A stretch of DNA of 64,000 nt from a virus. Taxonomy: Duplodnaviria > Caudoviricetes. The notes beneath the pieces were generated by a model. The model ran no database searches. It saw nothing but the letters and a program-made list of their open reading frames with translations, and was not told the origin of the DNA. This document shows, piece after piece, positions 1-64,000 of the stretch (within the stretch, counting starts at the first letter, position 1; every line of letters starts with the position of its first letter). Both the position numbers and the translations under genes were made by a program. The stretch lies in the IMG/VR virus record IMGVR_UViG_3300020577_005315, positions 1-64,000 of that record; one strand, written 5' to 3'.

Positions 1-288
1 CCGGACGACCTGGCTCAGGCGTTCATGGAGATGGGCGTTTCGCCGGAGACCGTCATCGCCGCGGCTCAGAAGATGCAGGGCGAGGTCGCCGGCTCTGAGG
101 CTTCCGACGAGGACAAGGCCAAGGCCGCGTTCGAGTTGGCCAGCATCGTCAAGCAGGCCCACGCGGTCCGGACGTACATGCGGAGTGGGCAGTTCCAACT
201 GAAGTCGGCTGCTCCGGGGTCGCCCGCGAACAAGCGGCGTGAGGCGGCGAAGTCCTACCTCAACGACCTCCTCAAGTCGGCCGAGTAA
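1..288 (+). CDS. Head-module protein, 5'-truncated (possible scaffold/internal head protein)
   Basis: Frame is open from base 1 to the TAA ending at 288. Ala/Glu/Lys-rich and helical-looking, with several K-x-A motifs; lies upstream of the decoration and capsid genes. Confidence 0.55.
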   Translation, partial: PDDLAQAFMEMGVSPETVIAAAQKMQGEVAGSEASDEDKAKAAFELASIVKQAHAVRTYMRSGQFQLKSAAPGSPANKRREAAKSYLNDLLKSAE

Positions 289-319
289 CTCAGTACACCC
301 ACACGAACGAGGTTCACCC

Positions 320-712
320 GTGACTCCGGAAATTGCGAAGGCCGTCGATAGCTATGTCTCCGCCCTGAATAAGCTCACGGCGGAGCACCAGAAGCGGGCG
401 TCTGCGAAGACCGTCCCGACCGAAGCTCTGGAGAAGGCTGCGTCGGTCCTGGTTGAGACTGGGTTCCTGCCGGCGGAGCGTAAGGCCGAGGCCGTTACGA
501 TCCTGGCGGACCCGGTGAAGGCGATCGAGACGCTTCAGAATCTCGCGCAGAAGTCCGCTTCGCTGTTGTCGGGCGTTAGCCGCGACCCGCGGCTGGCTGC
601 CGGTACTCCCGTCAGTACTGAGCCCCAGGTCGACGGGTCGACCGAGAAGTCCGCTGCCGACCAACTGTGGCAGGAGCGGATGAGTCGGTTCCGGAACTCC
701 AACAAGAAGTAA
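320..712 (+). CDS. Hypothetical head-module protein
   Basis: GTG at 320 follows a GAGGT SD within ORF 239..712; helical; K-x-A motifs (KRAS, KAAS, KSAS, KSAA). Confidence 0.6.
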   Translation: MTPEIAKAVDSYVSALNKLTAEHQKRASAKTVPTEALEKAASVLVETGFLPAERKAEAVTILADPVKAIETLQNLAQKSASLLSGVSRDPRLAAGTPVSTEPQVDGSTEKSAADQLWQERMSRFRNSNKK

Positions 713-753
713 CCCCAGGTAACCAGGGCTAACGCCCACGAGGAACGACAGGC

Positions 754-1440
754 ATGTCCAGCAACTACGTTTACCCCGGTCAGGCGTACGCCCACACTCT
801 TACGGCTCTGAAGGGCTGGTACGAGTACGGCGCGCTCGACGTGGAAATCGCGATCGGCTCGAACGTCAACATCGGCAGCGTTGGTACCCCGCCGGCCTCG
901 GGCCTTGTGCTCCACGGCGTCAGCGTCAACGCGAACACCGACTTCTACGGCGGGCAGATCAACGGTCCGGGCACCGTCGTGGCCGAAATGGGCTGCGGCG
1001 CCGTCCACGGCCTCCCGTACTACCTGTGGCCGGGCGCCAACGACCCGGACGTGAGCAACCCTGGCGTTCCGCCGGGCGTCGCGGTCTACGGCGACACGAC
1101 CTACGGTCCGCCGGACCAGGTCCCGGTCCTGCCGTCGGCCACCAATCAGAACATGGTTGCGCTCGTGGCTACTGGTGGGTACGAGCTCGAGACGACCGAG
1201 TTCGACACCGCCCAGACGTACACCCCGGGTCTGTACCTGCGGGCCGTCACCAGCAACACCCTGGCGAACGCCGGTAAGATCACCAACCAGCGTGGCGCCA
1301 CCGTCAACTTCAACTCGGACGGGGCGGTCGTGCTCGGTACCGACACCGTGGTCGGTATCGTCAGCCGCGGGACGTACGTCAACGCGAACCGCAAGAGCGC
1401 GCTGTCGTTCCACTCGTTCTTCTACCCCGGTACCCGCTAA
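754..1440 (+). CDS. Putative capsid decoration/cement protein
   Basis: 228 aa, beta/Gly-rich, immediately upstream of the major capsid gene; the 'ELETTEFD..TYTPG..L' segment resembles head decoration proteins; strongly biased codons. Confidence 0.6.
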   Translation: MSSNYVYPGQAYAHTLTALKGWYEYGALDVEIAIGSNVNIGSVGTPPASGLVLHGVSVNANTDFYGGQINGPGTVVAEMGCGAVHGLPYYLWPGANDPDVSNPGVPPGVAVYGDTTYGPPDQVPVLPSATNQNMVALVATGGYELETTEFDTAQTYTPGLYLRAVTSNTLANAGKITNQRGATVNFNSDGAVVLGTDTVVGIVSRGTYVNANRKSALSFHSFFYPGTR

Positions 1441-1511
1441 ACCCACACTCACACTGAGGCACACGAGCGGCGGGTTTCCGCCGAACGACTAACGGAGGCT
1501 CCCGCGTTACT

Positions 1512-2456
1512 ATGGCCACTCTCAGCGAAATCCAGGTCAAGCAGAACAACAACACGTTCCTTGACATGCTTGAGTCGTCCGCTTTTAACAAGCAGGCGGC
1601 CGACGATGCATCCGACTACATCCGGCTCAAGCTGCGCGAAGAGGGCTTTGCGCGGAAGATCATCGAGCCGACCGAGGTCAGTTCGCAGGACCTGGACGAG
1701 CAGGTCTGGACCGACAAGCCGGTGAAGATCTACCAGAAGGAAACCGACATCCAGCCGGCCATCAGCGTCGGTTACTCGGCCCAGCCCATCAACTTCTACA
1801 TCCGGCCTTCGAAGTTCGCGGTCACGCCGACCACGATCCTCAGCCCCCGGATCAACAAGAACAAGTGGGAGCTGCGTACCTACAAGTACGACGTTCGTCA
1901 GGTGTTCGCTGACAACATCGTCAAGGACATGCAGGGCGTCGAAGACCGCGCCATGCTGAACGCCGTGAACACCGCCCTGGTGGGTCGCGGGTCCAACATG
2001 CCGGGTTCCGGTGTGCCTCAGTACGTCGCCGTGGCGGGCGGGTTCTCACGGTCGTCCGTTGCGACGGCCTGTACGCAGGTTCTACAGAAGACCCCGTACA
2101 ACATCCCGGTCGAGACGGTCCTGATCAACAACATCACGTACGCCGAGCACCTCAAGTGGCAGCGTGACGAGTTCGGCGGCGACGGCGCCGAGAAGAACCT
2201 GACCCAGGGCTGGAAGGCTTCCAACCTGCTCGGGCTCAACTGGCTCGTGACGATCAAGCGGGGCCTGGTTCCGGACTATACGCAGTATATGTTCGGGCCG
2301 ACGAAGTTCCTCGGCAAGACGTGCCTCTTCACGCCCCCGACGATGTACGTCGAGGTGAAGAACGTGCAGATGTACTCGTTCTACTGCATCGAGGAGATCG
2401 GCTCGGTCCTGGCTCACACGGGCGCCTTCGGTCGCGTCGACTACCTGACCTCGTAA
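1512..2456 (+). CDS. Major capsid protein (HK97 fold)
   Basis: 314 aa with GGAGG SD. 'KLREEGFARKII', 'ELRTYKYDVRQVFADNIVKDMQGVEDRAML' and the C-terminal 'EEIGSVLAH' follow the large-phage MCP pattern; followed by a hairpin. Confidence 0.8.
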   Translation: MATLSEIQVKQNNNTFLDMLESSAFNKQAADDASDYIRLKLREEGFARKIIEPTEVSSQDLDEQVWTDKPVKIYQKETDIQPAISVGYSAQPINFYIRPSKFAVTPTTILSPRINKNKWELRTYKYDVRQVFADNIVKDMQGVEDRAMLNAVNTALVGRGSNMPGSGVPQYVAVAGGFSRSSVATACTQVLQKTPYNIPVETVLINNITYAEHLKWQRDEFGGDGAEKNLTQGWKASNLLGLNWLVTIKRGLVPDYTQYMFGPTKFLGKTCLFTPPTMYVEVKNVQMYSFYCIEEIGSVLAHTGAFGRVDYLTS

Positions 2457-2467
2457 CGTCAACCCCC

Positions 2468-2502
2468 GGACGCCTGACTTTTAGCCGTCAGGCGTCCGTT
2501 TT
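2468..2502 (+). terminator. Hairpin/terminator after MCP
   Basis: GGACGCCTGAC-TTTTAGCC-GTCAGGCGTCC, an 11-bp stem followed by GTTTT. Confidence 0.6.
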
Positions 2503-2523
2503 CAGCGAACACGGAGACACATA

Positions 2524-2901
2524 GTGGCCGCGACCGAACTCACCCCTGAGCAGATCCTTGTCGAGAACGTGATGGCCCCGGCGTTCTTCGCGAAGGTCGC
2601 GCAGGAAACGAACCTGAACCCGTCGAGTCCGGAGACGGCTCATGACCTCCGGCGGATGGGCGACTTCGTCAACCACACCGTCGACCTCTACCTGCAGAAG
2701 GTCGCCTCCAGCCGGCGTAACGACAACGACGCGCTGATCAAGGGGGCCGTCGAGGCCGTTGTTCCCACCCCTACGGTCAAGGTCGACACGACCTCGAAGT
2801 CCGCGGTGGATCTGTTCTTCGCTACGCCCGCCGTGGCCGACGCCGCCCGCAAGCTCGCGGAAGCGAAGAAGGCCGCGGACGCCGCCAAGGCGACCACCTA
2901 A
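2524..2901 (+). CDS. Hypothetical head-associated protein
   Basis: GGAG SD; 125 aa; K-x-A motifs. Confidence 0.6.
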   Translation: MAATELTPEQILVENVMAPAFFAKVAQETNLNPSSPETAHDLRRMGDFVNHTVDLYLQKVASSRRNDNDALIKGAVEAVVPTPTVKVDTTSKSAVDLFFATPAVADAARKLAEAKKAADAAKATT

Positions 2902-2920
2902 CAACTAAGAGGGAACAACA

Positions 2921-3256
2921 GTGCCTAACTACAACTCGGACAAGACGGTCGTCCGAAACCCGCAATCCGTTGCGATGTTCTACGACTTCCTCGGCCCGCG
3001 TGGTATGACCATCGCGGCCAACACCGACGTCGCCTTCCCGGGTGACATCTTCACGATGTGGTTCCGCAGCTCGCAGAAGCTCCGCTCTCTGCAGTACGCG
3101 CTGAACAACAACCTGATCGAGGTCCTGAACTGCCCGGCCTGGGTGGGCTACGACTCGGTCACCACGGGCGTCTACGCGCTCGGCATCCGGAACGGCGCTC
3201 CCGTCGGCGTCGCTGCGGATTACGGCAGCTACAGCGGCTCCGCCCCGACCGTGTAA
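2921..3256 (+). CDS. Hypothetical virion protein
   Basis: GAGGG SD; 111 aa; codon bias like neighbouring structural genes. Confidence 0.6.
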   Translation: MPNYNSDKTVVRNPQSVAMFYDFLGPRGMTIAANTDVAFPGDIFTMWFRSSQKLRSLQYALNNNLIEVLNCPAWVGYDSVTTGVYALGIRNGAPVGVAADYGSYSGSAPTV

Positions 3257-3287
3257 CCCCTCCTCCTCGGAAGGGTGTGGACGCTGG

Positions 3288-3321
3288 GAGAAGACGGCCT
3301 TCGGGTCGTCTTCTCTTTTTT
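3288..3321 (+). terminator. Rho-independent terminator
   Basis: GAGAAGACGGCC-TTCG-GGTCGTCTTCTC-TTTTTT: UUCG tetraloop and U tract. Confidence 0.9.
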
Positions 3322-3403
3322 CATATGTAGTCTGACGGACTATTTGTATAACATGGCAGTGCCCTGCACATACAAATAGCTACCATATAACTGGGGGACT
3401 AAC

Positions 3404-3793
3404 GTGAGTGCTACAATGTTCGGGGAACTGCCGCCTCTGATACTCTCGATGGAGGCCGCCGGCTCGATCGCCATCGCCATCGGTAGCGCCGGGACCTACA
3501 TTGGTACGAAAGTCGTTGTCGAGTTTTTCAAGTACCTGGCCACCGTCGACGCCGGGTGCATCGCCGCACTCGACAAGCGTGAGGCCGAGCGCAAGGCCGA
3601 CCTCGAGCGCGAGGTCAAGGAACGCGCGGCCACGATCGTTGAGCTGTCTGACAGCCTCCGCCGGATGGACGAGGAGCGCATGTCGAACACCAAACTGCTC
3701 ATGGACCTACAGCGCACGACGACCGACGTGCTCGCGAAGATGGAGATGACGCTCAACCTCATCCGCGAGCGCATGTCGAACGGCAAAGAGTAA
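3404..3793 (+). CDS. Single-pass membrane/coiled-coil protein (possibly holin-like; start uncertain)
   Basis: N-terminal hydrophobic segment followed by a charged coiled coil. Confidence 0.4.
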   Translation: MSATMFGELPPLILSMEAAGSIAIAIGSAGTYIGTKVVVEFFKYLATVDAGCIAALDKREAERKADLEREVKERAATIVELSDSLRRMDEERMSNTKLLMDLQRTTTDVLAKMEMTLNLIRERMSNGKE

Positions 3794-3866
3794 TGAATTC
3801 GGGTCCTCCTTGCGTCACTATGAGTGGTGGAGAAACCTCTCGCAGTCACGCAAGGAGACCTGGCAC

Positions 3867-4940
3867 ATGTCGCACCTCGCCCCGCCCGCCCACGTCCACG
3901 TCCTCTTCAACAACGGGCAGCTCACCCTGCCCGCCTACGACCGTAAGCACCCCGTCGGCCGCCTGACTAGCACGCCGCACGAGAACCTGTCCGAGTACGC
4001 CGGCCGCCTGTGCTACGCGTCGCTCCACAAGGAGCGGGGCCGGCCGTCGGCCGAGTACCACAAGCACATCCTCGAGACGCAGCACAACTCCGTCTACGCG
4101 CACCACGTCTTCACGTTCGAGATACGCGGCACCGCCGTCGCGATGAGCTCCCTGGCCGCCCTCTGCGGCCGCCCCGGCGTCTGGGTGACCCGGATCAGCC
4201 GAGACCACATCCGGTTCGCAGTCAGCCTGCGCGCCGTGCTGGAGTGGGAACAGCACGGCGTCTGCGACGACAGCGACCCGTACGCCTCGGAGATCTCGGC
4301 CGAGATGGTGCAGACGATCCGCATCAAGCTGATCACTCTGTTCCCGAACATCATCAATCCGGGCCCGCTGGTGTCGACGTCCCACTTCTACGACGTGGAT
4401 GCGTTCCTCGAAGACAGCGCCGCCACCACCGAGATGCTCGTCCGCGTCGAGCCCGAGACCGACCAGGAGAAGTGGGCCACGTTCCTCCTGACGGGCGTGT
4501 CCCGCGACCTGCTCCAGGAGCTGGTGCGGCACCACTACCAGTGCAACCCGTCGGTCAGATCGACGCGGTACGTCAATGAGGGACCGTACGACGTCTCCGA
4601 CCCTACGGCCGAGTGCGGCCACATGGTCCCCCACCCGGCTCTGGGCGACATCAGTCGGATGGAGGCCGAGGCCGCGTTCCTGTCCGCCCAGGAGATGAAT
4701 CGCACCATCTACAGCCGGCTGACGTCGAACGGCGTGCCGCCCAAGACGGCGCGCGGGGCCGCCCGGTCGATACTGCCGGGCTGTCTCGAGACGAAGATCG
4801 TGTGGAGCACGTCGCTGTTTCAGCTGAAGCACACGCTCAAGCTGCGGCTCGACCAGGGAACGGGGTCCGTCGACCCGGAGATCCAGAACCTGGCCGGCCT
4901 CTTGCGGGACGCCGCCAGATCCATCGGGTGGGAGGTGTAA
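3867..4940 (+). CDS. thyX: Flavin-dependent thymidylate synthase
   Basis: ATG 3867 after AAGGAG; motifs 'AGRLCYAS', 'HNSVYAH', 'SRDLLQELVRHH..SVRSTRY', 'ARSILP', 'EIQNLA'. Confidence 0.9.
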   Translation: MSHLAPPAHVHVLFNNGQLTLPAYDRKHPVGRLTSTPHENLSEYAGRLCYASLHKERGRPSAEYHKHILETQHNSVYAHHVFTFEIRGTAVAMSSLAALCGRPGVWVTRISRDHIRFAVSLRAVLEWEQHGVCDDSDPYASEISAEMVQTIRIKLITLFPNIINPGPLVSTSHFYDVDAFLEDSAATTEMLVRVEPETDQEKWATFLLTGVSRDLLQELVRHHYQCNPSVRSTRYVNEGPYDVSDPTAECGHMVPHPALGDISRMEAEAAFLSAQEMNRTIYSRLTSNGVPPKTARGAARSILPGCLETKIVWSTSLFQLKHTLKLRLDQGTGSVDPEIQNLAGLLRDAARSIGWEV

Positions 4941-5623
4941 CGTGGAGCGCTACCGCAAGCTGCGGGGGGGAGGTAACGCTCCCCCCGTTCTCTGGCACGC
5001 GTGTTCTGCACATGCCTTTGGTCCTGGGCGAAAGAAAGTCTGTCCCCGACTTCCTGAAGTCCTGGGCTGACGTCGTCACGATGATCGGCGTCGAGCTCAT
5101 GGCTCAGTACGCCGGCCAGGTCGGGTACGTCACGGTGGACGAGCGGTACATTGACGTCGGAGAGACCCTCCGCCGTCCCGGTCTTCACGTCGACGGTTGG
5201 CATAAGACGGAGGCTGACGTCACTGCCGGCGGGTGGGGTGGAGATGGCGGCACCTGGGGCGGGTCCGGCGGTGGTAGTTGGGGTGGCGTCGGTCGCGGAC
5301 AGGGCGGCACCGGCCTGGTCACCGTCTCCAACCCCGCCGGCTGTATGGTGTACGACCAGGAGTTCGACGGGGAACCTGCTCCCGAGGGCGACTGCGAGCA
5401 CCTCCGCCCGCAGTGTACGGTCGGTTACCTACTGGAGGCCAACACCGTCTACTGGATGGCCCCGCTCTGCGTCCACGAGAGCTTACCGGCCGGCTACGCC
5501 CAGAAGCGTCAGTTCTTGCGTCTGTCGATGCCGTCCACGGCCGACTGGTACGAGGGCTACACCGAGAACCCGTTGGGCGTGAAGCCGACGGGCGCGATCA
5601 AACCCAGGCGGCGGTTCGTGTGA
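4937..5623 (+). CDS. Putative 2OG-Fe(II) oxygenase-fold phage protein (start uncertain)
   Basis: 'RRPGLHVDG' (HxD), 'VHESLP' (distal His) and 'RQFLRL' (Arg) match the facial-triad layout; directly downstream of thyX. Confidence 0.55.
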   Translation, partial: VTWSATASCGGEVTLPPFSGTRVLHMPLVLGERKSVPDFLKSWADVVTMIGVELMAQYAGQVGYVTVDERYIDVGETLRRPGLHVDGWHKTEADVTAGGWGGDGGTWGGSGGGSWGGVGRGQGGTGLVTVSNPAGCMVYDQEFDGEPAPEGDCEHLRPQCTVGYLLEANTVYWMAPLCVHESLPAGYAQKRQFLRLSMPSTADWYEGYTENPLGVKPTGAIKPRRRFV

Positions 5624-5656
5624 CCGCCCCACCCCGCGTTTCGTGGAGGAATGTGT

Positions 5657-5899
5657 ATGTGGCGACTGTTGGTCCGCTTCTACAACTGGTTCTTCGACAA
5701 TTCCAAGTGTTTCTGGTATCACCACGGCTGTGTCACGGGTTGGCACTGTAGTAAGACCAGCGGAACGGTCGGACCGGTAGCCACGAGGACGTGTACCAAC
5801 TGCGGTGCGGTGTGGGAGCACTACCTGAAAGACTGGGGCGTCTGCGACGGGCCCACATGGGGGTGGCAGATCTACAAGCGTAGTAAGTTCGAGGAGTAA
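5657..5899 (+). CDS. Small Cys/Trp-rich hypothetical protein (possible Zn ribbon)
   Basis: GGAGG SD; CTNC motif; ends just before a terminator. Confidence 0.5.
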   Translation: MWRLLVRFYNWFFDNSKCFWYHHGCVTGWHCSKTSGTVGPVATRTCTNCGAVWEHYLKDWGVCDGPTWGWQIYKRSKFEE

Positions 5900-5908
5900 C
5901 ACCTTTCT

Positions 5909-5945
5909 CCGCCACGGACACCCGTGGCGGTTTTTCTTTAGCCGT
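5909..5945 (+). terminator. Rho-independent terminator
   Basis: CCGCCACGG-ACAC-CCGTGGCGG-TTTTT, then CTTTAGCCGT. Confidence 0.85.
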
Positions 5946-6048
5946 TAGATATCAGCGTGCAAACCTGTACCCGCACGTGCCCCTCCTGGTAGACTACGCC
6001 CCGCGTGACGGTTGACATCTCGGATAAGATCGCCTCAGGAGTTCCCAA

Positions 6049-6786
6049 GTGGCGCATCACAAGAAGGCTATCCCCTTGGACGACTGGATCAAGGCGCGCG
6101 ACGAGAACATCGCGGCCCGATTCAATCAGCCCGAGAAGTTAGGTTCTAAGCCCCTCACCGAACGGCACAAGAGGTATCAACAGGTCATCCGAGATAAGGC
6201 AATCACCGTCGCTATGGGTCCGGCAGGTACGGGTAAGAGCGGTCTGGCGTGCGAGGTGGGCGTCGAGCTGTTCCGTCAGGGGAAGGTCAAGAGTCTGCAG
6301 TTTTTCCGCCCCCTCATCCCCTGCGGCCCGGAGCTCGGCTTTCTGCCCGGCGACATTCACGAGAAGGTGGCGCCCTACTCCGCCCCCATGACCGCGTTCC
6401 TGCGTAAGCTGCTGGGCGACGACCTGGACACCCTGCTCATGAAGGGGGTCGTCCAGATCAACGCACTGGCCACGCTCCGGGGGGCCACGTTCGACAACGC
6501 GTTCGTGGTGTTGGACGAGGCCCAGAACGCACAGTTCAGTGAACTTCACATGTTCTTGACCCGTTATGGCAAGGGCAGTAAACTCGTCGTCAACGGCGAT
6601 ATTCGCCAATCTGACCTGGGAGTCCGCAAAGCTCGGTGCCCCTTCTATCAGGTGGCGTCGGTCATCCACAAGGACCCCGAGGTCGGGTTCGTGTTGTTCC
6701 GGGACGAAGACGTCCTCCGCCCTGACATCGTGAACCGGATCGACAACGCGCTGTACGACTACCTGGACGAGAAGAACGGTAAGTAA
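6049..6786 (+). CDS. phoH: PhoH-like ATPase
   Basis: GPAGTGKS Walker A, 'LGFLPG', 'RGATF', 'LDEAQN', 'GDIRQSD'. Confidence 0.95.
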   Translation: MAHHKKAIPLDDWIKARDENIAARFNQPEKLGSKPLTERHKRYQQVIRDKAITVAMGPAGTGKSGLACEVGVELFRQGKVKSLQFFRPLIPCGPELGFLPGDIHEKVAPYSAPMTAFLRKLLGDDLDTLLMKGVVQINALATLRGATFDNAFVVLDEAQNAQFSELHMFLTRYGKGSKLVVNGDIRQSDLGVRKARCPFYQVASVIHKDPEVGFVLFRDEDVLRPDIVNRIDNALYDYLDEKNGK

Positions 6787-6798
6787 AGGAGATGATTA

Positions 6799-7296
6799 GT
6801 GGCGCTTAACCATTCCGCGCTATTGGACGAGATCCAGAGCGGCCCTCTGGCCGCCACTCTCGCTCCGCTCGTGCAGGCCGGCGACGACGCTGGCGTTGCG
6901 AAAGCTCTGATGGACCCGCAGTTCGATGGGTACATCCTACCCGTCCCGCTTCTGAAGCTGCTGACTGAAGCGGGCACCGTAGCTCTGCTCGACCTCATTC
7001 GCGAGCACGGACTACTCCCTAGCGCCAACCCGTCCCTCCCGCCCAGCACTCCGGCCCCTACCGGTCTCATGGTACTGGCCTACCGCCTTACTCGGGTGTT
7101 CGACCACGGGCTGCGGATGTCCAAGGCCGACGCGGTCGCGGGGTGTGACGTCCTCGTCGCGTCCCAGCTGATGACCACTGATGTTCGGGACGCGGTGTTG
7201 GCGCTTGAGGTCAAGATCGGGCGGGCTCAGGTTCTGTGGTATTACGACGCAGTGGTGACCGGCAACGACGTCGCCCGCGCTTTCGGTAGGAGCTAA
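6799..7296 (+). CDS. Hypothetical protein
   Basis: AAGGAG SD; 165 aa; in the same operon as downstream fibre genes. Confidence 0.55.
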   Translation: MALNHSALLDEIQSGPLAATLAPLVQAGDDAGVAKALMDPQFDGYILPVPLLKLLTEAGTVALLDLIREHGLLPSANPSLPPSTPAPTGLMVLAYRLTRVFDHGLRMSKADAVAGCDVLVASQLMTTDVRDAVLALEVKIGRAQVLWYYDAVVTGNDVARAFGRS

Positions 7297-7299
7297 TAA

Positions 7300-7746
7300 A
7301 TGGCGACGACGGAAAAACTGCTTCTTGGCGTTCAGACCTCCCTCCTGACTACTGGTCTGGACTCCCTGGCTAACAACTCTTTAGCCATCAGCAACACGTT
7401 CGACAACACACAGGGTCAGACCGGCGACGGCTACACGCTGTGCGACCTCGAGTTGGTCGTCACGTACGGCGTCGCTCCTACGGCAGGGACGGGCGTCAGC
7501 GTCTGGTTCCTGAGCACGCAGGACGGCACGAACTTCGAGGACGGCGGTACGTCTACCACCCCAGCTCGTTCCCCCGACGTCGTCATTCCCGTGGCGGCCG
7601 TCACTACTGCTCAGCGTATCATCCGGCGTGCCGTCATGCCTTGGGGTCGGGTAAAGGTTCTCGCCAAGAACGACGGTACGGGTCAGGCTATGGCTGCGTC
7701 GGGCAACACCCTGAAGATCCGCACAGCGACTCGGCAGGCCGTCTAA
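7300..7746 (+). CDS. Putative virion structural protein (beta-rich)
   Basis: 148 aa, Thr/Gly/Ala-rich, upstream of LamG and fibre genes. Confidence 0.5.
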   Translation: MATTEKLLLGVQTSLLTTGLDSLANNSLAISNTFDNTQGQTGDGYTLCDLELVVTYGVAPTAGTGVSVWFLSTQDGTNFEDGGTSTTPARSPDVVIPVAAVTTAQRIIRRAVMPWGRVKVLAKNDGTGQAMAASGNTLKIRTATRQAV

Positions 7747-7763
7747 TCTGATCTGGGGCTCAA

Positions 7764-8618
7764 ATGCTCTACGACTACGGCGAACCGGGTCGGGTGAACA
7801 CCCTCGACCCGGTGGACAGAACGCACACCGTCACCGCGGGTCTGACGGGGTGGTGGAAGGGCTTGGACGGCTTGGACGGCACCCGCCTCTTGCCTAACAT
7901 CGTCACAAATTCCTACGCCGACGCGGGTCAGTTGAACGGTACGCAGACCAACAGTCCTCCTGGGTATCAGTGGGTCGGTACACCGTTTGGTCCCGGGTTG
8001 AAGTTCGACGGAGGTACGGGGTACGCCGACCTAGGCGGCGCGGCAAAGTATAGTCCTGGCGTGACGTTCGCCGCCTTCGCCTGGATCAAACCTAACGTAC
8101 TCAACTCTTACCAGATCCTCTTCGGGAAGGACTCAGACACGTTGGGTCGTGACTGGATGTTCGGGTTTGGGTACGGGTCAGGTCAGCTGGTCTTCTACGA
8201 CGTGCCCACCAACTGCACCATCCAGCCGCCTGCGGTTCTGACCGGGGAGTGGCAACACGTCGGGTTCATCCAGAAGAACAACGCAGTGACCATCTACTGT
8301 AACGGGGTTGCTATCGGTTCCGGTACTAACTCTCGTGTAGGTAGTTCTGGCGGTGTTGGCGGAAATCTATTGCTCGGTCGCAGAGCCTACAGCGGCTTCA
8401 ACCAGTCTTACAACGGTTGCATCGCCGACCCGATGGTCTGGATGGGGACCGCCCCTAACGCGTGGGACGTGTACCAGTCGTCGCTCAATCAGTCTGAACG
8501 TGATCCAAGATTGAGGAAAGTGAGGTCTACGCTCCGGGGCACTGCTGCTATACTGTCTTCGAGCAGCTTCTTCAGACGCGGGCTGTACCTACGCGCAGGG
8601 TCTCGAGGGGTGATGTAA
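7764..8618 (+). CDS. LamG/concanavalin A-like lectin domain protein
   Basis: 'GLKFDG', 'FAAFAWIKP', 'GEWQHVG', 'IYCNG', 'LLLGRR..YNGCIAD' follow the LamG_3 pattern. Confidence 0.8.
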   Translation: MLYDYGEPGRVNTLDPVDRTHTVTAGLTGWWKGLDGLDGTRLLPNIVTNSYADAGQLNGTQTNSPPGYQWVGTPFGPGLKFDGGTGYADLGGAAKYSPGVTFAAFAWIKPNVLNSYQILFGKDSDTLGRDWMFGFGYGSGQLVFYDVPTNCTIQPPAVLTGEWQHVGFIQKNNAVTIYCNGVAIGSGTNSRVGSSGGVGGNLLLGRRAYSGFNQSYNGCIADPMVWMGTAPNAWDVYQSSLNQSERDPRLRKVRSTLRGTAAILSSSSFFRRGLYLRAGSRGVM

Positions 8619-11600
8619 GTGGGCTACCTACTACAACAGTCGTCGACGACCCGACCCCTCCTGTTCCTAATGGTGTCGTCGACCGACCACATCACCCCTG
8701 TCACCGGCCTTACCCCCGTCGTTACGATCTCCAAGAACGGCGCGACTTTCGCTTCTCCCGCCGGCGCTGTGACTGAGGTGGGTAGTGGCTGGTACAAGGT
8801 AGCCGGAAACGCCACGGATACGGGTACTACCGGTCCGCTGGTGCTCCACGCCACTGGCGCCGGGTCTGACCCGTGCGACGATCGCTTCGAGGTCGTCGCG
8901 TTCAACCCGGACGACGCCACCCGACTAGGCATCACCGCTCTCCCTAATGCGGCTGCAGCCGCGTCGGGTGGTTTGCCCATTCTTGGTACGAACGCCACCG
9001 CCATCAGTTTCACCGGTGGCATGACGATCAGCAGCAGCACGGGCACCGCCTTGGCTTTGACGTCTTCGGGCGGCAACGGCAGCGGTCTGGCCGCTACGGG
9101 CAACGGCACCGGCCACGGCATGTCGTTGACGGGTGGTGCGACTGGTAACGGTCTCAACGCGGCTGGTGGTGCGACGTCGGGGCACGGCATCAACGTTTCC
9201 GCTACTGGAGCCGCGAAAAACGGGATTAACATTACGGCGGCTGGGGCCACCGGTAACGGCATTTTTGCGTCTGGTGGAACTGCCGGTAACGGCATGTCTC
9301 TGACGGCTGGTTCGTCGGGCGGTAGTGGTTTGCTTTTAACTGGCGGCGCTTCCGGTTTTGGTCTTTCGACGACGGGTCTGTACGGGTTCAATTTGGGCGG
9401 TAACACGTATGGCGTGTACTGCAACGGCCCGGCGATGTACACCAAGAGTTTGACGATCCAAGGAACAGCCGGCAACGCCGCTTTGACGCTGCAAGGCGGT
9501 AACGCGTCCGGAGCCACACCGGCCGGTGACGGCCTGGTCGCGATCGGCGGGGCGGCTAGTACGACGTCGGGCGGCGTCGCGGGTCGTGGTTTCGAACTGG
9601 TCGGCGGTGCGGGGGCGGCGTCCACGAACGGTGCGGGTGACGCTTTCTACGCAACTGGCGGCGGGACGACGACGGTGTCCGGCGGGGCCGGTATGTCGCT
9701 GGTCCATACGGGTTCGGCGTACGACTTCGACGCTACGACGACCCCGCTGTCCGTTGGCGGTGGCGGGGGCGGGAGCGATCCGTGGTTGACGACCCTTCCG
9801 GGTTCATACACTGCGGGTTCGGCCGGGTACATCCTGGGGACGTACCTTGACGCCGCGATCAGCAGTCGGTCGACGTACGCAGGAGGCGACACGTCTGGTA
9901 CGACGACGCTGCTCACTCGTATTCCGTCCAACCTCGCGATCTCGTCCGGCGGCGTTACAGTTGCTGGCTACGCGACCGGGCAGGACCCCGCCACACTGAC
10001 GCTAGCTACGCCCGCCAACAAGCTGGCCACCGACGTCAGCGGCCGCGTCACGGTAGGTACGAACGCCGACAAGACGGGCTACAGCCTGTCTCAGGCGTTC
10101 CCAGCGAACTTCTCCTCGCTGTCCGTCGACGCCAGCGGTCGAGTTGATGTCGGTAAGATCCTGGGTACGACTTCCGCGGGCGTCGCGGGGTATGTGGGCA
10201 TCGACTGGTCGCACGTCAACGCACCTACGACCGCCCTGGCCCTGACCAACACGACGATCAGTTCTGGGCAGCAAGTCGACCTGAACACGATCAAGACGCA
10301 GGCAGTGACCGCTGCGGCAGGCGTTACGTTCCCGGCGAGCATCGGGACGAGCACGCTGACTGCCGCCAACGTCTGGGACCTCGCCACGACCGGGCACACG
10401 ACGGCCGGGACGTTCGGGGCCGCAGTCGTAGCCGCGGGCAGCGCTGGCGACCCCTGGGCCACGTCTCTGCCTGGCGCGTATAGCGTGGGGACCGCTGGTT
10501 ACATTTTGGGGACCAACCTCAACGCGACCGTCAGCAGTCGGTCGACGTATGCTGGCGGCGACACGAGTGGCGTGACCACTCTACTTACACGTCTACCGTC
10601 GACGCTGACCGTCACAGGTGGCGGCGTCACCGTCGCAGGTTACTCGGCGAGCCAGGACCCGGCCTCGTACGTTCTGGCGACACCCGCCAACAAGCTGACC
10701 ACGGACTTGAGTGGTCGCGTGACGGTGGGGTCTAACGCTGACAAGACCGGGTACACGCTCACACAGACATTCCCGACTAACTTCGCGACGTTGTCGATCG
10801 ACGGTACGGGCCGCGTTACCGTCGGAACGAACGCCGACAAGACGGGTTACAGCCTGACCCAGACGTTCCCGGCCAACTTCGCGTCGCTGTCCGTCGACGT
10901 CAGCGGGCGCGTCGACGTTGGTAAGATTCTGGGCACTGCGTCCGCTGGTGCTGCCGGGTACGTCGGGATCGACTGGTCCCACGTCAACGCCCCGACGTCG
11001 CCTCTCGCACTCACCAACACGACGATCGCGCCCGTAAGCGTCTCGGGCACGCCGTCCGTCAACGTGACGCAGATTGCGGGTCAGACGGCCTCCGCCGCGG
11101 CCCCCGTCACGTTCCCGGCCTCGATCGGCACGAGCACCTATGCCGGGGCCGACACGCCTGGCACGACGACGTTGCTGGGTCGCGTCAGCGCCCCTGTGGC
11201 TCTCGCCGGAACCGCCCCCGCATGGTACTCGACGGCTCCGGACTCCACGGCTGTTGCAGGCGCAGTATGGAACGCACTGACCGCGAACTACAACTCTCTG
11301 GGCACGTTCGGTCACGCGCTACAAGGCATCAGCGCCGCGGCCGACCCGTGGACGACGTCACTGCCTGGCAGTTACGCCCCAGGTACGGCGGGTCACATTA
11401 TCGGCAACCAGCTGGATGTCGCGGTCTCGTCGCGTATGCCCGACGGTGCAACGGTGGAAGCCACGCTGGTTGCGTCCGCCCTGGACTCCATCGCGGTCGC
11501 GTCGGGGCTGGGGTCCAGGTTCACTGACGAGAACGGTCAGCCTCTGGGTACGATGAACCTACGTCAGGCCGTTTCCGCGTTGCTGGCTGTCTTGATTGGC

Positions 11601-11720
11601 GACCGCGTCGGGGTCGGCACCCGCGAGATCACCGCACAAATCCCGGGCGATCCGACGAAGGTCACCGCCGACCGCGTCAGCAAGAGCGTCATCCAGTCCA
11701 CCGTCCAAGTCAGGAGTTAA
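8619..11720 (+). CDS. Gly/Ala/Thr-rich fibre-like virion protein with internal repeats
   Basis: 1033 aa; N-terminal 'TGLTPVVTISKNG..EVGSGWY' domain, Gly-rich 13-15 aa repeats and a duplicated C-terminal block. Confidence 0.65.
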   Translation: MGYLLQQSSTTRPLLFLMVSSTDHITPVTGLTPVVTISKNGATFASPAGAVTEVGSGWYKVAGNATDTGTTGPLVLHATGAGSDPCDDRFEVVAFNPDDATRLGITALPNAAAAASGGLPILGTNATAISFTGGMTISSSTGTALALTSSGGNGSGLAATGNGTGHGMSLTGGATGNGLNAAGGATSGHGINVSATGAAKNGINITAAGATGNGIFASGGTAGNGMSLTAGSSGGSGLLLTGGASGFGLSTTGLYGFNLGGNTYGVYCNGPAMYTKSLTIQGTAGNAALTLQGGNASGATPAGDGLVAIGGAASTTSGGVAGRGFELVGGAGAASTNGAGDAFYATGGGTTTVSGGAGMSLVHTGSAYDFDATTTPLSVGGGGGGSDPWLTTLPGSYTAGSAGYILGTYLDAAISSRSTYAGGDTSGTTTLLTRIPSNLAISSGGVTVAGYATGQDPATLTLATPANKLATDVSGRVTVGTNADKTGYSLSQAFPANFSSLSVDASGRVDVGKILGTTSAGVAGYVGIDWSHVNAPTTALALTNTTISSGQQVDLNTIKTQAVTAAAGVTFPASIGTSTLTAANVWDLATTGHTTAGTFGAAVVAAGSAGDPWATSLPGAYSVGTAGYILGTNLNATVSSRSTYAGGDTSGVTTLLTRLPSTLTVTGGGVTVAGYSASQDPASYVLATPANKLTTDLSGRVTVGSNADKTGYTLTQTFPTNFATLSIDGTGRVTVGTNADKTGYSLTQTFPANFASLSVDVSGRVDVGKILGTASAGAAGYVGIDWSHVNAPTSPLALTNTTIAPVSVSGTPSVNVTQIAGQTASAAAPVTFPASIGTSTYAGADTPGTTTLLGRVSAPVALAGTAPAWYSTAPDSTAVAGAVWNALTANYNSLGTFGHALQGISAAADPWTTSLPGSYAPGTAGHIIGNQLDVAVSSRMPDGATVEATLVASALDSIAVASGLGSRFTDENGQPLGTMNLRQAVSALLAVLIGDRVGVGTREITAQIPGDPTKVTADRVSKSVIQSTVQVRS
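9777..11030 (+). repeat. Long internal tandem duplication in the fibre gene
   Basis: Two copies of 'DPW.T.LPG.Y..G.AGYILGT..SSRSTYAGGDTSG..LATPANKL..NADKTGY.L.Q.FP.NF..YVGIDWSHVNAPT..LALTNTTI' at about 9777-10260 and 10449-11030; the second copy has an extra 'NADKTGY..FP.NF' unit. Confidence 0.85.
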
Positions 11721-11721
11721 C

Positions 11722-12693
11722 ATGGCCGACCCCACCGACCCTGACGCAACACTGCTGACCGATTACTTCGGGCCTCTGGAGCCCGTCTGGGCCCCGGATA
11801 ACACGGTGACAGACGGTAAGCGTCTCACCGTTGTCCCCGTCGCGAAGCTGTACGGCGACCCGCTCTATGGTAAGATCCGTGGGGTAAGGGTCGACCAGGG
11901 TACGAACACGTGGCTGCAGTACGTCCCGTACTCTCAACAGACCGGCGCGCCCCTCGCGATCTCCGTGGGCGGGTACTCGACTCCGCCCACGGTCGAGGTG
12001 CGGTATCGCGAAGCCAGTGGGACGCTCCCGAGCATCTTCGTTCCGGACACAGGTGACACGCCCGCGTTAGCCTCGGACGGCCGTAGCGTGTACCTACCCC
12101 TACCCGTCGAGCTCAAGGACGGTCCGGGTGTGTACAACGCACAAATGATGGTGCGGGACGGGAGCGGTCAGGAACGCTTGAGAGGTGACTTTTACGTCAT
12201 CGTCGACCGCGGGATGTGGGATTCGACGGGTGGAGCACCCAACGACAGCGGTCCCGTCACCGTCCAGGAGATTCAGAACGCCCTGCGGGACCACCCAGGT
12301 GCCAACCGTCTGCTGGGCAACTTCGAGTTCGACCTGGCCGAGATCGCTCAGTGCATCGTGTCCGCGGTCCAGACGTTCAACACGACGTCGCCGCTGGGTT
12401 GCCCCGCGCTATCTACGCGGAACTTCCCGACGCAGTGGCGACGCAACATGCTGGACGGGTGCATGTCGTACCTGTGGGAGACGGCCTCGACGTACTTCCG
12501 CCGCGGCGACTTGCAGTACCAGGCCGGCGGTGCAGCCGTGGCTGACCTGGCCAAGAATCGTGACTACTCCGAGGCCGCGATGATGTACCGTGAGCGGTAC
12601 AACAAGTGGTGTCGTGAGGTGAAGACGCGGGCTTCGATCGACGCGGGTTGGGGTGCACTCGGCAGCGGGTCCACCTGGTACGGCGCGGTCTAA
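11722..12693 (+). CDS. Putative head-tail adaptor/neck protein
   Basis: ATG after AGGAG; C-terminal helical 'LRDHPGANRLL..FEF..EI..' and 'LQYQAGG.AV.D' pattern; position in the structural module. Confidence 0.5.
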   Translation: MADPTDPDATLLTDYFGPLEPVWAPDNTVTDGKRLTVVPVAKLYGDPLYGKIRGVRVDQGTNTWLQYVPYSQQTGAPLAISVGGYSTPPTVEVRYREASGTLPSIFVPDTGDTPALASDGRSVYLPLPVELKDGPGVYNAQMMVRDGSGQERLRGDFYVIVDRGMWDSTGGAPNDSGPVTVQEIQNALRDHPGANRLLGNFEFDLAEIAQCIVSAVQTFNTTSPLGCPALSTRNFPTQWRRNMLDGCMSYLWETASTYFRRGDLQYQAGGAAVADLAKNRDYSEAAMMYRERYNKWCREVKTRASIDAGWGALGSGSTWYGAV

Positions 12694-12705
12694 CCGGACG
12701 GACGC

Positions 12706-14163
12706 ATGACTCTCCCACTGGCTACGTACTACACGACCGCTTACGGCCCCGGGCAGACCGTCGATCAGTCGGTCCCATCCCGGTCGTTGGGTGGGTACGC
12801 GGCCACCAACCAGTGGAACGGCGGCGTACAGTTCGACCTGTTCAACACCGCCCAGGACACGGACGTCGTCAACAGCCGCCCCGACTACCGGGCGGTGTAC
12901 GTCTATAACCCGGACCCGTCTCACACCTACACGGACGTCCGCGTCTACGTCATCCCTCGCACGCCGGGTGCGACCAACTTCTTCCCGGCGGTCGACCCGA
13001 TGCCGCCGAGCTACATCGACAGCACGTCGCCTCAGGGCGTCGACGTCTCGACCCCGTACACCGCACCAGTCGGCATCACGTTCGGCAACAGCGCCCTCAG
13101 CTACGGCACCGGCGTATCAATCGGCGACCTGGTCCCACAGTCGGGGCGGATGGTGTGGTTGCGTCGCGTTCCTTTAGCCACTGGCGGTCCCCAGGATACG
13201 GTCGACGTCGTCTTCCAAGCGGCGGACCTGTCGTCGCTGTCCCGACGCGTGTACTGGGAAACGGTCACGACGACCGTCAGTCAGTACCAGCCGTCGCTCA
13301 TCCCCGGCTACGTCCCGACGTCCACGCCGTTCACGGACGTTAAGGTCGACTTCATGTCCACCGGCGGCACCCGCGTCACCTGGCAACTCAGCAACCAGAT
13401 GGTCGACGGCGGTGTGTACACTTACCAACTGCAAGTCGCCCAGACGGGCACCGCCGCTAGCGATGACTGGATCAATGTAGGCGCCCCGGCCGTTGACGCC
13501 CCGGCGCTGTACGACGCGGAGCAGCGGATCTGGGGCATGACGCCCACCATCGCTTACCGCGTGGTACTCACGACCGACGGCGGTCAGTACACGTCGCCGC
13601 CCGCGCAAGCGTTCGGCCTATTAACCGTCAAGGACACACTCCTGCGGACCGAGATGATCCGCAAGGAGACGCTCAGTCTGCGAACCCTTACGGGCGTCAA
13701 CGGTTACCTACTGAAGGCCCGCAGGTACGGAACGCGGTGCTCGTGCGTCGACCCTGTGACGTTCGAGATCACCAACTCCTCCTGCCCCACGTGTTACGGC
13801 GTCGGGTTCGTCGGCGGCTACTACGCCCCGGTCTATTTGACTTTCGCCTCCATTCCGGGGAAGAAGGCCACGGAGCGGGTGCTGTACAACGAGACGCTGG
13901 GGACGGATCGCCCCGTTACTCTTAGGGGTCGGATGCCGGCGGACACCCTCATCTCCGCCCGTGACGCGTGGTGCGCCGTAGGTAGCGACGACCGTTACTA
14001 CGTCCACGAGATTGAGGAAAAGGTCGCGTGGCGAGGATACCCGGTTATTTACGACGTCGAGCTAAGATTGGCTCCCAGATCGAACATTCTTTACACCTTT
14101 GAACTCACTCGTCCGACCACGCCGCTGCCGCCCTACGCCCAACCCGAAGTCCTACAACTCTAA
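12706..14163 (+). CDS. Putative neck/head-closure protein with Zn-finger
   Basis: 'RCSC...CPTCYGVGFVGGY' motif as seen in large-phage neck proteins. Confidence 0.5.
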   Translation: MTLPLATYYTTAYGPGQTVDQSVPSRSLGGYAATNQWNGGVQFDLFNTAQDTDVVNSRPDYRAVYVYNPDPSHTYTDVRVYVIPRTPGATNFFPAVDPMPPSYIDSTSPQGVDVSTPYTAPVGITFGNSALSYGTGVSIGDLVPQSGRMVWLRRVPLATGGPQDTVDVVFQAADLSSLSRRVYWETVTTTVSQYQPSLIPGYVPTSTPFTDVKVDFMSTGGTRVTWQLSNQMVDGGVYTYQLQVAQTGTAASDDWINVGAPAVDAPALYDAEQRIWGMTPTIAYRVVLTTDGGQYTSPPAQAFGLLTVKDTLLRTEMIRKETLSLRTLTGVNGYLLKARRYGTRCSCVDPVTFEITNSSCPTCYGVGFVGGYYAPVYLTFASIPGKKATERVLYNETLGTDRPVTLRGRMPADTLISARDAWCAVGSDDRYYVHEIEEKVAWRGYPVIYDVELRLAPRSNILYTFELTRPTTPLPPYAQPEVLQL

Positions 14164-14166
14164 CCG

Positions 14167-14197
14167 CTAAATAACAAGCACTCCGGTGTCATAATTA
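14167..14197 (+). promoter_or_regulatory. Putative phage promoter CTAAATA-N14-GTCATAATTA (copy 1)
   Basis: Identical boxes and spacing to 45937-45967; both copies head non-structural gene islands. Confidence 0.7.
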
Positions 14198-14254
14198 CAG
14201 GATGGAGGGGATCGTCCCTTTCGTCCTGTACCCGTCTACACGCCCGGAGTACGC

Positions 14255-15022
14255 ATGTCTAACGACTCGCCTACGTACGACCCCGACAGGCCCCACATCC
14301 GCGGGTGCGCCCGCAAAGTCCTGGAGATCCTCGCGCTTCTCCCCTCGACCCACCTCGGCCTGACGGCGAATGGGATTCTCCGGCGGACGCCCGAGGCGCT
14401 GCAGATGAGCAGCCTCAAGATGTTGTCCCGCGTGATCGCTCGGTATGCGCGGCGTGGGTGTATCGCGTCGCGGCTCTCTGGTCCCAACTCCCGGCGGCGC
14501 GTCTACAGTATCACGGACAAAGGACGACAAACGCTGACCGACGCCGGCAACGGCCTGACCATGCACGCGCGGACGACACGGTCGGCCTCGCGTCCCGCCG
14601 CGACTCGCCGGCGTGCTTCAACCCCGTCGAGGGCTCCGACGCCGACCACGGTGGTGAGTCAGTCGCCGCTTCAGACGTCAGCTCCCCTGGTGCCCGTGCC
14701 TGGGGTGTACGCGACGACGACCGTCCTGTCCGCCCGCCCGGTGGTGTTCGTCATGACGCCGCGCACCCACCTCGTCGAACCCGCCGTCGAGCCCCAGGCA
14801 GTCGACGCCTCGATCCGGAGCGTCGTCGCCGCCTGCGAGTACCAGGCCGGAGACAGGGTCTGGCTCAAGTCGAAGCCGGACGCCATCGAACACCCGTTCG
14901 TCGTGATCGGCCACACCATCGTGGTGAGCGGCCGGAACGTCGCCGTCAACCTCGTCGTGCGCGAGCACGGCAGCACCCGGATCCTCGACGCCAAGATCGA
15001 GGATTGCACCCGCGCCGTCTAG
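14255..15022 (+). CDS. Winged-helix DNA-binding protein with C-terminal SH3-like domain
   Basis: 'RRRVYSITDKGRQTL' resembles a PadR/MarR wing; Pro/Thr linker; 'YQAGDRVWLKS'. Confidence 0.6.
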   Translation: MSNDSPTYDPDRPHIRGCARKVLEILALLPSTHLGLTANGILRRTPEALQMSSLKMLSRVIARYARRGCIASRLSGPNSRRRVYSITDKGRQTLTDAGNGLTMHARTTRSASRPAATRRRASTPSRAPTPTTVVSQSPLQTSAPLVPVPGVYATTTVLSARPVVFVMTPRTHLVEPAVEPQAVDASIRSVVAACEYQAGDRVWLKSKPDAIEHPFVVIGHTIVVSGRNVAVNLVVREHGSTRILDAKIEDCTRAV

Positions 15023-15057
15023 TCTAACCGTCAACACGGAAATAGGGGGGACCTACG

Positions 15058-15246
15058 ATGAGCAGCCGGAAAGCCAAGAAGGTCGAAGAGCGGCGTACCA
15101 AGCGCCTGCACCAGTCCACGTTCACCTTCCCCTGGGACGACGTCCCCATCCACCTGGGGACGCCGACCAAGCGGAAGCCCCGCAAGACCGACAACGACGA
15201 GGACTACCAGCTCGACGCCGAGCACCTGATCGACATGATTAGCTGA
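15058..15246 (+). CDS. Small basic hypothetical protein
   Basis: AGGGGG SD; high GC3. Confidence 0.55.
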   Translation: MSSRKAKKVEERRTKRLHQSTFTFPWDDVPIHLGTPTKRKPRKTDNDEDYQLDAEHLIDMIS

Positions 15247-15293
15247 CTCACACTTTCGCGTCCGCAGCACTATCACCACCCACAAGGACGACC

Positions 15294-16919
15294 ATGCAGA
15301 CCGAAATCCTCGGCGTCGATCACGACGCCGATTACCAGACGTTCCGGGCGTCCGTCGCCCAGAGCGTTCTGACGACCAACGTCGACGACGCGTTGTGCGT
15401 CGCTCAGGTCGACTACAACATGCTCTGGAAGGCGTACCTCGACGGCATCCCCGCCGAGCACCGCCAGCACTACAACTGTAGTGCGTGCAGGCACTTCTTC
15501 AAGCACTACGGCAGCCTCGTCCTGGTCGACGCGGACGGCCGGAAGAAATCGGCGGTATGGGGGTCGGGCGTAAAGGGCATGTTCGGCCCGATCGCCGCCC
15601 AGCTGGCCGAGGTCGTGCGGAACGCGCCGGTCAAGGCAGTGTTCGCGACCAAGGAGTCCGTCTGCGGCCACCCGCAGAACTTCGGCCGCGACGGGCAGAC
15701 GTGGACGCACTACTCGTGCGTACTCCCTGCGAGTCGCGTCGTGACCGACCCGCTCGTCATGCCGGGCCGTGTGCGGGCCGAGAGCATGGAAGCCTACACC
15801 AGCGTCAGCCGGGTGTACCAGGCGATCGAGCTCAAGACGATCCAGACGGCGTACGACCTGGCCGACCAGGGCCGCCTGAACCGGTCGGGCGTCAACAAGG
15901 CGTCGCTGGAGTGGTTACTGGCTCTGCACGCCGGGGCCGGAGCGACGCTGGAGACCCGCATCTGGTACGGCGTGGCCAAGAACCCCGCCCTGCTCCACCT
16001 GCGAGGGTCGGCCCTGGGGCAGCTGCTGGAGGACCTCCAGAACAGCAGGGTGACGGTCGACCGGGCCGTCAACGTCTACAACGACCGCACCGGCACCGGG
16101 TACCGGGTGGCGACGGCGCCGCCCAAGATCGGCAGCGTCCGCAACGCCGAGCGGATCGTGACCGGGCTGGGGGTGGACGCGTCGCTGAAGCGGCGGTTCG
16201 CCAAGGTGGAGGAGCTGCAGAAGCTCTGGGAGCCGAAGCCGAAGGCCCCCACCGCCGGCACGGGCGGGGTGTTCGGCGGTGTGGTGGTGCGGGCGCAGGC
16301 GGGTGTGTCGTCGGGGCCGGTGTCGGCGACCCCCGTGCGGATGACGTGGCAGAAGTTCGCGCAGACGCTCCTGCCGTCCGCCGGTAAGATCCAGTTCCGG
16401 GTCCGACAGGACCGGGTCAGTTGCCACTGGGGCGCGTTCACGGCCCCGCTCGCGGCAAACGACCCGCCGATCTTCGCGTGGGACGACCCCCACAACAGGA
16501 ACCCGTACGGGTTCTTCGCGTGGGCGTGTCGGGATGATGGTCCCAAGATCGTGGGATTCCGGGACGGACAGGTCGTCGACGTGACGGGGGTGGCCTATAC
16601 CCCGTCCATCTGGAACGGCAAGACGTGGGGGCACGACCACGGGGTCGTGTTCACCCTCGACGGCGCCCGCTTCCAGGCCGACTGGGGGATGGCGCTCTTC
16701 CCGGTCGAGCTGCGGACGGAGCTCCAGCCGGCCCGCGCGACCATCACGGCGTTCTCCAAGGCCAACAACCTGGCCGACCGCGCCGACGCCACCGCGGTGG
16801 GGTTCTACCTGCAGAACCGCACCACCACGCCGAAGGGCGCCCCGTTCGTTCAGGAGGCCCACCTGAACGTGTACACCAACGTCGGCAACCAGTACGTCGT
16901 CATCGACCGCTGGGACTGA
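15294..16919 (+). CDS. Hypothetical phage protein with CxxC/His motif
   Basis: AAGGA SD; 'HYNCSACRHF' and 'WTHY' motifs; high GC3. Confidence 0.7.
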   Translation: MQTEILGVDHDADYQTFRASVAQSVLTTNVDDALCVAQVDYNMLWKAYLDGIPAEHRQHYNCSACRHFFKHYGSLVLVDADGRKKSAVWGSGVKGMFGPIAAQLAEVVRNAPVKAVFATKESVCGHPQNFGRDGQTWTHYSCVLPASRVVTDPLVMPGRVRAESMEAYTSVSRVYQAIELKTIQTAYDLADQGRLNRSGVNKASLEWLLALHAGAGATLETRIWYGVAKNPALLHLRGSALGQLLEDLQNSRVTVDRAVNVYNDRTGTGYRVATAPPKIGSVRNAERIVTGLGVDASLKRRFAKVEELQKLWEPKPKAPTAGTGGVFGGVVVRAQAGVSSGPVSATPVRMTWQKFAQTLLPSAGKIQFRVRQDRVSCHWGAFTAPLAANDPPIFAWDDPHNRNPYGFFAWACRDDGPKIVGFRDGQVVDVTGVAYTPSIWNGKTWGHDHGVVFTLDGARFQADWGMALFPVELRTELQPARATITAFSKANNLADRADATAVGFYLQNRTTTPKGAPFVQEAHLNVYTNVGNQYVVIDRWD

Positions 16920-17128
16920 CTCCTCCAACGTCCACAGAAGGGGGGTGATGTACTCTGCCGGGAGCCATGTGTAGTAGGTGCAAGGGTTACCACTCGCCAA
17001 TGGAGCCCTGTGCCTACCAGTAGATTCGCCCGAGTGGGTTGAGTGACTCGCTCGGGCGAACATGACAACTATTCTGATCCCCGCGACGGCCAATCGGCCG
17101 TCGCTTTCTTTTATTCGTGGAGACGCCT

Positions 17129-17992
17129 GTGAAGCTCGAGACCCTCGAAGGCCGCGAAGTCCCCGCCGTCATCGGCACCGCCGGCGACCTGTTCACCGTC
17201 AACCCGGCGGACATCCCGACCGGCGTGACCCCGCTCCCCGCCGGCGCGTTCGTCGGCACACCCGACGGCACCGTCGGGCAGCTGCAGGCGTTCCTGAACC
17301 CGAACGACCTGTCCCAGCTCTACAACGTCAAGTTCGCGATGACTCCCGGCCTGGCCGGACGCGTCGAGATCTCCACGTACGAGGGCGTCGTCGTCTACAA
17401 CGGGTTCCCGTTCGGCGACGACGCGCGCTACGGTGGGACGATCGCCGTCATACGCGCCCAGCCGGGTGAGGCCAACCGTCTCGCGTTCGGCATGCCCGGG
17501 GCGGGCGCCGGCCCGCGCGTCGGCATCCTGGCGCTCACAAGCGTTTCGACCGACCCGCCCCGCGTCGAGATGGTCCAGAGCTTCTTCGCCCTGGACGCCG
17601 AGTACCGCGGGGGCATCAAGATCCAGTCGTGCCCGGAGGGTATGAACGGGCCGGCCGCCCTGCTGTGCCTGCCCGGGGCCGGGGGCGGGCCCGTGTGTAC
17701 GATCATCGACGTGAACACGGGCGTGATCAAGGCCACGGTCCTGGCCGGCCCCGCCGACGACCGGTCCGGCGACTACCACTTCCCCTCGCAGGGCAGCGGC
17801 GTGTCGTCCCCGTACGTCGACGGCGTCCCGACGGTGTGGTCCTTCATCGTCGGCCGCGGGTACCACGCCGCCACCGCGACCGAGCCGCCGCGGTTCGACA
17901 GCGTCAAGGCGTTCAGCATCGACCCGATGTCGGAGCAGTACCCGATCGGCGCCGACGTCACCGTCCTGTTCGACGCGCTCAAGCTCGACTAG
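17129..17992 (+). CDS. Planctomycete-type extracellular protein (LEPR-XLL/Planc_extracel N-terminal motif plus FG-GAP-like repeats)
   Basis: GTG 17129 after GGAG gives MKLETLEGREVPA; repeats 'FPFGDDARYGGTIAV..PGAGAGPRV' and 'FFALDAEYRGGIKI..PGAGGGPV'. Confidence 0.75.
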   Translation: MKLETLEGREVPAVIGTAGDLFTVNPADIPTGVTPLPAGAFVGTPDGTVGQLQAFLNPNDLSQLYNVKFAMTPGLAGRVEISTYEGVVVYNGFPFGDDARYGGTIAVIRAQPGEANRLAFGMPGAGAGPRVGILALTSVSTDPPRVEMVQSFFALDAEYRGGIKIQSCPEGMNGPAALLCLPGAGGGPVCTIIDVNTGVIKATVLAGPADDRSGDYHFPSQGSGVSSPYVDGVPTVWSFIVGRGYHAATATEPPRFDSVKAFSIDPMSEQYPIGADVTVLFDALKLD

Positions 17993-18001
17993 CGGGGCGA
18001 C

Positions 18002-18217
18002 GTGATGACCCGTTCTGTTACACGAGACCCGCACGGACTTGTGGTCACTGGTGCGGAAGAACGGGGGGCTGACGGTTTCATACACATCGTCAGCCCCCCG
18101 TTCGCCTATATCAGCCCCCCGTCCGCCAGTAATCGTAATTACCGGGAATACTACCGCGTGTGGTGGTGTTTACCGTTCGGGGGCTCGTGGCTATTCGTTC
18201 AGGACGAGGAAGGTTGA
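18002..18217 (+). CDS. DEEG-tag family protein (array 1, #1)
   Basis: Ends VWWCLPFGGSWLFVQDEEG*. Confidence 0.7.
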   Translation: MMTRSVTRDPHGLVVTGAEERGADGFIHIVSPPFAYISPPSASNRNYREYYRVWWCLPFGGSWLFVQDEEG

Positions 18218-18245
18218 CCCGTGGAGTACTACTGAGGATCCGTGA

Positions 18246-18827
18246 ATGAGCACACCCAAGCCGGTTAACGCGTGTCGAGACGTGTGTCGGCAGGCGTTCG
18301 GCGTTGTCACTGTATTCTGTAAGCGTGGGGGAGGTAAGTCCGGCGTGACTTCGCATCTCCTCCACACGCGCCCGTCGGGCGAGAAGCGTACCCGCTTTAA
18401 CCCTCGCGAGGTCGACACGAGCGGTCTCGTCGATGACGACGGGCCGTTGTGGGGTTGGCCTAGCGGCGTCATTGACGTAGCGTCACTACGTTATGCGGGC
18501 TCCGAGTTCGCCCGACGGGTACGGCCGGACCTCGCGGTCCACGACGCTGACACGGCGCTACAGATCGCACGCGCCATGTCACCCCAGGAGCTCAATTCGC
18601 ACCTCTCGTGGTGTCACGACATCGACGCGGAGTGGGATGAGGCCGTCGTCCAGGCGTACCTCGACCGCCCCGACGTCGGGGCGTCCATCGACCGTGTGTG
18701 GGCCGAGAACGTCCGACTCTGGGACGAGGAGTCGGCGTACCTCGCGACGTTACCCGACCAGGAGGGGCCGGTGTGGTACGGCTTACCGGACTACCAAGAA
18801 CTGTTCGTTCCGGACGACGAGGGTTAA
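18246..18827 (+). CDS. DEEG-tag family protein (array 1, #2)
   Basis: Ends VWYGLPDYQELFVPDDEG*. Confidence 0.7.
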   Translation: MSTPKPVNACRDVCRQAFGVVTVFCKRGGGKSGVTSHLLHTRPSGEKRTRFNPREVDTSGLVDDDGPLWGWPSGVIDVASLRYAGSEFARRVRPDLAVHDADTALQIARAMSPQELNSHLSWCHDIDAEWDEAVVQAYLDRPDVGASIDRVWAENVRLWDEESAYLATLPDQEGPVWYGLPDYQELFVPDDEG

Positions 18828-18842
18828 CTGTTGGAGGCCGAC

Positions 18843-19064
18843 ATGATCCGTGCGTTGTTACGAGCGTCTCAAGACGTCAATGTCTATCTTGAGCGTGGCA
18901 TCAGGAGTATCCGGCTGAACGTCGGATCGCGCCTGAAGCGTCACGTCCTGGCCAAAGACGAAAGGTACCGCCTCGTCGGTAAGAAGCCGCTGAACGAGGA
19001 ACAGTTTATCACGTCGCTCCTCCCCAACGGGTTGTCACTGTTCGTCCCGGACGAGGAGGGCTAA
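18843..19064 (+). CDS. DEEG-tag family protein (array 1, #3)
   Basis: GGAGG SD and ATG 18843; ends LLPNGLSLFVPDEEG*. Confidence 0.7.
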   Translation: MIRALLRASQDVNVYLERGIRSIRLNVGSRLKRHVLAKDERYRLVGKKPLNEEQFITSLLPNGLSLFVPDEEG

Positions 19065-19086
19065 CCACGAGGTGAGGAGTACTACC

Positions 19087-19512
19087 ATGAGCACGCCGAT
19101 CGCCATGCACCGCGAACACCACGTGACGGTGTTCTTCCCGCGTACTGACACCGCCGACCGAACGTCCGGTGCGGTGGTGTCACGCGCGGTCAGCACCGCA
19201 ACGCACCCGACCGTGATCCGCGACCCGCCGCCTGTGCCGGCCGAGGTGAAGGCGGCGGTCAGGAATTCGCCGGCTTTACAGCTGCTGAGACACGAGCTCC
19301 GCAAGAAAAGTTCGCGCCGCAGACTCCCGAGAACCCGTGGTACGTTAGGCGTCTTGACGCCTAACGAAATCGCCCACGCCCGAACGCTGCTCGACCACGA
19401 TAGGGCGCACACGCTGCACCTGCACACGAAGCAGCTGTCTCAGGACTTCAAGGTCCTGTGGCAGAATCTGCCTAGGGCGCACTACCTGTTCGTCCCGGAC
19501 GAGGAAGGTTGA
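19087..19512 (+). CDS. DEEG-tag family protein (array 1, #4)
   Basis: GAGGAG SD and ATG 19087; ends LWQNLPRAHYLFVPDEEG*. Confidence 0.7.
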   Translation: MSTPIAMHREHHVTVFFPRTDTADRTSGAVVSRAVSTATHPTVIRDPPPVPAEVKAAVRNSPALQLLRHELRKKSSRRRLPRTRGTLGVLTPNEIAHARTLLDHDRAHTLHLHTKQLSQDFKVLWQNLPRAHYLFVPDEEG

Positions 19513-19537
19513 CCGACACTATTAACAGGGGAAAATT

Positions 19538-19870
19538 GTGCCTAACAACGCGCTCGAGGCCCTGAGAGCCCGGTGGAGGGGGTTTGTGACGGTCGCTCGT
19601 GGCGAGTTCATCGGTGGCGGACCCGAACCGACGTTTTTCATCGACGACAAACGTCGGCTCGAACAGATCCACGACCAGGCTAAGCGAATCGACGTCGGTA
19701 AGCCCGCGCTACGAGACTTCGACGGCAACTCACGTCTTGCCAACGTCTGGGCACGGCTGCCGGGTGGGTCGATTTTGTACGCACACATCAACCGCACCAG
19801 CGGTAAATTGCCGCGTGACGTGACGCGGCAGATGTGGCGCGAGCTGTTCGTGTTCGACGAAGAAGGCTGA
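19538..19870 (+). CDS. DEEG-tag family protein (array 1, #5)
   Basis: Contains VWARLP and ends MWRELFVFDEEG*. Confidence 0.7.
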   Translation: MPNNALEALRARWRGFVTVARGEFIGGGPEPTFFIDDKRRLEQIHDQAKRIDVGKPALRDFDGNSRLANVWARLPGGSILYAHINRTSGKLPRDVTRQMWRELFVFDEEG

Positions 19871-19899
19871 TCCTGTTCCTCTGACTTGAAAGGAAGACG

Positions 19900-20097
19900 A
19901 TGTCCAACGTCCGCCGCGTCCGCCTCGCGAAGTTCCTCAACCCGACGGCCGCCGACCTCAAGGTCGACCCGAAGCAGTACTGCCTGGGGCACCTGGACTA
20001 CTTGATCTGGCGCAAGGAGGCCAAGCTGGTCCACCGGGGCGCCAGGCAGTACGTGGAGTACAACTGCGTCCGGGAGCCCATCCGGACGCACCACTGA
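19900..20097 (+). CDS. Small hypothetical protein
   Basis: AAGGA SD; high GC3; followed by a terminator. Confidence 0.55.
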   Translation: MSNVRRVRLAKFLNPTAADLKVDPKQYCLGHLDYLIWRKEAKLVHRGARQYVEYNCVREPIRTHH

Positions 20098-20103
20098 CCG
20101 TCG

Positions 20104-20138
20104 AGCCCGGGGTGACCCCCGGGCTTTTTCTTAGCCGT
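20104..20138 (+). terminator. Rho-independent terminator
   Basis: GC-rich AGCCCGGGG/CCCCGGGCT stem, TTTT tract, then CTTAGCCGT. Confidence 0.85.
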
Positions 20139-20217
20139 CGGAAATCCTAAACACAACTAGTCAAGTTTAATGGGCATCAGTTAATCTACCCGACAACCAC
20201 CATTGGGGACACGAAAG

Positions 20218-22962
20218 ATGCCGTTCACTGTGACGTCCGCACTCACCGCCGTCGACCGCGCCGCCCAAATGGACCGGACGTTGCTCCTGCCCCTGCGGCC
20301 GGTGATCGTCGGCCCGCGGGCCGCACTGCACCGATACAGCGTCTCCAGCGAGAAGGCGTCTCTCGGGACGTACGACAAGCTCGCCGACCACACGTACACG
20401 TTTCCCAACCGGTCGTCCACGTCCGTCATCGACCAAACGACCGTACGTGTGTTTGGCGACCAGGTGTGGCTGAACTTCTTCAACAAGTACACCGGGGCTA
20501 ACGGCTCCTGCCAGTGTTCGTCCTCGTTCCCCAACCGGGTTCGAGCGGCCAACTACACGTTCAAGACAGGCAACGGCTCGACGCGCACTTCGGACTTTGG
20601 TGACCGCGACGTCAAGGTGGGCGACCTCGTCCAGATTCAGTACGGTGCGTCAATCCTGAACACGTCCGTCACCGGGTTCGTGGGGGAGACGGTTGCCGCT
20701 GTTACCAGTTCCGCCACCGCCGACTCGAACAACAAGGCGACGCAGACCAGTTCGGCGACCATCTCGCAGGTCTCTTCGACCCCGATCAACGAAGTCGTGG
20801 CCATCGCCACCGGCACGTCGTACGAGTCGTCCGCTGACGGTTATCTGACGCGCACTTACACGATCACCGTCACCCAGGCTTCGACCGGTAGCGACGCTAC
20901 CACGGCCCGACTCTCGGTGGTCAGCTCTGACGGGTTGGACAACGTCGCCAGCGTCACCCCTGCTGCCTTCGCCTCACCGACTACGATCGGTACGAAGGGG
21001 TTGACCGTTACGTTTTCTCTGGATAGCGGTCACGCTGGGGCGAGCGGTTCTGGTATCGACCAGGACGACTTCGTCGTGGGTCAGCAGTGGACGGTGACGG
21101 TGTCGCAGGCGTTTACCGCCCCGACCGCCACCGCCGCCGGCACCTACACTGGCACCAAGGACGACACGTACGTCGTAACCGTGACCCGTGGTGGGGCTTA
21201 TACCGACACCACGCCCCCGCAGATCACGGTGTCTACGACCAACGGCTCTGATCGATCTGGTCCGACCAGTATCACCGCCGCGTCGACCGCCTTCGCCGTC
21301 GGGTCGTATGGCGTGACAGTCGCTCTCAACCAGACCAAGCTACGTAAGGGCGACATTTACTACATCCCCGTTACGGCCGCCAGCCAGGGTGCGCTGAAGA
21401 CTCTCACCCTCAAGGACGACGTTCCGGCCGACATGCGTGGTGTTGAGGTTAATCTGCGGCTGTTTGCCCTCCGTAACGCGTTCGAGGTCGCTAAGCACAC
21501 CACGACCTGGTCGACGACCTCAACTGGTATCACCTTGAAGGCTGGTATCACCGTCACCGACTCTGAGTTTACGACGGGCGGGGTGCTGACGGCGTTGGTC
21601 CTCGAAACCGGGACGCTGTACGTTGATTATCGTGAGTGGATTACGACCAACACGGGGACTGTGGTGGAACTGACCAAGCGGGCAGACATTGTCGCCGCGT
21701 TGGGTCCGGTCGACCGCGCTAACCCGTTGGCCCAGGGTGTTGACTTCGCGTTGCAGAACACCGCGGGTGAGCTCGACGGCGACCCGTCACGCCCGGCCTC
21801 GACCACGACTGATATCGTGTACGCCGTCTCCGTGGGCGACCCGACGGTTACGTCCAACTGGACCAACGCGCTGCGTGGCCTGGAGGAGAACGATTACGCC
21901 TACACGATCGTTCCCCTGTCGTCCGACTCCGCCGTGCAGTCTGCTGTCGTCAGTCACGTGCTCGCCCAGAGTGCTGCGGACGTTGGATTCTACCGCCGGT
22001 GCTTCCTGGCTGGTCAGCTCACGGAGACGATCGGCGTCGTTACGGCCAGTACGACCTCCGACGCGTCGGCGGCGACTGCCACCGCCTCGGGAACGACCCT
22101 TACGACGTCGGCGAATTCGCAGCTCATCACGAACGGCGTGCGGGCCGGTGACGTGGTTCGTATCAACTTCGCTACTGACGCTGACGGCGTTGTGACTTAC
22201 TCAACGTTCGTCGTCGACTCGGTCCTGTCCCAGACGTCGCTGACGCTGACCACGTCCCCTGGCACGCTGTCTCCGGCCCGACAGTTCGAGGTGTGGCGGA
22301 CCCTTACGCCGACCGAGTTGGTGACCCAGCAGACCGCCCTGGCCGCGTCCCACGCTACGGCCGTCGGTCGCGTGTGTTACTTCCTCCCGGACCGGGCCAG
22401 CTTCGGCGGCACGAGCTACGACGGGTACTTCCTGGCGGCTGCGGTCGCCGGGCTCTCCGCCAGTGTTCCTAGCCATCAGAACTTGCGGAACGTCGGGGTG
22501 GTCGGGTTCGACGACCTGTCCCGCGTCGCCAAGCTGTTCAACGGCGGCCAGCAGAAGGACCTGAAGAACGGCGGGGTGTTCGTCGCCTCCCAGACGTCCG
22601 ACGGCACCGTCTACCTGCGTGGTACGGTCACCACCGACCTGACGCCGATCGGTCTGCGCGAAGAGATGATGGTCCGCAACCTGGACATGATCCGGAAGGC
22701 GATCCAGACGGCCTGGGCCCCGTACGTCGGCACCGGCAACTCGACCGGCAACCTGCGCCCGTCGCTCGAGGCCGCCCTCGCCCAGCTCGAAGCCAAGATG
22801 CGGAACACCGCCATCGCCGCGCTCGGTACGCCGGTCGGCTCGCTCCAGCTGACTGACCTGTCAACCGTCCCTGGCAGCCCGGATCAGGTCAGTGTTACAA
22901 TCGCCGTCAACGGTCAGGCTACCCCTCTGAACCTGATTCAACTCGTGCTAGACGCAGCGTAA
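20218..22962 (+). CDS. Contractile tail sheath protein
   Basis: About 914 aa, Thr-rich with inserted beta domains; C-terminal sheath-like 'YTIVPLS', 'YFLAAAVAGL', 'REEMMVRNLD'; precedes the tube-like gene. Confidence 0.75.
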   Translation: MPFTVTSALTAVDRAAQMDRTLLLPLRPVIVGPRAALHRYSVSSEKASLGTYDKLADHTYTFPNRSSTSVIDQTTVRVFGDQVWLNFFNKYTGANGSCQCSSSFPNRVRAANYTFKTGNGSTRTSDFGDRDVKVGDLVQIQYGASILNTSVTGFVGETVAAVTSSATADSNNKATQTSSATISQVSSTPINEVVAIATGTSYESSADGYLTRTYTITVTQASTGSDATTARLSVVSSDGLDNVASVTPAAFASPTTIGTKGLTVTFSLDSGHAGASGSGIDQDDFVVGQQWTVTVSQAFTAPTATAAGTYTGTKDDTYVVTVTRGGAYTDTTPPQITVSTTNGSDRSGPTSITAASTAFAVGSYGVTVALNQTKLRKGDIYYIPVTAASQGALKTLTLKDDVPADMRGVEVNLRLFALRNAFEVAKHTTTWSTTSTGITLKAGITVTDSEFTTGGVLTALVLETGTLYVDYREWITTNTGTVVELTKRADIVAALGPVDRANPLAQGVDFALQNTAGELDGDPSRPASTTTDIVYAVSVGDPTVTSNWTNALRGLEENDYAYTIVPLSSDSAVQSAVVSHVLAQSAADVGFYRRCFLAGQLTETIGVVTASTTSDASAATATASGTTLTTSANSQLITNGVRAGDVVRINFATDADGVVTYSTFVVDSVLSQTSLTLTTSPGTLSPARQFEVWRTLTPTELVTQQTALAASHATAVGRVCYFLPDRASFGGTSYDGYFLAAAVAGLSASVPSHQNLRNVGVVGFDDLSRVAKLFNGGQQKDLKNGGVFVASQTSDGTVYLRGTVTTDLTPIGLREEMMVRNLDMIRKAIQTAWAPYVGTGNSTGNLRPSLEAALAQLEAKMRNTAIAALGTPVGSLQLTDLSTVPGSPDQVSVTIAVNGQATPLNLIQLVLDAA

Positions 22963-22980
22963 GCGTCACGGAGACTACAG

Positions 22981-23583
22981 ATGAGTGACCTCTTCGGTCG
23001 TCAGAGCCAGGTTCTTGCGGGCGGGTTGAGCTCTGACGCCATGTTCATGTCCTGGCCCGCGCTCGCCAACGTGGCGGGTGCGGGGCTCGGGATGATGGTG
23101 CAGCAGCTCAGCGTCGACTATCGGCAGCCGATCCGTCGGGTGTACGAGATCGGGCCGGGTATCGTCCCTGGTATGCCTAACGCGGCGGTCTGCGACATTC
23201 CCGGCGCTCCGCTTCTACCCGGCGTTTGTGCGGCGCGGCAACAGCCGACGTACTACATCATCGGGCGTCCCGAGGGTCGTCTGCAGTTCGGCCGGTTCGT
23301 CGGCCCGCAGGTGCTCGGTACGTGCTTCTATCGTGCGTACGGTAGCGCGTGTGGTAGTAACGTCATCACCTTGTCCGGTCGGGCCGGGTGTAACGCCAGT
23401 AACGCTGCCAACAACCCGCTGATGACCTGGACGATGAACGGCGTCGTACTGGACCAGACCAGTATGCGCGTCGGCGGCCAGGAGATGGTGATCGAGGAGG
23501 ATATCGGCGCCATGTTCGCCGGGCTCGACATCAGGGTCAACGGCGCTGACGTGATCTGCGACGCGCAGCTGAACGGCTTCTAA
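22981..23583 (+). CDS. Tail tube protein
   Basis: 200 aa after the sheath gene; 'VQQLSVDYRQPIRRVYEIG' tube-like motif. Confidence 0.7.
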   Translation: MSDLFGRQSQVLAGGLSSDAMFMSWPALANVAGAGLGMMVQQLSVDYRQPIRRVYEIGPGIVPGMPNAAVCDIPGAPLLPGVCAARQQPTYYIIGRPEGRLQFGRFVGPQVLGTCFYRAYGSACGSNVITLSGRAGCNASNAANNPLMTWTMNGVVLDQTSMRVGGQEMVIEEDIGAMFAGLDIRVNGADVICDAQLNGF

Positions 23584-23608
23584 GCCGCAGTAGTAAAGGA
23601 CTGCCAAC

Positions 23609-26359
23609 GTGGACGACCTGGACCGCCGCGGGGTAGCGACCTCGCGGCGTTTAGAGCAGCAGCAGGCTGGGTCGCCGAATCCTGGAACCGCGTCTAGCGA
23701 TTCGTACATGAGCGGGTGGAGGGGTCAACTCGACCCCTCTGTCGCTACGCCCCAGACCGAAAGCGGCGTGATCATCGACTACGTCCCCGGCACGTACGCT
23801 TACCGCGTATCCGCTGGGGATCGTAGTACGTTGTGGTGCGGAGTCGGCGGCAGCGAGGGCGGGTTCGGCGCTACGGGCGTTAAACCTGTTACCACGTACC
23901 GTATCGGCGACAACATCAAGTTCGTCCGCGACCCGCAGACTCGTGGCGTCGGCATGATCATTGGCGTCGAGGGTTCCTGGATGAACCCCGACCCGGTCCA
24001 ACGGCCAGCCGACGGCGTCTGGCCGTTCGTTCGTAGCGGCCACGTCGATGCCGCCCACCAGTTCCCGATCATCTCGTCCCTAGACCTCGGTTCACACGGC
24101 ACGATCCCACTCGGCCACGTCGACATGGTGGATTTCTCCGCCGGCCGACCCATCGATTCGTGCTCGGGTCAGTGGGGCGTCATGGCGGAAACGGGCGTCG
24201 GCGTCATGGCCGACTCCGAACACGCATACATCCGCGCCAGTGAAGCAGCCGGTGTGTTCTGCTTCTACGGCGACGAGCTCACGCGTGTTGCGGGCCGTAA
24301 CTTCCAGACGTTCACGTCCCTGGAGGACACCGAGCAGTTAGATGACGAGGGCGAACTCTACGGGTACTCGGCGAAGACGGTCTACCCATTCGAGAACTAC
24401 GGTTTGTTCCGGTACAACCAGGTCACTCCGGTTGCGACAGCCCCGGCCGTAGAAAACGCCGGCTTGGCGCCGGGACAAGGTGTGGCGTTCAACAACCCCA
24501 TCTTCGTCCAAAACGGCTCCGGGTACGCGGTCCGCGAGCCAGAACAGTACAAGCAGATCACGGCCGCCCGCATCCACGACTGGTCCGGCTATCTGGGGCA
24601 GGGCGGCAAGACGCTTATCAGCGCCCCCGTACAACTGGATTGGGCGTACCCCGACATCGCCCCATTGACGGGTACGACGTCGGCCCGTTTGGTCTCGAGT
24701 GACAACGCGCCATTAGGCCGCGTTCTCGTCGACAACCTCGGGGCCGATCCCGAAACTACCGACTTCCGCGTTAACCCTAACCAGCGCAACGGCACACCAC
24801 TGCCGGGCGTGTTCACGGATAATAAGGAGCTCACCGGTGGCTGGACCGTCAGTTCGCAACGACACATTATCTTCAGTAAGCGTAGTGTTGCGCCCAAACC
24901 GCAGCCCGTACTACGTCCTGAAGACCCCTACGGGGATAACGCTGGTACCGGTTATTCTCCGAGCGGCATCCAGTTAGGGGATGAAACGAATCCGTCGTCC
25001 ATAACTCACAAGGTTAAGGGCGACTTCACGTACACGTTGGGTGCGCGGCACAGACAGTTACTACTGCCTGACGTCGTTGCCTACCTATTCAACTGGACCG
25101 CCCTTCACCCCTTCATCTACCACGCCCGAGACTGGACTGTGGCCGAGGAGGGCGCAGCGGGGTCCGACCTGGTCAACCAACTCAAGTACGACCTCCGTAC
25201 GCTGAAGACCGACCAGGATCTACCACTGCCAACGCCGAAGTACATGGACATCGATCACCGGTTCGGTAAGGTGCCGGTGTATCAGAACGAGTCGATTTTC
25301 GGTCTGCTGGACGACGGTAGTATCATCATCGAAGACGGCTTCGGGTCGTCCATCAAGATGGTCGGGGGGAACATCGAACTCCACGCCGCCGGAGACATTC
25401 GCTTCTTCTGCGGTAAAAACCTGGTCACTTGGGCCGGACACGATGTGTCCATGAAGGCCCACAACTCCGTAGATTTCGCCGCCGTCAACGGCACGCTTCG
25501 CACGTCCGCCCACCAGGACAGCCAGCACCTGGCCGGCAACTCCGGGTGCGGCGGGTTCGTGTTCGAGTCGAAAGCGATGGCTCCGTCGTTGGGCTATACA
25601 CGCGCCGGCGAGAAAGCCGTTGGGTCTGGATTCACGGTCCTCTGTCCAGACTCGGCCATTCAACTCATGGGGCAGGACACGATCGTCTCGTTGGCGCGTC
25701 CGTCCCTGGAGGGCCGTATCGTACTAGACGCGGGTGACGACAATGACGTCTACATTCAGTGCGGTAAACTGATCGACCGAGTCGCCACCTCTCACGTACA
25801 GCTGATCAACGGTGCCGTCAACGAGCACACGGGCACGTACTCACTATTCGGAACAACGGTCACGGTCAACGGCGCTGGTTTCGCTACGACGGGGTGGGGC
25901 ATTCAGGCCCCTGCCGCGAACATCACCGACCGCCTCACGTACTTGACGACGCAGTTCCGCCCGGCTGTACTCAACACCGTGTTCCAGCCGCCGGGGTGGG
26001 GTCATATCGAGTTCAGTCACCGTCTGGACTCCGAGTACTTGACGTCGAACTTCGTGTTCTGGAAGCCCAAGTGGCACTACCTACACTCCGGTACGGGTGA
26101 TAACGCGTTGCCCAAGTGGCAGGAGAACCGCATTTTCGGCCTGAGGAGTCACACCCTTACAGCCCCCCACCCCGGGCCGCGGTGGTTTGCTTCGCAAAAC
26201 CTAGCCTACGCCCAACCGACTCTGGTAGATACTACGAACGGGTGGATCGCTGTACCACGTAATGGTACGAGTCGGACCGCGTATGAAAATTACACACCCC
26301 CAACCGTGTCGTACACGTCCCTAAATACGGCGTACCCGGTGATCGTCGCTGCACGGTGA
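23609..26359 (+). CDS. VgrG/gp5-like baseplate spike protein
   Basis: N-terminal OB-like region; beta-helix-like 'DDGSIIIEDGFGSSIKMVGGNIELHAAGDIRFFCGKN' repeats. Confidence 0.55.
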   Translation: MDDLDRRGVATSRRLEQQQAGSPNPGTASSDSYMSGWRGQLDPSVATPQTESGVIIDYVPGTYAYRVSAGDRSTLWCGVGGSEGGFGATGVKPVTTYRIGDNIKFVRDPQTRGVGMIIGVEGSWMNPDPVQRPADGVWPFVRSGHVDAAHQFPIISSLDLGSHGTIPLGHVDMVDFSAGRPIDSCSGQWGVMAETGVGVMADSEHAYIRASEAAGVFCFYGDELTRVAGRNFQTFTSLEDTEQLDDEGELYGYSAKTVYPFENYGLFRYNQVTPVATAPAVENAGLAPGQGVAFNNPIFVQNGSGYAVREPEQYKQITAARIHDWSGYLGQGGKTLISAPVQLDWAYPDIAPLTGTTSARLVSSDNAPLGRVLVDNLGADPETTDFRVNPNQRNGTPLPGVFTDNKELTGGWTVSSQRHIIFSKRSVAPKPQPVLRPEDPYGDNAGTGYSPSGIQLGDETNPSSITHKVKGDFTYTLGARHRQLLLPDVVAYLFNWTALHPFIYHARDWTVAEEGAAGSDLVNQLKYDLRTLKTDQDLPLPTPKYMDIDHRFGKVPVYQNESIFGLLDDGSIIIEDGFGSSIKMVGGNIELHAAGDIRFFCGKNLVTWAGHDVSMKAHNSVDFAAVNGTLRTSAHQDSQHLAGNSGCGGFVFESKAMAPSLGYTRAGEKAVGSGFTVLCPDSAIQLMGQDTIVSLARPSLEGRIVLDAGDDNDVYIQCGKLIDRVATSHVQLINGAVNEHTGTYSLFGTTVTVNGAGFATTGWGIQAPAANITDRLTYLTTQFRPAVLNTVFQPPGWGHIEFSHRLDSEYLTSNFVFWKPKWHYLHSGTGDNALPKWQENRIFGLRSHTLTAPHPGPRWFASQNLAYAQPTLVDTTNGWIAVPRNGTSRTAYENYTPPTVSYTSLNTAYPVIVAAR

Positions 26360-26991
26360 CAGTAAGGAAGTTTATGTCCGAAGAGATTGAAGTCGACCTG
26401 GTCGCCACTGGTGGCCGGCTGAAGTTCTCCGAGCAGCCGCCCAAGCTGAAGGCAGAACCCGAGTCGGTCAAACGGGCTACGCCGGAGCCCGTCGCACAAT
26501 GTAAGCATTGCGGGCAGGACCCAAAGTCGGATCCGGTCACAATCGACTCACAGGACGTGATCGATTTCCAGCGGTCGGTGTGGAGCGGGAAGAAGTTCAC
26601 CAAGGAGTACAAGCTCTTTGGCGAGACCGCGGCCGTCACTTTCCGCGAACTGACCGTCAAGCAGCGTCAGGCGATCAAGAACAAGCTGATGGCCGAGGCG
26701 GCTACTTACGCTGGGACTCCAGCTGACGCGTTGGTCGTGTACGAGCGGGCCAACCTGTTCTGCCTGGCGTTGTCAGTCGCGGAGCTGCGATTGGGTGAAA
26801 CGATCACTCCGTTCTCGTCTGTAGAGAACGTGGACGAGGCGTTGGACAAGTTTACCAACGTCTGCGTCAGTGACCTGATCTACCAAGCCGTCTGGGACGT
26901 CTTCGCCAAGTTCCAGGACCTGCGGGACGTGATCGTCAAGAAGGCAGCCGACCCGTCTTTCTACACAGCAGTCAAGCCAGCTGGACAGTAA
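26356..26991 (+). CDS. Putative tail assembly chaperone
   Basis: Upstream of the tape measure gene; 'VTFRELT' motif; helical. Confidence 0.5.
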   Translation: MTVRKFMSEEIEVDLVATGGRLKFSEQPPKLKAEPESVKRATPEPVAQCKHCGQDPKSDPVTIDSQDVIDFQRSVWSGKKFTKEYKLFGETAAVTFRELTVKQRQAIKNKLMAEAATYAGTPADALVVYERANLFCLALSVAELRLGETITPFSSVENVDEALDKFTNVCVSDLIYQAVWDVFAKFQDLRDVIVKKAADPSFYTAVKPAGQ

Positions 26992-27050
26992 GCCGCCTGG
27001 CTGTCCAGGGGGAGCCGACTCTGCAGCCGGCCCCCGACTGTCCTGACTGC

Positions 27051-27389
27051 GTGAGAGACCAGCGACTGCTTTGGGCGTCTTGGGTCGGGTCGACGATGGA
27101 CCTGATAGCGACGCTGCGTTCACAGGCCAACTGTCCGCACGTCGACCCCAAGTCTGCCATTAAGATGCTCAAGCGTGCGAACAAGCTCGAGATGTACGGC
27201 AACGTCGACAACAGGGCCGACGACCAAGCGGCGGCCAAGGCGTGGGAGAAGCGGTTCGGTATGGCCCCCGACTCTGCCGAAGCGCAAGAAGCCGCCTACA
27301 AGGCCGTCGAAGCCATGCGTAGGAAAGAGCTCGAGGCGAAAGCCAAGCAGGAGCAGCGTCAGGCCCGTCACGGTAGGCGGAAGCGCTAA
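27051..27389 (+). CDS. Putative second chaperone ORF (possibly a -1 frameshift extension)
   Basis: In the -1 frame relative to the upstream ORF, open across its stop; weak start signals. Confidence 0.4.
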   Translation: MRDQRLLWASWVGSTMDLIATLRSQANCPHVDPKSAIKMLKRANKLEMYGNVDNRADDQAAAKAWEKRFGMAPDSAEAQEAAYKAVEAMRRKELEAKAKQEQRQARHGRRKR

Positions 27390-27425
27390 GACGTGGTAGA
27401 CTGAGCCGCCTAACCCGGAGAACAG

Positions 27426-29690
27426 ATGCCTGACGACTTTGGGTCATACGCGGCGCAGTACGGTCTAAACACCTCAATCTACGCCCCGCCTCCGCCCCCG
27501 CGGTCGCCGGGGTTCTTCGGCTTCAACGCCCAGCAGGGTGGGCCGATGGGTGGGGCCATCCAATCAATGGTTCCAATGATTGGGGAGATGTTCCGCAGTC
27601 AGTTGGGTGGATACGGGTTCAACTTCGGGGCCGACCAGAACATCGCCAGCACGCAGCTGGCACGGGACTTCCTACGTCAGATGCGTGACGCCCGCAAGCT
27701 GGGCGCTCAGGCTGACAGATCCCAGGTAGAAGACCTCGTCCGCAGTATGGCCGTCGCGATCGGCCACCAGCCGCTGGCCAATCAGAAAACACCCGGCGGC
27801 CGGGTGATGTTCCAGCCGGACGTGGAACGGGCCATCTCGCAGTTCAGCGGCGACGCTTCCGGCCTGTTGCCGATCTTTGCGTCCATGTTCCCCGACACCG
27901 TCGACAGGATCCTCCCGCGGGGGTCCATGTCCGTCGCGGCCGGGTCGTTCACCAACGCTGGTCGGTTCGTCATCGACCCCCTGACGGGTAAGTCTGCTGC
28001 CGAATCTGCTGACTTCGCCGCCCGCGTCCTGACACCGCTCATGGACAAGGGGCCGGAGTACACGTCTGGTCTGCGGGCGGGCCGACTCGGATCTCTGTAC
28101 GAGACTTTGGTTCAGCGCGGCGACATCAGCAGTGGTCGCGACCTGGCCGAGCAGGTCGACATGCGGGAGAAGACGGGCGGGTTGTTCGGCGTCGGCATGG
28201 ACCGGAGGAAGGCGTCGGACGTCCAGGCGGATCGGGTGGGCCGTCGGCTGCAGGAGTACAGCAAGGTCATCGCGGCGATCAACGACATCTTCGCCGCCAA
28301 CGGCCGGCCTGACGCGCCGATGAGCGAGCTGATCCAATCGCTCGAAACGATGACCCAGGGCGGCATGTCTACGTACGACCCGCGTAAGCTGGCCGACATC
28401 GCCCGTACCATACAAGGAGCGTCGATCGAGTCCGGAATGGGTCTGGCCGGCATTACGCGTGTCGCTGCGGCTACAGGTGGGATGCTGGGGGAGTTTGGCG
28501 GTCACCGTGGTCTGGCGGCCCCGATCGCGCTCCAAGCGATTAGCGCAGGCAATGTGGCGGCGGATATGGGGTTTGGCCGTCCCAGCCCTGAAGGTATGTC
28601 CCGTGAGGCGTTCGTCGCCGCCGTAGCCCGCGACCGTGCGGCGTTCGCCGGCAGCGACATGGGTAACCGCATCGGCTCGATCCTGAACCTGGCCGTAGGC
28701 GCCCAACCGGGGTCGCGTCTGGCGAAGGTCGCTGCTGCCCTAGCCGCCGGTAACACTGGGGCTGAAGGGTTCGACATTCGTACGGCGCAGCTGCACGACA
28801 TCACCAAACTGGCCAGTGAGTCCGGGATCAGCGAATTCGCAACTATCACGCAGACCCAGAACACCCTGGCCAACCAGGGCGCGTTGGTGCGTAACGGCGA
28901 CGTGGTCAAGAAGCTCGGGCCGAAGATTCAGCAGTCCGAAGTCGAGCAGCTGTTCCTGAACATTTACGGGTCGCGGTTGGCGACGATGGGCGTCGACCCG
29001 AGCAAGTTCTTCGCGACCATGTACAGGGTGAGTCAGCGCGGCGACATCACCGGCGACGCCCAGTTCGGTCAGGAAATCGCCAAGGAGCTCGGTTTGGGTC
29101 AGGCGGCCGGGTCGGAGTTCGGAGCGTTTGTTGGTAACGTGGGGCAGATGCGTGGTACGAGCGGCTACAACCTGGCCCGACTCATTAATCCGGACGTGCG
29201 TGACGCGATGGGTGTAGCCGGCGGGCGGTTCGAGGCCGAAGGTCGTCGTCAGGCTCGACTGACTCACCTGGCCCGTGGTGGGTTCTTGTCACAGTTCTCA
29301 CAGAGTTTCCGCCAACTGGGTGAGCAGGGTAAGGGGTCGTGGTTAAGTCTGGCGTTAGGGACACTGGGGTTCGTGCCCGACGAATTGGCCGGTGTGTCGC
29401 CGACGAAGGATAAGATGGCTGCTCTAGGTGGAGCGGGGGCTATGGCGGAGCTGTTGACGCCGGCCGCCTCCCTTGAGGAACAGCTAAAGAACTCACACGG
29501 CATCCTCGGTAAGTCACTGACAACCTGGCGCAACCGTCCACTGGGAGTAGCCGACACGCCCGGCAACACCCCGGCCAACGCCCCGCAGTCGGGTATGCCG
29601 TCCAAGATCGAAATGAGTGGTATCCTGACCGTTGACATCGTAAAGGGTCAAGGCGCTCTGAGTGGCGAAGGCGCAGTTCCTAAGAAGTAA
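27426..29690 (+). CDS. Putative tape measure protein
   Basis: 754 aa Ala/Gly/Met-rich and helical; follows the chaperone-like genes. Confidence 0.6.
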   Translation: MPDDFGSYAAQYGLNTSIYAPPPPPRSPGFFGFNAQQGGPMGGAIQSMVPMIGEMFRSQLGGYGFNFGADQNIASTQLARDFLRQMRDARKLGAQADRSQVEDLVRSMAVAIGHQPLANQKTPGGRVMFQPDVERAISQFSGDASGLLPIFASMFPDTVDRILPRGSMSVAAGSFTNAGRFVIDPLTGKSAAESADFAARVLTPLMDKGPEYTSGLRAGRLGSLYETLVQRGDISSGRDLAEQVDMREKTGGLFGVGMDRRKASDVQADRVGRRLQEYSKVIAAINDIFAANGRPDAPMSELIQSLETMTQGGMSTYDPRKLADIARTIQGASIESGMGLAGITRVAAATGGMLGEFGGHRGLAAPIALQAISAGNVAADMGFGRPSPEGMSREAFVAAVARDRAAFAGSDMGNRIGSILNLAVGAQPGSRLAKVAAALAAGNTGAEGFDIRTAQLHDITKLASESGISEFATITQTQNTLANQGALVRNGDVVKKLGPKIQQSEVEQLFLNIYGSRLATMGVDPSKFFATMYRVSQRGDITGDAQFGQEIAKELGLGQAAGSEFGAFVGNVGQMRGTSGYNLARLINPDVRDAMGVAGGRFEAEGRRQARLTHLARGGFLSQFSQSFRQLGEQGKGSWLSLALGTLGFVPDELAGVSPTKDKMAALGGAGAMAELLTPAASLEEQLKNSHGILGKSLTTWRNRPLGVADTPGNTPANAPQSGMPSKIEMSGILTVDIVKGQGALSGEGAVPKK

Positions 29691-29695
29691 CTACC

Positions 29696-30211
29696 ATGTA
29701 CGTGTTCGGTTCTTCCGCCGGGATCGTGTCTGCCACCCTCACGGGCGGGGCCATACCGTTCTCCATCGGCATTAGCGGCAACGTCAACGCCCCCGAGTTC
29801 CCATCTTACACGCTGTCCAAGGCGATCCTGACCGGCCTCCAGTACGGCGGCCGGGCTGGGTTGGGTGTTAGTCACACCCTCCGCGACCGTGTGTACCTGT
29901 ACGTGTTCGGCGACAGGGTTGGTAAGATCGAGATGAGCGGTTACGCGTTCGCCGAGATCTGCAACGGCGCGTCGGACGCCAACTACACTGGGTTCGACGC
30001 GGTCAACGCGTACTACGAGAAGGCCCGTGTAACGGCGCAGGGTCTGCCGGTGACTCTGGTGATCGGACGGTCTACGACGTTCGTCGGGTTCATGACCGAC
30101 TTCGTGTTCGGTATAGAGGACGCCTCCACAGGGTTAGGGTCGTTCAAGTTCGGATTTACGTCGCTGCCGCGGAACGCGTTCGGCCAGGTGCCGCGGCTGC
30201 CTTGGGAATAA
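29696..30211 (+). CDS. Putative tube-initiator/baseplate protein
   Basis: 'YLYVFGDRVGKIEMSG'; directly after the tape measure gene. Confidence 0.5.
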   Translation: MYVFGSSAGIVSATLTGGAIPFSIGISGNVNAPEFPSYTLSKAILTGLQYGGRAGLGVSHTLRDRVYLYVFGDRVGKIEMSGYAFAEICNGASDANYTGFDAVNAYYEKARVTAQGLPVTLVIGRSTTFVGFMTDFVFGIEDASTGLGSFKFGFTSLPRNAFGQVPRLPWE

Positions 30212-30212
30212 C

Positions 30213-30695
30213 ATGGTCAACCACTTTCGCACGTTGTTACTGAACCTGTCCCCGACCCCAACTCCTGGGCCGGGTGAAGAATACATTCCCACCACGTTCG
30301 TTCCCTTGCCGCTCCCACAACCACTGGCCGACGTAAGAACCCTACTCCTGACCCCTACCACAGACCGGGACACCCTCAACGTCCAGATCGCCCGCCTCCT
30401 GGCTTACGTACACACATCGTCGCTTCGACAATACGTGACGCAGTTCGACGGTCGGACGACGTACGATCCGTTGGCCCCCGCCGACACGGTCGTCAATCTG
30501 ATCTCTCCGCCGCCTGGGTCGTTCGCGGACGCGGCGAGTAAGACGGTGGATGAACGGGTCGTGTTCCGGCCGGCCGGCGACGAGGCCGATAGGGCGTACT
30601 ACTACGTCTGGAGCAACCTATACCCTGACCCGCTACGCGCGTGCGCACTGGCACTGGCCTTGGTCGCCCGCATCGAAGAGCTTCGAACGCACTAA
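30213..30695 (+). CDS. Hypothetical baseplate-region protein
   Basis: Closely coupled ORF in the tail operon. Confidence 0.5.
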   Translation: MVNHFRTLLLNLSPTPTPGPGEEYIPTTFVPLPLPQPLADVRTLLLTPTTDRDTLNVQIARLLAYVHTSSLRQYVTQFDGRTTYDPLAPADTVVNLISPPPGSFADAASKTVDERVVFRPAGDEADRAYYYVWSNLYPDPLRACALALALVARIEELRTH

Positions 30696-30704
30696 GGAGA
30701 GTCG

Positions 30705-32738
30705 ATGGCAGGTGAGTGGGCACGCGTATCGAAACTGTTTGCGTTCGTCGGCATCCGACGTGACGACCTGGATCCTATACTGGGTCCGTCGATCGTCAAC
30801 AAGTTCCGGCCGCTGCTGGACGCGTACACGATCCGAGAGCCCCTACACGTCAGCCTGAAGGACGCTAAGTACACGCCGGCCAACGCCCCGTACATTCTAG
30901 TCCTGGACGTACGCCGGTTTGAGATCAACGCTGCCCTGAATGGGATCCCACGCGCCACCTGTATGATGGCGATTGGTAGGGACGGCCAGCGTTTGGTCGA
31001 CGCCGCCAACGCGGCTAACACCACCCTCGCCCCGATTCACGTTCTTGATCAGTATCTGGGTAAGTTCGTCACTGCCCGCGTGTACTTCAACGAGCAGCAG
31101 ACGTACACGGCCGGAACCGTTGACGGGGGCGATAACGGTGGGCGTGACAACAGTGACTGGGTCGTCCTGTTCGAAGGCGTAACGGCCGCACCCACGTGGC
31201 GATTCAACGACCAGGACGCGGGTCTCGTTCTTCACCTAGCCCACTTCACTTCGCAACTTACGTACTCGTCGTCGCTGTCCGGGTCAGTGGCGTCCGGGTC
31301 TGCCACTCCCGCGTCGTTCCAGATCGCTACCTTCCCGCAGGCCGTTGCCGGCGCAGGTTTACCGTTCACGCCTCAAGGCGCCGTAGCTGCGTCCTTGGCA
31401 GGCGGTCCCGCTGCACAGAACGACTTCTGGGGATACAACTTGCCGACCGGTCCTGGGGCTAAGTACCCGGCCGTCGGTTTGAAGGGCTTCCTAAACAATC
31501 TAGCGAACACTGACCAGTTCCAGTGGAGCGCGTTCGCAGTCGCTGACGGCGCTCAATCTTCGACCTGTATCGTGCCGCAGGGCGGACTGTTAAAGAACAA
31601 CCGCGCCCTCAGCGCCCTCGCCAAGATCGAGCCGTACAGGTTCGGTACGCTGGGTTACGCCGAAGCCGTCGCCGCATGGAATAAATTGGCGACCCTGTAC
31701 ACGCCGAACCAGGACGGCAGCGGTATCGACAGGTCGTCGTTGGCGAAAGTGCCTGAGTACGCCACCCTCGGCTACCAGTACGCCGTCCCGCTGCCGTTCT
31801 ACCTGAACGACACGGTGCTGGGGGCGACCAGTATCGGAAAGGGGTTTGCAGGCGATATCGCTGGGGCCACGTTCCAGCAGCTGACGTCGGCGTCGTTCTG
31901 GGAGCTCCTGACGGGTCGATACGCCAGTCGGTACCAGTTGGCGTTCGTGCCTACGGCTGAGGGCGGAGCCGTCATCCCCGCCCAGCCCTTACTCAGTAAG
32001 TCGTGGCAGACCATCTACGAGAGTGAGATTTCGTCCTGGGACGACGACATGGGTAGTCCCGTGCCTGTGCGGGGCGTCATGCTCACGTGCGACCGGGTGT
32101 CTACAGCGGGGGCGTTCAACGCCGGTTACCAGCCTATTTGCGCTGTGTACGACAGCTGCGAAGACGGCGTTCTGGTAACCAAGATGCTGCCGGAGTGGTT
32201 GTGGTCAGCGTACCGCGGCGTTGGCGCTGGTATTGCTCCCGAACGACCCAAGATGATGGCTTCCGCCCCCAGCGCCTTGGCCGCCGTCGTGGGCACGGCT
32301 GGCGCTGTCGGTAAGACCGACCCGTCCGATATTCAACGATCCACTGCCAATCGGCTAGCCAAGGCGTACTGGCAGCAGGAGCGTCTGCGCTACCGGTCGC
32401 TGATGGTGGCCTGTAGACTTCGGTACGACATTGCCCCTGGGTCGGTGATCTCGTGCGAGCTACCGTGCGACCGATACGTTCGCCAGACCAACGTCCGGGA
32501 CAACAAGTCGTCTCTGGTATCCGGGATGGTGCTCAACATGACCATCTCCGTAGACTGTGAGGGCGAGACGGCGTCCACCAACTTCATGATCGGTTTCCCG
32601 CGGACGGAGGCCGAGACGAAGAAGACCAACAAACTGTTCGCGAACTCGCACCCCTTCTGGCGGACCGTGTGTTATGGCTTACCCTGGGCAGACTCCACCG
32701 GGATTAGAAACAAACTTGGGCCCAACGCGACTCTCTAA
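30705..32738 (+). CDS. Putative baseplate hub protein
   Basis: 677 aa; 'VLFEG', 'LRYDIAPGSVI..GMVLNMTISVD' resemble gp27/gpD-like hub C-termini. Confidence 0.5.
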   Translation: MAGEWARVSKLFAFVGIRRDDLDPILGPSIVNKFRPLLDAYTIREPLHVSLKDAKYTPANAPYILVLDVRRFEINAALNGIPRATCMMAIGRDGQRLVDAANAANTTLAPIHVLDQYLGKFVTARVYFNEQQTYTAGTVDGGDNGGRDNSDWVVLFEGVTAAPTWRFNDQDAGLVLHLAHFTSQLTYSSSLSGSVASGSATPASFQIATFPQAVAGAGLPFTPQGAVAASLAGGPAAQNDFWGYNLPTGPGAKYPAVGLKGFLNNLANTDQFQWSAFAVADGAQSSTCIVPQGGLLKNNRALSALAKIEPYRFGTLGYAEAVAAWNKLATLYTPNQDGSGIDRSSLAKVPEYATLGYQYAVPLPFYLNDTVLGATSIGKGFAGDIAGATFQQLTSASFWELLTGRYASRYQLAFVPTAEGGAVIPAQPLLSKSWQTIYESEISSWDDDMGSPVPVRGVMLTCDRVSTAGAFNAGYQPICAVYDSCEDGVLVTKMLPEWLWSAYRGVGAGIAPERPKMMASAPSALAAVVGTAGAVGKTDPSDIQRSTANRLAKAYWQQERLRYRSLMVACRLRYDIAPGSVISCELPCDRYVRQTNVRDNKSSLVSGMVLNMTISVDCEGETASTNFMIGFPRTEAETKKTNKLFANSHPFWRTVCYGLPWADSTGIRNKLGPNATL

Positions 32739-33501
32739 GAGCGACGAGGCGCCCCAGTCCCTGTGGTCCACTCCCGTCAATAACAGCCTGCTGGAGCCGG
32801 AGTACTCCGGCGTCTACAAGGCGTATCAGCAGGCCCCTAACCCACAGAATACGGCGTCACTCCTCAAAGCCGTCCACCCCGTCATCGACGAGGCGTTGCG
32901 GTCGTACGCCGGCAGCGAGGCCAACACGGCCACCGCCAGGGCCAGGGCCAAGATTCTGACCCTGGAAGCCGTACAGCGATACAGCCCCGACAAGGCCAAG
33001 CTGCGGACTCACCTGCTCAGCCACTTACGCGGTCTACGCCGCATGACGGAGCGTTCTACGTCCGGCGTTTATGTACCCGAGCAGTGGCGACTTGATGCCC
33101 AGAAGATCGAGCTGGCCCACAACGACGCCCGTGATGAACTGGGCCGTGACCCGTCCGACGCGGAACTCACGGAACGCACCGGGATCCCCCTTGAGCGTAT
33201 TCGTCGGGCTAGGGCCGTTCCCGGCGTACTGGCGTCGAGCCAACTCGAAGGGACGATGGAGAACCCCGACCCCGACCACAAGGCGTGGGAGCGGTGGGTC
33301 GACGGCATCTACCATGACCTTGACCCCGTAGATCAGATTATCCTAGAACACTCTACAGGGCTTCATGGCAAGGAGGTCCTGCCCGCTACCGTACTTGCCC
33401 AGAAGATCAACTTGTCCCCTGGCTCCGTGAGCCAGAGAAAAGCTCGTATCCAAACGATGCTGGACCAGTATTCGAAGTTCATGAAGGGACGGAGTGGGTA
33501 A
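32674..33501 (+). CDS. Phage-encoded sigma70-family (FliA/SigB-like) sigma factor
   Basis: Region 2 'EAVQRYSPDKAKLRTHL', region 3 'ELGRDPSDAELTERTGI', region 4 HTH 'LAQKINLSPGSVSQRK'. Confidence 0.8.
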   Translation: MAYPGQTPPGLETNLGPTRLSKSDEAPQSLWSTPVNNSLLEPEYSGVYKAYQQAPNPQNTASLLKAVHPVIDEALRSYAGSEANTATARARAKILTLEAVQRYSPDKAKLRTHLLSHLRGLRRMTERSTSGVYVPEQWRLDAQKIELAHNDARDELGRDPSDAELTERTGIPLERIRRARAVPGVLASSQLEGTMENPDPDHKAWERWVDGIYHDLDPVDQIILEHSTGLHGKEVLPATVLAQKINLSPGSVSQRKARIQTMLDQYSKFMKGRSG

Positions 33502-34250
33502 TGGGACTGTTTGACAGACTCTTCGGTCCGGCTCGTGACAACGAAGAGAGGGCCAAGTTCCTAGCTGACATCACTAAGGCGACCGAGCACCGGCGTAAGG
33601 CCGACGACGCTAGGACTGCTTTCCTCGAAGCCGTCGAGGAGTCGCGGGTAGTCGAGAACGATAAGACGTCGCCACAGGCCGTGATGGACGAGAAGGTGTT
33701 CCCTAACCAGGACATCGATCGCGACATCATCGTCGACAGTCGAGAGTTTCGCGTCACGGTGTTCCTGGATGATGGGGACGGCAAACAGGTCAGTCGGGTG
33801 GTTAAGGGTAAGGCCGAGGTAGACCGTCTGATCCGACAGTGCGTCCAGAACGGCGTGAGCTACACCGAAGACGGCGTGACCCACACCGTCGCCGCTCGCC
33901 GCGTGCACAAGGTGACCCATCGTCAACTGTTGGGGCCTTGTACCTCCACGCCATGCGCTCCGCCGTGTCCTGTCGACACGATGGCTAAGCTCTTGAACGA
34001 CGCCATCAAGGTCAACCGTGAGTTGGTCGACGAACTGATTGAGACGCGGGTCGACACAAACGGCGTGCCCGACGATCGTCTACCCGACTTCGTGTACGCC
34101 GAGCAGGACGGCAAGATTCAGGTCGGGCTCTTGGGCGTCCTCAACGGCTTTGCCGCCCTGTACGGCAAGGTGCTGGTCGCTGTGACCCGCGACGCGGAGC
34201 CTACCAGCCTTCTGTACGTCGAAGTCCGGCCCAAGATTGGTGGTGTTTAA
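33501..34250 (+). CDS. Hypothetical protein
   Basis: TAATG-coupled ORF. Confidence 0.55.
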   Translation: MGLFDRLFGPARDNEERAKFLADITKATEHRRKADDARTAFLEAVEESRVVENDKTSPQAVMDEKVFPNQDIDRDIIVDSREFRVTVFLDDGDGKQVSRVVKGKAEVDRLIRQCVQNGVSYTEDGVTHTVAARRVHKVTHRQLLGPCTSTPCAPPCPVDTMAKLLNDAIKVNRELVDELIETRVDTNGVPDDRLPDFVYAEQDGKIQVGLLGVLNGFAALYGKVLVAVTRDAEPTSLLYVEVRPKIGGV

Positions 34251-34432
34251 TGAGCGAGCAGACCGAGTTTGAGAAGTTGGACGCCGAAGAGGCCAAGAAG
34301 CGCGAGAACCTCCGACCTATGACGATCGGCCAGGTGGTAGGTCGAACGGTCTACACAGGCCGCAACGAACGCTGTCCGTGCGGCAGCGGCCTGAAGTATA
34401 AGAAGTGCCACCGCGTCTACCAGATGGGGTAA
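34250..34432 (+). CDS. SEC-C motif protein
   Basis: 'GRNERCPCGSGLKYKKCH' is a canonical SEC-C Zn-binding motif. Confidence 0.9.
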   Translation: MSEQTEFEKLDAEEAKKRENLRPMTIGQVVGRTVYTGRNERCPCGSGLKYKKCHRVYQMG

Positions 34433-34435
34433 GCG

Positions 34436-34891
34436 ATGCCTACGCCGCAGTTCTACACCTTCATCCAGGACCTCCAGAAGATCGCCGCCGCCCAGGGCGT
34501 CGCTGCGGCCGCCCCGGGTGTTGCTCGTCCTAAGTGGGCCGTCCCCAGTACTTTCACTCTCGGCCTGGACGTTCAGAGTCCGCTCGCCTGGCGTGCTGCC
34601 TGTGATAGGACGTCCCTCAACAACTACTGTCTCCAACAGTATCGTACCGGCGCTACCCCTAACGCCGGACGCATCGGCAACGTCATGGCCGCTAAGCAGG
34701 CGCTGGATCGTATGGCCACGTTTGAACGCGCCGCGCACGCCCGGTATGCTTCTAGTATTCGGTGCCGCACCTGGGCCGGGGCGCGTAGGTCTGGTCACGG
34801 CGACGCATATTACGGCGTGCATAGCTCCGTGAAGAACTCCGTGGACGCACTGCTCAACGCGTCTACCGACAACAACTCCCCCCTAATCTAA
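34436..34891 (+). CDS. Hypothetical protein
   Basis: Coupled ORF before the gp25-like gene. Confidence 0.5.
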   Translation: MPTPQFYTFIQDLQKIAAAQGVAAAAPGVARPKWAVPSTFTLGLDVQSPLAWRAACDRTSLNNYCLQQYRTGATPNAGRIGNVMAAKQALDRMATFERAAHARYASSIRCRTWAGARRSGHGDAYYGVHSSVKNSVDALLNASTDNNSPLI

Positions 34892-35301
34892 TGTATGATC
34901 TACGCCTGTTCGACGCAGTCGGTCCGACGCTCGACACGACCAACTTCAAGCCGGCGTCTACTGCCGGTGCGGATAAGGTCGCTAACCGCGTCGTGTACGC
35001 ACTGATGACCCCCCTGGGTAGCGTACCTGGAGCTCCCACCTTCGGATCGCATTTCAGTACCCTAGTACAAGGGTTCAAGTCTGAGCACGACATTTACGTC
35101 GCGTTTGCGACGGTAAAGGGTGACGTCGTCAGTTCAGTCCTCAGCAGTGAGGCAGACTCGGAGCCTGACTCCGAAAAACTAAGCGACGCGCGCGTATCGA
35201 GCGTGTCGTTCACCGGCGATCTTGTTACCATCTACCTGGACGTCGTGTCGGTGGACGGGTCTAAGCCGATCGAAGCCCCATTCATTCAGATTGAGACGTA
35301 A
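34891..35301 (+). CDS. Baseplate wedge subunit (gp25/GPW-like)
   Basis: 'LMTPLGSVPGAPTFGS' motif; upstream of the baseplate J-like gene. Confidence 0.75.
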   Translation: MYDLRLFDAVGPTLDTTNFKPASTAGADKVANRVVYALMTPLGSVPGAPTFGSHFSTLVQGFKSEHDIYVAFATVKGDVVSSVLSSEADSEPDSEKLSDARVSSVSFTGDLVTIYLDVVSVDGSKPIEAPFIQIET

Positions 35302-35303
35302 CA

Positions 35304-36920
35304 ATGGTGACGGCGGCCGACTTGGCTGGGGCGACTGCTTCCGACGTGGCTAGCGCCAGGACGGCGCTTTCATCGTTCCTACAGGCCAAGTTCCCCAGCC
35401 TGTCCCTGTCCACATCGCAACTCGCCGACCTGGTACTGAGTCCAGCCGCCGTGGCACTAGCGGCCGTCGACGCGTACGGTGAGTCTGTGGCTGCCGCTCT
35501 GAACCCGGAAACGGCCCTGACTACGGGTGTGTACGATGAGGCCACCCTGACGTCCGTGTTAGCGGGACGTGGTGTTACGCGTAAGACGGCTACCACGGCT
35601 ACTGGGTCTATCGGCTTGAAATTCTCGACGGACGCGTACCACAACGTACCCGTAAACTGGACGGTTCAAACCGCCGACGGCGTACAGTTCAAGACGACGT
35701 CCACCGTATCGGTCATCCCCAGCGCGTCTACGCCCACGTCGAGCACGCAAGTTGCCGCCGTCGTGGATCCCACCGGTGGCTACATTGCCGTCATTCCGGC
35801 CACTGCCGTCGTCGCCGGCGCGTCTGGCAACGTGCTGGCCGGCACGACGCTGACGACGGTCACGTCCGACGTCGACGGCACACTAACCAGTGTGTGGACG
35901 ACCACGTCGTTCACAGGAGGCGCGGACCTGGAGAGCGACGCCGCCCTTCTCCTCCGCCTCCCGGCTGCTACGGCGCCGAGAACTAATGGGTCGGCTAACG
36001 GCGCTACCGGTGTGCTGTTGAACGCGGTACCCGCGGCGTCGGCTGTGACGTCGATCGGGTTCGGGGACGCGGCTCTGGTCCGGGGTCGGTCGCTCCTGGC
36101 GTCGCAGTCGCCGGGCCGCCAAGACGTGTGGTTCCGTACCAGCTCCGTACCCAGTCGCAACACCGTCGACGTCACGGCTACTTTCATCGGCACGTCAGGG
36201 CCCAGCGGTATTTGGCGTTTTACTATCCCGGTAGGGTCAGCCGCCGGCTTGTACGCCGTGGAGAAGGTGGTCCGCGCTGGGACGGCGATCACGGCGACAG
36301 GATACGTACCGACTACAGTGACGTTCGGTTTTGACCTATCGCAGGACTCCGCCCCACCGGACGTGCGGTCCGTCAGCGACGCGGCGATGTCTGCGTACAC
36401 CACCGCAACCGTTACGTTCACTGACACAGACACGTCTACGGTTGGTCTGGTAACTAACACCAGCACCAAAGCATACACCGCCGTCGTACGCCAAGTCCCC
36501 AGCGTCGCAGCTGCCCAAACCGCTGCGTCTGACGCTGCCGTACGCGTAGCAGGCGGCGACTGCCTGACGCGTGGCGCCCTGGTCGCGTCAGTCACTGTGA
36601 CGGCCAGCTTCACGCCGGCTACCGGTGTGACGGTCACGAACTCTCAGGTCCAGTCCGCCCTAGCCGCTGCGGTCAACGCGACCGGAATTAGTAACACCCT
36701 CTCCGTTCCAGCCGTCACGGCCGACGCAGTCTCGCGACTCCCCGCCGGCACATCACTGACGCTCAGCAACTGGGCGGCCACACTCTACCCGGCCGACAAT
36801 GATTCGAACGTCACCGCCACCGGAACCACGGCGGTGACGTTCGCGACCAACTACGCCAGGAACATCGGCCCCAGGACGGTGGCGTTTTACCTTGACCCGA
36901 CCAACGTAACGATCAGCTAG
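35304..36920 (+). CDS. Baseplate J-like wedge protein
   Basis: 'RGVTRKTATTATG', 'GASGNV', 'FTGGADLESDAALLLR' are J-like motifs. Confidence 0.8.
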   Translation: MVTAADLAGATASDVASARTALSSFLQAKFPSLSLSTSQLADLVLSPAAVALAAVDAYGESVAAALNPETALTTGVYDEATLTSVLAGRGVTRKTATTATGSIGLKFSTDAYHNVPVNWTVQTADGVQFKTTSTVSVIPSASTPTSSTQVAAVVDPTGGYIAVIPATAVVAGASGNVLAGTTLTTVTSDVDGTLTSVWTTTSFTGGADLESDAALLLRLPAATAPRTNGSANGATGVLLNAVPAASAVTSIGFGDAALVRGRSLLASQSPGRQDVWFRTSSVPSRNTVDVTATFIGTSGPSGIWRFTIPVGSAAGLYAVEKVVRAGTAITATGYVPTTVTFGFDLSQDSAPPDVRSVSDAAMSAYTTATVTFTDTDTSTVGLVTNTSTKAYTAVVRQVPSVAAAQTAASDAAVRVAGGDCLTRGALVASVTVTASFTPATGVTVTNSQVQSALAAAVNATGISNTLSVPAVTADAVSRLPAGTSLTLSNWAATLYPADNDSNVTATGTTAVTFATNYARNIGPRTVAFYLDPTNVTIS

Positions 36921-36928
36921 GGGCTCTC

Positions 36929-37696
36929 ATGACGTCCATTGACGCCGTGACGGTGAGTGTCAACTGCGGCGACTTCCTGACCGAGACGGTCAAATGGAAT
37001 CGACAGCACTTCAATAAGTGGGTCATAGTGACGACTCCCGACGACAAAGAGACGCGCGAGGTGTGCCGTCGGTACAACCTCACATGCCTCGTCACGGAAG
37101 ACGACAAACGGGACGGCGACTTCTCCAAGGGCCGCCTGGTTGAACGCGGCCTCCAACAGCTCTCTGCCAAGTCCTGGATCCTTCACATCGACTCGGACGT
37201 TGTACTCCCCCTGTCGTTCCGAGACGACCTGAAACGGGCCCACTTGGACCCGACGTTCATCTACGGCGTCGATCGGTACATGGTGAAGAGCTACGAGCAG
37301 TGGCAGAAGCTCGTCATGTCCGGCGTCCTCCACACGTCTCCGTACGGCTGTGCGCATAGTAATAGTCCGCCGGCCGGGGTAGAGCTCGGGTGCCGCTGGG
37401 CGGACCGCGACGGCTACGTGCCGATCGGGTTCTTTCAGCTGTGGCACCGGGACGAGGGCGGCGAGGAGTGGCGCGGCGTTCGCACTAAGCCGTACCCGCA
37501 CCAGCACGGCAACGCGTGTCGGTCCGACGTCCAGCACGCCAAGCAGTGGGACCGGCGGAAGCGTGCGTTGATCCCTGAGCTGTTCGTCGCCCATCTGGAG
37601 AGCGAAGCCGTTCCGAACGGCAAGAACTGGAACGGGCGTAAGACGGCTCGTTTCGGCAACGGGCTGCTCACGTCTAAGCCTACCCACTACAACTAA
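36929..37696 (+). CDS. Glycosyltransferase (GT2/GT-A fold)
   Basis: 'WILHIDSDVVLP' DxD motif; 'PIGFFQLWH'. Confidence 0.75.
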   Translation: MTSIDAVTVSVNCGDFLTETVKWNRQHFNKWVIVTTPDDKETREVCRRYNLTCLVTEDDKRDGDFSKGRLVERGLQQLSAKSWILHIDSDVVLPLSFRDDLKRAHLDPTFIYGVDRYMVKSYEQWQKLVMSGVLHTSPYGCAHSNSPPAGVELGCRWADRDGYVPIGFFQLWHRDEGGEEWRGVRTKPYPHQHGNACRSDVQHAKQWDRRKRALIPELFVAHLESEAVPNGKNWNGRKTARFGNGLLTSKPTHYN

Positions 37697-37697
37697 C

Positions 37698-38861
37698 ATG
37701 ACCCTCTCGACACCCACGACCGCCGAGTTAGTCGGAGGTTTCTGGTCTGGAGCGTACGCGTCCGACGTGATCGACGCGTACGCCGCGGCCTGTGCCTACC
37801 TGACTGACCCCGTCACGGGCGTGTCTCAGAACACCAAACTGAAGCCGTGGGTGCTTCGGGCCGACCAAAGCGTGTCGCCAGGCTTGGACGGGCGGGCTAC
37901 GGTGGGTTACCCGATCCCGGGGTCGGATTCTCCCGTCTGGGTCAGTACCGGCCTGTTTGGCGGCAAGCAGCTGGTCGCGGGTGTGGACTTCTCCGTCTCG
38001 GACAACTACGTGTGGTTTGAGACGGACCCTATTAAGACTGCGGCTGTGCGTAGGCTGGACTGGTCGACGGGCAGTCCCGTACTGACGGCCAGCATTTGGT
38101 ACGGTATCAAATCCACGGACGTTGTCGTCGATAACTCAGTAGACGGTACTCTCGTCAGTCTGACCAACACGCTGGCAGTCGTCTGCGACTCGCCCGGCAC
38201 GGGTATTACCGTTGAGACGGTTCAGGATGTCTGGACCAACGCGGTCGGGTCGAAGAAGGTGATTACGGACAAGGGTGCGTACAACCTGCACCCGAACGAC
38301 GTCCCGTCCGTCGCAGTGGGTCAGACTCTCCCGCCCGGTTCGCCTCTGGGCAGCGCCTGGCAACTCACGCGGTTAGGTCCGAACTGTAACCTGCCCTACG
38401 TGACGACGCCTTCATACTTCCACGTCGGTATCACGTCCGGTAACATCACGTGGTGGAACACATCAGTCCCTACCGTAATCGATACAGTGAGCGGGCGTAC
38501 ACGTCTGCGCTTCAAGTTGGGCGGGACTACGGGCGACTTGACTGCGTTCTGGGCCGACTCCCACGCACGAGGCGTCGCGTCCGGTAAGACGCTGGCCCAA
38601 TGTCTCGACACACGTCCGACGCCCACAGGCGATCCCTTAGCAGCCGACCTCCCCACGACCGTCAACCCGATGCGCCTCCTGTGTCAGGAACTGATCGGCG
38701 GGTGCGGATTCCAACTCTTGATCAAGTCTGCGTGCCTGGGGCCCAAGGCGGTCCTGACGGCCAACCGCAACAAGGCCGTGTGTAAGGCCGCCGGCCCTTA
38801 CACCGCCGTCTTCGAGTTCATCGACACCATCCCTTCTATCGCCGCGTTGGACCCTCCTTGA
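37698..38861 (+). CDS. Putative baseplate/tail protein
   Basis: Thr/Val-rich; follows the J-like gene. Confidence 0.45.
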   Translation: MTLSTPTTAELVGGFWSGAYASDVIDAYAAACAYLTDPVTGVSQNTKLKPWVLRADQSVSPGLDGRATVGYPIPGSDSPVWVSTGLFGGKQLVAGVDFSVSDNYVWFETDPIKTAAVRRLDWSTGSPVLTASIWYGIKSTDVVVDNSVDGTLVSLTNTLAVVCDSPGTGITVETVQDVWTNAVGSKKVITDKGAYNLHPNDVPSVAVGQTLPPGSPLGSAWQLTRLGPNCNLPYVTTPSYFHVGITSGNITWWNTSVPTVIDTVSGRTRLRFKLGGTTGDLTAFWADSHARGVASGKTLAQCLDTRPTPTGDPLAADLPTTVNPMRLLCQELIGGCGFQLLIKSACLGPKAVLTANRNKAVCKAAGPYTAVFEFIDTIPSIAALDPP

Positions 38862-39076
38862 ACGTCGAGCAGCTAATCGCCCAGCAGATCAGCCGCAAAA
38901 TAAAAAACGCGTCCGTCACCGTAACTCGGGTTGGTCCCCACTTCGAGGTTACGGTAAAGTCGGACCTGTTCCTGGGCCTCCCTCCCATCGAACGACAGCA
39001 GCGTGTCTACCTGGCCCTCGACCGCGTCCCGGTCGAGGTGTTGGCCCGCGTCTGCGCCATAAACTGCATCGAGTAA
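38858..39076 (+). CDS. bolA: BolA/IbaG-family protein
   Basis: 'HFEVTVKSDLFLGLPPIERQQRVYLAL' matches the BolA consensus HF.V.V.S..F.G...V.R...VY.AL. Confidence 0.75.
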   Translation: MNVEQLIAQQISRKIKNASVTVTRVGPHFEVTVKSDLFLGLPPIERQQRVYLALDRVPVEVLARVCAINCIE

Positions 39077-39087
39077 GAGGACAAGTC

Positions 39088-39351
39088 GTGGCTGTCTTGG
39101 ATAATGAAACCGTCAGCGGTAGTGGCAGCACAAGCGGCCCTACCGACTGTCGTAGCTACATGCCGCCTACTAACTGGCGGCAGACGCCTAACTTCCTACC
39201 AGGTAGCGTCGTTGGTAGCGGAACTATCGGGCTGGGCGGATCGGTGACCGGTACCTGGATTTGGGTGGTTACCGACGTCTGTCCTGTGTTCGGTACGGTC
39301 GATGTCGTTGTGGTGTCGCCTCCCCCACCCGCCCCGTCGCCCCCGGTGTAA
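39088..39351 (+). CDS. Small Gly/Pro-rich hypothetical protein
   Basis: GAGGA SD; 'VVTDVCP'. Confidence 0.5.
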   Translation: MAVLDNETVSGSGSTSGPTDCRSYMPPTNWRQTPNFLPGSVVGSGTIGLGGSVTGTWIWVVTDVCPVFGTVDVVVVSPPPPAPSPPV

Positions 39352-39352
39352 C

Positions 39353-41302
39353 GTGCCGCCGATCATCCCGTCAGGGGACTCATACGTCACGCATTTAGAC
39401 GTGAAGTACAACCCGATGCTGGTGCTGGCCGTGGGCGAGACAGTTTGCGCCTACTCGCCGGCTGCGTGCTGTCGTACACCGCCCACAGATTGTCGTGAGT
39501 TTTGCGGTGGGACTGCTTATCAAAATGACGGCGTGGCTGCTAGACCTGCAGTTCTTACTATAACTGACAAAAGTGGTAGCCATTCGTGGTTGAATAAGAA
39601 GTATAGCGTAGTTACACCGGTGTCTCGCTTGGCGGTGGGTGCGGTAAGTTACACTTACAGTACGTACCAAGTTGACGCCAGCGGCACTCCTCATTTTTTA
39701 GAAGAGACGTTTAATCCAGAAAACATCAGAAGAATTAATATCAACCCGTGTGGTGGTGTTCGTCAGTACTCCAACAGCTCGGCACCCCACAATCGGTTCA
39801 CATACGACACGCAATACCTGGACTGGGTCACTCCGTTCCTATACTGCACAGGTAACTACGTAGGATCTGGAGGCGCAGATTACCACAGTAATGACTGTTG
39901 GCTATCTGAAGGATTCGAGGTTCCGCCTGGTTACCCAAATGGGCCGGATTTCTTACTTGAGCTCATGTTATATCACGCACCTGTTGCAATGTCTGGGGAT
40001 TGTAGTGACTTAACTCAGGTGTTGGACCCGGCGTATGATGCTGAGTCATGGCGTACGACTTGTAATAGTACGTGCTGCACTGCTGAAGTCGTAGTAAATT
40101 CGACACACACTGGGCAGCCGGCTGTAATTCCTCTGTTTCAGTACGGATGTAACCCGCTACGAATGCGCGTGGTGAATTACCCGTTGCAATTGATTCACAG
40201 TCGAGGCGGTGTTAACGGTATACCTCTGGTCGAAACGAAGGAGGTAGTTAATGTAGACCTGGACATAACTGAGTCCTATATAGGTTGTCCCGGACTACTT
40301 GGCGGTACCATTTTGTACTGGTCTTTGAATGGGGCCGCACCTCAACCACTGACTCCGACTACTGGTTTAGTACGCGGCCTTTGGAATACTCCGTCTTTTG
40401 ATTACACCATCTCAGCCACTCCTATTAATTTCCCCCAGTACAGTGACGGCAATCCAACGCTGAATGTGTTTGGTCCCAGCGACCATTGTTACCGCGAAAA
40501 GGTCTGGGACGCCCGCACCAAGACCTTGTACCAACATAGTGGAGAGCCCAATCCGCCGTCACAGCGTGTGCTGTGGTACGTCAGTCGTCGTACTTACCCG
40601 GCGGACATTAATCCGTTCATCGGATATACCGCCTCGTTCTCATGCTCGCCGCTGGACGTCACCATCGTCGATCTTGATGGTAACACACATCGTATCACCA
40701 GCTCGTACAATAGAACCGGATCGGTGATCGGTGTCGTTGGGTATAACGTCCAATACACCAAGGTGTTGGTGCAGGCCAACTCAGACGTGGTCACTAGTGA
40801 TTGTGTAGTTCCGTGCGAAGACAACACACACGGCCCAGTCGAGACTACGACCTACGATATGACGTTCGGGCCAGTTCTTAAGACCGTCACGCCACGTTTG
40901 TCTCCGGTGTTGGCTACGTTCGGCACGGACACGCGACTGGTTCGCGACCCGACAACCTGCTGCAACGGCTCTAGTCTCGTCGTCCCAGACCCTACGACGG
41001 CGTGCAAGCCCACAGACGGTCAGTCCGCGATCCTCTCGGTGAACGGTCATAACTACGTCGGCTCTTGGGTGGTGACGTATAATCAGCCAGACGGATTTGC
41101 CGCCATATTGAGTGTAAGCGGCGCTGACGGCTACTTCACCGTTAACTTCAATGTAAACGCCTATGGAACCATCACTACTGGCATCTATTGGGTCGATCAC
41201 GGAAATACCCTGCCAGGCGGTCTAGGGCCTACCGTCAACTGCGGTCCTCCCATCGTGTTTTCCGGAATCATAGATGGAACCCTGATCACGGTAACGACGT
41301 AA
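39353..41302 (+). CDS. Cys-rich putative receptor-binding/fibre protein
   Basis: Beta-rich with many Cys pairs; lower GC than the flanks; at the end of the baseplate module. Confidence 0.45.
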   Translation: MPPIIPSGDSYVTHLDVKYNPMLVLAVGETVCAYSPAACCRTPPTDCREFCGGTAYQNDGVAARPAVLTITDKSGSHSWLNKKYSVVTPVSRLAVGAVSYTYSTYQVDASGTPHFLEETFNPENIRRININPCGGVRQYSNSSAPHNRFTYDTQYLDWVTPFLYCTGNYVGSGGADYHSNDCWLSEGFEVPPGYPNGPDFLLELMLYHAPVAMSGDCSDLTQVLDPAYDAESWRTTCNSTCCTAEVVVNSTHTGQPAVIPLFQYGCNPLRMRVVNYPLQLIHSRGGVNGIPLVETKEVVNVDLDITESYIGCPGLLGGTILYWSLNGAAPQPLTPTTGLVRGLWNTPSFDYTISATPINFPQYSDGNPTLNVFGPSDHCYREKVWDARTKTLYQHSGEPNPPSQRVLWYVSRRTYPADINPFIGYTASFSCSPLDVTIVDLDGNTHRITSSYNRTGSVIGVVGYNVQYTKVLVQANSDVVTSDCVVPCEDNTHGPVETTTYDMTFGPVLKTVTPRLSPVLATFGTDTRLVRDPTTCCNGSSLVVPDPTTACKPTDGQSAILSVNGHNYVGSWVVTYNQPDGFAAILSVSGADGYFTVNFNVNAYGTITTGIYWVDHGNTLPGGLGPTVNCGPPIVFSGIIDGTLITVTT

Positions 41303-42678
41303 TGCGTGAAGTCCAGACGTGTAACGGTGCGCCCTTCTGCAACAAGGTGAGGTTGGGAAGGGCCTTCGACGTCACCGTCGACTGTAAGCTGTGTTGGGCC
41401 TGCGCTCACGTACAAGTCGTAGGCGAGGCCGCCGGCTGGAAGGGTGAGACGAGCTACAACAAGGTTCAGCGCCTACTCAGCAAGGATCACGTTGAGCAGT
41501 ACAAGGGCCTGGAGGTGAATCCCAAGCTGGAGGAGTCCCTCCAGGAGGCCACCCGCATGCCCAAGGACGACCCCAAGACGTACCGCTCCCGTCGGTACCC
41601 GCTTCCAGATCTGGGGCCTTGCGTCTACAGGGGTCACGACTTAAATGGCTATGAGGCCGCCCAGCAGGGTTTGAGTACCGTAAAGAAGTGGGCCAAGTGC
41701 CACCACGCGGATAAGCCTCTTGGCGAGTACGTTTGCCCATGTATGGGCTGCGGGTCGACGTGCAACAGGTACGCGCCGTCTACGGCTTTGACTCCGGACC
41801 GCGTAATAAAGCCGCTCCAGGCGACGGGGGCCTACAACCCGAGTACGATCCGGTTCCAGGACAAGTGGGTCCACTTGTATCGGACCGGATACTTGGGGTC
41901 GGACTTGTGGGTCGTCGAGATGGACGAGGAATTCAACCCTGTCACGCAACCGGTGAAGCTCGAGTTGGTACATAACGAGTGTCACGGCGGACGCGAAGAC
42001 GGTAGGTTCTTCGTCCACAACGATAAGCTGCACGTCGCGTTCGCCGGCGTATGGATGAACCCCCGCGACAACGCCGTCTGTACCTCGGTCCTGATCGCGG
42101 AACTTGACGAGCGTTACAACGTGGTCGACCTGTGGCGTCCGCACCTGGACGACCGACAGTACCCCAAAGAGAAAAACTGGAGCGTGTTCAGTCACGACGG
42201 TGAACTGTTCGCCGTCTACTGGGTGCTGGGCGAGCACATCATCTTGAAGTTGGACCGGACGCTGGAAAAGGCGTACATAGTCAACAGGTCCGACAACAAA
42301 CTGCCCTGGCACGGCGGGGCCATTCGGGGCGGTGCTTCACCCGTCAGGGTAGGGGACAGGTACTACCACTGGACGCACGGCTTCTGGTCGTTCCAGAACA
42401 AGTTCCCGGTGGGTACGTACAACGTAGGCTTGTACACCTTTGAGGCTAAGCCGCCATTCAAGGTCATCGACCAGTGCGCCTATCCGCTGTACATCGCCGA
42501 CGAGAAGACGCGGCCCGCCAGTTGGCACGTGAACGTCGTGTTTCCTTGTGGCGCGGAGTTGTACAAGGGTAAGTGGTACGTAACCGTCGGGATGCACGAC
42601 GCCTGGACGGAGATCCTGGAGTGGGATCACGACCGCATCAAGGAACACCTGGAGTGGGGGCCTAGCAGTGAGCAATGA
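41302..42678 (+). CDS. GH130-like five-bladed beta-propeller glycosidase/phosphorylase with Cys-rich N-terminus
   Basis: 'YNPS', 'REDGRFF', 'EKNW', 'RGGASP', 'NVVFPCG..VGMHD'. Confidence 0.75.
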   Translation: MREVQTCNGAPFCNKVRLGRAFDVTVDCKLCWACAHVQVVGEAAGWKGETSYNKVQRLLSKDHVEQYKGLEVNPKLEESLQEATRMPKDDPKTYRSRRYPLPDLGPCVYRGHDLNGYEAAQQGLSTVKKWAKCHHADKPLGEYVCPCMGCGSTCNRYAPSTALTPDRVIKPLQATGAYNPSTIRFQDKWVHLYRTGYLGSDLWVVEMDEEFNPVTQPVKLELVHNECHGGREDGRFFVHNDKLHVAFAGVWMNPRDNAVCTSVLIAELDERYNVVDLWRPHLDDRQYPKEKNWSVFSHDGELFAVYWVLGEHIILKLDRTLEKAYIVNRSDNKLPWHGGAIRGGASPVRVGDRYYHWTHGFWSFQNKFPVGTYNVGLYTFEAKPPFKVIDQCAYPLYIADEKTRPASWHVNVVFPCGAELYKGKWYVTVGMHDAWTEILEWDHDRIKEHLEWGPSSEQ

Positions 42679-44554
42679 CCTGTACACGCGTCTCAAGGCC
42701 CGCCAGTTCTACCACAAAGACGACGAAGATGACTTCGAGCTGTGCCAGGCCCACAACCACTTACTACGCGAGGCAGTAGCATCACCTCCTCCGGTCTACC
42801 CGGGTACGCCAGGAACCCGAGGCATCGTTACGGCCGTGGGGGGCACATTGTATTTCAAGTGCGCCTACGTGGGTGTGAAACTGCTGCGTAAGTTGGGCTG
42901 TACGCTGCCCATCGAGTGGTGGCACCTGGGCGAGCATGAGTTCGACCCAGAAATGGTGAAGCTGGCTGAGGATCTGGGCGTCAGGGTGGTGGACGCCAAC
43001 ACTGTCGATTACAAGCCTCGCATCCTGAACGGTTGGGAGTTGAAACCGTTCGCAGTCGCGCACAGCAAGTTTCAGGAAGTCATGTTCCTGGACGCCGACA
43101 ACCTGTCAGTTAAAGACCCGACGCCCCTGTTCGACTGCGATGAGTACAAACGGACTGGTTCGTTGTTCTGGCCCGACCTTCCGCCCAGCGACCGCCCCGA
43201 GTGGGTGCCTACGGAGGTGTGGCGTCAGCTCGGACTGACCAGGCCGGACACGCCCGCGTTCGAGTCCGGTCAGTTCTTGATCAACAAGGGCAAGTGCGCT
43301 AAGGAACTAGGCGTCACTGTCCACATCAACGAGTACTCGGACTGGTACTACAAGTGGGCCACGTACGGCGACAAGGACACGTTCCAGATCGCGTGGCGTA
43401 TGTGCGGAACCGACTACGGGATGATTCGGACGCCGTGCGGGTGGGACGCGCCTGCCATCCAACAGTACGACGACAAGGGTGAACTGCAGTTCCAGCACTT
43501 GTGCCAAGGAAAGAACCAACTCGCAACGGGCCAATTCATCCCGTCTCTGAAGCACTCGCTGGACGTCAGTAAGTTCGCCTTTCTGCTGGCCGACGCGTGG
43601 CACGGGAAGATCTGGAAATACAGGGACGATGTGGGACTGACTAAAGAAGCGCTGCAGAAGTTCGAGGGCCAGTGGACGGTTCGTAGAACGGACAGCGGGG
43701 CCTCGTACGACATCGTCCTACTACCAGGGGGCGACGTCGGGAGTGGCAGGACGAACGCCGAGTACTCGTGGTCGGTACGACATAAGGACGGCGATCGTCC
43801 CGAGCTGATCATCACGGGCAGCGGCCATAAGGGGACGCAAGTGGCCACCGTGATCGCTAAGGAAGGGTTGAACAGGGTGTGGCGCGGGAAGAGTGTAATA
43901 CACCTGAGTCGAGAGCCTCAGGCTCGCGTCATGCCTTTCTACTGGTCGTATCGGCCCGAGACGTACGACTGGGGCATCTTCAACAGCGTTGCGACGCAAG
44001 ACGAGTACGGGTTGCGCGGGATGTTCCTGAACGGTGGGTGCGTGTTAGACGTGGGAGCCCACATAGGGTCGTTCTCGTACAAGGTGCGTCAGGTGGGCGC
44101 GGGAGTAACCCACGCGTACGAACCTGAACCCGACAACTACGGGCTTCTGGCCCAGAACGCGCAGTTCGTAGGCTGTAAAACGTTCAACGAGGCCGTTTGG
44201 TCAAAGGACGGCGTCGTACGCCTCGAGAAGAGTAGGTGCAACAACACCGGGGCCAACTATACGTTCGAGGACGACGCAGGGACGACCTGGTGCGTTGGAC
44301 TTGATACGGCCATAGACCGCTTACTGCGACATTCCGGCCAAGATCGAGTGGCGCTGTTAAAACTGGACTGCGAGCGGGCTGAGTTTGAAATCCTCCCCAA
44401 CGCTGACTTGTCCAGAGTCGACCGCATCGTCGCTGAGACGCACGACGCGGTGCGTGTGGCGGACTTGTGTCGGTATTTGACGGGGTGCGGGTTCGAGGTA
44501 AACTACAAACACACTGCCGGAGACCTTGGGATTCTCTCAGCCCGGAGGAACTAA
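42668..44554 (+). CDS. Mannosyltransferase-like (GT71/Mnn2-type) fused to FkbM-type methyltransferase
   Basis: 'EVMFLDADN', 'LFWPD', 'ESGQFLINK', 'YGDKDTF'; C-terminal 'VLDVGAHIGSF', 'YEP', 'LKLDCE'. Confidence 0.85.
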   Translation: MSNDLYTRLKARQFYHKDDEDDFELCQAHNHLLREAVASPPPVYPGTPGTRGIVTAVGGTLYFKCAYVGVKLLRKLGCTLPIEWWHLGEHEFDPEMVKLAEDLGVRVVDANTVDYKPRILNGWELKPFAVAHSKFQEVMFLDADNLSVKDPTPLFDCDEYKRTGSLFWPDLPPSDRPEWVPTEVWRQLGLTRPDTPAFESGQFLINKGKCAKELGVTVHINEYSDWYYKWATYGDKDTFQIAWRMCGTDYGMIRTPCGWDAPAIQQYDDKGELQFQHLCQGKNQLATGQFIPSLKHSLDVSKFAFLLADAWHGKIWKYRDDVGLTKEALQKFEGQWTVRRTDSGASYDIVLLPGGDVGSGRTNAEYSWSVRHKDGDRPELIITGSGHKGTQVATVIAKEGLNRVWRGKSVIHLSREPQARVMPFYWSYRPETYDWGIFNSVATQDEYGLRGMFLNGGCVLDVGAHIGSFSYKVRQVGAGVTHAYEPEPDNYGLLAQNAQFVGCKTFNEAVWSKDGVVRLEKSRCNNTGANYTFEDDAGTTWCVGLDTAIDRLLRHSGQDRVALLKLDCERAEFEILPNADLSRVDRIVAETHDAVRVADLCRYLTGCGFEVNYKHTAGDLGILSARRN

Positions 44555-45069
44555 TGGCGAACTACATCACCCTCAAGCCAAAGACGGAAAAGTGGGGGTC
44601 CGCCGACGAGGTCTACCAGGAGCTCAAAGCTCAAGTTTACGACGTGGACGTCGTGACGATCTTCATCGACGCGGAGTCCGAAGAGAGCGCCGGACTCCGC
44701 AGGTTCTTGTCCGAGAACAAGATCTGGACGGTGGTGAGTAGGACGCGCGACCCGGACATCGTGGTCATGTCGTGCCGTCCCCAGGACAAGCACAAACTCC
44801 CCTCCTACTGGAAGCAGGCCGTGCACCTGGTGAAGGACATCAAGCAGGCCCTCGAATCACACGCCTTCATCGTTCCTGACGAGGTCTGGCACAAGCGCGT
44901 CGACATCTGCCTGACGTGTCCCGAGCGTAACTTCAACAGGTGCAGCGCTTGTGGGTGTTTCATCGAAAAGCGCGCGGCCGTGTCGAGCGCCGCGTGCGGG
45001 TTGATCGAGTTGGGCATTAAGCCCTTTTGGGACAAGTATGAGCCACGACCTGATAATCGTCCCCAATAA
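44554..45069 (+). CDS. Protein with C-terminal Cys cluster (CxxC...CxxCGC)
   Basis: 'RVDICLTCPE..RCSACGCFIEKR..AC'. Confidence 0.6.
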   Translation: MANYITLKPKTEKWGSADEVYQELKAQVYDVDVVTIFIDAESEESAGLRRFLSENKIWTVVSRTRDPDIVVMSCRPQDKHKLPSYWKQAVHLVKDIKQALESHAFIVPDEVWHKRVDICLTCPERNFNRCSACGCFIEKRAAVSSAACGLIELGIKPFWDKYEPRPDNRPQ

Positions 45070-45940
45070 GGCCGCTCCAGGCGACTTGGTCGCGTGCACC
45101 GCACTAATCAGAGACTTGTACGAACAATACCCGGGTATCAGACTTTCCGTCCGGTCTAAGGGCGGTCACCGGGAGCTGTTCCGCGACGACTACCGCATCT
45201 CTCACCCCACCCTCTCCAGCAAGCCCGTCGTAATAGACTTCGCCCCGTCCATAAACTGCGCGGCTGTCGACAGGACGAAACGCTACGTTTACTGCCCCCA
45301 CGAGTCGTTCGAGGCCCAGACCGGGATACAGGTCGTGCGGGGCGACCCCAGGCCGTCCTTAGTCTGCTCTGCGGAAAGGCCCTGGAAGCTGCCCGCGAAC
45401 TACGGACTCGTGTTCAGCGGGTACAAGGTCGACATGCCCGTTAAGGCGTGGCCTACGGAGAGGTTCCAAGAAGTCGTGGACCGCACGTCCGACATCGTGT
45501 CGTGGTGCCAGGCCGGCGAGATCCACGACGGCTGGTACCCCCAGAACCAGGACCTCATTGCGAGGACGACGAACCTGCTGGGCGAGTCGGACCTGTACGA
45601 GACGATGCGGCTGATCAAGTATGCGTCCGTGGTCCTGTGTCATACCAGCATGCCGATGCTGATGGCGGCGGCGTTCGGCACCCCGTGTGTAGTCATAGGC
45701 GGCGGCCGGGAACACCCGTGGCTGTTCGACGGCTTGGGCGTCGACTATCTCCACACCGTCGGCGACATAGAGTGCTGTGCAGACCGCGGGTGCATGAAGA
45801 GCATCGCCAAGGTCGGCACCCCCGGAAACGGCCACTACTGCGACCGTCCGGTGTGGACGTCGTTGCGCGTGGTGGGCGAGTGCATGGAGCGCATCGCCGT
45901 CGATAGGGTTATCAGTTCAATTCGGGCCGCCGTCGCCTAA
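45038..45940 (+). CDS. Glycosyltransferase family 9 (heptosyltransferase-like)
   Basis: 'PGDLV', 'KAWP', 'NLLGESDL', 'MAAAFGTPCVVI'. Confidence 0.85.
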   Translation: MSHDLIIVPNKAAPGDLVACTALIRDLYEQYPGIRLSVRSKGGHRELFRDDYRISHPTLSSKPVVIDFAPSINCAAVDRTKRYVYCPHESFEAQTGIQVVRGDPRPSLVCSAERPWKLPANYGLVFSGYKVDMPVKAWPTERFQEVVDRTSDIVSWCQAGEIHDGWYPQNQDLIARTTNLLGESDLYETMRLIKYASVVLCHTSMPMLMAAAFGTPCVVIGGGREHPWLFDGLGVDYLHTVGDIECCADRGCMKSIAKVGTPGNGHYCDRPVWTSLRVVGECMERIAVDRVISSIRAAVA

Positions 45941-45967
45941 ATAGTAGTCCAAACCTCGTCATAATTA
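45937..45967 (+). promoter_or_regulatory. Putative phage promoter CTAAATA-N14-GTCATAATTA (copy 2)
   Basis: Same boxes and spacing as 14167-14197; upstream of the AAA+ ATPase gene. Confidence 0.7.
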
Positions 45968-46021
45968 ACTGCTATAGATCTGTAGCTTGTTGCTACAGAT
46001 GCGGATTGCTACCAGGAGTTC

Positions 46022-47299
46022 ATGATGACGACGTCGTTGGAAGTGGCGACCCCGGTTGCGGACATGTTCAACCAGATGGCCGACTGCATGCAGCGGGGCG
46101 GCGTCCCGGCCCTGATGGGTCCGCCCGGCGTCGGCAAGACCGCCGGCATGGCCGCCGAGGCGAAGAGGCGGGGGCTGGAGCAGTACGTCATCATCGGGTC
46201 GCAGTGCGACCCGACCGACCTGAACGGGTTCCCGGTCGTCGACACCGATACCTCGGTCGTCGACTCGCAGCAGCGCAGCCACCCGGTCCTGAAGTTCGCG
46301 CCGCGCCGGATCTTCATCGACGCGGTGCAGCGGCCGTCGCAGATCCTGCTGGACGAGTTCACCTGTGCCTCGGCGGCCACCCAGGCCGCGATGCTCCGGG
46401 GCATCAACGAGCGGCAGTTCGGGGAGTTCTACGTCGACCCGGAGGTCGTGCAGCTGGCGATCCTGTACAACCCGCCCGAGGTGGCCACGAACGGGACGGA
46501 GATCTCCCTGCCGGCCGCTAACCGGCTGGAGCACTTCACCATGCCGGAGTTCAGCAGCAAGGACGTGGTCGAGGAGTGGTGCGACGGGTTCCTGCGGTAC
46601 TGGGGCGATCCGCCCAAGATCCAGTTCGTTCCGAACAACCCGTCGCACCCGTCGCACCTGAAGATCCCGGAGAGGGTGTTCCGGGTGGCGCGGTCGATGG
46701 TGGTCGGGTACCTGCTGTCGAACCCGTCGCAGCTCGCGCCCAAGCGGTCCGTCGACTCCGCCAACGGCGTCCTGGCCTTCCCGACCCCGCGGTCGTGGGA
46801 GAAGGTCGCGCGCGCCATCGCCCTGTGTCTCCACCGCGACCAGCCGGTGGTTCAGGCGTACAAGGCCACGATCGCCGCCGTCGGCACCGGGGCGGCCACC
46901 CCGTTCCACGCGTTCATGGAGCGGGCCCGGCTCCCCGACCCGGAGCAGCTGCTCGCCCAGCCGGACAGCTACGTGCCGACCGGCGAGATCGACACCGACT
47001 TCGTCACCCTCGACGCCGTCGCCGCGGCGGTGGTCAGCAACGACACCCTGCCCCGCCAGATCGCGGCGTGGAAGGTGCTCAGGCGGGCCGCCGGCGTGTC
47101 CGACGGCGAGGGGAAGAAGATCAAGGCCCGCGAGTCCGCGGTCAGCGCGGTCCGGCAGCTGGTGCCGCTGGTCCGCAGCCTGACCAAGGTGGATAACCAC
47201 GGCAAGATCGACCCGCAGCAGGTCGCCGACGCGATCAAGACCGTCACGGCCCTGTCGGCGCCGTACAGCTCGCTGTTCAAGTCGCTGATGCACGAGTAG
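46022..47299 (+). CDS. MoxR-like AAA+ ATPase
   Basis: GPPGVGKT Walker A, 'DPTDLNGFP', 'LLDEF' Walker B, 'PAANR', 'PTPRSWE'. Confidence 0.9.
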   Translation: MMTTSLEVATPVADMFNQMADCMQRGGVPALMGPPGVGKTAGMAAEAKRRGLEQYVIIGSQCDPTDLNGFPVVDTDTSVVDSQQRSHPVLKFAPRRIFIDAVQRPSQILLDEFTCASAATQAAMLRGINERQFGEFYVDPEVVQLAILYNPPEVATNGTEISLPAANRLEHFTMPEFSSKDVVEEWCDGFLRYWGDPPKIQFVPNNPSHPSHLKIPERVFRVARSMVVGYLLSNPSQLAPKRSVDSANGVLAFPTPRSWEKVARAIALCLHRDQPVVQAYKATIAAVGTGAATPFHAFMERARLPDPEQLLAQPDSYVPTGEIDTDFVTLDAVAAAVVSNDTLPRQIAAWKVLRRAAGVSDGEGKKIKARESAVSAVRQLVPLVRSLTKVDNHGKIDPQQVADAIKTVTALSAPYSSLFKSLMHE

Positions 47300-47307
47300 T
47301 CGAACAG

Positions 47308-47331
47308 ACAGCCCCGGCCGGGGCTGTTTTT
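47308..47331 (+). terminator. Palindrome/terminator
   Basis: ACAGCCCCGG|CCGGGGCTGT palindrome followed by a T run. Confidence 0.6.
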
Positions 47332-47369
47332 AGCCCCGGCCTTCTACCCCGCCCCACCCCGAGGACACG

Positions 47370-48875
47370 ATGACGGCAACTGCCCAGGAGACGGACAAGG
47401 CGATGAGCGACGAGCACAAGGGTAAGCACAAGAAGTGCAAAGGCAAGGAGGAAGAGCGTCGGCCGGCGTCCGACTTCAACCAATCGGAGCTGGACGACAA
47501 GCTCGAGATGGCGCGGATGTTCATCCAGATGCTCTGGCCGTACCTGTACAGCGGCGTCGCCAAGATGTCCCCGCGGTGGTGCACCCACCCGCACCTGCGG
47601 ACGATGGCCGTCGACAAGTACTGGCGGCTGTACCTCGACCGCGAGCACGTCAACAACATCAGCCACTCCGAGCTGGCGCTGATGCTCGTCGGGCACGAGC
47701 TGATGCACCTGATGTACGCCCACAACGACCGCCTGATGGAGCACCAGGACTCGTTCCTGATGAGCCCCACCGGCGACCTGGTGTCGTTCAACAACTTCGT
47801 CGGGGACATGGCCATCAACTGCAGTCTGCAGGCGGTCCTCGACGCGGGCATGAAGTACTACCAGCAGACGTCCGGGCGCGGCATCCAGAGCGGCAAGGTC
47901 ACGGTCCCGACCGACATCCTCCTGCCGACCAACTTCAAGGACAAGGCTGGCAACCCGTTCCCGGACGGACTGCTCCTCGAAGACTACGCCCAGCTGCTCA
48001 TCGACAACGCCCGGGAACCCGAGGACGGGGGTGATGATAAGGGTGAGAAGAAGGGCGGTTGGACGCTCTTCACCCGCAACGGTAAGGGTAAGGGAATCTC
48101 GGGGCCGGGCAAGGGCTGTGACTGCGGCTCCGGCGCGGACGGCAACGACCGCGAGTGGGAGGACAAGGACAAGCCCGACCCACGTAACCCGAAGACCGGC
48201 CTGTCGAAGGAGCGGCAGGACATCGAGCGGCAGTCACTGGCGGAGAGCATCAAGAACCACGAGGCCAAGCACCCTGGCACCACTCCGGGCGGCATGGTGC
48301 TCTGGGCCGACGTCCACCTTCGGCCGGTCAAGGAGCACTGGTCCAAAATCCTGTCGCGGGTGCTCCGCTCCGGCCTCGGTACGCTCCGCGGCGACTACGA
48401 GGTCTCGTACGCCGTCCCCAACCGGCGGTCGATCGCCACGCGATCGCAGATCATCCTGCCCGGTCGGCTGACGCCGAAGCCGAACTTCGCCCTGCTGCTC
48501 GACACGTCGGGCAGCATGGGGGAGTCCGACTACTCCAGCGCGTTCAGCCACATCCAGGCGATCCTGAAGCAGTGCGACGTCAAGAAGGTGCCGTTCCTGG
48601 CGTGCGACACGGAGGTCGCCGAGGTCCGCTACATCTCGTCCCTCAAGGACGTGAAGTTGGTCGGCGGCGGCGGCACCGACATGCGGGTGGGGATCGAGAA
48701 GGCGCACGACGTGTTCCCCCACAACCGCAAGAGCCTGGTCATCTGCCTGACCGACGGGTATACTCCGTGGCCGAGTGAGAAGCCGGCGAACATGGAGGTG
48801 GTCGTCGTCCTCACCCAGAAGACGGACGCCCAGGTGCCGAGCTTCTGCCGCGTCGTCCGCGCTTACGACGACTGA
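47370..48875 (+). CDS. Metallopeptidase-like (HExxH) plus VWA domain protein (DUF2201-like)
   Basis: 'TMAVD', 'HELMH', 'DMAIN', MIDAS 'DTSGSM', 'GGGGTD', 'LTDG'. Confidence 0.85.
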   Translation: MTATAQETDKAMSDEHKGKHKKCKGKEEERRPASDFNQSELDDKLEMARMFIQMLWPYLYSGVAKMSPRWCTHPHLRTMAVDKYWRLYLDREHVNNISHSELALMLVGHELMHLMYAHNDRLMEHQDSFLMSPTGDLVSFNNFVGDMAINCSLQAVLDAGMKYYQQTSGRGIQSGKVTVPTDILLPTNFKDKAGNPFPDGLLLEDYAQLLIDNAREPEDGGDDKGEKKGGWTLFTRNGKGKGISGPGKGCDCGSGADGNDREWEDKDKPDPRNPKTGLSKERQDIERQSLAESIKNHEAKHPGTTPGGMVLWADVHLRPVKEHWSKILSRVLRSGLGTLRGDYEVSYAVPNRRSIATRSQIILPGRLTPKPNFALLLDTSGSMGESDYSSAFSHIQAILKQCDVKKVPFLACDTEVAEVRYISSLKDVKLVGGGGTDMRVGIEKAHDVFPHNRKSLVICLTDGYTPWPSEKPANMEVVVVLTQKTDAQVPSFCRVVRAYDD

Positions 48876-48882
48876 GGCCGAC

Positions 48883-49152
48883 ATGACCCTGACCCTCGAC
48901 GCGGACTCGTTGGCCACCCTGGCGGGCAACCAGGCTCTGGTCAACGAGTTCCCCTTTCTCCGCCAGCTCAACAACAAGCCCCAGCCCGGGTGTTGCGGCA
49001 AACCGGGCGCTTCCGTTGACTACAGGTCGGTCGTCAACGGAATCATGAACCTGCCGCCTGACCGTAAGATTGTGTTCAAGCAACTGACGGGGGCGTCGAC
49101 CGTGTCTGCGCGAGTGGTTCGTGCAGCTCAGGTCGTCGTCCTCGAATTTTAG
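48883..49152 (+). CDS. Hypothetical protein
   Basis: GAGG SD and ATG; 'GCCGK'. Confidence 0.5.
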   Translation: MTLTLDADSLATLAGNQALVNEFPFLRQLNNKPQPGCCGKPGASVDYRSVVNGIMNLPPDRKIVFKQLTGASTVSARVVRAAQVVVLEF

Positions 49153-49161
49153 GGATGAGCA

Positions 49162-49545
49162 ATGTCCGAGACGACCGCAACCAAGCCCTACGCCTTCGAC
49201 GTCCGTCGGTGCCTCGCCCCGGGGGCTGACCGCGACAACACGAACGCCGCGTGGATCGCCGTCTGCGCCATTAACCGGGACGACCTGGCCGACAACATGG
49301 ACGTGCTGACCGACGCCGTCAACTTCGCGCGCCGGCGCTTCCGTATGGACTCCCACGCCGGGTACGACAAGGCTGTCGGGCCCACGCCGGACGACGGTCA
49401 CGTGAAGGCTCCACTCATCCAGGACACGTTCGCCGCCGGCCCGACGACGGCTGCCGAGTACCTGCAGTCCGCCGCCGAGCAGAACGTGGCCAGCCGGGCC
49501 GGCGTCATGAAGGGGTACATCCTGTATGTCCGAGTCACCACCTAA
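49162..49545 (+). CDS. Hypothetical protein
   Basis: ORF with phage-like codon bias. Confidence 0.5.
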   Translation: MSETTATKPYAFDVRRCLAPGADRDNTNAAWIAVCAINRDDLADNMDVLTDAVNFARRRFRMDSHAGYDKAVGPTPDDGHVKAPLIQDTFAAGPTTAAEYLQSAAEQNVASRAGVMKGYILYVRVTT

Positions 49546-50038
49546 CCTGACGGTCGATCAAGTTTACAACGGGTGGACGAGCGACCCCGACTCGATCCAC
49601 CCGTCCTACCGTAACAAGGCGTTCCGTAAGCGTACAGTCGCCGCCTGCGGCGGGGACGCCAAGGTCGCCGCCAACCCGCTACGCCTGTGGACGCCGCTGG
49701 TGGCGACCAGGATGATCCCGGAGCACTGCTTCGAGTCCGTCTACGAGTGGCTCGAGACGCTGCCGGACACGGTGTGGGACGAACTACTACAGTACGTCGA
49801 ACGCGGTGCAGCTTGCACTTTGATCGTGTTCGGCGGCCGTTATCTGACCCTGTCCCTGGTCGGGTCCGTGTTCGACGTGGAGACGTGTGGGCTGAGTCAC
49901 AGTTTACCTACCGACTGGTGGGAAGCTAAGATGATCAACCTGACGACGTTGTACCACGCCAGCAAGGACAGGGCCGGAAAATGGACGCAGCCGCCGGATC
50001 AATCTGGGCCGACCCCGACACCCCGGCCGCGTGCCTGA
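49526..50038 (+). CDS. Hypothetical protein
   Basis: Overlapping ORF with phage-like codon bias. Confidence 0.5.
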   Translation: MSESPPNLTVDQVYNGWTSDPDSIHPSYRNKAFRKRTVAACGGDAKVAANPLRLWTPLVATRMIPEHCFESVYEWLETLPDTVWDELLQYVERGAACTLIVFGGRYLTLSLVGSVFDVETCGLSHSLPTDWWEAKMINLTTLYHASKDRAGKWTQPPDQSGPTPTPRPRA

Positions 50039-50655
50039 TCTACCTGGTAGCCGACCGGTACGGGGTGGAGGGCTTACACTGGCTCCCTACGACGGTGTTC
50101 GAACACGTCGAGATGGACACCAAGGTTAAGCCTAACCCTCGTGCCAAGGACAAGTACGGGGCGGCCCTCGTCCGCCTCCTCAACCCCGACGAGTTCTTCT
50201 CTTCGGCCGCCGGGTTCCGGACGATCTGTCAGGGCCTGGCGGCCGACTGGTTTGACACCCACATCGAGCAGCCGCTCACGCCTGAAGAGATCGGTCTGGG
50301 GATCCTGGAAGCGTGGATGATCGCCGCCCCTGACCCCAAAGTCGGCGAGGATTTCTCCGTCACCGTCACCCGGATGATCAACTGGGTGTTCCGGAACGCC
50401 GGTTACAACCGTCTTCCCACCTCGATCCAGGCGTTCGGCGTCAAGCACGACCCCGGCGTCAACTGGGGGGCCGACCTGTCCGAAGACCCGGACTTGATCA
50501 TGGACGCTCAGGCGGGGGCGGAGCGAAGCGAAGAGGACTTCAACAACTTCATGCGCGACAAGGTGACGGAGATGGCCGACTACCTCGACCGTCTCCCGCT
50601 ACGGAAGACCAATGCCAAGGACATTGCAGAGGAACTGCGTAGAAGCGTGAGGTAG
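49981..50655 (+). CDS. Hypothetical protein
   Basis: ORF with phage-like codon bias. Confidence 0.55.
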   Translation: MDAAAGSIWADPDTPAACLIYLVADRYGVEGLHWLPTTVFEHVEMDTKVKPNPRAKDKYGAALVRLLNPDEFFSSAAGFRTICQGLAADWFDTHIEQPLTPEEIGLGILEAWMIAAPDPKVGEDFSVTVTRMINWVFRNAGYNRLPTSIQAFGVKHDPGVNWGADLSEDPDLIMDAQAGAERSEEDFNNFMRDKVTEMADYLDRLPLRKTNAKDIAEELRRSVR

Positions 50656-50656
50656 C

Positions 50657-51730
50657 ATGTCAGCGTTCAAGGACTATCTACGCCGACTCTACACGACCGA
50701 CCCGACTAACTTGGCCAAGTACGCGTCCGCCAACATCGTTTACCTCCGGGTCGCCCGGCGGATGTGGCGGGGCGTAAAGCGCATCTCGTCCGCCAAGGTG
50801 ACGGCGGACGACTACGCGGTGGACGACGAGAGCGTTACCAACCCGAGCTGGAAGCTCTGCCCGCGTGAGATGCGGAAGGAGTTCCAGGCGCTGTCGGATC
50901 AGACCGACATCACCGTCGAGCGGTTTTGCTACGGCAGTCAACTCACCACGGGCCCGGATCAGGAGGAGGGCGTGAGCGCCCTATCGATCCTGACCGGCGG
51001 CGGTAGGTACGCGGTGGACGTCGGCTACTGGCCGATGCTCCAAATGCGCCTGGCCTTCATCGAGGAGCAGTGGAACGCCGCCGCCGACCTGTGGTGTTCG
51101 GAGGAGGGCTACAAGCGGATCCACTTCCTACTCGAGGAGGAGCGGGGTAAGAACACGTACGAGAAGATCAAGGAGCACATCCCTGACCGTCACACGCTTA
51201 GGACGAAGTTCTCGTACTCCGTCCGCCGCGCCCCCGTCGTGTTCATCGAAGACCGAAACGTCCCCCAAGACGTCGAAGACGGTCGTCGAGACGAGCTGGT
51301 GGAGCTGATCGACACGGCCGTCCGTCAACCCCGCGAACAGCTTGCCCAGGCCGTACAGGACGTCTGCGACCGCCTCGTCGTGTTCGACGGTGTGCGGCTC
51401 CATGCCCTACAGGCGACACGCGTAACCAGGAACGGTAAGACTACGGAGTCACCCCGCTCTGTCCGCGGCACTACGCTCACCAACCTCAAAGAACAGCTCA
51501 ACAACACACAGAAAATCGAACGGTACATTAACTCAGAGTTTCGTTACAAAATCCAACTGTTAAACCAGGAGCTTCCGGACGCCCCCGACGCCGCGTCGGA
51601 GGTCGCGAAGAAGTTGAACTATGACGACGCAGAGGCCGTGAGGCTCGGTGGGATTATGCGGGACTTGGTCGCCGCTGCCCGGGACGAGTCTGGGATGTGT
51701 GCCGGATTCTCCGCCGCCGTCGCGCGGTAG
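50657..51730 (+). CDS. Hypothetical protein, possibly DUF3150-like
   Basis: 357 aa helical; the N-terminal pattern and proximity to AAA+/VWA genes are suggestive only. Confidence 0.45.
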   Translation: MSAFKDYLRRLYTTDPTNLAKYASANIVYLRVARRMWRGVKRISSAKVTADDYAVDDESVTNPSWKLCPREMRKEFQALSDQTDITVERFCYGSQLTTGPDQEEGVSALSILTGGGRYAVDVGYWPMLQMRLAFIEEQWNAAADLWCSEEGYKRIHFLLEEERGKNTYEKIKEHIPDRHTLRTKFSYSVRRAPVVFIEDRNVPQDVEDGRRDELVELIDTAVRQPREQLAQAVQDVCDRLVVFDGVRLHALQATRVTRNGKTTESPRSVRGTTLTNLKEQLNNTQKIERYINSEFRYKIQLLNQELPDAPDAASEVAKKLNYDDAEAVRLGGIMRDLVAAARDESGMCAGFSAAVAR

Positions 51731-51757
51731 GAGACCCGACGTAAGTTTGGAGTCGAC

Positions 51758-52568
<811 letters not shown>

Positions 52569-52570
52569 CA

Positions 52571-52604
52571 AGAAACCCCGCCAACTCGGCGGGGTTTTCT
52601 TTTT
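52571..52604. terminator. Bidirectional terminator between convergent genes
   Basis: AAACCCCGCC-AACTC-GGCGGGGTTT followed by TCTTTTT. Confidence 0.85.
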
Positions 52605-54123
52605 AGCTGTTGGCGACCTCTTCCCAGTTCACAGGCGGCCTGGGTGCGTACCCGGCGGGCACTACGCCCCTGGACTGCAGGAGTCGCTCCACCGTCGCTC
52701 CGTACTTCTCGCTCTGCAACATCTCGGCCTTCTTCTCTCGGCTCACGATCGGGCCGCAGTCAAGCAGGTCCGAGCACAGGTCGTCCGGAAGGTCGTCCAG
52801 GCTGTCGCGGGTGTACCAGTTGCCGCTCTCGGCCTGAATCACGCCGGCGAGCTTGGCACGTGCAGTAGACGGCGTATCACCGATGATCCCGTCGGCCGGG
52901 TCGCCGTACATCTTCATGCCGTACTTGGCGTCTAGCTGCTTGAGCAGGTCGGCCAGTTCAGCGACCGACTTGAACGACCCGACCGTCTCGACATGACCGG
53001 AGTCGGATGCCAGCTTCACAGCCTGCTGTGCCTCCTCTTCCTTCTTCTTCTGGTTTTGGTGCTGGTTGTAGAGGTGGGCAGCGCCTGCGCCAAGCCCGAA
53101 GGCACCTAATCCGACCGCACCGGGGATTGCGTATTGCGACCAGTCGGGGCCGGTTGCCGTCGGTACAGGCGGCGGTACAGGCGGCGGTACGGGCTCAGGG
53201 TTCGGAAGTACCGAGCTTGCAGCCGCAGGGTTGATAGGTTTAGGTCTTGGCATTGCAGCCATCATACGCTCGAGCCAACCACTGCCGTCGTACCCCCCAC
53301 CTACACCTTTATGTACGCCGGGCTGGTTGGCGTCGACCCACTCTTGGTGTATACCAGGTGGACCGAGTTTGTCGAGCACGTTGATCTCCTTGGGCGCAAC
53401 AGAATCAGCGCCGGCCCCGAACTCTAGGCCCTTAGGTAGCCCCACCCAATCCTCAGCCCGCTTGATCTCAGCCTTCAGCCCAGTCAGGATCTGTTCGACC
53501 TCCTTCAGCCCACGTTCCTGCGCGTACTTGACGCGCATGTCGAACTCGAGCTCCCACTGCGGGTGCAACATCGCTTGGCCGGCTTCAGCCTCAAGTCGGT
53601 GTAGGGCGTCCGGCGAGACGGCCCCGGGATGACGTTCGGCGGCCTTGACCAGGTTGTCGGCAAACGTCATCCGCTCATCCGGGTCGAAGTCGCTGGCGTA
53701 CTTACGGAAGTACTCCGCGGCGATCTTGGTCTGGTACTCGGAGTCGAGCGGGTACTTCTGAGCCTCGGGCAGTCCCCAGTGCTGGACGCCGGCAACGGTC
53801 TCAGCGGCGGGCCGGGCCTTGGAAAGCCGATCCCACTCGCCACCAATGCCGTGGTACTCGCACGCCTTTTTGATATAATCGCCCGTAGTTTTGCACTCCG
53901 ATCGACCGGCGTGGTACGCTGCCGCCGACACCCAAGCAGCGGTCTTGTTGTGAACCGGGTAGGTGCGGGTTGAGTCGGCGAAGTTCACGGCGATGTTCGG
54001 GACGTCGACGACCTCTTCCAGGTTGCCTTCCAACACGTCGTCCGGCGCGGCGTACTTCTGGAGCAAGGAGAGCACCTTCGCGCCGGTACTGTCGGTCAGG
54101 GGCCCAGGGGCAAGGAAATTCAT
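52603..54123 (-). CDS. Hypothetical protein, K-x-A-rich (possible internal head protein)
   Basis: GGAG SD on the minus strand; repeated 'YP[VL]' units; many KxA motifs; Pro-rich and hydrophobic insert. Confidence 0.6.
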   Translation of the reverse strand: MNFLAPGPLTDSTGAKVLSLLQKYAAPDDVLEGNLEEVVDVPNIAVNFADSTRTYPVHNKTAAWVSAAAYHAGRSECKTTGDYIKKACEYHGIGGEWDRLSKARPAAETVAGVQHWGLPEAQKYPLDSEYQTKIAAEYFRKYASDFDPDERMTFADNLVKAAERHPGAVSPDALHRLEAEAGQAMLHPQWELEFDMRVKYAQERGLKEVEQILTGLKAEIKRAEDWVGLPKGLEFGAGADSVAPKEINVLDKLGPPGIHQEWVDANQPGVHKGVGGGYDGSGWLERMMAAMPRPKPINPAAASSVLPNPEPVPPPVPPPVPTATGPDWSQYAIPGAVGLGAFGLGAGAAHLYNQHQNQKKKEEEAQQAVKLASDSGHVETVGSFKSVAELADLLKQLDAKYGMKMYGDPADGIIGDTPSTARAKLAGVIQAESGNWYTRDSLDDLPDDLCSDLLDCGPIVSREKKAEMLQSEKYGATVERLLQSRGVVPAGYAPRPPVNWEEVANS

Positions 54124-54157
54124 GATCAGTCTCCGTTCCAGGTGGCCGTCGGCCGCG

Positions 54158-55696
54158 ATGAGCTGCTTCGACTATTTTAGCAAAATCGAGGGCGTAGAGG
54201 AGGGGACGCCGTCGATCTTACCGTGTCACAGTTGTAGGTCGAAGTCTGCCGTCGCCGTCGTGCTCCAGGACGATGTCGGGTATTGGGTACGGTGCACCGC
54301 GTGTCAGTGGGAGGGGGACCTGTTCCAACACGCCTCGAACTTCGTTCGGTCGCAGCAGTCTCAATCCGACGAGCCGCTGTCGACCGACGAGTGTATCAAA
54401 CACTTACGGTCGTTGGGAGTTAAATTCCGACGGGGGTGTACGGCTAAACGTGTGACTCAAAGCTATCTGAGGCACGTTAAGGCGCGACAGGCGTTCCTGA
54501 ACCTACAGGCCGCCATGAAGAAGCGGGCGGTGTCCAAGATCAATACCCCGGCCGTCGCGTACTACAACCTACAACTCAACCCGCACGTCGCTGATATGTG
54601 GTGGTGTGCCAGTCCGGCTGAGGTCAACTCCTACCTGTTCAGACACACCGACAACGAAACGCACTTTGCACGGACAGCCGGCTGCATCACCGGCGAGGAC
54701 CGTCAGATTCCGACGGTCGTCGCACCCTACTTTGACGCCATCGACAGACTGGTGGCTGTGGCCCTACCAGCGTGGAATCAGTTTAACAGTTGGGTCACAC
54801 GTTGCCTGCCTGCGGGCGGCAGCGGCGTCGCGTTCCGCAGGGCCGCTGGGTTCAAGTGTGCAGCGTGGGGAGATGAGGGGAAGATCTGCACTGAGCCAGC
54901 CGTCCCGCTGTTGATGCAGGCGCACAACGCGAGCAGCAACATCTCCCTCCTGCCGATGGTCGCCGTCATCGATCCGAGCACGCCGAGGGAGGTGGCGTCG
55001 ATCAAGAAGAATCTACCCAGAAAGAACTGGACCATCCTCCACACGCCGGAAGCCCCGGTGTCGACGTACTACTTCGCCCGCACCCTGAACGTCGATCTCG
55101 AGCGTGTCGAACCGGTAGATCTACGTAACCGCAGGTTCAATCGAGTTATTCGTCGGACGTGGGTGGAATCGATGGCGGAGAGAACGCTACAGCACCTCAG
55201 GTCGGGGTCGACCCAGAAGGAGGTGTTAATCAAGTCGTCCCCGTTCGGCCAGTGGACCGACGACGTCATCGAACGTGTCGGTAAGTACTTGCCGAAGATG
55301 GAGTACGACGACCTCAAGCTGTTGCTGGCGAAAACGGTGCACCACAGGCGGGCCCGCGTATCGCCCGAGGTGACTATCGTTGAGACGCCGGCCGGATGGC
55401 TGTGGGACGAGCAGCAGCAGATCGTCGCCACCACGTACCCGGTGAACGTTCAGGCTTATACTCGAGGACGCAAGGTCAGGCACAAAGGCGAGGTGTGCGT
55501 GACGCACAACGGGAAGATCGTGGCGTTGGTTCCGTTCGACTCAGGTCGGTTCCGTAAAGACCCCGTAGCGGTTATGGAGACGGCTGTGATGAGGAAGTCC
55601 CTGGAAGACGGCCGTCTGTCCAGGGACTACTGCAAAGAACCGGAACCGATCATCGCCAACCACGTCGCGCGGATCGCGATGTTCTTTAGCCGTTAA
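54158..55696 (+). CDS. Protein with N-terminal Zn-finger (primase zinc-binding-like)
   Basis: 'CHSC..WVRCTACQWEGD'; start uncertain. Confidence 0.5.
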   Translation: MSCFDYFSKIEGVEEGTPSILPCHSCRSKSAVAVVLQDDVGYWVRCTACQWEGDLFQHASNFVRSQQSQSDEPLSTDECIKHLRSLGVKFRRGCTAKRVTQSYLRHVKARQAFLNLQAAMKKRAVSKINTPAVAYYNLQLNPHVADMWWCASPAEVNSYLFRHTDNETHFARTAGCITGEDRQIPTVVAPYFDAIDRLVAVALPAWNQFNSWVTRCLPAGGSGVAFRRAAGFKCAAWGDEGKICTEPAVPLLMQAHNASSNISLLPMVAVIDPSTPREVASIKKNLPRKNWTILHTPEAPVSTYYFARTLNVDLERVEPVDLRNRRFNRVIRRTWVESMAERTLQHLRSGSTQKEVLIKSSPFGQWTDDVIERVGKYLPKMEYDDLKLLLAKTVHHRRARVSPEVTIVETPAGWLWDEQQQIVATTYPVNVQAYTRGRKVRHKGEVCVTHNGKIVALVPFDSGRFRKDPVAVMETAVMRKSLEDGRLSRDYCKEPEPIIANHVARIAMFFSR

Positions 55697-57396
55697 TACC
55701 TAGGGTCGGGCGGCGTCGGAGCGTTGACCAGCGACGGCCACCGGCATGTGTATTCCCAGAGGCAGGCGGCGGCGTAGTTGACGGCAGCCGTGAAGTCATC
55801 GGACACGTGCTCGCTGCTGCGCCGGATGCGGAACGTACCGCCAGTGGGTGTGTCGACGCGGTCCTCGACGAGTGAGATGAAGTCCCACAGAAGGCCGGGT
55901 TGGTTGTCGTCCACGTAGTCGTACTGGAAGAACTTAACCTTGCCCTGTTTAATGGCCTCGCACAAGAACTGCAGCGTCTGAGCCTTGTGCATGACGTAGT
56001 AGGTACGCTGGCGGCTGGCGGTGCCGACGCGTTTCTCAACCATCCCGCCGCCGGTGACGCCCTGGTACGCCATAGGCACGATGCGCTCGGCCGGCCACCC
56101 CATGTACGTCAGGGCCGACTCGGACGCGGTGCCGATACCACCCTGGATGTCGTGGGCGATCAGGTGGGCCCCACACGTCTGGGCGATCTGCGCAATCTTC
56201 TTGGCCTCACCGACGCGGTCCGTCGACGGCTCAAACTGGAACCCGTAGAAGACTTCGGCCGACCCATCTGGGCCCAGACCAACGGCAGCGCCTTTGGTAC
56301 GGCTCACACCCTCGTCACCGCCGCCGCCCCAGTCGATCCCCAGGACGACCATCGAGTAACGTCGACCCCGGGACCGGGCCTCTTCGATCGTGTTGGGGCC
56401 CAACGTGGCGGCGCGTTTCAGGTCGTCGATGGACACCAACTTGTACGCGCTGTCCCACGCCTCACCCAAACACTCATTATAGAATTTGGCGGTCGTGTAC
56501 CCCTGTCGGCCGTCGCGGTACGACAGGAACAGCTTCCACTTCTGCGGTTGGGCGTAGTGGAACGGGAAGATAATCTGCGGGGCGTAGAACCCGAGGACGT
56601 CGCGCTTACGCTCCGGATAGCGGTGGACCCACCGGCCTAGACGCGGCCTAACAGGCTTCTGACACCGGTGACATACCGTCCCGGGCTCGAACTCCGAGAT
56701 GTCGTCCCGATACTCACCTATCATGGAGATCAAGTGGCCTTCGGGCTCCAGGCAGCAGATGTTGTCGAATCCGCAGTGGTGGCACTTGACCTGCCAGACG
56801 CCCTGACTGGACGTGAGCCAGGTTCGTTCCAAGTACGTGTCCAACGTCTTGCTGGTGCCGCTGACCCACGTGCTCGGCGTCTTGCACGCACTCATGGTCT
56901 GACTGAGCACGGGTAAGTGTGCGGAGTCCATGTCCTGCGCCTCGTCGACGAACAGGACGTGGGCCGTCTTGGACCGTGTGCGCTCGGTGTCAGCCAGGGC
57001 GTACGTGAAGAACACCATAGACCCGTTGGCGAAGCTGCGCCTGCGGACGTTGCCGACGGTGTTCGTCTCGCACAGCATCGACCGGATCGGGCTGTCCTCG
57101 ATCATCGGTTTGAAGATGGTGGACGACAGGGTGTCGCTCTGTTCCTGGCGCGGGACGACGACGAGGACCTTGCGGCCCTCGATCATGGCGCACTCGAGAA
57201 TCAGTCGGCCGATGATGGACCGCGTCTTCCCGATCTGTCGGCTACTGCGGTGGACCACAAGCGGCGATATGGACGTCGAGAACACCTCGTCAAACGGGAA
57301 GTGGTCGTCCAGCCGCATGGGGGCGCGGTCGATGGTCAAGAGCTGCGGGAGGTAGGGAACCAGGTTACGGACTTTTCCGCTCTCGTCGAGCTGCAC
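55693..57396 (-). CDS. terL: Terminase large subunit (GpA-like)
   Basis: Walker A 'SSRQIGKT', Walker B 'LFVDEAQD', 'SGT', Zn ribbon CHHC/CHRC, 'FYNECLG', nuclease 'GIDWG'. Confidence 0.9.
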   Translation of the reverse strand: MQLDESGKVRNLVPYLPQLLTIDRAPMRLDDHFPFDEVFSTSISPLVVHRSSRQIGKTRSIIGRLILECAMIEGRKVLVVVPRQEQSDTLSSTIFKPMIEDSPIRSMLCETNTVGNVRRRSFANGSMVFFTYALADTERTRSKTAHVLFVDEAQDMDSAHLPVLSQTMSACKTPSTWVSGTSKTLDTYLERTWLTSSQGVWQVKCHHCGFDNICCLEPEGHLISMIGEYRDDISEFEPGTVCHRCQKPVRPRLGRWVHRYPERKRDVLGFYAPQIIFPFHYAQPQKWKLFLSYRDGRQGYTTAKFYNECLGEAWDSAYKLVSIDDLKRAATLGPNTIEEARSRGRRYSMVVLGIDWGGGGDEGVSRTKGAAVGLGPDGSAEVFYGFQFEPSTDRVGEAKKIAQIAQTCGAHLIAHDIQGGIGTASESALTYMGWPAERIVPMAYQGVTGGGMVEKRVGTASRQRTYYVMHKAQTLQFLCEAIKQGKVKFFQYDYVDDNQPGLLWDFISLVEDRVDTPTGGTFRIRRSSEHVSDDFTAAVNYAAACLWEYTCRWPSLVNAPTPPDPRY

Positions 57397-57450
57397 GGGC
57401 TAAACTCTCATCGGGAAACCGTCAATATTACGACGGTGGCATAACAGTTT

Positions 57451-57678
57451 GTGTTCAGTGTAAGTGGTGTGTTGCAGATGTACTATGGCAGAATGATCAT
57501 CGGCCAGCCCGACGATCAAGTGTTTCACCAGTGCACTACCACGCAAGTTCAAGCGGTTACAGCTTGTCTCGCCCTAGTTGGCCTTCTGTCTTACCTGGAC
57601 GACGGCACCAGGGGCGGACTGATCGGGGCTCTCGTCTTCTTCCTGTTCTTCGTCTACCACTCCAGGGACAAGTCTTGA
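57451..57678 (+). CDS. Small membrane protein
   Basis: Two hydrophobic segments; start uncertain. Confidence 0.35.
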   Translation: MFSVSGVLQMYYGRMIIGQPDDQVFHQCTTTQVQAVTACLALVGLLSYLDDGTRGGLIGALVFFLFFVYHSRDKS

Positions 57679-57790
57679 GGCGTTGACTCGGTGCGCTCAC
57701 GCAACTAGAGTCACCCCTCCTACCTGAAGTCGGCTGGGAGTCGTTCCCGGCCTCGGTACAACGTCGGAACAAGAGTCGGTATAAGTCAAG

Positions 57791-60700
57791 ATGGTTAAGC
57801 ACAACAGCAAGCTGCCCACGACCTGTGTGAAGCGCGACGGCGCCACCGTGCCTTTCGACGGCGAGAAGATCGTCAAGGCAATCCGTCGCTGCTTCGACAA
57901 CGTCTGGGCGGACGAACGTACTCTCGCGGACAAGAGCGTCGACGACGTCGTCGGCAACATCTACGGGCGGGTGCTCAATGTGATCGCGGCCCAGAAGGCC
58001 GACCAAGTCAGCGTGGAAGACGTCCAACGGTTCGTCCTCCACGTCCTCTGGTCGGACAAGCTGTACGCCGCGGCCGAGCACTACCAGAACTACCGAGAGG
58101 ACCGGCGTAAGGCCCGGTTCAACACGGCCGTGACCCCCGACCGCCTGGAAACGGTCAAGGCGGACCAGAAGCACTTCCCGACGGACCTGCAGTACTACCA
58201 GTTCATCGGAAAGTTCTCGCGCTGGCGGGACGCCGACCGCCGCCGGGAGACGTGGAAGGAGACGGTCACGGAACGGGTGATGCCCTGGTTCAAGGGCTTG
58301 CCCGGTGCCCAGCTCGAAGACGCCGAGTGGAGCATGCTGCAGGACAGCATGTACAACCTCGAGTCGTCCCCGGCCATGCGGGTCGTGCAGATGGCCGGGC
58401 CGGCGCTGCAGAGGGAGCCGCTGGGATGCTACAACTGTCTGGGCGTCGAGACGGCGTTTATCACCCGTAATGGTGTGAAGACGTTTCGAGACTTCAAAGA
58501 CGGCGACACTACCGTGGTGCTTACGCACACCGGCTCCTGGAAGAACGCTGTCGTTCGAAACTACGGCGTCCAGAAGCTCTACACACACCACATCAATCGC
58601 TCACGCACCAAAGTGACTGTTCGCGCCACGGCCAACCACCGCTGGGTGCTGAGTGACGGTAGTGTTCAAACCGGGCTCAAGGCGGGCGATAAGCTCCACT
58701 TGCCGCCGTGTCCGTCGATCAACTGGAACTACGACGCTGCAGAACCGCTGGAGAAGCTCTACTGGGCGTACGGATACGTGTACGGCGACGGTACCCGCGT
58801 CAAGAAGGACGGTGAGTACACGTACTCGATGGTTCGTCTCTGTAAGAACGACCGTGGGTACCTTGAGCGATTCGAAGAGCTCGGTTTCGGCTCCAGTAAT
58901 CCGTTGTCGTGTAAGGGCGACCCGATCGTCTACACTGGTAGCTACCTCAAGACTCTCCCCGAGTTGACCGACGACTTGGGCGTGATCCGGGCTTTCGTAC
59001 GCGGCTACCTGGACGCGGACGGCGGTAGTGGTCACCCCCAGTCGCCGAACGACTTCTCCTGCATTCAGGTGACCGGCGAACAGTCTATCGAGTTCGTTCG
59101 ACGCGTGTTTCCCGTCGCGGGCTACTACATCACGCGCGAAGAGGTTGTCGACAAGGACACCAATTTCGGTCCGCGCTCGGCTCTGACAATTCGGTTCGGA
59201 CTGACGAACAACTTCGGCGTTGCGACGAACCGGTTCTACGGGTTGACGTCGAACGTCGAAGACGACGGTAGTCCGCCGGAAGAAGTGTGGTGTCTCGAGG
59301 TCGAAGACGACCACTCGTTCGTGCTCCCGTCAGGTGTCGTCACTGGAAACTGCGCTTATGCACCGATTGTCGACAGAACGTCATTCTCTGAACTCCTGTA
59401 CGTACTCATGCAGGGGACGGGGATGGGGTTCTCAGTCGAAAACGACTACATCGACGAGCTGCCTCGCATCAAGAAGCAGCGTAACACCCCTCGGGAACGG
59501 ATCGTCGTCCCGGACAGTACTGAGGGGTGGTGCAAGTCGTACGACCGCTACCTGGAGCTCCTCTGGGACGGGCGTGAGGCGGACATCGACGTCTCGTTCG
59601 TCCGCAAGGCGGGCAGCCGCCTGAAAACTAAAGGCGGGAAAGCATCCGGTCCGGGGCCTTTCCTGGAGCTCTGCTCGTTCGCCAGCAATCTGTTCAAGTC
59701 GCGTCAGGGTAAGTACCTGACCGACCTGGATTGTCACGACCTGGCCTGCATGACGGGTCGGATTGTTCAGGTGGGCGGCGTCCGTCGGGCGGCAGAGATC
59801 TCCTTGTCCGACCTGAACTCGCGGGCGATGCGGGACGCCAAGTCTGGCGCGTGGTGGACCAACAACCCGCAGCGGTCGATGGCGAACAACTCGGCCGTCT
59901 ACGAGGAGAAGCCGGACTCTACGACGTTCATGGAGGAGTGGCTGGCGCTCACCAAGTCCCGCAGCGGCGAGCGCGGTATCTTCAACCGGCAGGCCGCGCA
60001 GCTACACAAGCCTAAGCGTCGTAAGATGGTACGATTTGGCGTTAACCCGTGCGCGGAAATATTACTTTCGCCTCATGGTTTGTGTAATCTCAGTATGTGT
60101 ATCGCACGTCAGAACGATACCGCCGAATCGCTACGACGTAAGGTCCGTGCCGCCACATACTTCGGCAAGCTGCAGTCGCTGTGTACGAACTTCAATTACG
60201 TCCGGTCCGACTGGAAGCGTAACGCCGAAGAGGAGCGTCTCCTGGGTGTGGACATCACGGGTCAGGCCGACTGCCCCTTACTGAGGTTCAACTCTCAGAC
60301 CGATCGGGCCGCTCTCCTCCGGACGCTCCAGGAGGAGGTCCTGTCAGTCGACCGGATGCTGGCCGAACGCTGGGGCATCAACGTCTCCGCGGCAGCTACG
60401 ACCGTAAAGCCGGGCGGTGACTCTGCGGTGTTCTTCGACTGCTCTTCGGGCGTGAGCCCGCGTTTCAGCCGGCACCAGATCCGGTGGGTGCGAGAGTCGA
60501 AGGACAGTCCCGTGGCCCGCTTCCTGATCGACAGCGGCGTTCCGCACGCCCCGGCCCCCGAGGCCCCGGATCGCCTACTGGTGTTCGGGTTCCCGAAGGC
60601 TGCCCCGACCGGCTGTACGCTCCGTGACGACATGACCGTGATCGACCAACTCGAGAACTGGCTGACGTGGAAGGAGAACTGGGCCGAACACTCCGTGTCC

Positions 60701-60970
60701 GCCACCATCTACGTCGGCGACGACGAGTGGCTGACGGCCGGGAATTGGGTCTACAACCATTTCGACCAGATCACGGGCCTGTCGTTCCTTCCGCGGGACA
60801 ACGGCACCTACACGTACGCCCCGAACGAGGAGATCGACGAGGCGAAGTACGGCGAGATGATGAACTCCTTCCCTGACCTCAACTGGGCGAAGCTGTCCGC
60901 CTACGAGGAGGAGGACATGACCGAGGCCGCTATCACGTTCGCCTGCGTGGGCGGCGGCTGCGACAACTAA
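57791..60970 (+). CDS. nrdJ: Class II (adenosylcobalamin-dependent) ribonucleotide reductase with ATP-cone and intein
   Basis: ATP-cone 'VKRDG..VPFDGEKI', 'YNC', 'GTGMGFS', 'GGVRRAAEI', 'NPCAEI', 'TVKPGG', C-terminal 'ACVGGGC'. Confidence 0.92.
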   Translation: MVKHNSKLPTTCVKRDGATVPFDGEKIVKAIRRCFDNVWADERTLADKSVDDVVGNIYGRVLNVIAAQKADQVSVEDVQRFVLHVLWSDKLYAAAEHYQNYREDRRKARFNTAVTPDRLETVKADQKHFPTDLQYYQFIGKFSRWRDADRRRETWKETVTERVMPWFKGLPGAQLEDAEWSMLQDSMYNLESSPAMRVVQMAGPALQREPLGCYNCLGVETAFITRNGVKTFRDFKDGDTTVVLTHTGSWKNAVVRNYGVQKLYTHHINRSRTKVTVRATANHRWVLSDGSVQTGLKAGDKLHLPPCPSINWNYDAAEPLEKLYWAYGYVYGDGTRVKKDGEYTYSMVRLCKNDRGYLERFEELGFGSSNPLSCKGDPIVYTGSYLKTLPELTDDLGVIRAFVRGYLDADGGSGHPQSPNDFSCIQVTGEQSIEFVRRVFPVAGYYITREEVVDKDTNFGPRSALTIRFGLTNNFGVATNRFYGLTSNVEDDGSPPEEVWCLEVEDDHSFVLPSGVVTGNCAYAPIVDRTSFSELLYVLMQGTGMGFSVENDYIDELPRIKKQRNTPRERIVVPDSTEGWCKSYDRYLELLWDGREADIDVSFVRKAGSRLKTKGGKASGPGPFLELCSFASNLFKSRQGKYLTDLDCHDLACMTGRIVQVGGVRRAAEISLSDLNSRAMRDAKSGAWWTNNPQRSMANNSAVYEEKPDSTTFMEEWLALTKSRSGERGIFNRQAAQLHKPKRRKMVRFGVNPCAEILLSPHGLCNLSMCIARQNDTAESLRRKVRAATYFGKLQSLCTNFNYVRSDWKRNAEEERLLGVDITGQADCPLLRFNSQTDRAALLRTLQEEVLSVDRMLAERWGINVSAAATTVKPGGDSAVFFDCSSGVSPRFSRHQIRWVRESKDSPVARFLIDSGVPHAPAPEAPDRLLVFGFPKAAPTGCTLRDDMTVIDQLENWLTWKENWAEHSVSATIYVGDDEWLTAGNWVYNHFDQITGLSFLPRDNGTYTYAPNEEIDEAKYGEMMNSFPDLNWAKLSAYEEEDMTEAAITFACVGGGCDN
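58436..59350 (+). mobile_element. Intein with LAGLIDADG homing endonuclease (305 aa)
   Basis: Begins CLGVET after YN; block B 'ATANHRW'; 'GYVYGDG' and 'GYLDADG'; ends 'VWCLEV..HSF..GVVTGN' before the +1 Cys. Confidence 0.92.
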
Positions 60971-60981
60971 GCGACAGGCTT

Positions 60982-61017
60982 CGACTCCGGGCTTCGACAG
61001 GGGCCTGGAGTCGTTTT
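60982..61017 (+). terminator. Rho-independent terminator
   Basis: CGACTCCGGGC...GCCTGGAGTCG-TTTT. Confidence 0.7.
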
Positions 61018-61037
61018 ATGAAAAACGCGTGAAAAAT

Positions 61038-61065
61038 TTGACACGCTTGCTCCGAGCAGTAACAT
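61038..61065 (+). promoter_or_regulatory. Sigma70-like promoter
   Basis: TTGACA-N16-TAACAT with an A-rich upstream tract. Confidence 0.6.
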
Positions 61066-61113
61066 GAGTCGTTAGTGAATTCCTTGCGACGCCTAGCAGA
61101 TCGAGAGGAAGAC

Positions 61114-61725
61114 ATGCAGCTCGTAAGCGACTTTCGCGACTACTACGACTGGGCGTTTGACCGTGACGGGGTCGTGTTCGACAGGATGGCTCGTAACAGC
61201 GGTCCAAAGAAGGCTGCTCAGTTCAGCATCCTCCGCGACACACTCGGACACCTGACTCCGCCCGTCGGACCTGTAAACTGCGTACTCGGGACGAAGTGGC
61301 GGGGTAAGACGATCGACAAGGTCGTTGCCTACACGGACGACGCGGCTCACTGCGGCGAGGGTAAAGAGCTCGTCACACTAGACTCAGACGGCTGGCGGAC
61401 CAACACTACGCTCTGTTCGGCGTATTTAGGTAAGCCGGGGCTGAGTTGGAGAAAACTACACGTAGGTCCGCACGTGTTCTGGATCGAGTACACGTCCACC
61501 GAGTCGTGGATGTCGAACGTGGGTGACGGAACGTGCGAAGTCATCGGCGTCGAGATGGACTTTGGCATCACAATATACCCGCTCCTGGCGATCGACTTCG
61601 TCCTGGACGACGAGATGTACGCGGTGGACCTGAACGTGGCTCCGGGGATCAAAGGCAGCGGCGTCGAGAAGCTCCTCCCGGCTGAGCAGGTGGTCGAAGC
61701 GATCAGACGTTGGTGTGCTTGGTAA
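61114..61725 (+). CDS. ATP-grasp-like protein (divergent/short)
   Basis: GAGGA SD; 'HCGEGK' loop, 'WMSN', C-terminal 'LLAIDFV...YAVDLNVAPG' resembling the RimK-type D..ExNxxPG motif. Confidence 0.55.
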   Translation: MQLVSDFRDYYDWAFDRDGVVFDRMARNSGPKKAAQFSILRDTLGHLTPPVGPVNCVLGTKWRGKTIDKVVAYTDDAAHCGEGKELVTLDSDGWRTNTTLCSAYLGKPGLSWRKLHVGPHVFWIEYTSTESWMSNVGDGTCEVIGVEMDFGITIYPLLAIDFVLDDEMYAVDLNVAPGIKGSGVEKLLPAEQVVEAIRRWCAW

Positions 61726-61739
61726 AAAGGTGGTGTGTA

Positions 61740-62165
61740 GTGAGCGAGCACAGTCGAGTCACCGTGACGACGGCGGCGACGGACGCCGTCAACAAAGTGT
61801 GCAAGATCGAGGACGAGATCGTGTCCGAGAACTGGCTGCCGCCGGCGTGGGTGGCGGCCAAAGGCCCGCAGTTCCCGTCCGTACAGCCCGTCATGGTCCT
61901 CATGTGGCGGCACTGGTACGCGCTGGTGACCGCGGTGAAGGACAAGAGCGTTCGCTACAACACTTTACGGATCAGGGAGGCGCTCACCGACCTCGCAGCC
62001 GCGGCCATCAAGGGGGCGGTCGACCTGGACGCCATCGAACGTGGTGGCGGGCTGAGGGACGTCGACTCGCGTAAGGCCGGGGAACTGCTCACGTCCGTCA
62101 ACCCGAGTGCCGTAGACTACGACCTGACCGAACCACCGGACATCGAGTCCGATGCAGACGAGTAA
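61740..62165 (+). CDS. Hypothetical protein
   Basis: GTG after an AAGGTGG SD-like run; followed by a terminator. Confidence 0.5.
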   Translation: MSEHSRVTVTTAATDAVNKVCKIEDEIVSENWLPPAWVAAKGPQFPSVQPVMVLMWRHWYALVTAVKDKSVRYNTLRIREALTDLAAAAIKGAVDLDAIERGGGLRDVDSRKAGELLTSVNPSAVDYDLTEPPDIESDADE

Positions 62166-62171
62166 CGCATG

Positions 62172-62196
62172 ACCCCGGGGCGACCCGGGGTTTCTT
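62172..62196 (+). terminator. Rho-independent terminator
   Basis: ACCCCGGG-GCGA-CCCGGGGT-TTCTT (GNRA loop). Confidence 0.75.
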
Positions 62197-62211
62197 CGTT
62201 TAGGGGGTACG

Positions 62212-62430
62212 ATGCAGATACAAAGGCACCTCCTGTGGGTGTCGGGACGTGGTGACGATGATAAGCTGATAATCGGGATGAATGTTTTAGTGTTTGGTGG
62301 AAAGTACAGCGAAGTCGTAATCGACGCAGTGAAGTTCACGTACGAGGAGGTCACAACACTCGACGCCGACTGGTTTATCGATCACCTGCCGGAGTTCGAC
62401 GGACTGTTCGTCTTTGACGAAGAGGGCTAA
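62212..62430 (+). CDS. DEEG-tag family protein (array 2, #1)
   Basis: Ends FIDHLPEFDGLFVFDEEG*. Confidence 0.7.
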   Translation: MQIQRHLLWVSGRGDDDKLIIGMNVLVFGGKYSEVVIDAVKFTYEEVTTLDADWFIDHLPEFDGLFVFDEEG

Positions 62431-62432
62431 CG

Positions 62433-62645
62433 ATGACTCGAACCAGCGAGCTGTCTCGGTGTCTCACGTATGACCACGAGTACTACTTCACAGTGATGAA
62501 TCAATACGACTGGCACACTTGGTCTAGGATCACCGTGTCAGTCGACAGCCCGGAGTTGAACGGACACTGGATCCGGCACCTGACGGCGATTTGGTTGAAT
62601 CTTCCCAGGAACGACGAACTCTACGCCTACGACGAGGAGGGGTGA
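62433..62645 (+). CDS. DEEG-tag family protein (array 2, #2)
   Basis: Ends IWLNLPRNDELYAYDEEG*. Confidence 0.7.
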   Translation: MTRTSELSRCLTYDHEYYFTVMNQYDWHTWSRITVSVDSPELNGHWIRHLTAIWLNLPRNDELYAYDEEG

Positions 62646-62647
62646 GC

Positions 62648-62878
62648 GTGTACTGCCGATCGAGGAGTCATAGCGATAGAACGGAGCTACTGTACAGATA
62701 CCTACACAGTCTGACGGTGGCGGTAGACACCCGCTGTGGTAGAGACGTCGGCGTCGTCGTGTACGCGTTCAGTGGACGTGACCGCCGCGACGACACGCCC
62801 GAGACACAACAACTGACAGTACTGTGGCGCGCTCTGCCCAGGGGAAAGAAGCTGTTCACCCCGGACGAGGAGGGTTAA
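62648..62878 (+). CDS. DEEG-tag family protein (array 2, #3)
   Basis: GTG 7 nt after GAGGAGG; ends LWRALPRGKKLFTPDEEG*. Confidence 0.7.
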   Translation: MYCRSRSHSDRTELLYRYLHSLTVAVDTRCGRDVGVVVYAFSGRDRRDDTPETQQLTVLWRALPRGKKLFTPDEEG

Positions 62879-62880
62879 CC

Positions 62881-63075
62881 GTGTCGGTACGTCTCACTGG
62901 AATGTTCCGCTACTACGGCACGACGTTGGTCGCCGTCGATAACGTCGTCAAGTGCGACGCCAACTTCATCGTATCACACGGTGGACCCGATGCGGCACAG
63001 GATGTAGAGTTCGATCGCGTATGGAGACTTTTGCCACATCGGGGAAACCTGTTCACCCCGGACGAGGAGGGCTGA
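62881..63075 (+). CDS. DEEG-tag family protein (array 2, #4)
   Basis: Ends VWRLLPHRGNLFTPDEEG*. Confidence 0.7.
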   Translation: MSVRLTGMFRYYGTTLVAVDNVVKCDANFIVSHGGPDAAQDVEFDRVWRLLPHRGNLFTPDEEG

Positions 63076-63077
63076 CC

Positions 63078-63308
63078 GTGTCGACGTGTCTCATCAACAT
63101 GTATCGCTATTACGGCACGACGTCTTTCGTAAGAATGTATCGCTATTACCACATGGCGTCAGTCGCCGTCGATAACAACGTCACGTGCGACATCGACCTC
63201 ATCACATCACACAGCGGATGCGTTGTGGCGTATGATACAAAGTTCGAACGTGTGTGGAGTAGTCTGCCACAGATGGAAGACCTGTTCACTCTGGACGAGG
63301 AGGGCTGA
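63078..63308 (+). CDS. DEEG-tag family protein (array 2, #5)
   Basis: Ends VWSSLPQMEDLFTLDEEG*. Confidence 0.7.
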   Translation: MSTCLINMYRYYGTTSFVRMYRYYHMASVAVDNNVTCDIDLITSHSGCVVAYDTKFERVWSSLPQMEDLFTLDEEG

Positions 63309-63310
63309 CC

Positions 63311-63508
63311 GTGTCGACGTGTTTCATCAACATGTATCGCTATTACGGCACGCCGTCGGTCGCTGTCGACAGTTACGACAAGAATGACGCCGGCGTCATC
63401 ACGTCACACAGTGGATACAGCTGCTCGGAGCGGGATACAGAATTCAACCGTGTGTGGAGACTTTTGCCGCAGATGAGTGACCTGTATGAACTGGACGAGG
63501 AGGGGTGA
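63311..63508 (+). CDS. DEEG-tag family protein (array 2, #6)
   Basis: Ends VWRLLPQMSDLYELDEEG*. Confidence 0.7.
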   Translation: MSTCFINMYRYYGTPSVAVDSYDKNDAGVITSHSGYSCSERDTEFNRVWRLLPQMSDLYELDEEG

Positions 63509-63510
63509 TC

Positions 63511-63768
63511 GTGTGCGGAAGCGTCGTATTGTCGGTGTTGAGAGAGGTTTGGGGCGGTGGGTGGTTTGGCATCCAACTGTGCATCGGGGACCACCCTCGG
63601 AGCGAAGTCTGGTCGATGCCGGCGATCAATTACGTAGACTTCCGACACACCCTGCCGGACTCGAGGTTGTTTCGTGAAGAAAGCGACGCCCGGCGCGGAA
63701 CCTTCGTGAGGTTGGTCTTCGCGCTACCGAACCGGCGGGAGCTATACGTCTTCGACGAGGAGGGCTGA
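63511..63768 (+). CDS. DEEG-tag family protein (array 2, #7)
   Basis: Ends LVFALPNRRELYVFDEEG*. Confidence 0.7.
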   Translation: MCGSVVLSVLREVWGGGWFGIQLCIGDHPRSEVWSMPAINYVDFRHTLPDSRLFREESDARRGTFVRLVFALPNRRELYVFDEEG

Positions 63769-63769
63769 C

Positions 63770-63988
63770 GTGCGTCACGTGTACAGGATTCAAAGGGGGT
63801 ACCCGGAGCAGTACAACGCGTTAGCTGTGTACACCACAACGCCAACGCCTAGTGTGGTGGAGGCCGCGGATCTGGCCGTACCGCACGTTCTCGGGTTGAG
63901 AACCGAGCGAATTAACGAAGTGTTGATGAAAATCTGGTGGAATCTACCCTGTACCGAAGAACTATACACCTACGACGAGGAGGGATGA
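63770..63988 (+). CDS. DEEG-tag family protein (array 2, #8)
   Basis: Ends IWWNLPCTEELYTYDEEG*; the next GTG at 63991 suggests the array continues past the window. Confidence 0.7.
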   Translation: MRHVYRIQRGYPEQYNALAVYTTTPTPSVVEAADLAVPHVLGLRTERINEVLMKIWWNLPCTEELYTYDEEG

Positions 63989-64000
63989 CGGTGAGTCGAG

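Follow-up and report, generated by a model that had tools for sequence, protein, structure and literature searches.

We analyzed a window of 64,000 nucleotides (positions 1 to 64,000) from the 93.5-kb genome of an uncultured phage, in which five consecutive ORFs of the + strand, spanning positions 18002 to 19870, have in common the C-terminal tail L-F-V-x-D-[DE]-E-G, followed directly by the stop codon (Table 1). All five endings were found as the first-pass annotation of this DNA had described them. Across the genome, 16 ORFs carry the tail in two arrays, namely, the five at 18002 to 19870 (array 1) and another 11 at 62212 to 64685 (array 2).

Table 1. Positions of the genes and features at and near the two arrays of tagged ORFs.
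Feature	Position	Strand	Description
Intrinsic terminator-like hairpin	17083..17104	+	9 bp, 8 GC, T-run; upstream edge of the array-1 transcription unit
291-aa gene	17117..17992	+	Opens the unit; without a Pfam or PHROG match
Tagged ORF 1	18002..18217	+	71 aa; end WLFVQDEEG, ...RVWWCLPFGGSWLFVQDEEG; lowest GC3 of the array, 0.62
Inverted repeat within ORF 1	18059..18103	+	Perfect, 16 nt; 18-bp RNA stem, -48 kcal/mol, z = -5.4
Tagged ORF 2	18246..18827	+	193 aa from ATG 18246; end ELFVPDDEG, ...PVWYGLPDYQELFVPDDEG
Tagged ORF 3	18843..19064 (alternative start 18831)	+	73 aa; end SLFVPDEEG, ...FITSLLPNGLSLFVPDEEG
Tagged ORF 4	19087..19512 (alternative start 19072)	+	141 aa; end YLFVPDEEG, ...KVLWQNLPRAHYLFVPDEEG
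Tagged ORF 5	19538..19870	+	110 aa from GTG 19538; 94 aa from GTG 19586; end ELFVFDEEG
Untagged 65-aa ORF	19900..20097	+	Last gene of the unit; kept but diverged in strain variant L016
Strong intrinsic terminator	20103..20126	+	10 bp, 8 GC, T-run; ends the unit ahead of the conserved 919-aa structural gene
RimK-like ATP-grasp gene	61075..61725	+	~490 nt upstream of array 2, with a 151-aa gene and a terminator between
Array 2, first 8 of 11 tagged ORFs	62212..63988	+	Array continues to 64685 of the genome, past the window

A synteny comparison placed array 1 within approximately 5 kb of extra DNA that separates two conserved structural genes, and the array sits in a terminator-bracketed accessory unit inserted between them. 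It had been described as wedged between the neck and sheath genes; the flanking by conserved structural genes agrees with this, but the identities "neck" and "sheath" have no sequence support, and the 919-aa "sheath" candidate has no sequence relative in the PDB. The N-terminal motif of the 291-aa gene product was taken as planctomycete-type on initial sequence inspection. Codon usage in the five tagged ORFs was, as had been noted, less GC3-biased (0.62 to 0.80) than in the flanking genes (0.94 in the 541-aa upstream gene and 0.81 in the 919-aa downstream gene). Gaps to the next start measured 15 to 29 nt, with GGAGG-like sites ahead of the ATG or GTG starts, in keeping with the description of these genes as spaced apart and provided with their own Shine-Dalgarno sequences.

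Upstream of the acidic end, an L-P pair is present in all five ORFs, and the full W-x-x-L-P, reported earlier for most of them, in four, with ORF 3 having Ser instead of Trp. ORF 5 indeed carries the long insert noted between WARLP and LFVFDEEG, and a second L-P lies within this linker, while ORF 2 has a degenerate second copy of the motif, LATLPDQEG, directly ahead of its tail. ORF 2 may also start at GTG 18345 (160 aa), which has a GGGGGAGG site upstream. An independent gene finder chose this start as well as the start at 19586 for ORF 5, and it left ORF 1 uncalled. Because it was uncalled and contains a strong hairpin, ORF 1 may be a relic or decaying copy and possibly not a live gene. The "longer payloads" ascribed to array 1 are partly a consequence of the choice of start codon. 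The word "payload" also implies a function for the bodies, and the bodies of paralogues drift almost neutrally.

The tail occurs far above the chance level. The 93.5-kb genome has 995 stop-to-stop frames of at least 50 aa, of which 14 terminate with DEEG and 16 with L[FY]..D.[DE]G. By comparison, codon shuffling (100 replicates) gave a mean of 0.01 DEEG-ending frames, and the commonest 4-mer at a frame end reached at most 4. The possibility raised beforehand, that the tag occurs at background frequency among ORF ends, is thus contradicted. A six-frame translation contained DEEG 14 times, every copy on the + strand and immediately 5' of a stop codon. The complete motif is bipartite, consisting of [VLFI]-W-x-x-L-P, a linker of 4 to 23 residues, and [ED]-L-[FY]-[VT]-x-D-x-[ED]-G-COOH, and this full pattern is confined in the genome to the ends of the 16 tagged ORFs. 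In an alignment of 38 family members, the residue following L-[FY] is most often Val (23 members) or Thr (12), with 3 members having another residue, and the motif forms the protein end, with Gly last, in 34. The remaining four, all on contig L018, have the motif internally, approximately 20 residues before the stop and followed by a helix-like segment; the family can thus dispense with a free C-terminal Gly.

In array 2, the stop codons lie 1 to 2 nt from the following start, and hence the GAGGAGGG of the E-E-G codons doubles as the ribosome-binding site of the next gene. The last two codons are GAG GGN at 27 of the 28 junctions with a gap of no more than 4 nt, even where the second residue of the tetrapeptide has changed (DGEG, DAEG, DLEG, and DREG), the one exception being C12, which ends in GAC GGC (DEDG). 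At these tight junctions, GAGGG is placed 6 to 8 nt ahead of the next start. Correspondingly, the Glu codons at coupled junctions (next start within 4 nt) are almost exclusively GAG (41/42, with GAA 1/42), by which the GAGG ribosome-binding site is kept. At uncoupled junctions, which are mainly those of array 1, GAA makes up 4 of 13 Glu codons (Fisher P = 0.009 versus coupled), against a genome background of 22% GAA. The amino acids are therefore retained even at junctions that have lost the ribosome-binding site. Since the array-1 tail is uncoupled from the next ribosome-binding site and is kept nevertheless, the protein-level constraint can be separated from the RNA-level one.

Other features of the coding sequence also point to the peptide. 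In the codons for the conserved tail residues, the first two positions are invariant, whereas the third varies; the third base of the final Gly codon is T in 4, C in 6, G in 2, and A in 1, and the stop codons are TGA or TAA. This three-base periodicity does not fit a nucleotide-level coupling element as the overall explanation, with a secondary ribosome-binding role being evident in array 2. Among the paralogues B3 to B6, dN/dS was 0.18 to 0.56 in the tail versus 0.64 to 1.29 in the body, each comparison covering 22 to 42 codons. These patterns show the tail to be under protein-level purifying selection and the bodies to be evolving in an apparently near-neutral manner. The protein-level function that the first-pass annotation had proposed is thus favored by the third-position wobble, by GAA at the uncoupled junctions, and by the internal motifs on L018.

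Alignments of the ORF bodies, which had been suggested as a check, detected no body-to-body similarity across seven subgroups by hhalign (probability <4%), and blastp relatedness among bodies was limited to B3 to B6. The bodies of different subgroups thus look unrelated. AlphaFold2 models of two members gave a pLDDT below 50 to 60 for the body and of 64 to 82 for the tail. The tail was modeled as a helix reaching L-P and continuing as an extended L-F-x-x-D-E-E-G, and it does not pack onto the body. Both models have a mean pLDDT of 59, too weak for a fold search. Given the low overall confidence and the shallow alignment (35 to 38 sequences), "disordered or unrelated bodies" may be an artefact.

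The family is rare and its loci are unstable. Array 1 and all tagged genes are absent from the two nearest relatives (L012 and L013), and two strain variants (L016 and L017) match this genome at 100% identity up to position 18878, 36 nt into ORF 3, and are unrelated to it from there on, so that ORFs 3 to 5 are missing from these mosaics. The locus is thus variable, as had been expected, and no untagged orthologues, which would have spoken against the tag, were found among the relatives compared. Outside this genome, tagged genes were found on only two other metagenomic contig types (L018 and L022), in arrays of 12 and 5, and these contigs have nothing else detectable in common with it. Array 1 is a second locus of one phage-specific multigene family, and the presence of arrays at two loci here and on two other contig types, together with the strain variability, bears out the earlier idea that tagged cassettes expand at more than one locus.

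The five array-1 ORFs matched 0 families in Pfam and PHROGs at E ≤ 0.1, the family profile had no sequence relative in the PDB, and a language-model search with ORF 2 gave no usable match. When the motif was looked for at the DNA level in IMG/VR, 185,579 species genomes, and JGI metagenomes, only chance matches in tiny or spurious frames came back, and a relaxed IMG/VR scan returned one spurious Arg/Pro-rich frame. A profile search of 1.84 billion representative proteins added, beyond the phage's own, two new members (P0016 and P0018); it also matched three repeat proteins that do not belong to the family. Word-indexed searches with two family alignments found nothing beyond the contigs already known, for whose L018- and L022-type phages JGI contigs of approximately 77 and 32 kb are available, and no description of such a W-x-x-L-P ... 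D-x-E-G tail was found in the literature searched. Mimicry of a host protein tail was considered and rejected: L-[FY]-x-x-D-E-E-G had one chance match in 401 Planctomycetota genomes, the host phylum being a guess, and the longer pattern, with L-P four residues upstream, had only chance matches in the 185,579 species genomes.

Several known systems offer partial parallels. The capsid targeting sequence (CTS) of bacteriophage T4, carried by the internal proteins IPI, IPII, IPIII, and Alt, is an N-terminal peptide of approximately 10 residues that attaches to the scaffolding core and is cleaved off by the prohead protease. The T-even internal proteins are a highly diverse set with only a conserved targeting sequence in common (PMC3012670). 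The tagged proteins resemble them in being diverse, fast-evolving small phage proteins with one short common peptide, and in both cases the loci vary among related phages (PMC3012670); the CTS has one known reader, however, whereas a reader is only proposed here. The tail module also differs from the CTS in being C-terminal, bipartite, acidic, and unrelated in sequence, in having most of its copies outside the structural genes, and in that packaging is only a proposal. An N-terminal targeting peptide of the T4 type was not seen, as the N-termini of the tagged proteins have at most one loosely placed Arg in common.

The cargo-loading peptides of encapsulins are C-terminal tags that follow a flexible linker on unrelated cargos and are read by a shell of the HK97 fold, the fold of phage capsids. 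The phage tag is likewise C-terminal (34/38), follows a variable linker, and is attached to bodies that appear unrelated by hhalign. On the other hand, encapsulin peptides are Gly/Leu/Ile-rich and of the GSL type, unlike the consensus W-x-x-L-P ... [ED]-L-[FY]-[VT]-x-D-x-[ED]-G, and encapsulin cargo comprises one or a few enzymes, compared with 16 tandemly arrayed small genes here. The beta-clamp-binding motif, Q-L-[SD]-L-F, has only [ED]-L-[FY] in common with the tail, in which the positions before L-[FY] that correspond to Gln-1 (-3) and Leu-2 (-2) vary, being G/N/R/C and N/D/E/S, and the invariant L-P and D-x-[ED]-G of the tail have no counterpart in clamp motifs.

We propose, with a probability of roughly 45%, that the tail is a docking or address label bound by one common partner. 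The family product would be a small protein (~60 to 190 aa) of two parts, a variable N-terminal body and a conserved bipartite C-terminal module. This module, the last ~20 to 40 residues, would consist of a short amphipathic helix running to W-x-x-L-P, a loop of 4 to 23 residues, and, leading to the free carboxyl terminus, an extended acidic stretch. The conserved hydrophobic residues (V/L, W, L, L, and F) next to seemingly unrelated bodies would fit a surface made for a partner. Candidates for this partner are a host hub or, by analogy with the T4 internal proteins, a component of the virion or scaffold. The tail could bring many different bodies to one place; alternatively, it could itself be the active part, with the bodies as carriers, in which case copy number would set the dose. 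The arrays would grow through tandem duplication, and members would be lost or swapped through recombination.

It is unlikely, in our judgment, that the tail instead serves as a structural or self-association module without an external reader. An Arg lies near the N-terminus in >90% of the members in the family alignments, and a regular expression for Arg plus a hydrophobic strand-like run matched 26/38 members. All members might therefore share one tiny, fast-evolving fold, with a C-terminal helix and strand packed on an N-terminal strand, and the tail would then be part of the structure and not a label; tails from different members might also pack together into mixed oligomers. Most members, at 60 to 85 aa, such as the 64-aa protein encoded at 62881 to 63075, are too small for a separate "payload" domain, and the internal motifs with a further helix-like segment would also suit such a module. 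However, the N-terminal pattern is loose and dependent on the start codon, the subgroups lack body-to-body similarity, AlphaFold2 leaves the tail unpacked, and a body dN/dS near 1 is unlike that of a folded core. The idea that the end is conserved mainly for translation, as a ribosome-binding site or reinitiation context with the peptide as a by-product, draws on the GAG GGN codons of the tight junctions and is hardly tenable, being largely refuted for array 1. There, D-E-E-G with GAA persists even though the next start is distant and has its own ribosome-binding site; moreover, codon wobble is also seen at the conserved W, L-P, and L-[FY], which are 20 to 60 nt further upstream, no start lies close to the internal copies of the motif, and no Rfam family was matched within the window.

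A special case of docking, in which the tail would be a virion-packaging signal tying the small proteins to the scaffold or capsid interior for injection with the DNA, seems rather improbable. The location of array 1 within the structural gene block speaks for it, as does the analogy with the T-even internal proteins, which have the same architecture of variable bodies, a constant tag, and a strain-variable locus (PMC3012670). Against it, the neighbors of array 2, like those of the L018 and L022 arrays, are small genes of an early or replication-side type, array 1 is an accessory insertion outside the conserved structural operon, 16 is a large number of proteins to package, a conserved protease site was not seen, and the assignments of the capsid and scaffold proteins are guesses. 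The head module was taken to comprise the portal gene (90283 to 92262) and the ORFs at 239 to 712, 754 to 1440, and 1512 to 2456. 

Enzymatic modification of the tail, for which the ATP-grasp gene upstream of array 2 is the candidate, appears very improbable. RimK and LysX are ATP-grasp ligases that act on acidic C-terminal tails of small proteins, ribosomal protein S6 and LysW, respectively, and the tagged proteins are similarly small, with an acidic C-terminus and a RimK-like gene near one array. The Gly-ending tail would then be a substrate whose terminal or side-chain carboxylate is activated and to which an amino acid is added or a target linked. The 216-aa protein is ATP-grasp/RimK-like by language-model features (0.95 to 0.97) and by structure (TM 0.72 to 0.79, by the query, to RimK clusters), which confirms the fold. 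Lys, Arg, and a D-x-N motif are invariant across 42 homologues, and neither the ligase nor the tagged family is present in two relatives (G001 and G002). Nevertheless, homologues of ~50% identity at five loci, in RecA-DnaB replication modules of other phages on contig fragments, had no tagged ORF within 8 kb, and no homologue was seen on L018 and L022, which are also fragments. Because its homologues in other phages are not accompanied by tagged genes, the link of this enzyme to the tail is unsupported, and we rejected it as the tail-modifying enzyme. The terminator between the ligase operon and array 2 separates the two further; RimK and LysX substrates end in Glu, whereas the phage proteins end in Gly (34/38), and the conserved positions of the tail include Asp and Glu but none of the Ser, Thr, or Lys that graspetide-type (microviridin-type) cross-links would need. 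The replication-module setting would better fit nucleotide or DNA modification. Another candidate reader, the pair formed by a MoxR AAA+ protein and a DUF2201 peptidase/VWA protein (46022 to 48875), was also set aside; since the tag-less G001 has a VWA homologue too, this pair is not specifically tied to the tag.

Returning to the docking tail, we suggest more tentatively that it may belong to an undescribed address system used by a set of uncultured phages that possibly infect Planctomycetota. Every protein with the tail would be gripped by one reader, which might be a host hub, a phage assembly complex, or a phage enzyme complex, and the phage would adjust repertoire and dose as cassettes are gained and lost, accordion-like, at several loci. 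Array 1 provides a natural control that array 2 cannot supply. If the tail is an address label, one peptide would give access to at least 16 uncharacterized phage proteins at once, and the identity of the reader would reveal their purpose, be it injection, host takeover, or counter-defense.

All five adjoining ORFs of array 1 lie on the plus strand, as do almost all genes of this phage (93,520 bp, GC 0.62; the window covers the first 64 kb of the record). They were confirmed to end in WLFVQDEEG, ELFVPDDEG, SLFVPDEEG, YLFVPDEEG, and ELFVFDEEG, with L-P upstream of the tail in all five and W-x-x-L-P in four; in ORF 5, as first read, a long insert splits WARLP from LFVFDEEG. An independent gene call placed the start of ORF 2 at 18345 and that of ORF 5 at 19586, and left ORF 1 uncalled. 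The first-pass annotation had also placed tagged genes at a second locus, which was confirmed, and had named a background-level tag frequency as a refuting outcome; the tag lies far above background. In the six-frame translation there are 14 instances of DEEG, all of them immediately ahead of a plus-strand stop; the tetrapeptide ends 14 of the 995 open frames of at least 50 aa, against a mean of 0.01 in 100 codon shuffles, and every other terminal 4-mer occurs at most twice. Across the whole genome, the full bipartite pattern is confined to 16 ORF ends, 5 in array 1 and 11 in a head-to-tail row in array 2.

Features of the two arrays and their surroundings (genome positions)
Position	Feature	Remarks
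12706-14163	485-aa gene	
17083-17104	Terminator-like hairpin, strong	Upstream edge of array-1 unit
17117-17992	291-aa gene	First in array-1 unit
18002-19870	Array 1, tagged ORFs 1-5	
18059-18103	Perfect 16-nt inverted repeat	Within ORF 1
18750-18827	Partial internal tail duplication, ORF 2	LATLPDQEG directly before the true tail
19748-19870	Partial internal tail duplication, ORF 5	WARLPGGSILY, about 20 residues, then MWRELFVFDEEG
20103-20126	Terminator-like hairpin, strong	Downstream edge of array-1 unit
46022-48875	MoxR-like AAA+ ATPase, then DUF2201_N putative metallopeptidase + VWA	425 aa (Walker A GPPGVGKT) and 501 aa
58013-60970	Large ribonucleotide reductase-like ORF	Apparent insert with LAGLIDADG-like segment (...GYLDADGG...); appears to be a putative intein
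61075-61725	RimK-like ATP-grasp protein	216 aa
62171-62192	Terminator	Between ATP-grasp operon and array 2
62212-64685	Array 2, 11 tagged ORFs	
64690-64960	AT-rich, non-coding, directly after array 2 (L001 6690-6960)	Long T and A runs, 13-bp hairpin

The array-1 unit bracketed by the two hairpins comprises the 291-aa gene, ORFs 1 to 5, and a 65-aa ORF. Neither Pfam nor PHROG gave the 291-aa gene a match at E <= 0.1, a kind of search for which the planctomycete-type N-terminal motif proposed on first reading would be too short. The partial duplications in ORFs 2 and 5 suggest unequal recombination within the tail-coding DNA. The inverted repeat of ORF 1 would fold into an 18-bp RNA stem (-48 kcal/mol, z = -5.4) that lacks a following T-run. 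It might serve in processing or stability, or be the remnant of a recombination site. Because ORF 1 combines this strong hairpin with the lowest GC3 in array 1, it may be a relic.

The five array-1 ORFs matched no family in Pfam or PHROG, the family profile found no relative in the PDB, and when IMG/VR, species genomes, and metagenomes were scanned for the motif pattern, only chance matches came back. Searched exhaustively with the profile, a set of 1.84 billion representatives yielded two new members besides the phage's own proteins. These map to two other contig types: L018 (8.1 kb) has a run of 12 tagged and 4 internal-motif genes, and L022 (12.2 kb) a run of 5 tagged genes plus a solitary one. 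Neither type shares any other detectable sequence with this genome. Contigs of all three types were present in run SRR32380193, and L018-type contigs were also present in SRR8942262 and SRR10761721, both of which contain this phage's array-1 region. We firmly regard the tagged genes as a genuine multigene family with a narrow distribution.

Two IMG/VR records contain homologues (51% and 29% identity) of the 919-aa gene that lies downstream of array 1; the closer record carries, in order, a homologue of the 485-aa gene, one 229-aa gene, and the 919-aa homologue. This order indicates that about 15.0 to 20.2 kb of our phage, holding a DUF8224 gene, the 291-aa gene, the five tagged ORFs, and the 65-aa ORF, is extra DNA between conserved structural genes. 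No family member turned up when the two relative records, both fragmentary (65% and 77% complete), were searched in full with the profile. Among strain-level contigs, L015, from another sample, is identical to the window; L016 and L017 match it at 100% identity as far as base 18878, 36 nt into ORF 3, and keep ORFs 1 and 2 without ORFs 3 to 5. Beyond this breakpoint, L016, a mosaic variant, carries 459 unrelated nt (6535-6993, replacing window 18879-19911) with two overlapping short ORFs, the second faintly Ead/Ea22-like (E = 0.049), and then resumes at 75% identity from 19912. In line with the hypervariability expected of this locus, the array is missing from the two relative records and ORFs 3 to 5 from L016 and L017. 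Array 2 was recovered unchanged from three other samples in contigs that stop at or inside it, and Logan contigs of other samples break at both of its ends. We are confident in reading the arrays as varying between strains and occupying more than one locus.

With the tails removed, blastp linked only the array-2 genes B3 to B6, and hhalign found no body similarity between seven subgroup alignments (probabilities <4%). An Arg near the N-terminus is present in >90% of members in the family alignments; 26 of 38 fit a regular expression for Arg plus a hydrophobic strand-like run, a loose pattern dependent on start choice. The bodies can firmly be taken to diverge almost freely.

Among the 38 members, the tail reads [VLFI]-W-x-x-L-P, a linker of 4 to 23 residues (exactly 4 in 19), and [ED]-L-[FY]-[VT]-x-D-x-[ED]-G-COOH. 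The L-P and the Asp are invariant, and 34 members keep the final Gly, the other 4 running on with Glu and further residues. A four-protein subfamily of L018 (922-1901 and 4112-4399) has the motif internally, about 20 residues ahead of the stop, as C-P-x-x-F/W-x-x-L-L-P-R ... L-F-V-x-D-[LV]-D-E. At the conserved residues of the 13 window copies, codon positions 1 and 2 are invariant and position 3 varies (final Gly T4/C6/G2/A1; Leu and Pro codons vary; stops TGA or TAA). For the B3 to B6 paralogues, dN/dS from small counts was 0.18 to 0.56 over the last 22 codons and 0.64 to 1.29 over the bodies.

The tail might act in translation only. We tabulated the junctions of 34 tagged genes from three sources, the next start being defined for 33. 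Where that start is no more than 4 nt from the stop, Glu is encoded by GAG in 41 of 42 cases, and the last two codons are GAG GGN at 27 of 28 junctions, which puts GAGG at ribosome-binding distance. At distant junctions, including all five array-1 genes (gaps of 15 to 29 nt and a separate GGAGG-like site for each), GAA makes up 4 of 13 Glu codons (close versus distant, Fisher p = 0.009; genome background 22% GAA). Since GAA is tolerated there, the residues are retained where the ribosome-binding role is lost; a translation-only element is largely refuted for array 1 and scarcely credible overall. The protein-level function proposed earlier is supported by the third-position wobble, the GAA codons at distant junctions, and the internal motif on L018, and purifying selection acts on the C-terminal module at the protein level.

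The tail could also be a substrate of the ATP-grasp protein, which has a RimK-like language-model score of 0.95 to 0.97, a TM of 0.72 to 0.79 (by query) to RimK clusters, invariant Lys, Arg, and D-x-N, and no Pfam match. Its roughly 50 homologues, in uncultured phages, are for the most part flanked by RecA and DnaB/primase genes, and some adjoin a dNMP kinase. A part as tail ligase gained no support: at five loci, homologues of about 50% identity in RecA-DnaB modules of other phages have no tagged ORF within 8 kb, there is no conserved acid-tailed neighbour, and the last residue of the tail is Gly rather than Glu. A role for the tail as its substrate is highly improbable, and the enzyme may modify DNA or nucleotides. 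The MoxR/VWA pair gained no support as a specific reader, since a VWA homologue also occurs in a tag-less relative. Mimicry of host tails gave at most one chance match to the 8-residue L-[FY]-x-x-D-E-E-G in 401 sampled genomes of Planctomycetota, the guessed host phylum, and neither of the known systems compared with the tail agrees in position or sequence. AlphaFold2 models of a 64-aa and a 110-aa member (35- and 38-sequence alignments) had a mean pLDDT of 59, too weak for a fold search; the bodies scored <50-60 and the tail 64 to 82, modeled at low confidence as a helix up to L-P and then an extended acidic end. A structural or oligomerization module is unlikely, and a packaging signal, a special case of docking, is quite doubtful. 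We tentatively favor, at a probability of about 0.45, a tail by which the proteins would dock on one shared partner. In this reading, the bodies might be cargo that the tail targets, or they might only carry a tail that is itself active, with copy number setting the dose.

Follow-up and report, generated by a model that had tools for sequence, protein, structure and literature searches.

Tail-Sharing Small Proteins in an Uncultured Phage: A Putative Common Docking Handle on Fast-Evolving Bodies

Analysis of the virus record IMGVR_UViG_3300020577_005315 revealed a real multigene family, undescribed before and known solely from phage contigs, whose members join fast-evolving bodies to a common gene end, W-x2-L-P-(loop)-L-[FY]-x2-D-x-E-G-stop. 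The window considered here is a 64,000 nt stretch of this record, which comprises 93,520 bp in total and represents an uncultured phage. Sixteen of the ~107 phage genes (~15%) in the whole record belong to the family, all of them on the + strand, with five at 18002–19870 (array A) and 11 at 62212–64685 (array B), of which three lie beyond the window. Our best reading, which we put forward tentatively, is that the common end serves as a putative docking handle shared by fast-evolving bodies, and that its reader is probably a host factor.

Extent and Novelty of the Family

The first-pass annotation had described eight consecutive ORFs with a common tail at the end of the window, in an array of eight or more. 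All eight were present, and the array runs on past the window end (B9–B11); the HMM search that the annotation had suggested for the rest of the genome, conducted on the six-frame ORFs of the 93.5-kb record, recovered exactly 16 members, including the second array of five. The ending L[FY]xxD[EDG]EG closes 16 of the 995 stop-to-stop ORFs with a length of ≥50 aa, for which the chance expectation is 0.0001, and it closed no ORF in 50 Markov-random genomes. When 1.84 billion proteins were searched with a profile, matches came solely from this phage and from two further contig sets of the same samples, bringing the total to 48 members. The other array-bearing genomes are incomplete, and in the ~37 kb of their DNA available for comparison no other gene is common with this phage at E<1e-4. 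In short, otherwise unrelated phage contigs of the same samples carry the same tail family.

The annotation knew of no described family with such a tail, and neither the curated profile collections (Pfam, PHROGs, NCBIfam) nor the PDB sequences and the literature searched supplied one. Comparison of the 16 members with Pfam and PHROGs, and of 40 members with Pfam and NCBIfam, gave no significant match, the best curated-profile E-values (0.04–0.06) each coming from one member and falling short of the cut-offs; a full-length match to one known Pfam domain, which had been named as the result that would speak against the annotation's claim, was not found. The PDB sequences contain no family matching the tail proteins, and the literature searched for the motif and for planctomycete phages held nothing relevant. 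The exact pattern LP-x4-L[FY]xxDEEG-stop occurred in IMG/VR, JGI metagenomes and GTDB genomes as chance matches in low-GC DNA, none at ORF ends. In the search of planctomycetes that the annotation had proposed, the tail profile gave only four marginal partial matches, the chance level, in 401 Planctomycetota genomes. IMG/VR searched with the 541-aa neighbour and with P0014 returned no match, and the ESM Atlas queried with B8 and with the A2 body returned no usable match.

Organization and Evolution of the Two Arrays

Array B adjoins replication and nucleotide-metabolism genes. A terminator-like hairpin (62171..62192, + strand) lies 20 nt ahead of the B1 start codon, and because this gap leaves no room for a promoter, transcripts would have to enter the array by reading through from the operon before it. 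B1 (62212..62430; 72 aa, ending FIDHLPEFDGLFVFDEEG), B2 (62433..62645; 70 aa, IWLNLPRNDELYAYDEEG), B7 (63511..63768; 85 aa, LVFALPNRRELYVFDEEG) and B8 (63770..63988; 72 aa, IWWNLPCTEELYTYDEEG) were each recognized both as ORFs and by the HMM. Between B2 and B7 stand B3 (62648..62878; 76 aa, LWRALPRGKKLFTPDEEG), whose body is akin to those of B4–B6, followed by B4 (62881..63075; 64 aa, VWRLLPHRGNLFTPDEEG), B5 (63078..63308; 76 aa) and B6 (63311..63508; 65 aa), which are paralogs of one another and represent a tandem duplication; B5 also contains an internal MYRYY duplication. Of B9 (63991..64236; 81 aa, ending LFTWDGEG), the window holds 63991..64000, and the HMM scan placed B10 (64238..64465) and B11 (64467..64685) beyond it, after which a 275-nt AT-rich gap begins.

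Array A is positioned in the structural half of the genome, within a unit that is opened and closed by terminator-like hairpins at 17083..17104 and 20103..20126 (both + strand) and that consists of a 291-aa gene, A1–A5 and a 65-aa gene. A1 (18002..18217; 71 aa, ending VWWCLPFGGSWLFVQDEEG) was matched by the HMM at E=8e-13, and the HMM scan also identified A2 (18246..18827; 193 aa, VWYGLPDYQELFVPDDEG), which has a long body, A3 (18843..19064; 73 aa, LLPNGLSLFVPDEEG), A4 (19087..19512; 141 aa, LWQNLPRAHYLFVPDEEG) and A5 (19538..19870; 110 aa), in which a 23-aa loop separates the W..LP helix from the LFVFDEEG end. In a strain variant A3–A5 are exchanged, with a recombination breakpoint 34 nt inside A3. 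The arrays evolve by tandem duplication (B4–B6) and by cassette replacement (A3–A5). Strain variants differ by just 2 substitutions across 48 genes and thus provide no dN/dS signal.

Architecture of the C-Terminal Module

The module has two parts, an amphipathic helix, Phi-x2-Phi-W-x2-L-P, and, after a loop of 4 to 20+ residues, the segment [ED]-L-[FY]-[VT]-Phi-D-x-E-G. Hydrophobic residues of the helix fall at i, i+3, i+4 and i+7, followed by a Pro cap, and the hydrophobic fraction at positions -7, -4, -3 and 0 of the helix segment is 0.51, 0.98, 0.83 and 1.0, respectively. At the gene end, the Asp (-4) and the Gly (-1) never vary (44/44), and the C-terminal end is [ED]-G in every one of the 44. 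The annotation's view of a variable body followed by a constant C-terminal module was borne out, but its handle of ~18 aa is a bipartite module with a variable loop rather than a rigid tag; as loops of such different lengths are tolerated, the two sub-motifs appear to be separable. AlphaFold2 modelling of B4 with a 30-member alignment placed the best-scored helix on the W..LP segment and left the end unpacked, which is weak evidence because the model, with its pLDDT of 57, is of low confidence and not good enough for a fold search. A long flexible linker is not apparent ahead of the helix, which may speak to some degree against an appended handle.

Four relatives bear the motif internally, as ..LFVPD[LV]DE followed by 15–30 further residues without Gly. 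A free C-terminal Gly, and hence ubiquitin-like conjugation, is therefore no requirement of the family, and the annotation's suggestion of such a role is weakened both by these relatives and by the end itself, which is E-G and not G-G. An amphipathic helix with an edge strand is a frequent oligomerisation element, and coupled translation of neighbouring genes would favour co-assembly; the helix–strand module might then join the paralogs into self or mixed oligomers that display different bodies, an assembly role that we consider quite unlikely.

Peptide-Level Selection and Dual Coding

Codon use in the module is diverse, with six codons for the Leu of L-P and four each for the Pro and the terminal Gly. 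The comparison of tag and body proposed by the annotation gave lower dN/dS values for the tail (0.02–0.64) than for the body (0.26–1.09) in 8/8 paralog pairs. The module is maintained by peptide-level selection, and the earlier argument from codon diversity for selection on the peptide rather than a DNA repeat holds, with the qualification that GAG-GAG-GG doubles as the Shine-Dalgarno site of the next gene.

The final three codons (xxG GAG GGN) form the Shine-Dalgarno site of the following cistron. Of 34 coupled junctions, 32 have GAG as the -2 codon and 33 have a -3 codon with G in its third position, the amino acid at -3 being free to vary; the intergenic spacing of 1–2 nt in array B fits translational coupling. 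This second role largely accounts for the terminal x-E-G. Fusion into a polyprotein by frameshifting was ruled out, since the stop-to-start offsets vary by junction (-1, 0, 1, 2 and 4 nt).

Such junctions raise the question of whether the 3' end is conserved merely as a ribosome-binding site and recombination junction, with a peptide that has no role. The codon preferences at -2 and -3, the genes that lie 1–2 nt apart or overlap, and the cassette boundary that adjoins a junction would all suit this explanation. However, W, L, P, L, F/Y and D stand outside the Shine-Dalgarno site and are kept through synonymous change, the tail dN/dS is low, and the 57-nt tail copies are merely 61–81% identical in DNA. 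Genes that are array-terminal or uncoupled retain the acidic residue and Gly with non-Shine-Dalgarno codons: position -2 is acidic, via GAA or GAC, in 10/10 genes without an adjacent next start, and A5, the final gene of array A, keeps DEEG with GAA GAA. In addition, no further ORF of the genome has such an end despite many close or overlapping genes. A nucleic-acid by-product is already contradicted as the sole explanation, and we regard it as highly improbable. The family instead offers a clean natural case of dual coding: a single stretch of nine bases encodes a conserved protein end and at the same time supplies the following gene with its ribosome-binding site, which turns each gene into a self-coupling cassette.

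Variable Bodies and the Possibility of a Single Fold

The bodies are fast-evolving, mostly 40–65 aa in length (most 41–67 aa), and their net charge ranges from -9 to +11. Among the tail-stripped bodies of 38 members, BLAST found 7 pairs in three small groups, compared with 0–1 in shuffles, and hhalign gave a probability of 0.1% for the bodies of two subgroups. The annotation had described the N-terminal parts as unrelated apart from the fourth to sixth genes of array B; they are indeed mostly unrelated in sequence, but B3 also groups with B4–B6, and B2 does so weakly. No body has a recognisable domain that occurs also without the tail. Arg enrichment is the sole feature common to the N-termini: 36 of the 38 members have an Arg within residues 2–11, against 25.4 ± 2.8 in shuffled sequences (0/2000 shuffles reach 36), and a beta-like stretch follows this Arg in 20/38, against 12.7 ± 2.8, a modest enrichment.

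The main rival of the docking handle is one hugely diverged alpha/beta fold of ~65–75 aa, of which all members would be paralogs. In it, W, L, P, L and F/Y would make up the hydrophobic core as well as the turns, and a rapidly changing functional surface would be provided by the variable N-terminal half, for example of inhibitors of host defence or host-takeover proteins, with no separate address. Consistent with such a fold, the body lengths are tightly clustered, the conserved residue types are typical of cores and turns, a variable loop length is usual in folded domains, and bodies of 40–60 aa are marginal as independent folds. The N-terminal Arg and the beta-like stretch hint at a common small fold as well, and weak near-full-length alignments link A1 with B11, A3 with B3, A4 with B8, B10 with B3, and B11 with B5. 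Outside the three small groups, however, the tail-stripped bodies show no detectable similarity, the profile–profile probability between two subgroups is the above 0.1%, and an invariant-Arg column in the MAFFT alignment was matched by 3/30 shuffles. The wide spread of body charge, the 60–120 inserted residues carried by the long members, and the low-confidence AlphaFold2 model, with its end unpacked from the body, likewise argue against a single fold, which we judge possible but on the doubtful side.

Genomic Context: Possible Virion Targeting and C-Terminal Modification

The location of array A in a terminator-bounded unit of the structural half would accord with a virion-targeting signal, whereby the small proteins would attach through their tails to a component of the head, scaffold or portal, be packaged as a mixed set and be ejected into the host, by analogy with the T4 internal proteins. 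Array B, however, has genes for replication and nucleotide metabolism as neighbours; within the ~37 kb sampled, the other array-bearing contigs have no gene, structural or otherwise, in common with this phage; the conserved peptide is C-terminal and does not resemble the T4 sequence; and a prohead protease was not identified in the set of proteins scanned. Virion targeting therefore appears unlikely.

Two genes upstream of array B lies an ATP-grasp-like gene (61075..61725, + strand; 216 aa), noted here as context, which would be the candidate for a C-terminal modification or conjugation system. The acidic ..DEEG might be extended or ligated by this enzyme (cf. RimK/S6, LysX/LysW and tubulin ligases), or the proteins might act as a ubiquitin/Pup-type modifier. 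With a profile of the 216-aa protein and 25 homologs, the five best PDB matches were ATP-grasp enzymes aligned on the nucleotide-binding core (synapsin E=0.06, RimK 0.26, LysX 0.42), but each is non-significant. Homologs with 52–59% identity are found in other phages between RecA/RNase T and DnaB/primase, and many phages carry the gene in their replication module. No tail-bearing ORF was present within 7–10 kb on each side of five homolog loci in other phages, the other array-bearing contigs carry no homolog of the gene in the ~37 kb sampled, and a terminator stands between it and array B. The proteins terminate in E-G instead of G-G or Glu, and in the four relatives the motif is internal; we regard such modification as very unlikely. 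Among 50 larger proteins scanned with Pfam, no activating enzyme or ligase (E1-like, PafA/Dop) was seen, and many genes had no family at all.

A Putative Docking Handle

In the docking-handle reading, one module would bring many different bodies to a single common partner. By analogy with other short docking peptides made of a helix and an acidic tail, hydrophobic pockets may accept the L-[FY] pair together with the Phi/W/L side of the helix, and a basic patch may contact the acidic end. A host component would be a likelier reader than a phage-encoded protein, since in the DNA sampled this family is all that the unrelated phages have in common; given that the other array-bearing genomes are incomplete, a phage-encoded common reader could also lie outside the sampled DNA. 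The bodies would then be the diversifying parts, probably host- or defence-directed.

We further propose, with more reserve, that the module may be an “address label” of phages, a two-part docking peptide at the C-terminus that spreads among unrelated phages sharing a host, that delivers fast-evolving mini-effectors to a single host hub, and whose last codons are the ribosome-binding site coupling the cassettes. If the tail is such a label, a single tail-fusion pull-down could reveal a hub of host or phage origin at the centre of a virus–host system that is possibly planctomycete, and the 48 bodies would be a ready library of small effectors aimed at the surroundings of that hub.

Comparison with Known Systems

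The sole PDB sequence touched by the family profile was 2k8f_B (E=1.6, not significant), from the short helical docking motif p53 TAD1 (F-x3-W-x2-L, ...FSDLWKLLP...). Its amphipathic helix repeats the pattern of the module, Phi(i)-W(i+4)-L(i+7)-Pro; because p53 is a eukaryotic transcription factor and the present proteins are from phages, the match is not homology, and it merely illustrates how such a helix can dock. Many proteins meeting one hub through one terminal peptide are exemplified by the SSB tail (..DDDIPF), the clamp-binding motif QL[SD]LF, and the ..EEVD of Hsp70/90 with TPR clamps. The SSB tail has an acidic run and then terminal hydrophobics, whereas the order here is reversed (L-[FY]-x-x-D-E-E-G) and the last residue is Gly. 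The Gln of the clamp motif (Q-L-[SD]-L-F or Q-L-x-L-x-L) is not a feature of the present tail: ahead of L-[FY], the first of two residues is usually D/N/S/R/E and the second E/D, and Gln is rare there, lying outside the six commonest residues at -10 and occurring twice at -9. The polymerase of the phage belongs to family A, and neither a clamp gene nor a TPR protein turned up in the set of proteins scanned.

RimK/S6 and LysX/LysW are ATP-grasp tail-modifying pairs with a C-terminal Glu as acceptor. The present family is like them in its acidic C-terminus and in the ATP-grasp-like gene close by, but it differs in that the two do not co-occur across phages, the terminal residue is Gly (44/44) and not Glu, and the motif can be internal. 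Ubiquitin-like and Pup-like modifiers have a free or freed C-terminal Gly-Gly (or GGQ/GGE), unlike the [ED]-G end found here in 44/44. Sortase and exosortase signals (LPXTG, PEP-CTERM) place a hydrophobic membrane span and then a basic tail after the motif, whereas here the residues beyond L-P form a polar loop and then the acidic end, and a membrane span is absent.

T4-type internal proteins are small and highly diverse, are encoded at variable loci, and share one short conserved peptide that directs them to one destination (PMC3012670). The family described here is like them in comprising highly diverse small phage proteins, likewise encoded at variable loci, with a single conserved peptide. 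The T4 capsid targeting sequence is N-terminal, ~10 residues long, and cut off by the prohead protease (PMC3012670); by contrast, the present module is C-terminal, bipartite and unrelated in sequence, and its tail is carried by unrelated phages.

Two Arrays of Tail-Bearing Genes

A six-frame scan combined with a local HMM found exactly 16 tail-bearing genes in the 93,520-bp record, whose first 64 kb make up the window; all are on the + strand and include, as named, the eight ORFs of the first-pass annotation. Five form array A (A1-A5, 18002-19870) and eleven form array B (B1-B11, 62212-64685), the last three lying past the window end; B4-B6 are recent tandem duplicates. Of the 995 stop-to-stop ORFs with a length of 50 aa or more, 16 close with L[FY]xxD[EDG]EG (0.0001 expected); this ending was found in none of 50 Markov-random genomes and in none of the remaining ORFs of the genome, despite many close-set or overlapping genes.

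Array A belongs to a terminator-bounded unit, [291-aa gene]-A1..A5-[65-aa gene], in the structural half of the genome. Upstream of array B stand a class II ribonucleotide reductase gene, two unknown genes and, at 20 nt from B1, a terminator-like hairpin; downstream come an AT-rich gap and the replication module. That the tail targets its bearers to the virion is improbable. Two strain-variant contigs (L005 and L006) are identical to the phage through A1, A2 and 34 nt of A3, where A3-A5 (window 18877-19870) give way to unrelated genes and DNA (10430-11200 of the variants); beyond this breakpoint the DNA diverges far more than upstream, where it is identical.

Several further features were observed. 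In the 275-nt AT-rich gap after B11 (genome 64686-64959) lie inverted (TTC)n/(GAA)n repeats together with a hairpin of 13 bp (64833-64864). There are three + strand copies of the word GAGTACTAC (window 18224-18232, 19077-19085 and 62478-62486) against 0.27 expected, a count reached in 0 of 100 shuffles; two copies lie in intergenic spacers of cluster A, one of them inside a four-codon mini-ORF downstream of A1 (GTG GAG TAC TAC TGA), and the third lies within B2. An intein-like insert, with a segment resembling LAGLIDADG (..GYLDADGG..), is evident in the translated reductase ORF (57791-60970, 1059 aa). Besides the reductase, a clear tie to cultured phages is found only in a 541-aa DUF8224/phrog_1735 protein (15294-16919), which shares about 30% identity with hypothetical proteins from Rhizobium phages and from siphophages of the Mesyanzhinovviridae type.

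Anatomy of the Module

The consensus end of the 44 C-terminal-type members is [ED]-L(43/44)-[F36/Y8]-[V22/T19]-[aromatic or P]-D(44/44)-x-[E42/D2]-G(44/44)-stop. Upstream, numbered from the Leu of LP, stands Phi(-7)-x-x-[VLI](-4)-W(-3)-x-x-L(0)-P(+1), whose hydrophobic spacing (i, i+3, i+4, i+7) is that of an amphipathic helix with a Pro cap; use of the tail as an oligomerisation handle is, in our judgment, decidedly improbable. Four residues separate helix and end in this phage, except in A1 (five) and A5 (23), and among relatives the loop spans 4 to 20 or more, so the module is bipartite and not the rigid 18-mer first supposed. Nor is a free terminal Gly obligatory, since four members from another array-bearing contig (L023) carry the motif internally (..LFVPD[LV]DE), followed by 15-30 further residues. 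C-terminal modification is very doubtful.

Peptide and Nucleic Acid Constraint

Selection had been ascribed to the peptide rather than to a DNA repeat; the former holds, but not exclusively, as constraint also acts at the RNA level. All six Leu codons encode the Leu of LP, all four Pro and Gly codons are used, and the 57-nt tail copies share only 61-81% DNA identity. In 8/8 paralog pairs, dN/dS was lower over the last 18 codons (0.02-0.64) than over the body (0.26-1.09). On the other side, GAC-GAG-GAG-GGN-TGA contains GGAGG, 5-8 nt ahead of the next start, and intergenic distances in array B are 1-2 nt. Counting from the terminal Gly (-1), codon -2 is GAG at 32/34 tightly coupled junctions across all contigs, and codon -3 ends in G at 33/34 while its residue varies (E, G, A, K, L, R, V, Q). 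At ten uncoupled ends GAA and GAC occur, yet the acidic residue and Gly are retained. These patterns together indicate that the tail is under both constraints: W, L, P, L, F/Y and D are selected purely as peptide, position -3 mostly as RNA, and positions -2 and -1 as both. A pure RNA or DNA by-product is therefore the least credible reading.

Diversity of the Bodies

The N-terminal bodies had been described as mostly unrelated, which stands by sequence (BLAST, hhalign) except for three small groups and some shared features. Among 38 tail-stripped bodies, BLAST linked seven pairs (0-1 in shuffles), falling into the groups B3-B6, L023_2097/L027_2720 and L023_2526/3242; hhalign of one subgroup against another gave a probability of 0.1%, and net charge ranges from -9 to +11. 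Against unrelated bodies count a length clustered at 41-67 aa, an Arg at residues 2-11 in 36/38 members (25.4 +/- 2.8 in shuffles) and a beta-like stretch after it in 20 (12.7 +/- 2.8). The main rival, a single diverged small fold with the module as its core, draws on these features and is in our view unlikely, though the strongest alternative. An AlphaFold2 model of B4 from 30 family sequences was poor (pLDDT 57), with two short strands, EFDRVWRLL as the best-scored helix and an unpacked end.

Distribution

As the first-pass annotation supposed, the tail belongs to no described family, having no match in Pfam, PHROG, NCBIfam or PDB. With its profile, a search of 1.84 billion representative proteins recovered the phage's own members and two others (P0014 and P0018); the remaining four matches were low-complexity repeat proteins. 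The contigs of those two proteins carry further arrays (16 members in L023; 5 + 1 + 10 in L027/L038), giving 48 members, all from a single small set of sequencing runs. A few genes on these contigs do match PHROG families, but about 37 kb of their sequence, from incomplete genomes, has no further similarity to this phage at E<1e-4. Only chance matches were found with the exact pattern in IMG/VR, JGI metagenomes and GTDB genomes, and with the profile in 401 Planctomycetota genomes. In the second array-bearing phage, one variant (L052, 3918-5063) carries an IS605 OrfB/TnpB (Cas12f-like) insertion.

A Proposed Docking Handle and Its Putative Reader

We tentatively favor, at somewhat short of even odds, a docking handle that the diversifying bodies have in common and that would bring them to one reader. 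As the tail family is all that the unrelated phages share, this reader is probably a host factor. Acidic peptides can be captured by VWA domains, and the phage's DUF2201-type protein (47370-48875), with a metallopeptidase-like N-domain and a VWA-like domain, is accordingly a candidate reader. The neighboring 216-aa gene (61075-61725), earlier proposed as partner, has no Pfam family; its profile with 25 homologs has ATP-grasp enzymes as all five best PDB matches, each weak (E 0.06-0.44), making that fold plausible. Conserved in replication modules yet uncharacterised, the gene has 50 or more homologs among uncultured phages, those at 52-59% identity lying between RecA/RNase T and DnaB/primase. 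At five such loci no tail-bearing ORF lies in the 7-10 kb sampled on either side of the homolog, and the gene is absent from the sampled DNA of the other array contigs, which argues against its link to the tail.

Among known systems, a docking handle would work most like the T4 capsid targeting sequence (PMC3012670) or a short helical docking peptide. The sole PDB sequence touched by the family profile was p53 TAD1 (FSDLWKLLP; E=1.6, not significant), whose likeness to the tail helix would be convergence at most.

Follow-up and report, generated by a model that had tools for sequence, protein, structure and literature searches.

Codons of a conserved peptide tail as likely Shine-Dalgarno sequences of the following genes in an array of small phage genes

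Close to the right end of the window (by which we mean the whole 64,000-nucleotide stretch of DNA that was analysed, from a large uncultured phage of the Caudoviricetes) lies a long row of tiny genes, inside which no promoter, terminator, stem-loop or spacer was found. This raises the question of how these genes are expressed. The first-pass annotation of this DNA had suggested that the codons of a conserved C-terminal peptide tag double as the translation signal of whatever gene follows, and that the same DNA permits the gain, loss and shuffling of genes in the manner of an integron.

This row, designated array 2, comprises 11 genes (B1 to B11) occupying the positions 62212-64685, i.e., it extends 685 nt beyond the end of the window (all features given below with window coordinates are on the plus strand). 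It is separated from the upstream 151-aa gene by a terminator-like hairpin with a T-rich tail (62171-62201; positions 171-192 of L009 correspond to 62171-62192 in the window and are followed by TCTTCGTTTA). B1 (62212-62430; 72 aa; tail GLFVFDEEG) has its own Shine-Dalgarno (SD) sequence, GGGGG, and an accessible ribosome binding site (RBS), at the 92nd percentile of accessibility; the internal array-2 RBSs are at background in this analysis, which was not decisive. B1 is followed by B2 (62433-62645; 70 aa; ELYAYDEEG; gene call in L013), B3 (62648-62878; 76 aa; KLFTPDEEG), which is a distant paralog of the next three genes, B4 (62881-63075; 64 aa; NLFTPDEEG), B5 (63078-63308; 76 aa; DLFTLDEEG; with an internal 12-aa duplication) and B6 (63311-63508; 65 aa; DLYELDEEG). 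Then come B7 (63511-63768; 85 aa; ELYVFDEEG), which contains a degenerate tail-like internal stretch (LPDSRLFREES), B8 (63770-63988; 72 aa; ELYTYDEEG) and B9, which starts at 63991, leaves the window at 64000 and has the tail DGEG; B10 and B11 come after B9, up to the genome position 64685. GTG is the start codon of eight of the ten downstream genes; for B3 and B7 an alternative in-frame GTG overlaps the stop codon, and individual start calls could be wrong. A sigma-70-like promoter was not detected at any point of array 2. An SbcCD-like nuclease pair is located immediately downstream of the array.

The ten internal junctions of array 2, which can be read directly, all consist of D-(E/G)-E-G, a stop codon, 1-2 nt and a GTG or ATG start codon, in agreement with the pattern described in the first-pass annotation. 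The eight tags in the window part of the array are spelled GAC-GA(G/A)-GAG-GGN-stop (that of B1 ends with GAA-GAG-GGC-TAA, then CG and ATG), and the GAGGAGG motif ends 6-7 nt ahead of the next start codon, again as described. The pattern GACGARGAGGGNTRANNRTG has seven matches in the window, as compared with 0.00 expected from 100 shuffles, and the B7-B8 junction is not caught by it because its gap is 1 nt. The sequence GACGAGGAGGGCTGACCGTGTCGACGTGT is indeed identical at 63061 and 63294, where it belongs to an exact 30-nt repeat. The first copy (63060-63089) spans the end of the B4 tag, the stop codon and the start of B5, and the Logan contigs L024 and L025 end there; the second copy (63293-63322) spans the corresponding B5-B6 junction, and the contig L015 starts there. 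The exactness of this repeat is explained by the fact that B4, B5 and B6 are recent paralogs; the exact DNA common to non-recent paralogs amounts to only about 11 nt.

Many other genes of this phage are preceded by SD motifs, whose duplex energies typically range from −5 to −9 kcal/mol. Array-2 tags reach −12.3 kcal/mol, the strongest SD in the genome, the duplex energies with ACCUCCUUA being −11.5 to −12.3 kcal/mol at nine of the ten junctions and −6.3 kcal/mol at B1-B2. The gap of 1-2 nt observed at all ten internal junctions occurs in 6 of 86 other gene pairs, as delimited by our own rough gene calls. At 17 further junctions, found in the sister contigs L027, L031 and L035, the gaps range from −8 to +4 nt, which brings the coupled junctions over the four contigs to 27; the stop-to-start packing is +1 or +2 nt in array 2, and −1, +2 and +4 nt in the sister contigs.

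Genes with tails of the same family occur in a second array, array 1 (18005-19870), which comprises A1 (18005-18217), A2 (18246-18827), A3 (18843-19064), A4 (19087-19512) and A5 (19538-19870). The stretch of about 28 bp that had been described as common to array 1 was recovered as the 28-mer CTGTTCGTYCCGGACGASGARGGYTRAC, with three exact matches (at 18801, 19038 and 19486) versus 0 expected. In array 1 the tags lie 15-29 nt from the next start codon, GAA is more frequent in them, and every gene is preceded by an SD of its own, those of A3 and A4 being a GGAGG or GAGGAG within the spacer; this leaves array 2 as the only one of the two in which the tag could plausibly be an SD. The claim that each tag carries the translation signal of the next gene is thus supported for array 2, where the geometry, the genome-wide use of SD motifs and the codon usage described below all speak for it, but not for array 1. 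Overall, the data support the view that the tag codons of array 2 act as the SD of the following gene.

It could be argued that this SD-like sequence is a passive by-product, in that it follows from a Glu-Glu-Gly tail in a genome that prefers GAG, while tight spacing or SD-independent re-initiation suffices for expression. Because GAG makes up 78% of the Glu codons genome-wide, part of the SD match does come free, and two uncoupled tags of L027 (with a 40-nt gap each) still read GAG-GAG-GGG; furthermore, published tests found anything between no contribution of the SD to re-initiation and an essential one (PMC6728339). We nevertheless consider this explanation to be quite unlikely, in view of the many other phage genes preceded by SD motifs, the constancy of the SD-to-start spacing (6-7 nt at 10 of 10 array-2 junctions) and the following comparison of coupled tags (start codon immediately after) with uncoupled ones (no adjacent start codon). 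Within this genome, GAG was found at 18 of 19 positions in coupled tags and at 6 of 11 in uncoupled ones (Fisher p = 0.016, or 0.054 without B5 and B6). With the 37 tags of this genome and the three sister contigs pooled, the GAG:GAA counts were 44:2 in coupled and 10:5 in uncoupled tags (p = 0.008), and the mean anti-SD pairing was −11.1 versus −8.3 kcal/mol (Mann-Whitney p = 0.007), all these p-values being nominal because paralogs are not independent. The share of GAA is thus 33-45% in uncoupled versus 4-5% in coupled tags, and we propose that the choice of GAG over GAA has been tuned where the tag serves as an SD. An even more radical objection is that the units of about 230 bp are not genes at all but an array of non-coding repeats of DNA or RNA, the open reading frames being incidental. 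It is consistent with such a view that the family has no homolog of known function, that Pfam and PHROGS scans of all its members returned no match, and that its structure prediction is poor. However, every unit is open for 64-85 codons, with GC3 > GC1 > GC2 in the called frame only. The invariant Leu, Pro and Gly of the tail are spelled by many codons (their codon identity is at or below the expectation from codon usage, and Leu is encoded by both TTR and CTN), and the members of the family in L035, which belongs to another lineage, keep the same peptide despite different DNA. The dN/dS is 0.02-0.56 for the tail, versus 0.6-1.2 for the N-terminal parts of the clearest paralog pairs. Taken together, these features make the non-coding view highly improbable. 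It is worth noting that DEEG is retained even in tags that have no adjacent start codon, namely those of array 1 and that of the final gene of array 2; the peptide being kept without coupling, selection at the protein level is primary and the SD role an addition to it.

The other function attributed to the tag DNA was that of a recombination connector. According to this hypothesis, the tag and junction DNA is selected because homologous or microhomology recombination can use it as a substrate; each unit provides a stop codon, the SD for the next gene and a shared homology, so that the recombination machinery of the phage (possibly the SbcCD-like pair) could add, delete or reorder self-expressing cassettes at the tags with expression intact. 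Several observations go in this direction: the junction repeat (exact over 30 nt, and 97% identical over about 65 nt) flanks the tandem duplicates B4, B5 and B6; a multi-gene block is duplicated in L027; B7 and A5 have partial or duplicated tails; and the shuffling mediated by PeSL elements is a documented precedent (PMC2839356). Moreover, the strain variant L017/L018 lacks the A3-A5 segment, and the right edge of the variant-specific segment (19868-19912) abuts the A5 stop codon, at or just after which a similarity of about 75% to L017 resumes. However, the left breakpoint of this variant, which is the one clear strain difference (18878-18879; 100% identity upstream, unrelated sequence downstream), is 36 nt into the A3 coding sequence and 51 nt past the A2 stop codon, i.e., outside any tag. 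As for array 2, the contig L026 joins B4 straight to B6 inside the 30-nt repeat, B5 being absent, which makes a deletion of one gene possible; an assembly artefact would look alike, since L026 is a poor-quality contig that begins with Illumina adapter sequence and carries a cluster of G-to-A errors, and its join is the one expected if a de Bruijn graph with k = 31 were mis-joined at a repeat of 30 nt; other Logan contigs break exactly at the ends of this repeat. The variants in gene order that had been anticipated between samples were not observed apart from L026, the order being constant in 4-6 runs (five for array 2, four for L027 and four for L031). Neither was there any homogenisation of the tag DNA, the synonymous divergence of the tags (tail dS) being equal to or higher than that of the rest of each gene, nor, as noted above, a long stretch of exact DNA shared by the non-recent paralogs. 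The first-pass annotation was right in that no integrase or attC site is seen: the tyrosine recombinase profile PF00589 has no match in the 93.5-kb contig (about 47% complete according to CheckV), as compared with 14 of 14 control genomes, and a scan of 62150-64800 for inverted repeats (12 nt or longer, within 120 nt) gave none; the intergenic space in the array is just 1-2 nt. Altogether, these data do not bear out an integron-like shuffling through tag microhomology, and a role of the tags as recombination connectors appears unlikely. If it were true, array 2 would be a plug-and-play array of accessory genes varying within populations, and the B5-less contig the first such variant.

We favor, and hold to be probable, the explanation that the genes of array 2, a fast-evolving family of small duplicates, are linked by ordinary translational coupling. 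The genes would have arisen through tandem duplication and diverged quickly, while their C-terminal tail was kept by selection at the protein level. As GAG-GAG-GGN contains GGAGG, the stop-to-start packing would let each tail double as the SD of the next gene, and ordinary tandem duplication would generate new copies with a working junction. Since there is no internal promoter, terminator or spacer, we infer that the 11 genes are most likely carried by one mRNA. The ribosome would load at the accessible SD of B1, and the later genes would be translated either through termination followed by SD-assisted re-initiation, or by ribosomes initiating at an SD that the upstream ribosome has opened. 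An SD within the 3′ end of the preceding gene is a well-known arrangement (PMC6728339), and coupling requires that the genes overlap or lie very close to each other (PMC6728339, PMC10666635). Array 2 resembles the documented cases of termination-reinitiation in its co-directional genes spaced −4 to +2 nt apart (Huber et al. 2019, PMC6728339; 2023, PMC10666635), and in the strong SD located in the last upstream codons, 5-9 nt before the start codon, where a promoter cannot fit (PMC6728339). Planctomycetes, the suspected host group, were grouped with the E. coli-like pattern (PMC6728339, PMC10666635). What differs here is that the codons of an invariant peptide tag common to a paralog family make up the SD, at ten junctions in a row, and that the spacing is mostly +1 or +2 nt, whereas it is usually −4 or −1 nt elsewhere. 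The proposed coupling would explain the expression of a long row of tiny genes devoid of intergenic signals, with one short sequence placed under two constraints, the end of a peptide and the RBS of the next gene, both of which are visible at the codon level. It also calls for caution in annotation and evolutionary studies, as the conservation of a C-terminus beside a tightly packed downstream gene may partly operate at the RNA level, and the converse is also possible.

Other systems offer partial parallels. Similarly to the PeSL (promoter-early stem-loop) cassettes of T4-type phages (Arbiol et al. 2010, PMC2839356), a short repeat bounds small genes in a plastic region (non-essential ones in the case of PeSL) and could mediate their shuffling. 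However, PeSLs are intergenic promoters and terminators with demonstrated recombination products (mini-circles and strain differences at PeSLs; PMC2839356), whereas the present repeat is coding sequence, without a promoter, a stem-loop or a confirmed recombinant joint. Like the cassette arrays of integrons, array 2 is a co-oriented row of short, promoterless, differing genes, but neither IntI nor attC hairpins were found and no site-specific recombination was seen; its genes are paralogs with a common protein tail, not unrelated captured genes. Tandem expansions of viral accessory genes are exemplified by the genomic accordion of poxvirus K3L and the hyperplastic regions of T4. Array 2 shares with them tandem duplication, fast divergence and a copy number that may vary between strains, and differs from them in having a family of at least 42 copies with a fixed C-terminal peptide.

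Lastly, we considered the tail itself, a C-terminal stretch of about 20 residues that reads W-x-x-L-P-x(4-14)-(E/D)-L-(F/Y)-x-x-D-E-E-G in array 2. The tagged family has at least 42 members, 22 of which are in the contigs L027 and L031, and its tail is phage-specific. Terminal address peptides are found at the N-terminus of the internal proteins of T4 (capsid-targeting sequence) and at the C-terminus of encapsulin cargos (cargo-loading peptides). By analogy only, the present family similarly combines many otherwise unrelated small proteins with one short conserved terminal peptide, and our guess is that the tail may have a common docking or address function. The upstream 216-aa gene, an ATP-grasp-like candidate with no Pfam match, was rejected as a tag-specific partner since its homologs in three related contigs sit in replication modules without a tagged array. 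The 165 N-terminal residues of A2 matched nothing but themselves, and thus provide no evidence for a tail grafted onto known domains. Searches for relatives returned no match for the region among GenBank phages (BLASTN), none for strict tag DNA patterns in IMG/VR and none for the tail profile among PDB sequences; tag DNA patterns in JGI metagenome and GTDB genome contigs retrieved just an 18-codon ORF that matches by chance and turned up three times. There was no informative neighbour in the ESM Atlas (model pLDDT of 0.33). The AlphaFold2 model of B4, built from a 16-member alignment, has a mean pLDDT of 54.6 and is moderately confident only in the tail, where it predicts a helix over FDRVWRL.

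The 93.5-kb IMG/VR phage contig of which the window is the first 64 kb (62% GC; CheckV completeness estimate, 47%) has nearly all its genes on the + strand, and 16 of them share the ending L-(F/Y)-x-x-D-(E/D/G)-E-G-stop. They form array 1, with five genes (A1-A5, 18005-19870), and array 2, with eleven (B1-B11, 62212-64685; the window covers B1-B8 and the opening bases of B9). Their alignment showed a common tail of about 20 residues, W-x-x-L-P-x4-L-(F/Y)-x-x-D-E-E-G, with no variation at L, P, L, D, E and G. Beyond this tail, relatedness was detectable only among B2-B6: the recent paralogy of B4, B5 and B6 is clear (BLASTP E 1e-10 to 4e-12), and the relationship of B3 and B2 is weaker. Compared with B4 and B6, B5 harbors an internal 12-residue duplication (63099-63160; MYRYYGTTSFVR then MYRYYHMAS). 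In addition, B7 (63640-63690) has a degenerate second tail, LPDSRLFREES, 26 residues ahead of the real one, and A5 (19740-19870) has a 23-residue insertion that splits the LP and LF parts of the tail; both features look like partial tail duplications.

Using a tail profile against 1.84 billion representative proteins, we found three new members of the family. Two more arrays, totalling at least 22 members, occur on the Logan contigs L027 (8.1 kb, positions 1-4400) and L031 (13.9 kb, positions 2030-3090 and 10524-10757). L027 encodes 16-17 members with LP-to-LF spacers of 4-14 residues or more, four of them with the motif in an internal position and about 20 further residues after it (LFVPD-L/V-DE...), and L031 encodes six. 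Both contigs were found in the same sequencing runs as the phage, and from these shared runs we infer that they may belong to the missing half of its genome. Four consecutive members were also observed in L035 (positions 1-921 of ENA ERZ3756520; 923 bp, 58% GC), which is of a different lineage from the phage; their genes overlap (−4 and −8), and their tails keep W..LP...ELF and end in variable acidic runs (DEDDDD, DEEEYE, ESEDEDCG and EEDDE). The family thus counted on the phage contig, L027, L031 and L035 comprises at least 42 members. Strict DNA pattern searches found the tag in no other IMG/VR contig. The 216-aa gene that precedes array 2 has homologs in the three related contigs inspected, and as these lie in a replication module devoid of a tagged array, the arrays are a lineage-specific expansion.

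The first-pass annotation had proposed that the DEEG codons of each gene double as the Shine-Dalgarno (SD) site of the next gene, and the sequence statements on which it relied all hold. The junction pattern (tag codons, stop, next start) occurs seven times in the window versus zero expected, and the 28-mer of array 1 three times versus zero expected. The string found at both 63061 and 63294 is indeed identical, and belongs to an exact 30-nt repeat (about 65 nt at 97%). In array 2, GAGGAGG ends 6-7 nt before the next start, and the stop-to-start gap is 1-2 nt in all internal junctions (10/10). In array 1, the tag is not likely to be the SD, because the spacers are 15-29 nt long and A3 and A4 have their own GGAGG/GAGGAG nearer the start.

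SD-like motifs precede many genes of the phage; paired with ACCUCCUUA, they gave duplex energies of about −5 to −9 kcal/mol in a genome-wide survey based on our own rough gene calls, and the array-2 tags, down to −12.3 kcal/mol, are the strongest in the genome. Glutamate is encoded by GAG (78%) or GAA (22%) genome-wide. GAG was used for 18 of the 19 Glu codons in the coupled tags, i.e., those immediately followed by a start (B1-B10), versus 6 of the 11 in those that no start directly follows (A1-A5, B11; Fisher p=0.016, rising to 0.054 without the recent duplicates B5 and B6). With the sister contigs included (37 tags), the GAG:GAA counts were 44:2 for coupled versus 10:5 for uncoupled tags (p=0.008), and the mean anti-SD pairing was −11.1 versus −8.3 kcal/mol (Mann-Whitney p=0.007), these p-values being nominal since the copies are related. 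The GGAGGGG core of the last two codons is kept even in tags with G, A, L or R in place of E at residue −3. Published work shows that overlapping pairs in most phyla generally have the SD within the 3' end of their upstream gene, and that coupling requires overlaps or very short gaps; Planctomycetes, the suspected host group, are placed there with the E. coli-like pattern (PMC6728339, PMC10666635). The array-2 junctions share the two testable features of translationally coupled gene pairs, namely close co-directional genes and an SD in the upstream 3' end; this arrangement is well supported at the codon level and is not surprising. No internal promoter or terminator was found within array 2, a terminator-like hairpin lies just 5' of B1, and the predicted accessibility of the ribosome-binding site is at the 92nd percentile for B1 and at background for the internal sites. 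We propose that ribosomes may enter at B1 and then proceed by gene-by-gene coupling along array 2, a scheme that the predicted accessibilities, as weak evidence, would fit. Outside the window, an unrelated gene pair at 82674 also uses a Glu-rich end as SD, reading GAGGAGGAGTAATG; there (82655-82680 of the phage contig), the upstream gene ends in ...ASEEE, and the GAGGAGGAG-TAATG junction provides the SD and overlapping start of the next gene, an instance of dual-use Glu codons outside the tail family.

DEEG is retained in tags that no start follows, namely those of array 1 and of the last gene of array 2, and GAA is used freely there. The invariant Leu, Pro and Gly are each specified by four to six codons, with a pairwise codon identity no higher than codon usage predicts. 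Between paralogs, dN/dS is 0.02-0.56 in the tail versus 0.6-1.2 in the N-terminal parts (for the clearest pairs), while dS in the tail equals or exceeds that of the N-terminal parts; GC3 > GC1 > GC2 is observed in the called frame only. Collectively, these data show that the array units are real genes that evolve fast while purifying selection maintains their tail, and that selection on the peptide comes first, the SD role being layered on top of it. AlphaFold2, run on B4, predicted a short helix over the W-containing stretch followed by an extended acidic end, with moderate confidence that was limited to the tail (pLDDT of about 67-74), and the tail family had no match among protein families, solved structures or Atlas clusters. 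By analogy with the targeting peptides of T4 internal proteins and the cargo peptides of encapsulins, a common docking or address function would be a reasonable guess.

It had also been suggested that the shared tag DNA allows cassettes to be gained, lost or shuffled by recombination, as in an integron. Tandem duplication is clear among B4-B6, over 12 residues within B5 and in blocks of L027, and in one contig (L026, from SRR22317058) B4 runs straight into B6, the changeover falling within the exact 30-nt repeat. This contig starts with an Illumina adapter and carries six G-to-A and one C-to-A changes within 13 nt (62780-62792), and the breaks in the Logan contigs L024, L025 and L015 coincide exactly with the ends of these 30-mers, as expected when a k=31 graph meets a repeat of 30 nt; the B4-B6 join is a candidate copy-number variant, either a real deletion or a mis-join. 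The integron-like mechanism found no machinery: a tyrosine recombinase is absent from the 93.5-kb contig (itself an estimated 47% complete), and inverted repeats are absent from array 2. The array order was conserved between samples, though the compared copies are nearly clonal, which leaves this comparison with little depth: SRR31616005 contains the whole of array 2, identical and in unchanged order; partial contigs of this array from SRR10761721, SRR8942262, SRR8942265 and SRR32380193 are co-linear at 99.9-100% identity; and co-linearity also holds in four runs each for L027 and L031. Furthermore, the tag DNA is not homogenized, exact sharing between non-recent paralogs being limited to about 11 nt.

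One real variant, in array 1 (contigs L017/L018), matches the window at 100% identity up to 18878, then has about 460 bp of unrelated, tagless sequence, and from 19912 on shows about 75% identity through the large downstream genes. Its left breakpoint lies 36 nt inside A3, outside any tag; on the right, the missing segment ends against the A5 stop, and having one edge at a gene end would be expected of any mosaic joint that survives. Nothing in the contig, samples and variants compared shows the tag to be the crossover site or the system to be specialized for shuffling, and the array junctions lack the defining features of both integrons and PeSL-type connectors (the promoter-early stem-loop cassettes of T4-type phages). 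We regard it as improbable that the tag junctions mediate cassette shuffling, and we favor a selected peptide whose codons also serve as SD in array 2.

As regards the other genes, the 18878-29281 region, which holds two proteins of about 915 aa, is about 75% identical to L017/L018 over more than 9 kb, and looks like an exchanged module, possibly of tail-fibre or host-range genes. Just 3' of array 2 (65806-69999 of the genome; 3806-7999 of the L009 stretch) lie a HldE-like sugar kinase/cytidylyltransferase fusion and a SbcD/SbcC-like (Mre11/Rad50-type) nuclease pair. The gene at 51731-52303 ends in a run of about 25 Asp/Glu (…DDDDDDDDDDDDEDDEEDDEE). The ribonucleotide reductase gene (57791-60970; 1059 aa, with an ATP-cone match in the contig annotation) appears to carry an intein, judging from a Cys after NC, LAGLIDADG-like YGDG and LDADGG blocks and a ...VVTGNC end, all read by eye. 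Finally, a related phage contig (L023:13970-14863) carries a gene of the PF07596 (SBP_bac_10; DUF1559) family, which we take to be typical of Planctomycetes and which would fit a planctomycete host.
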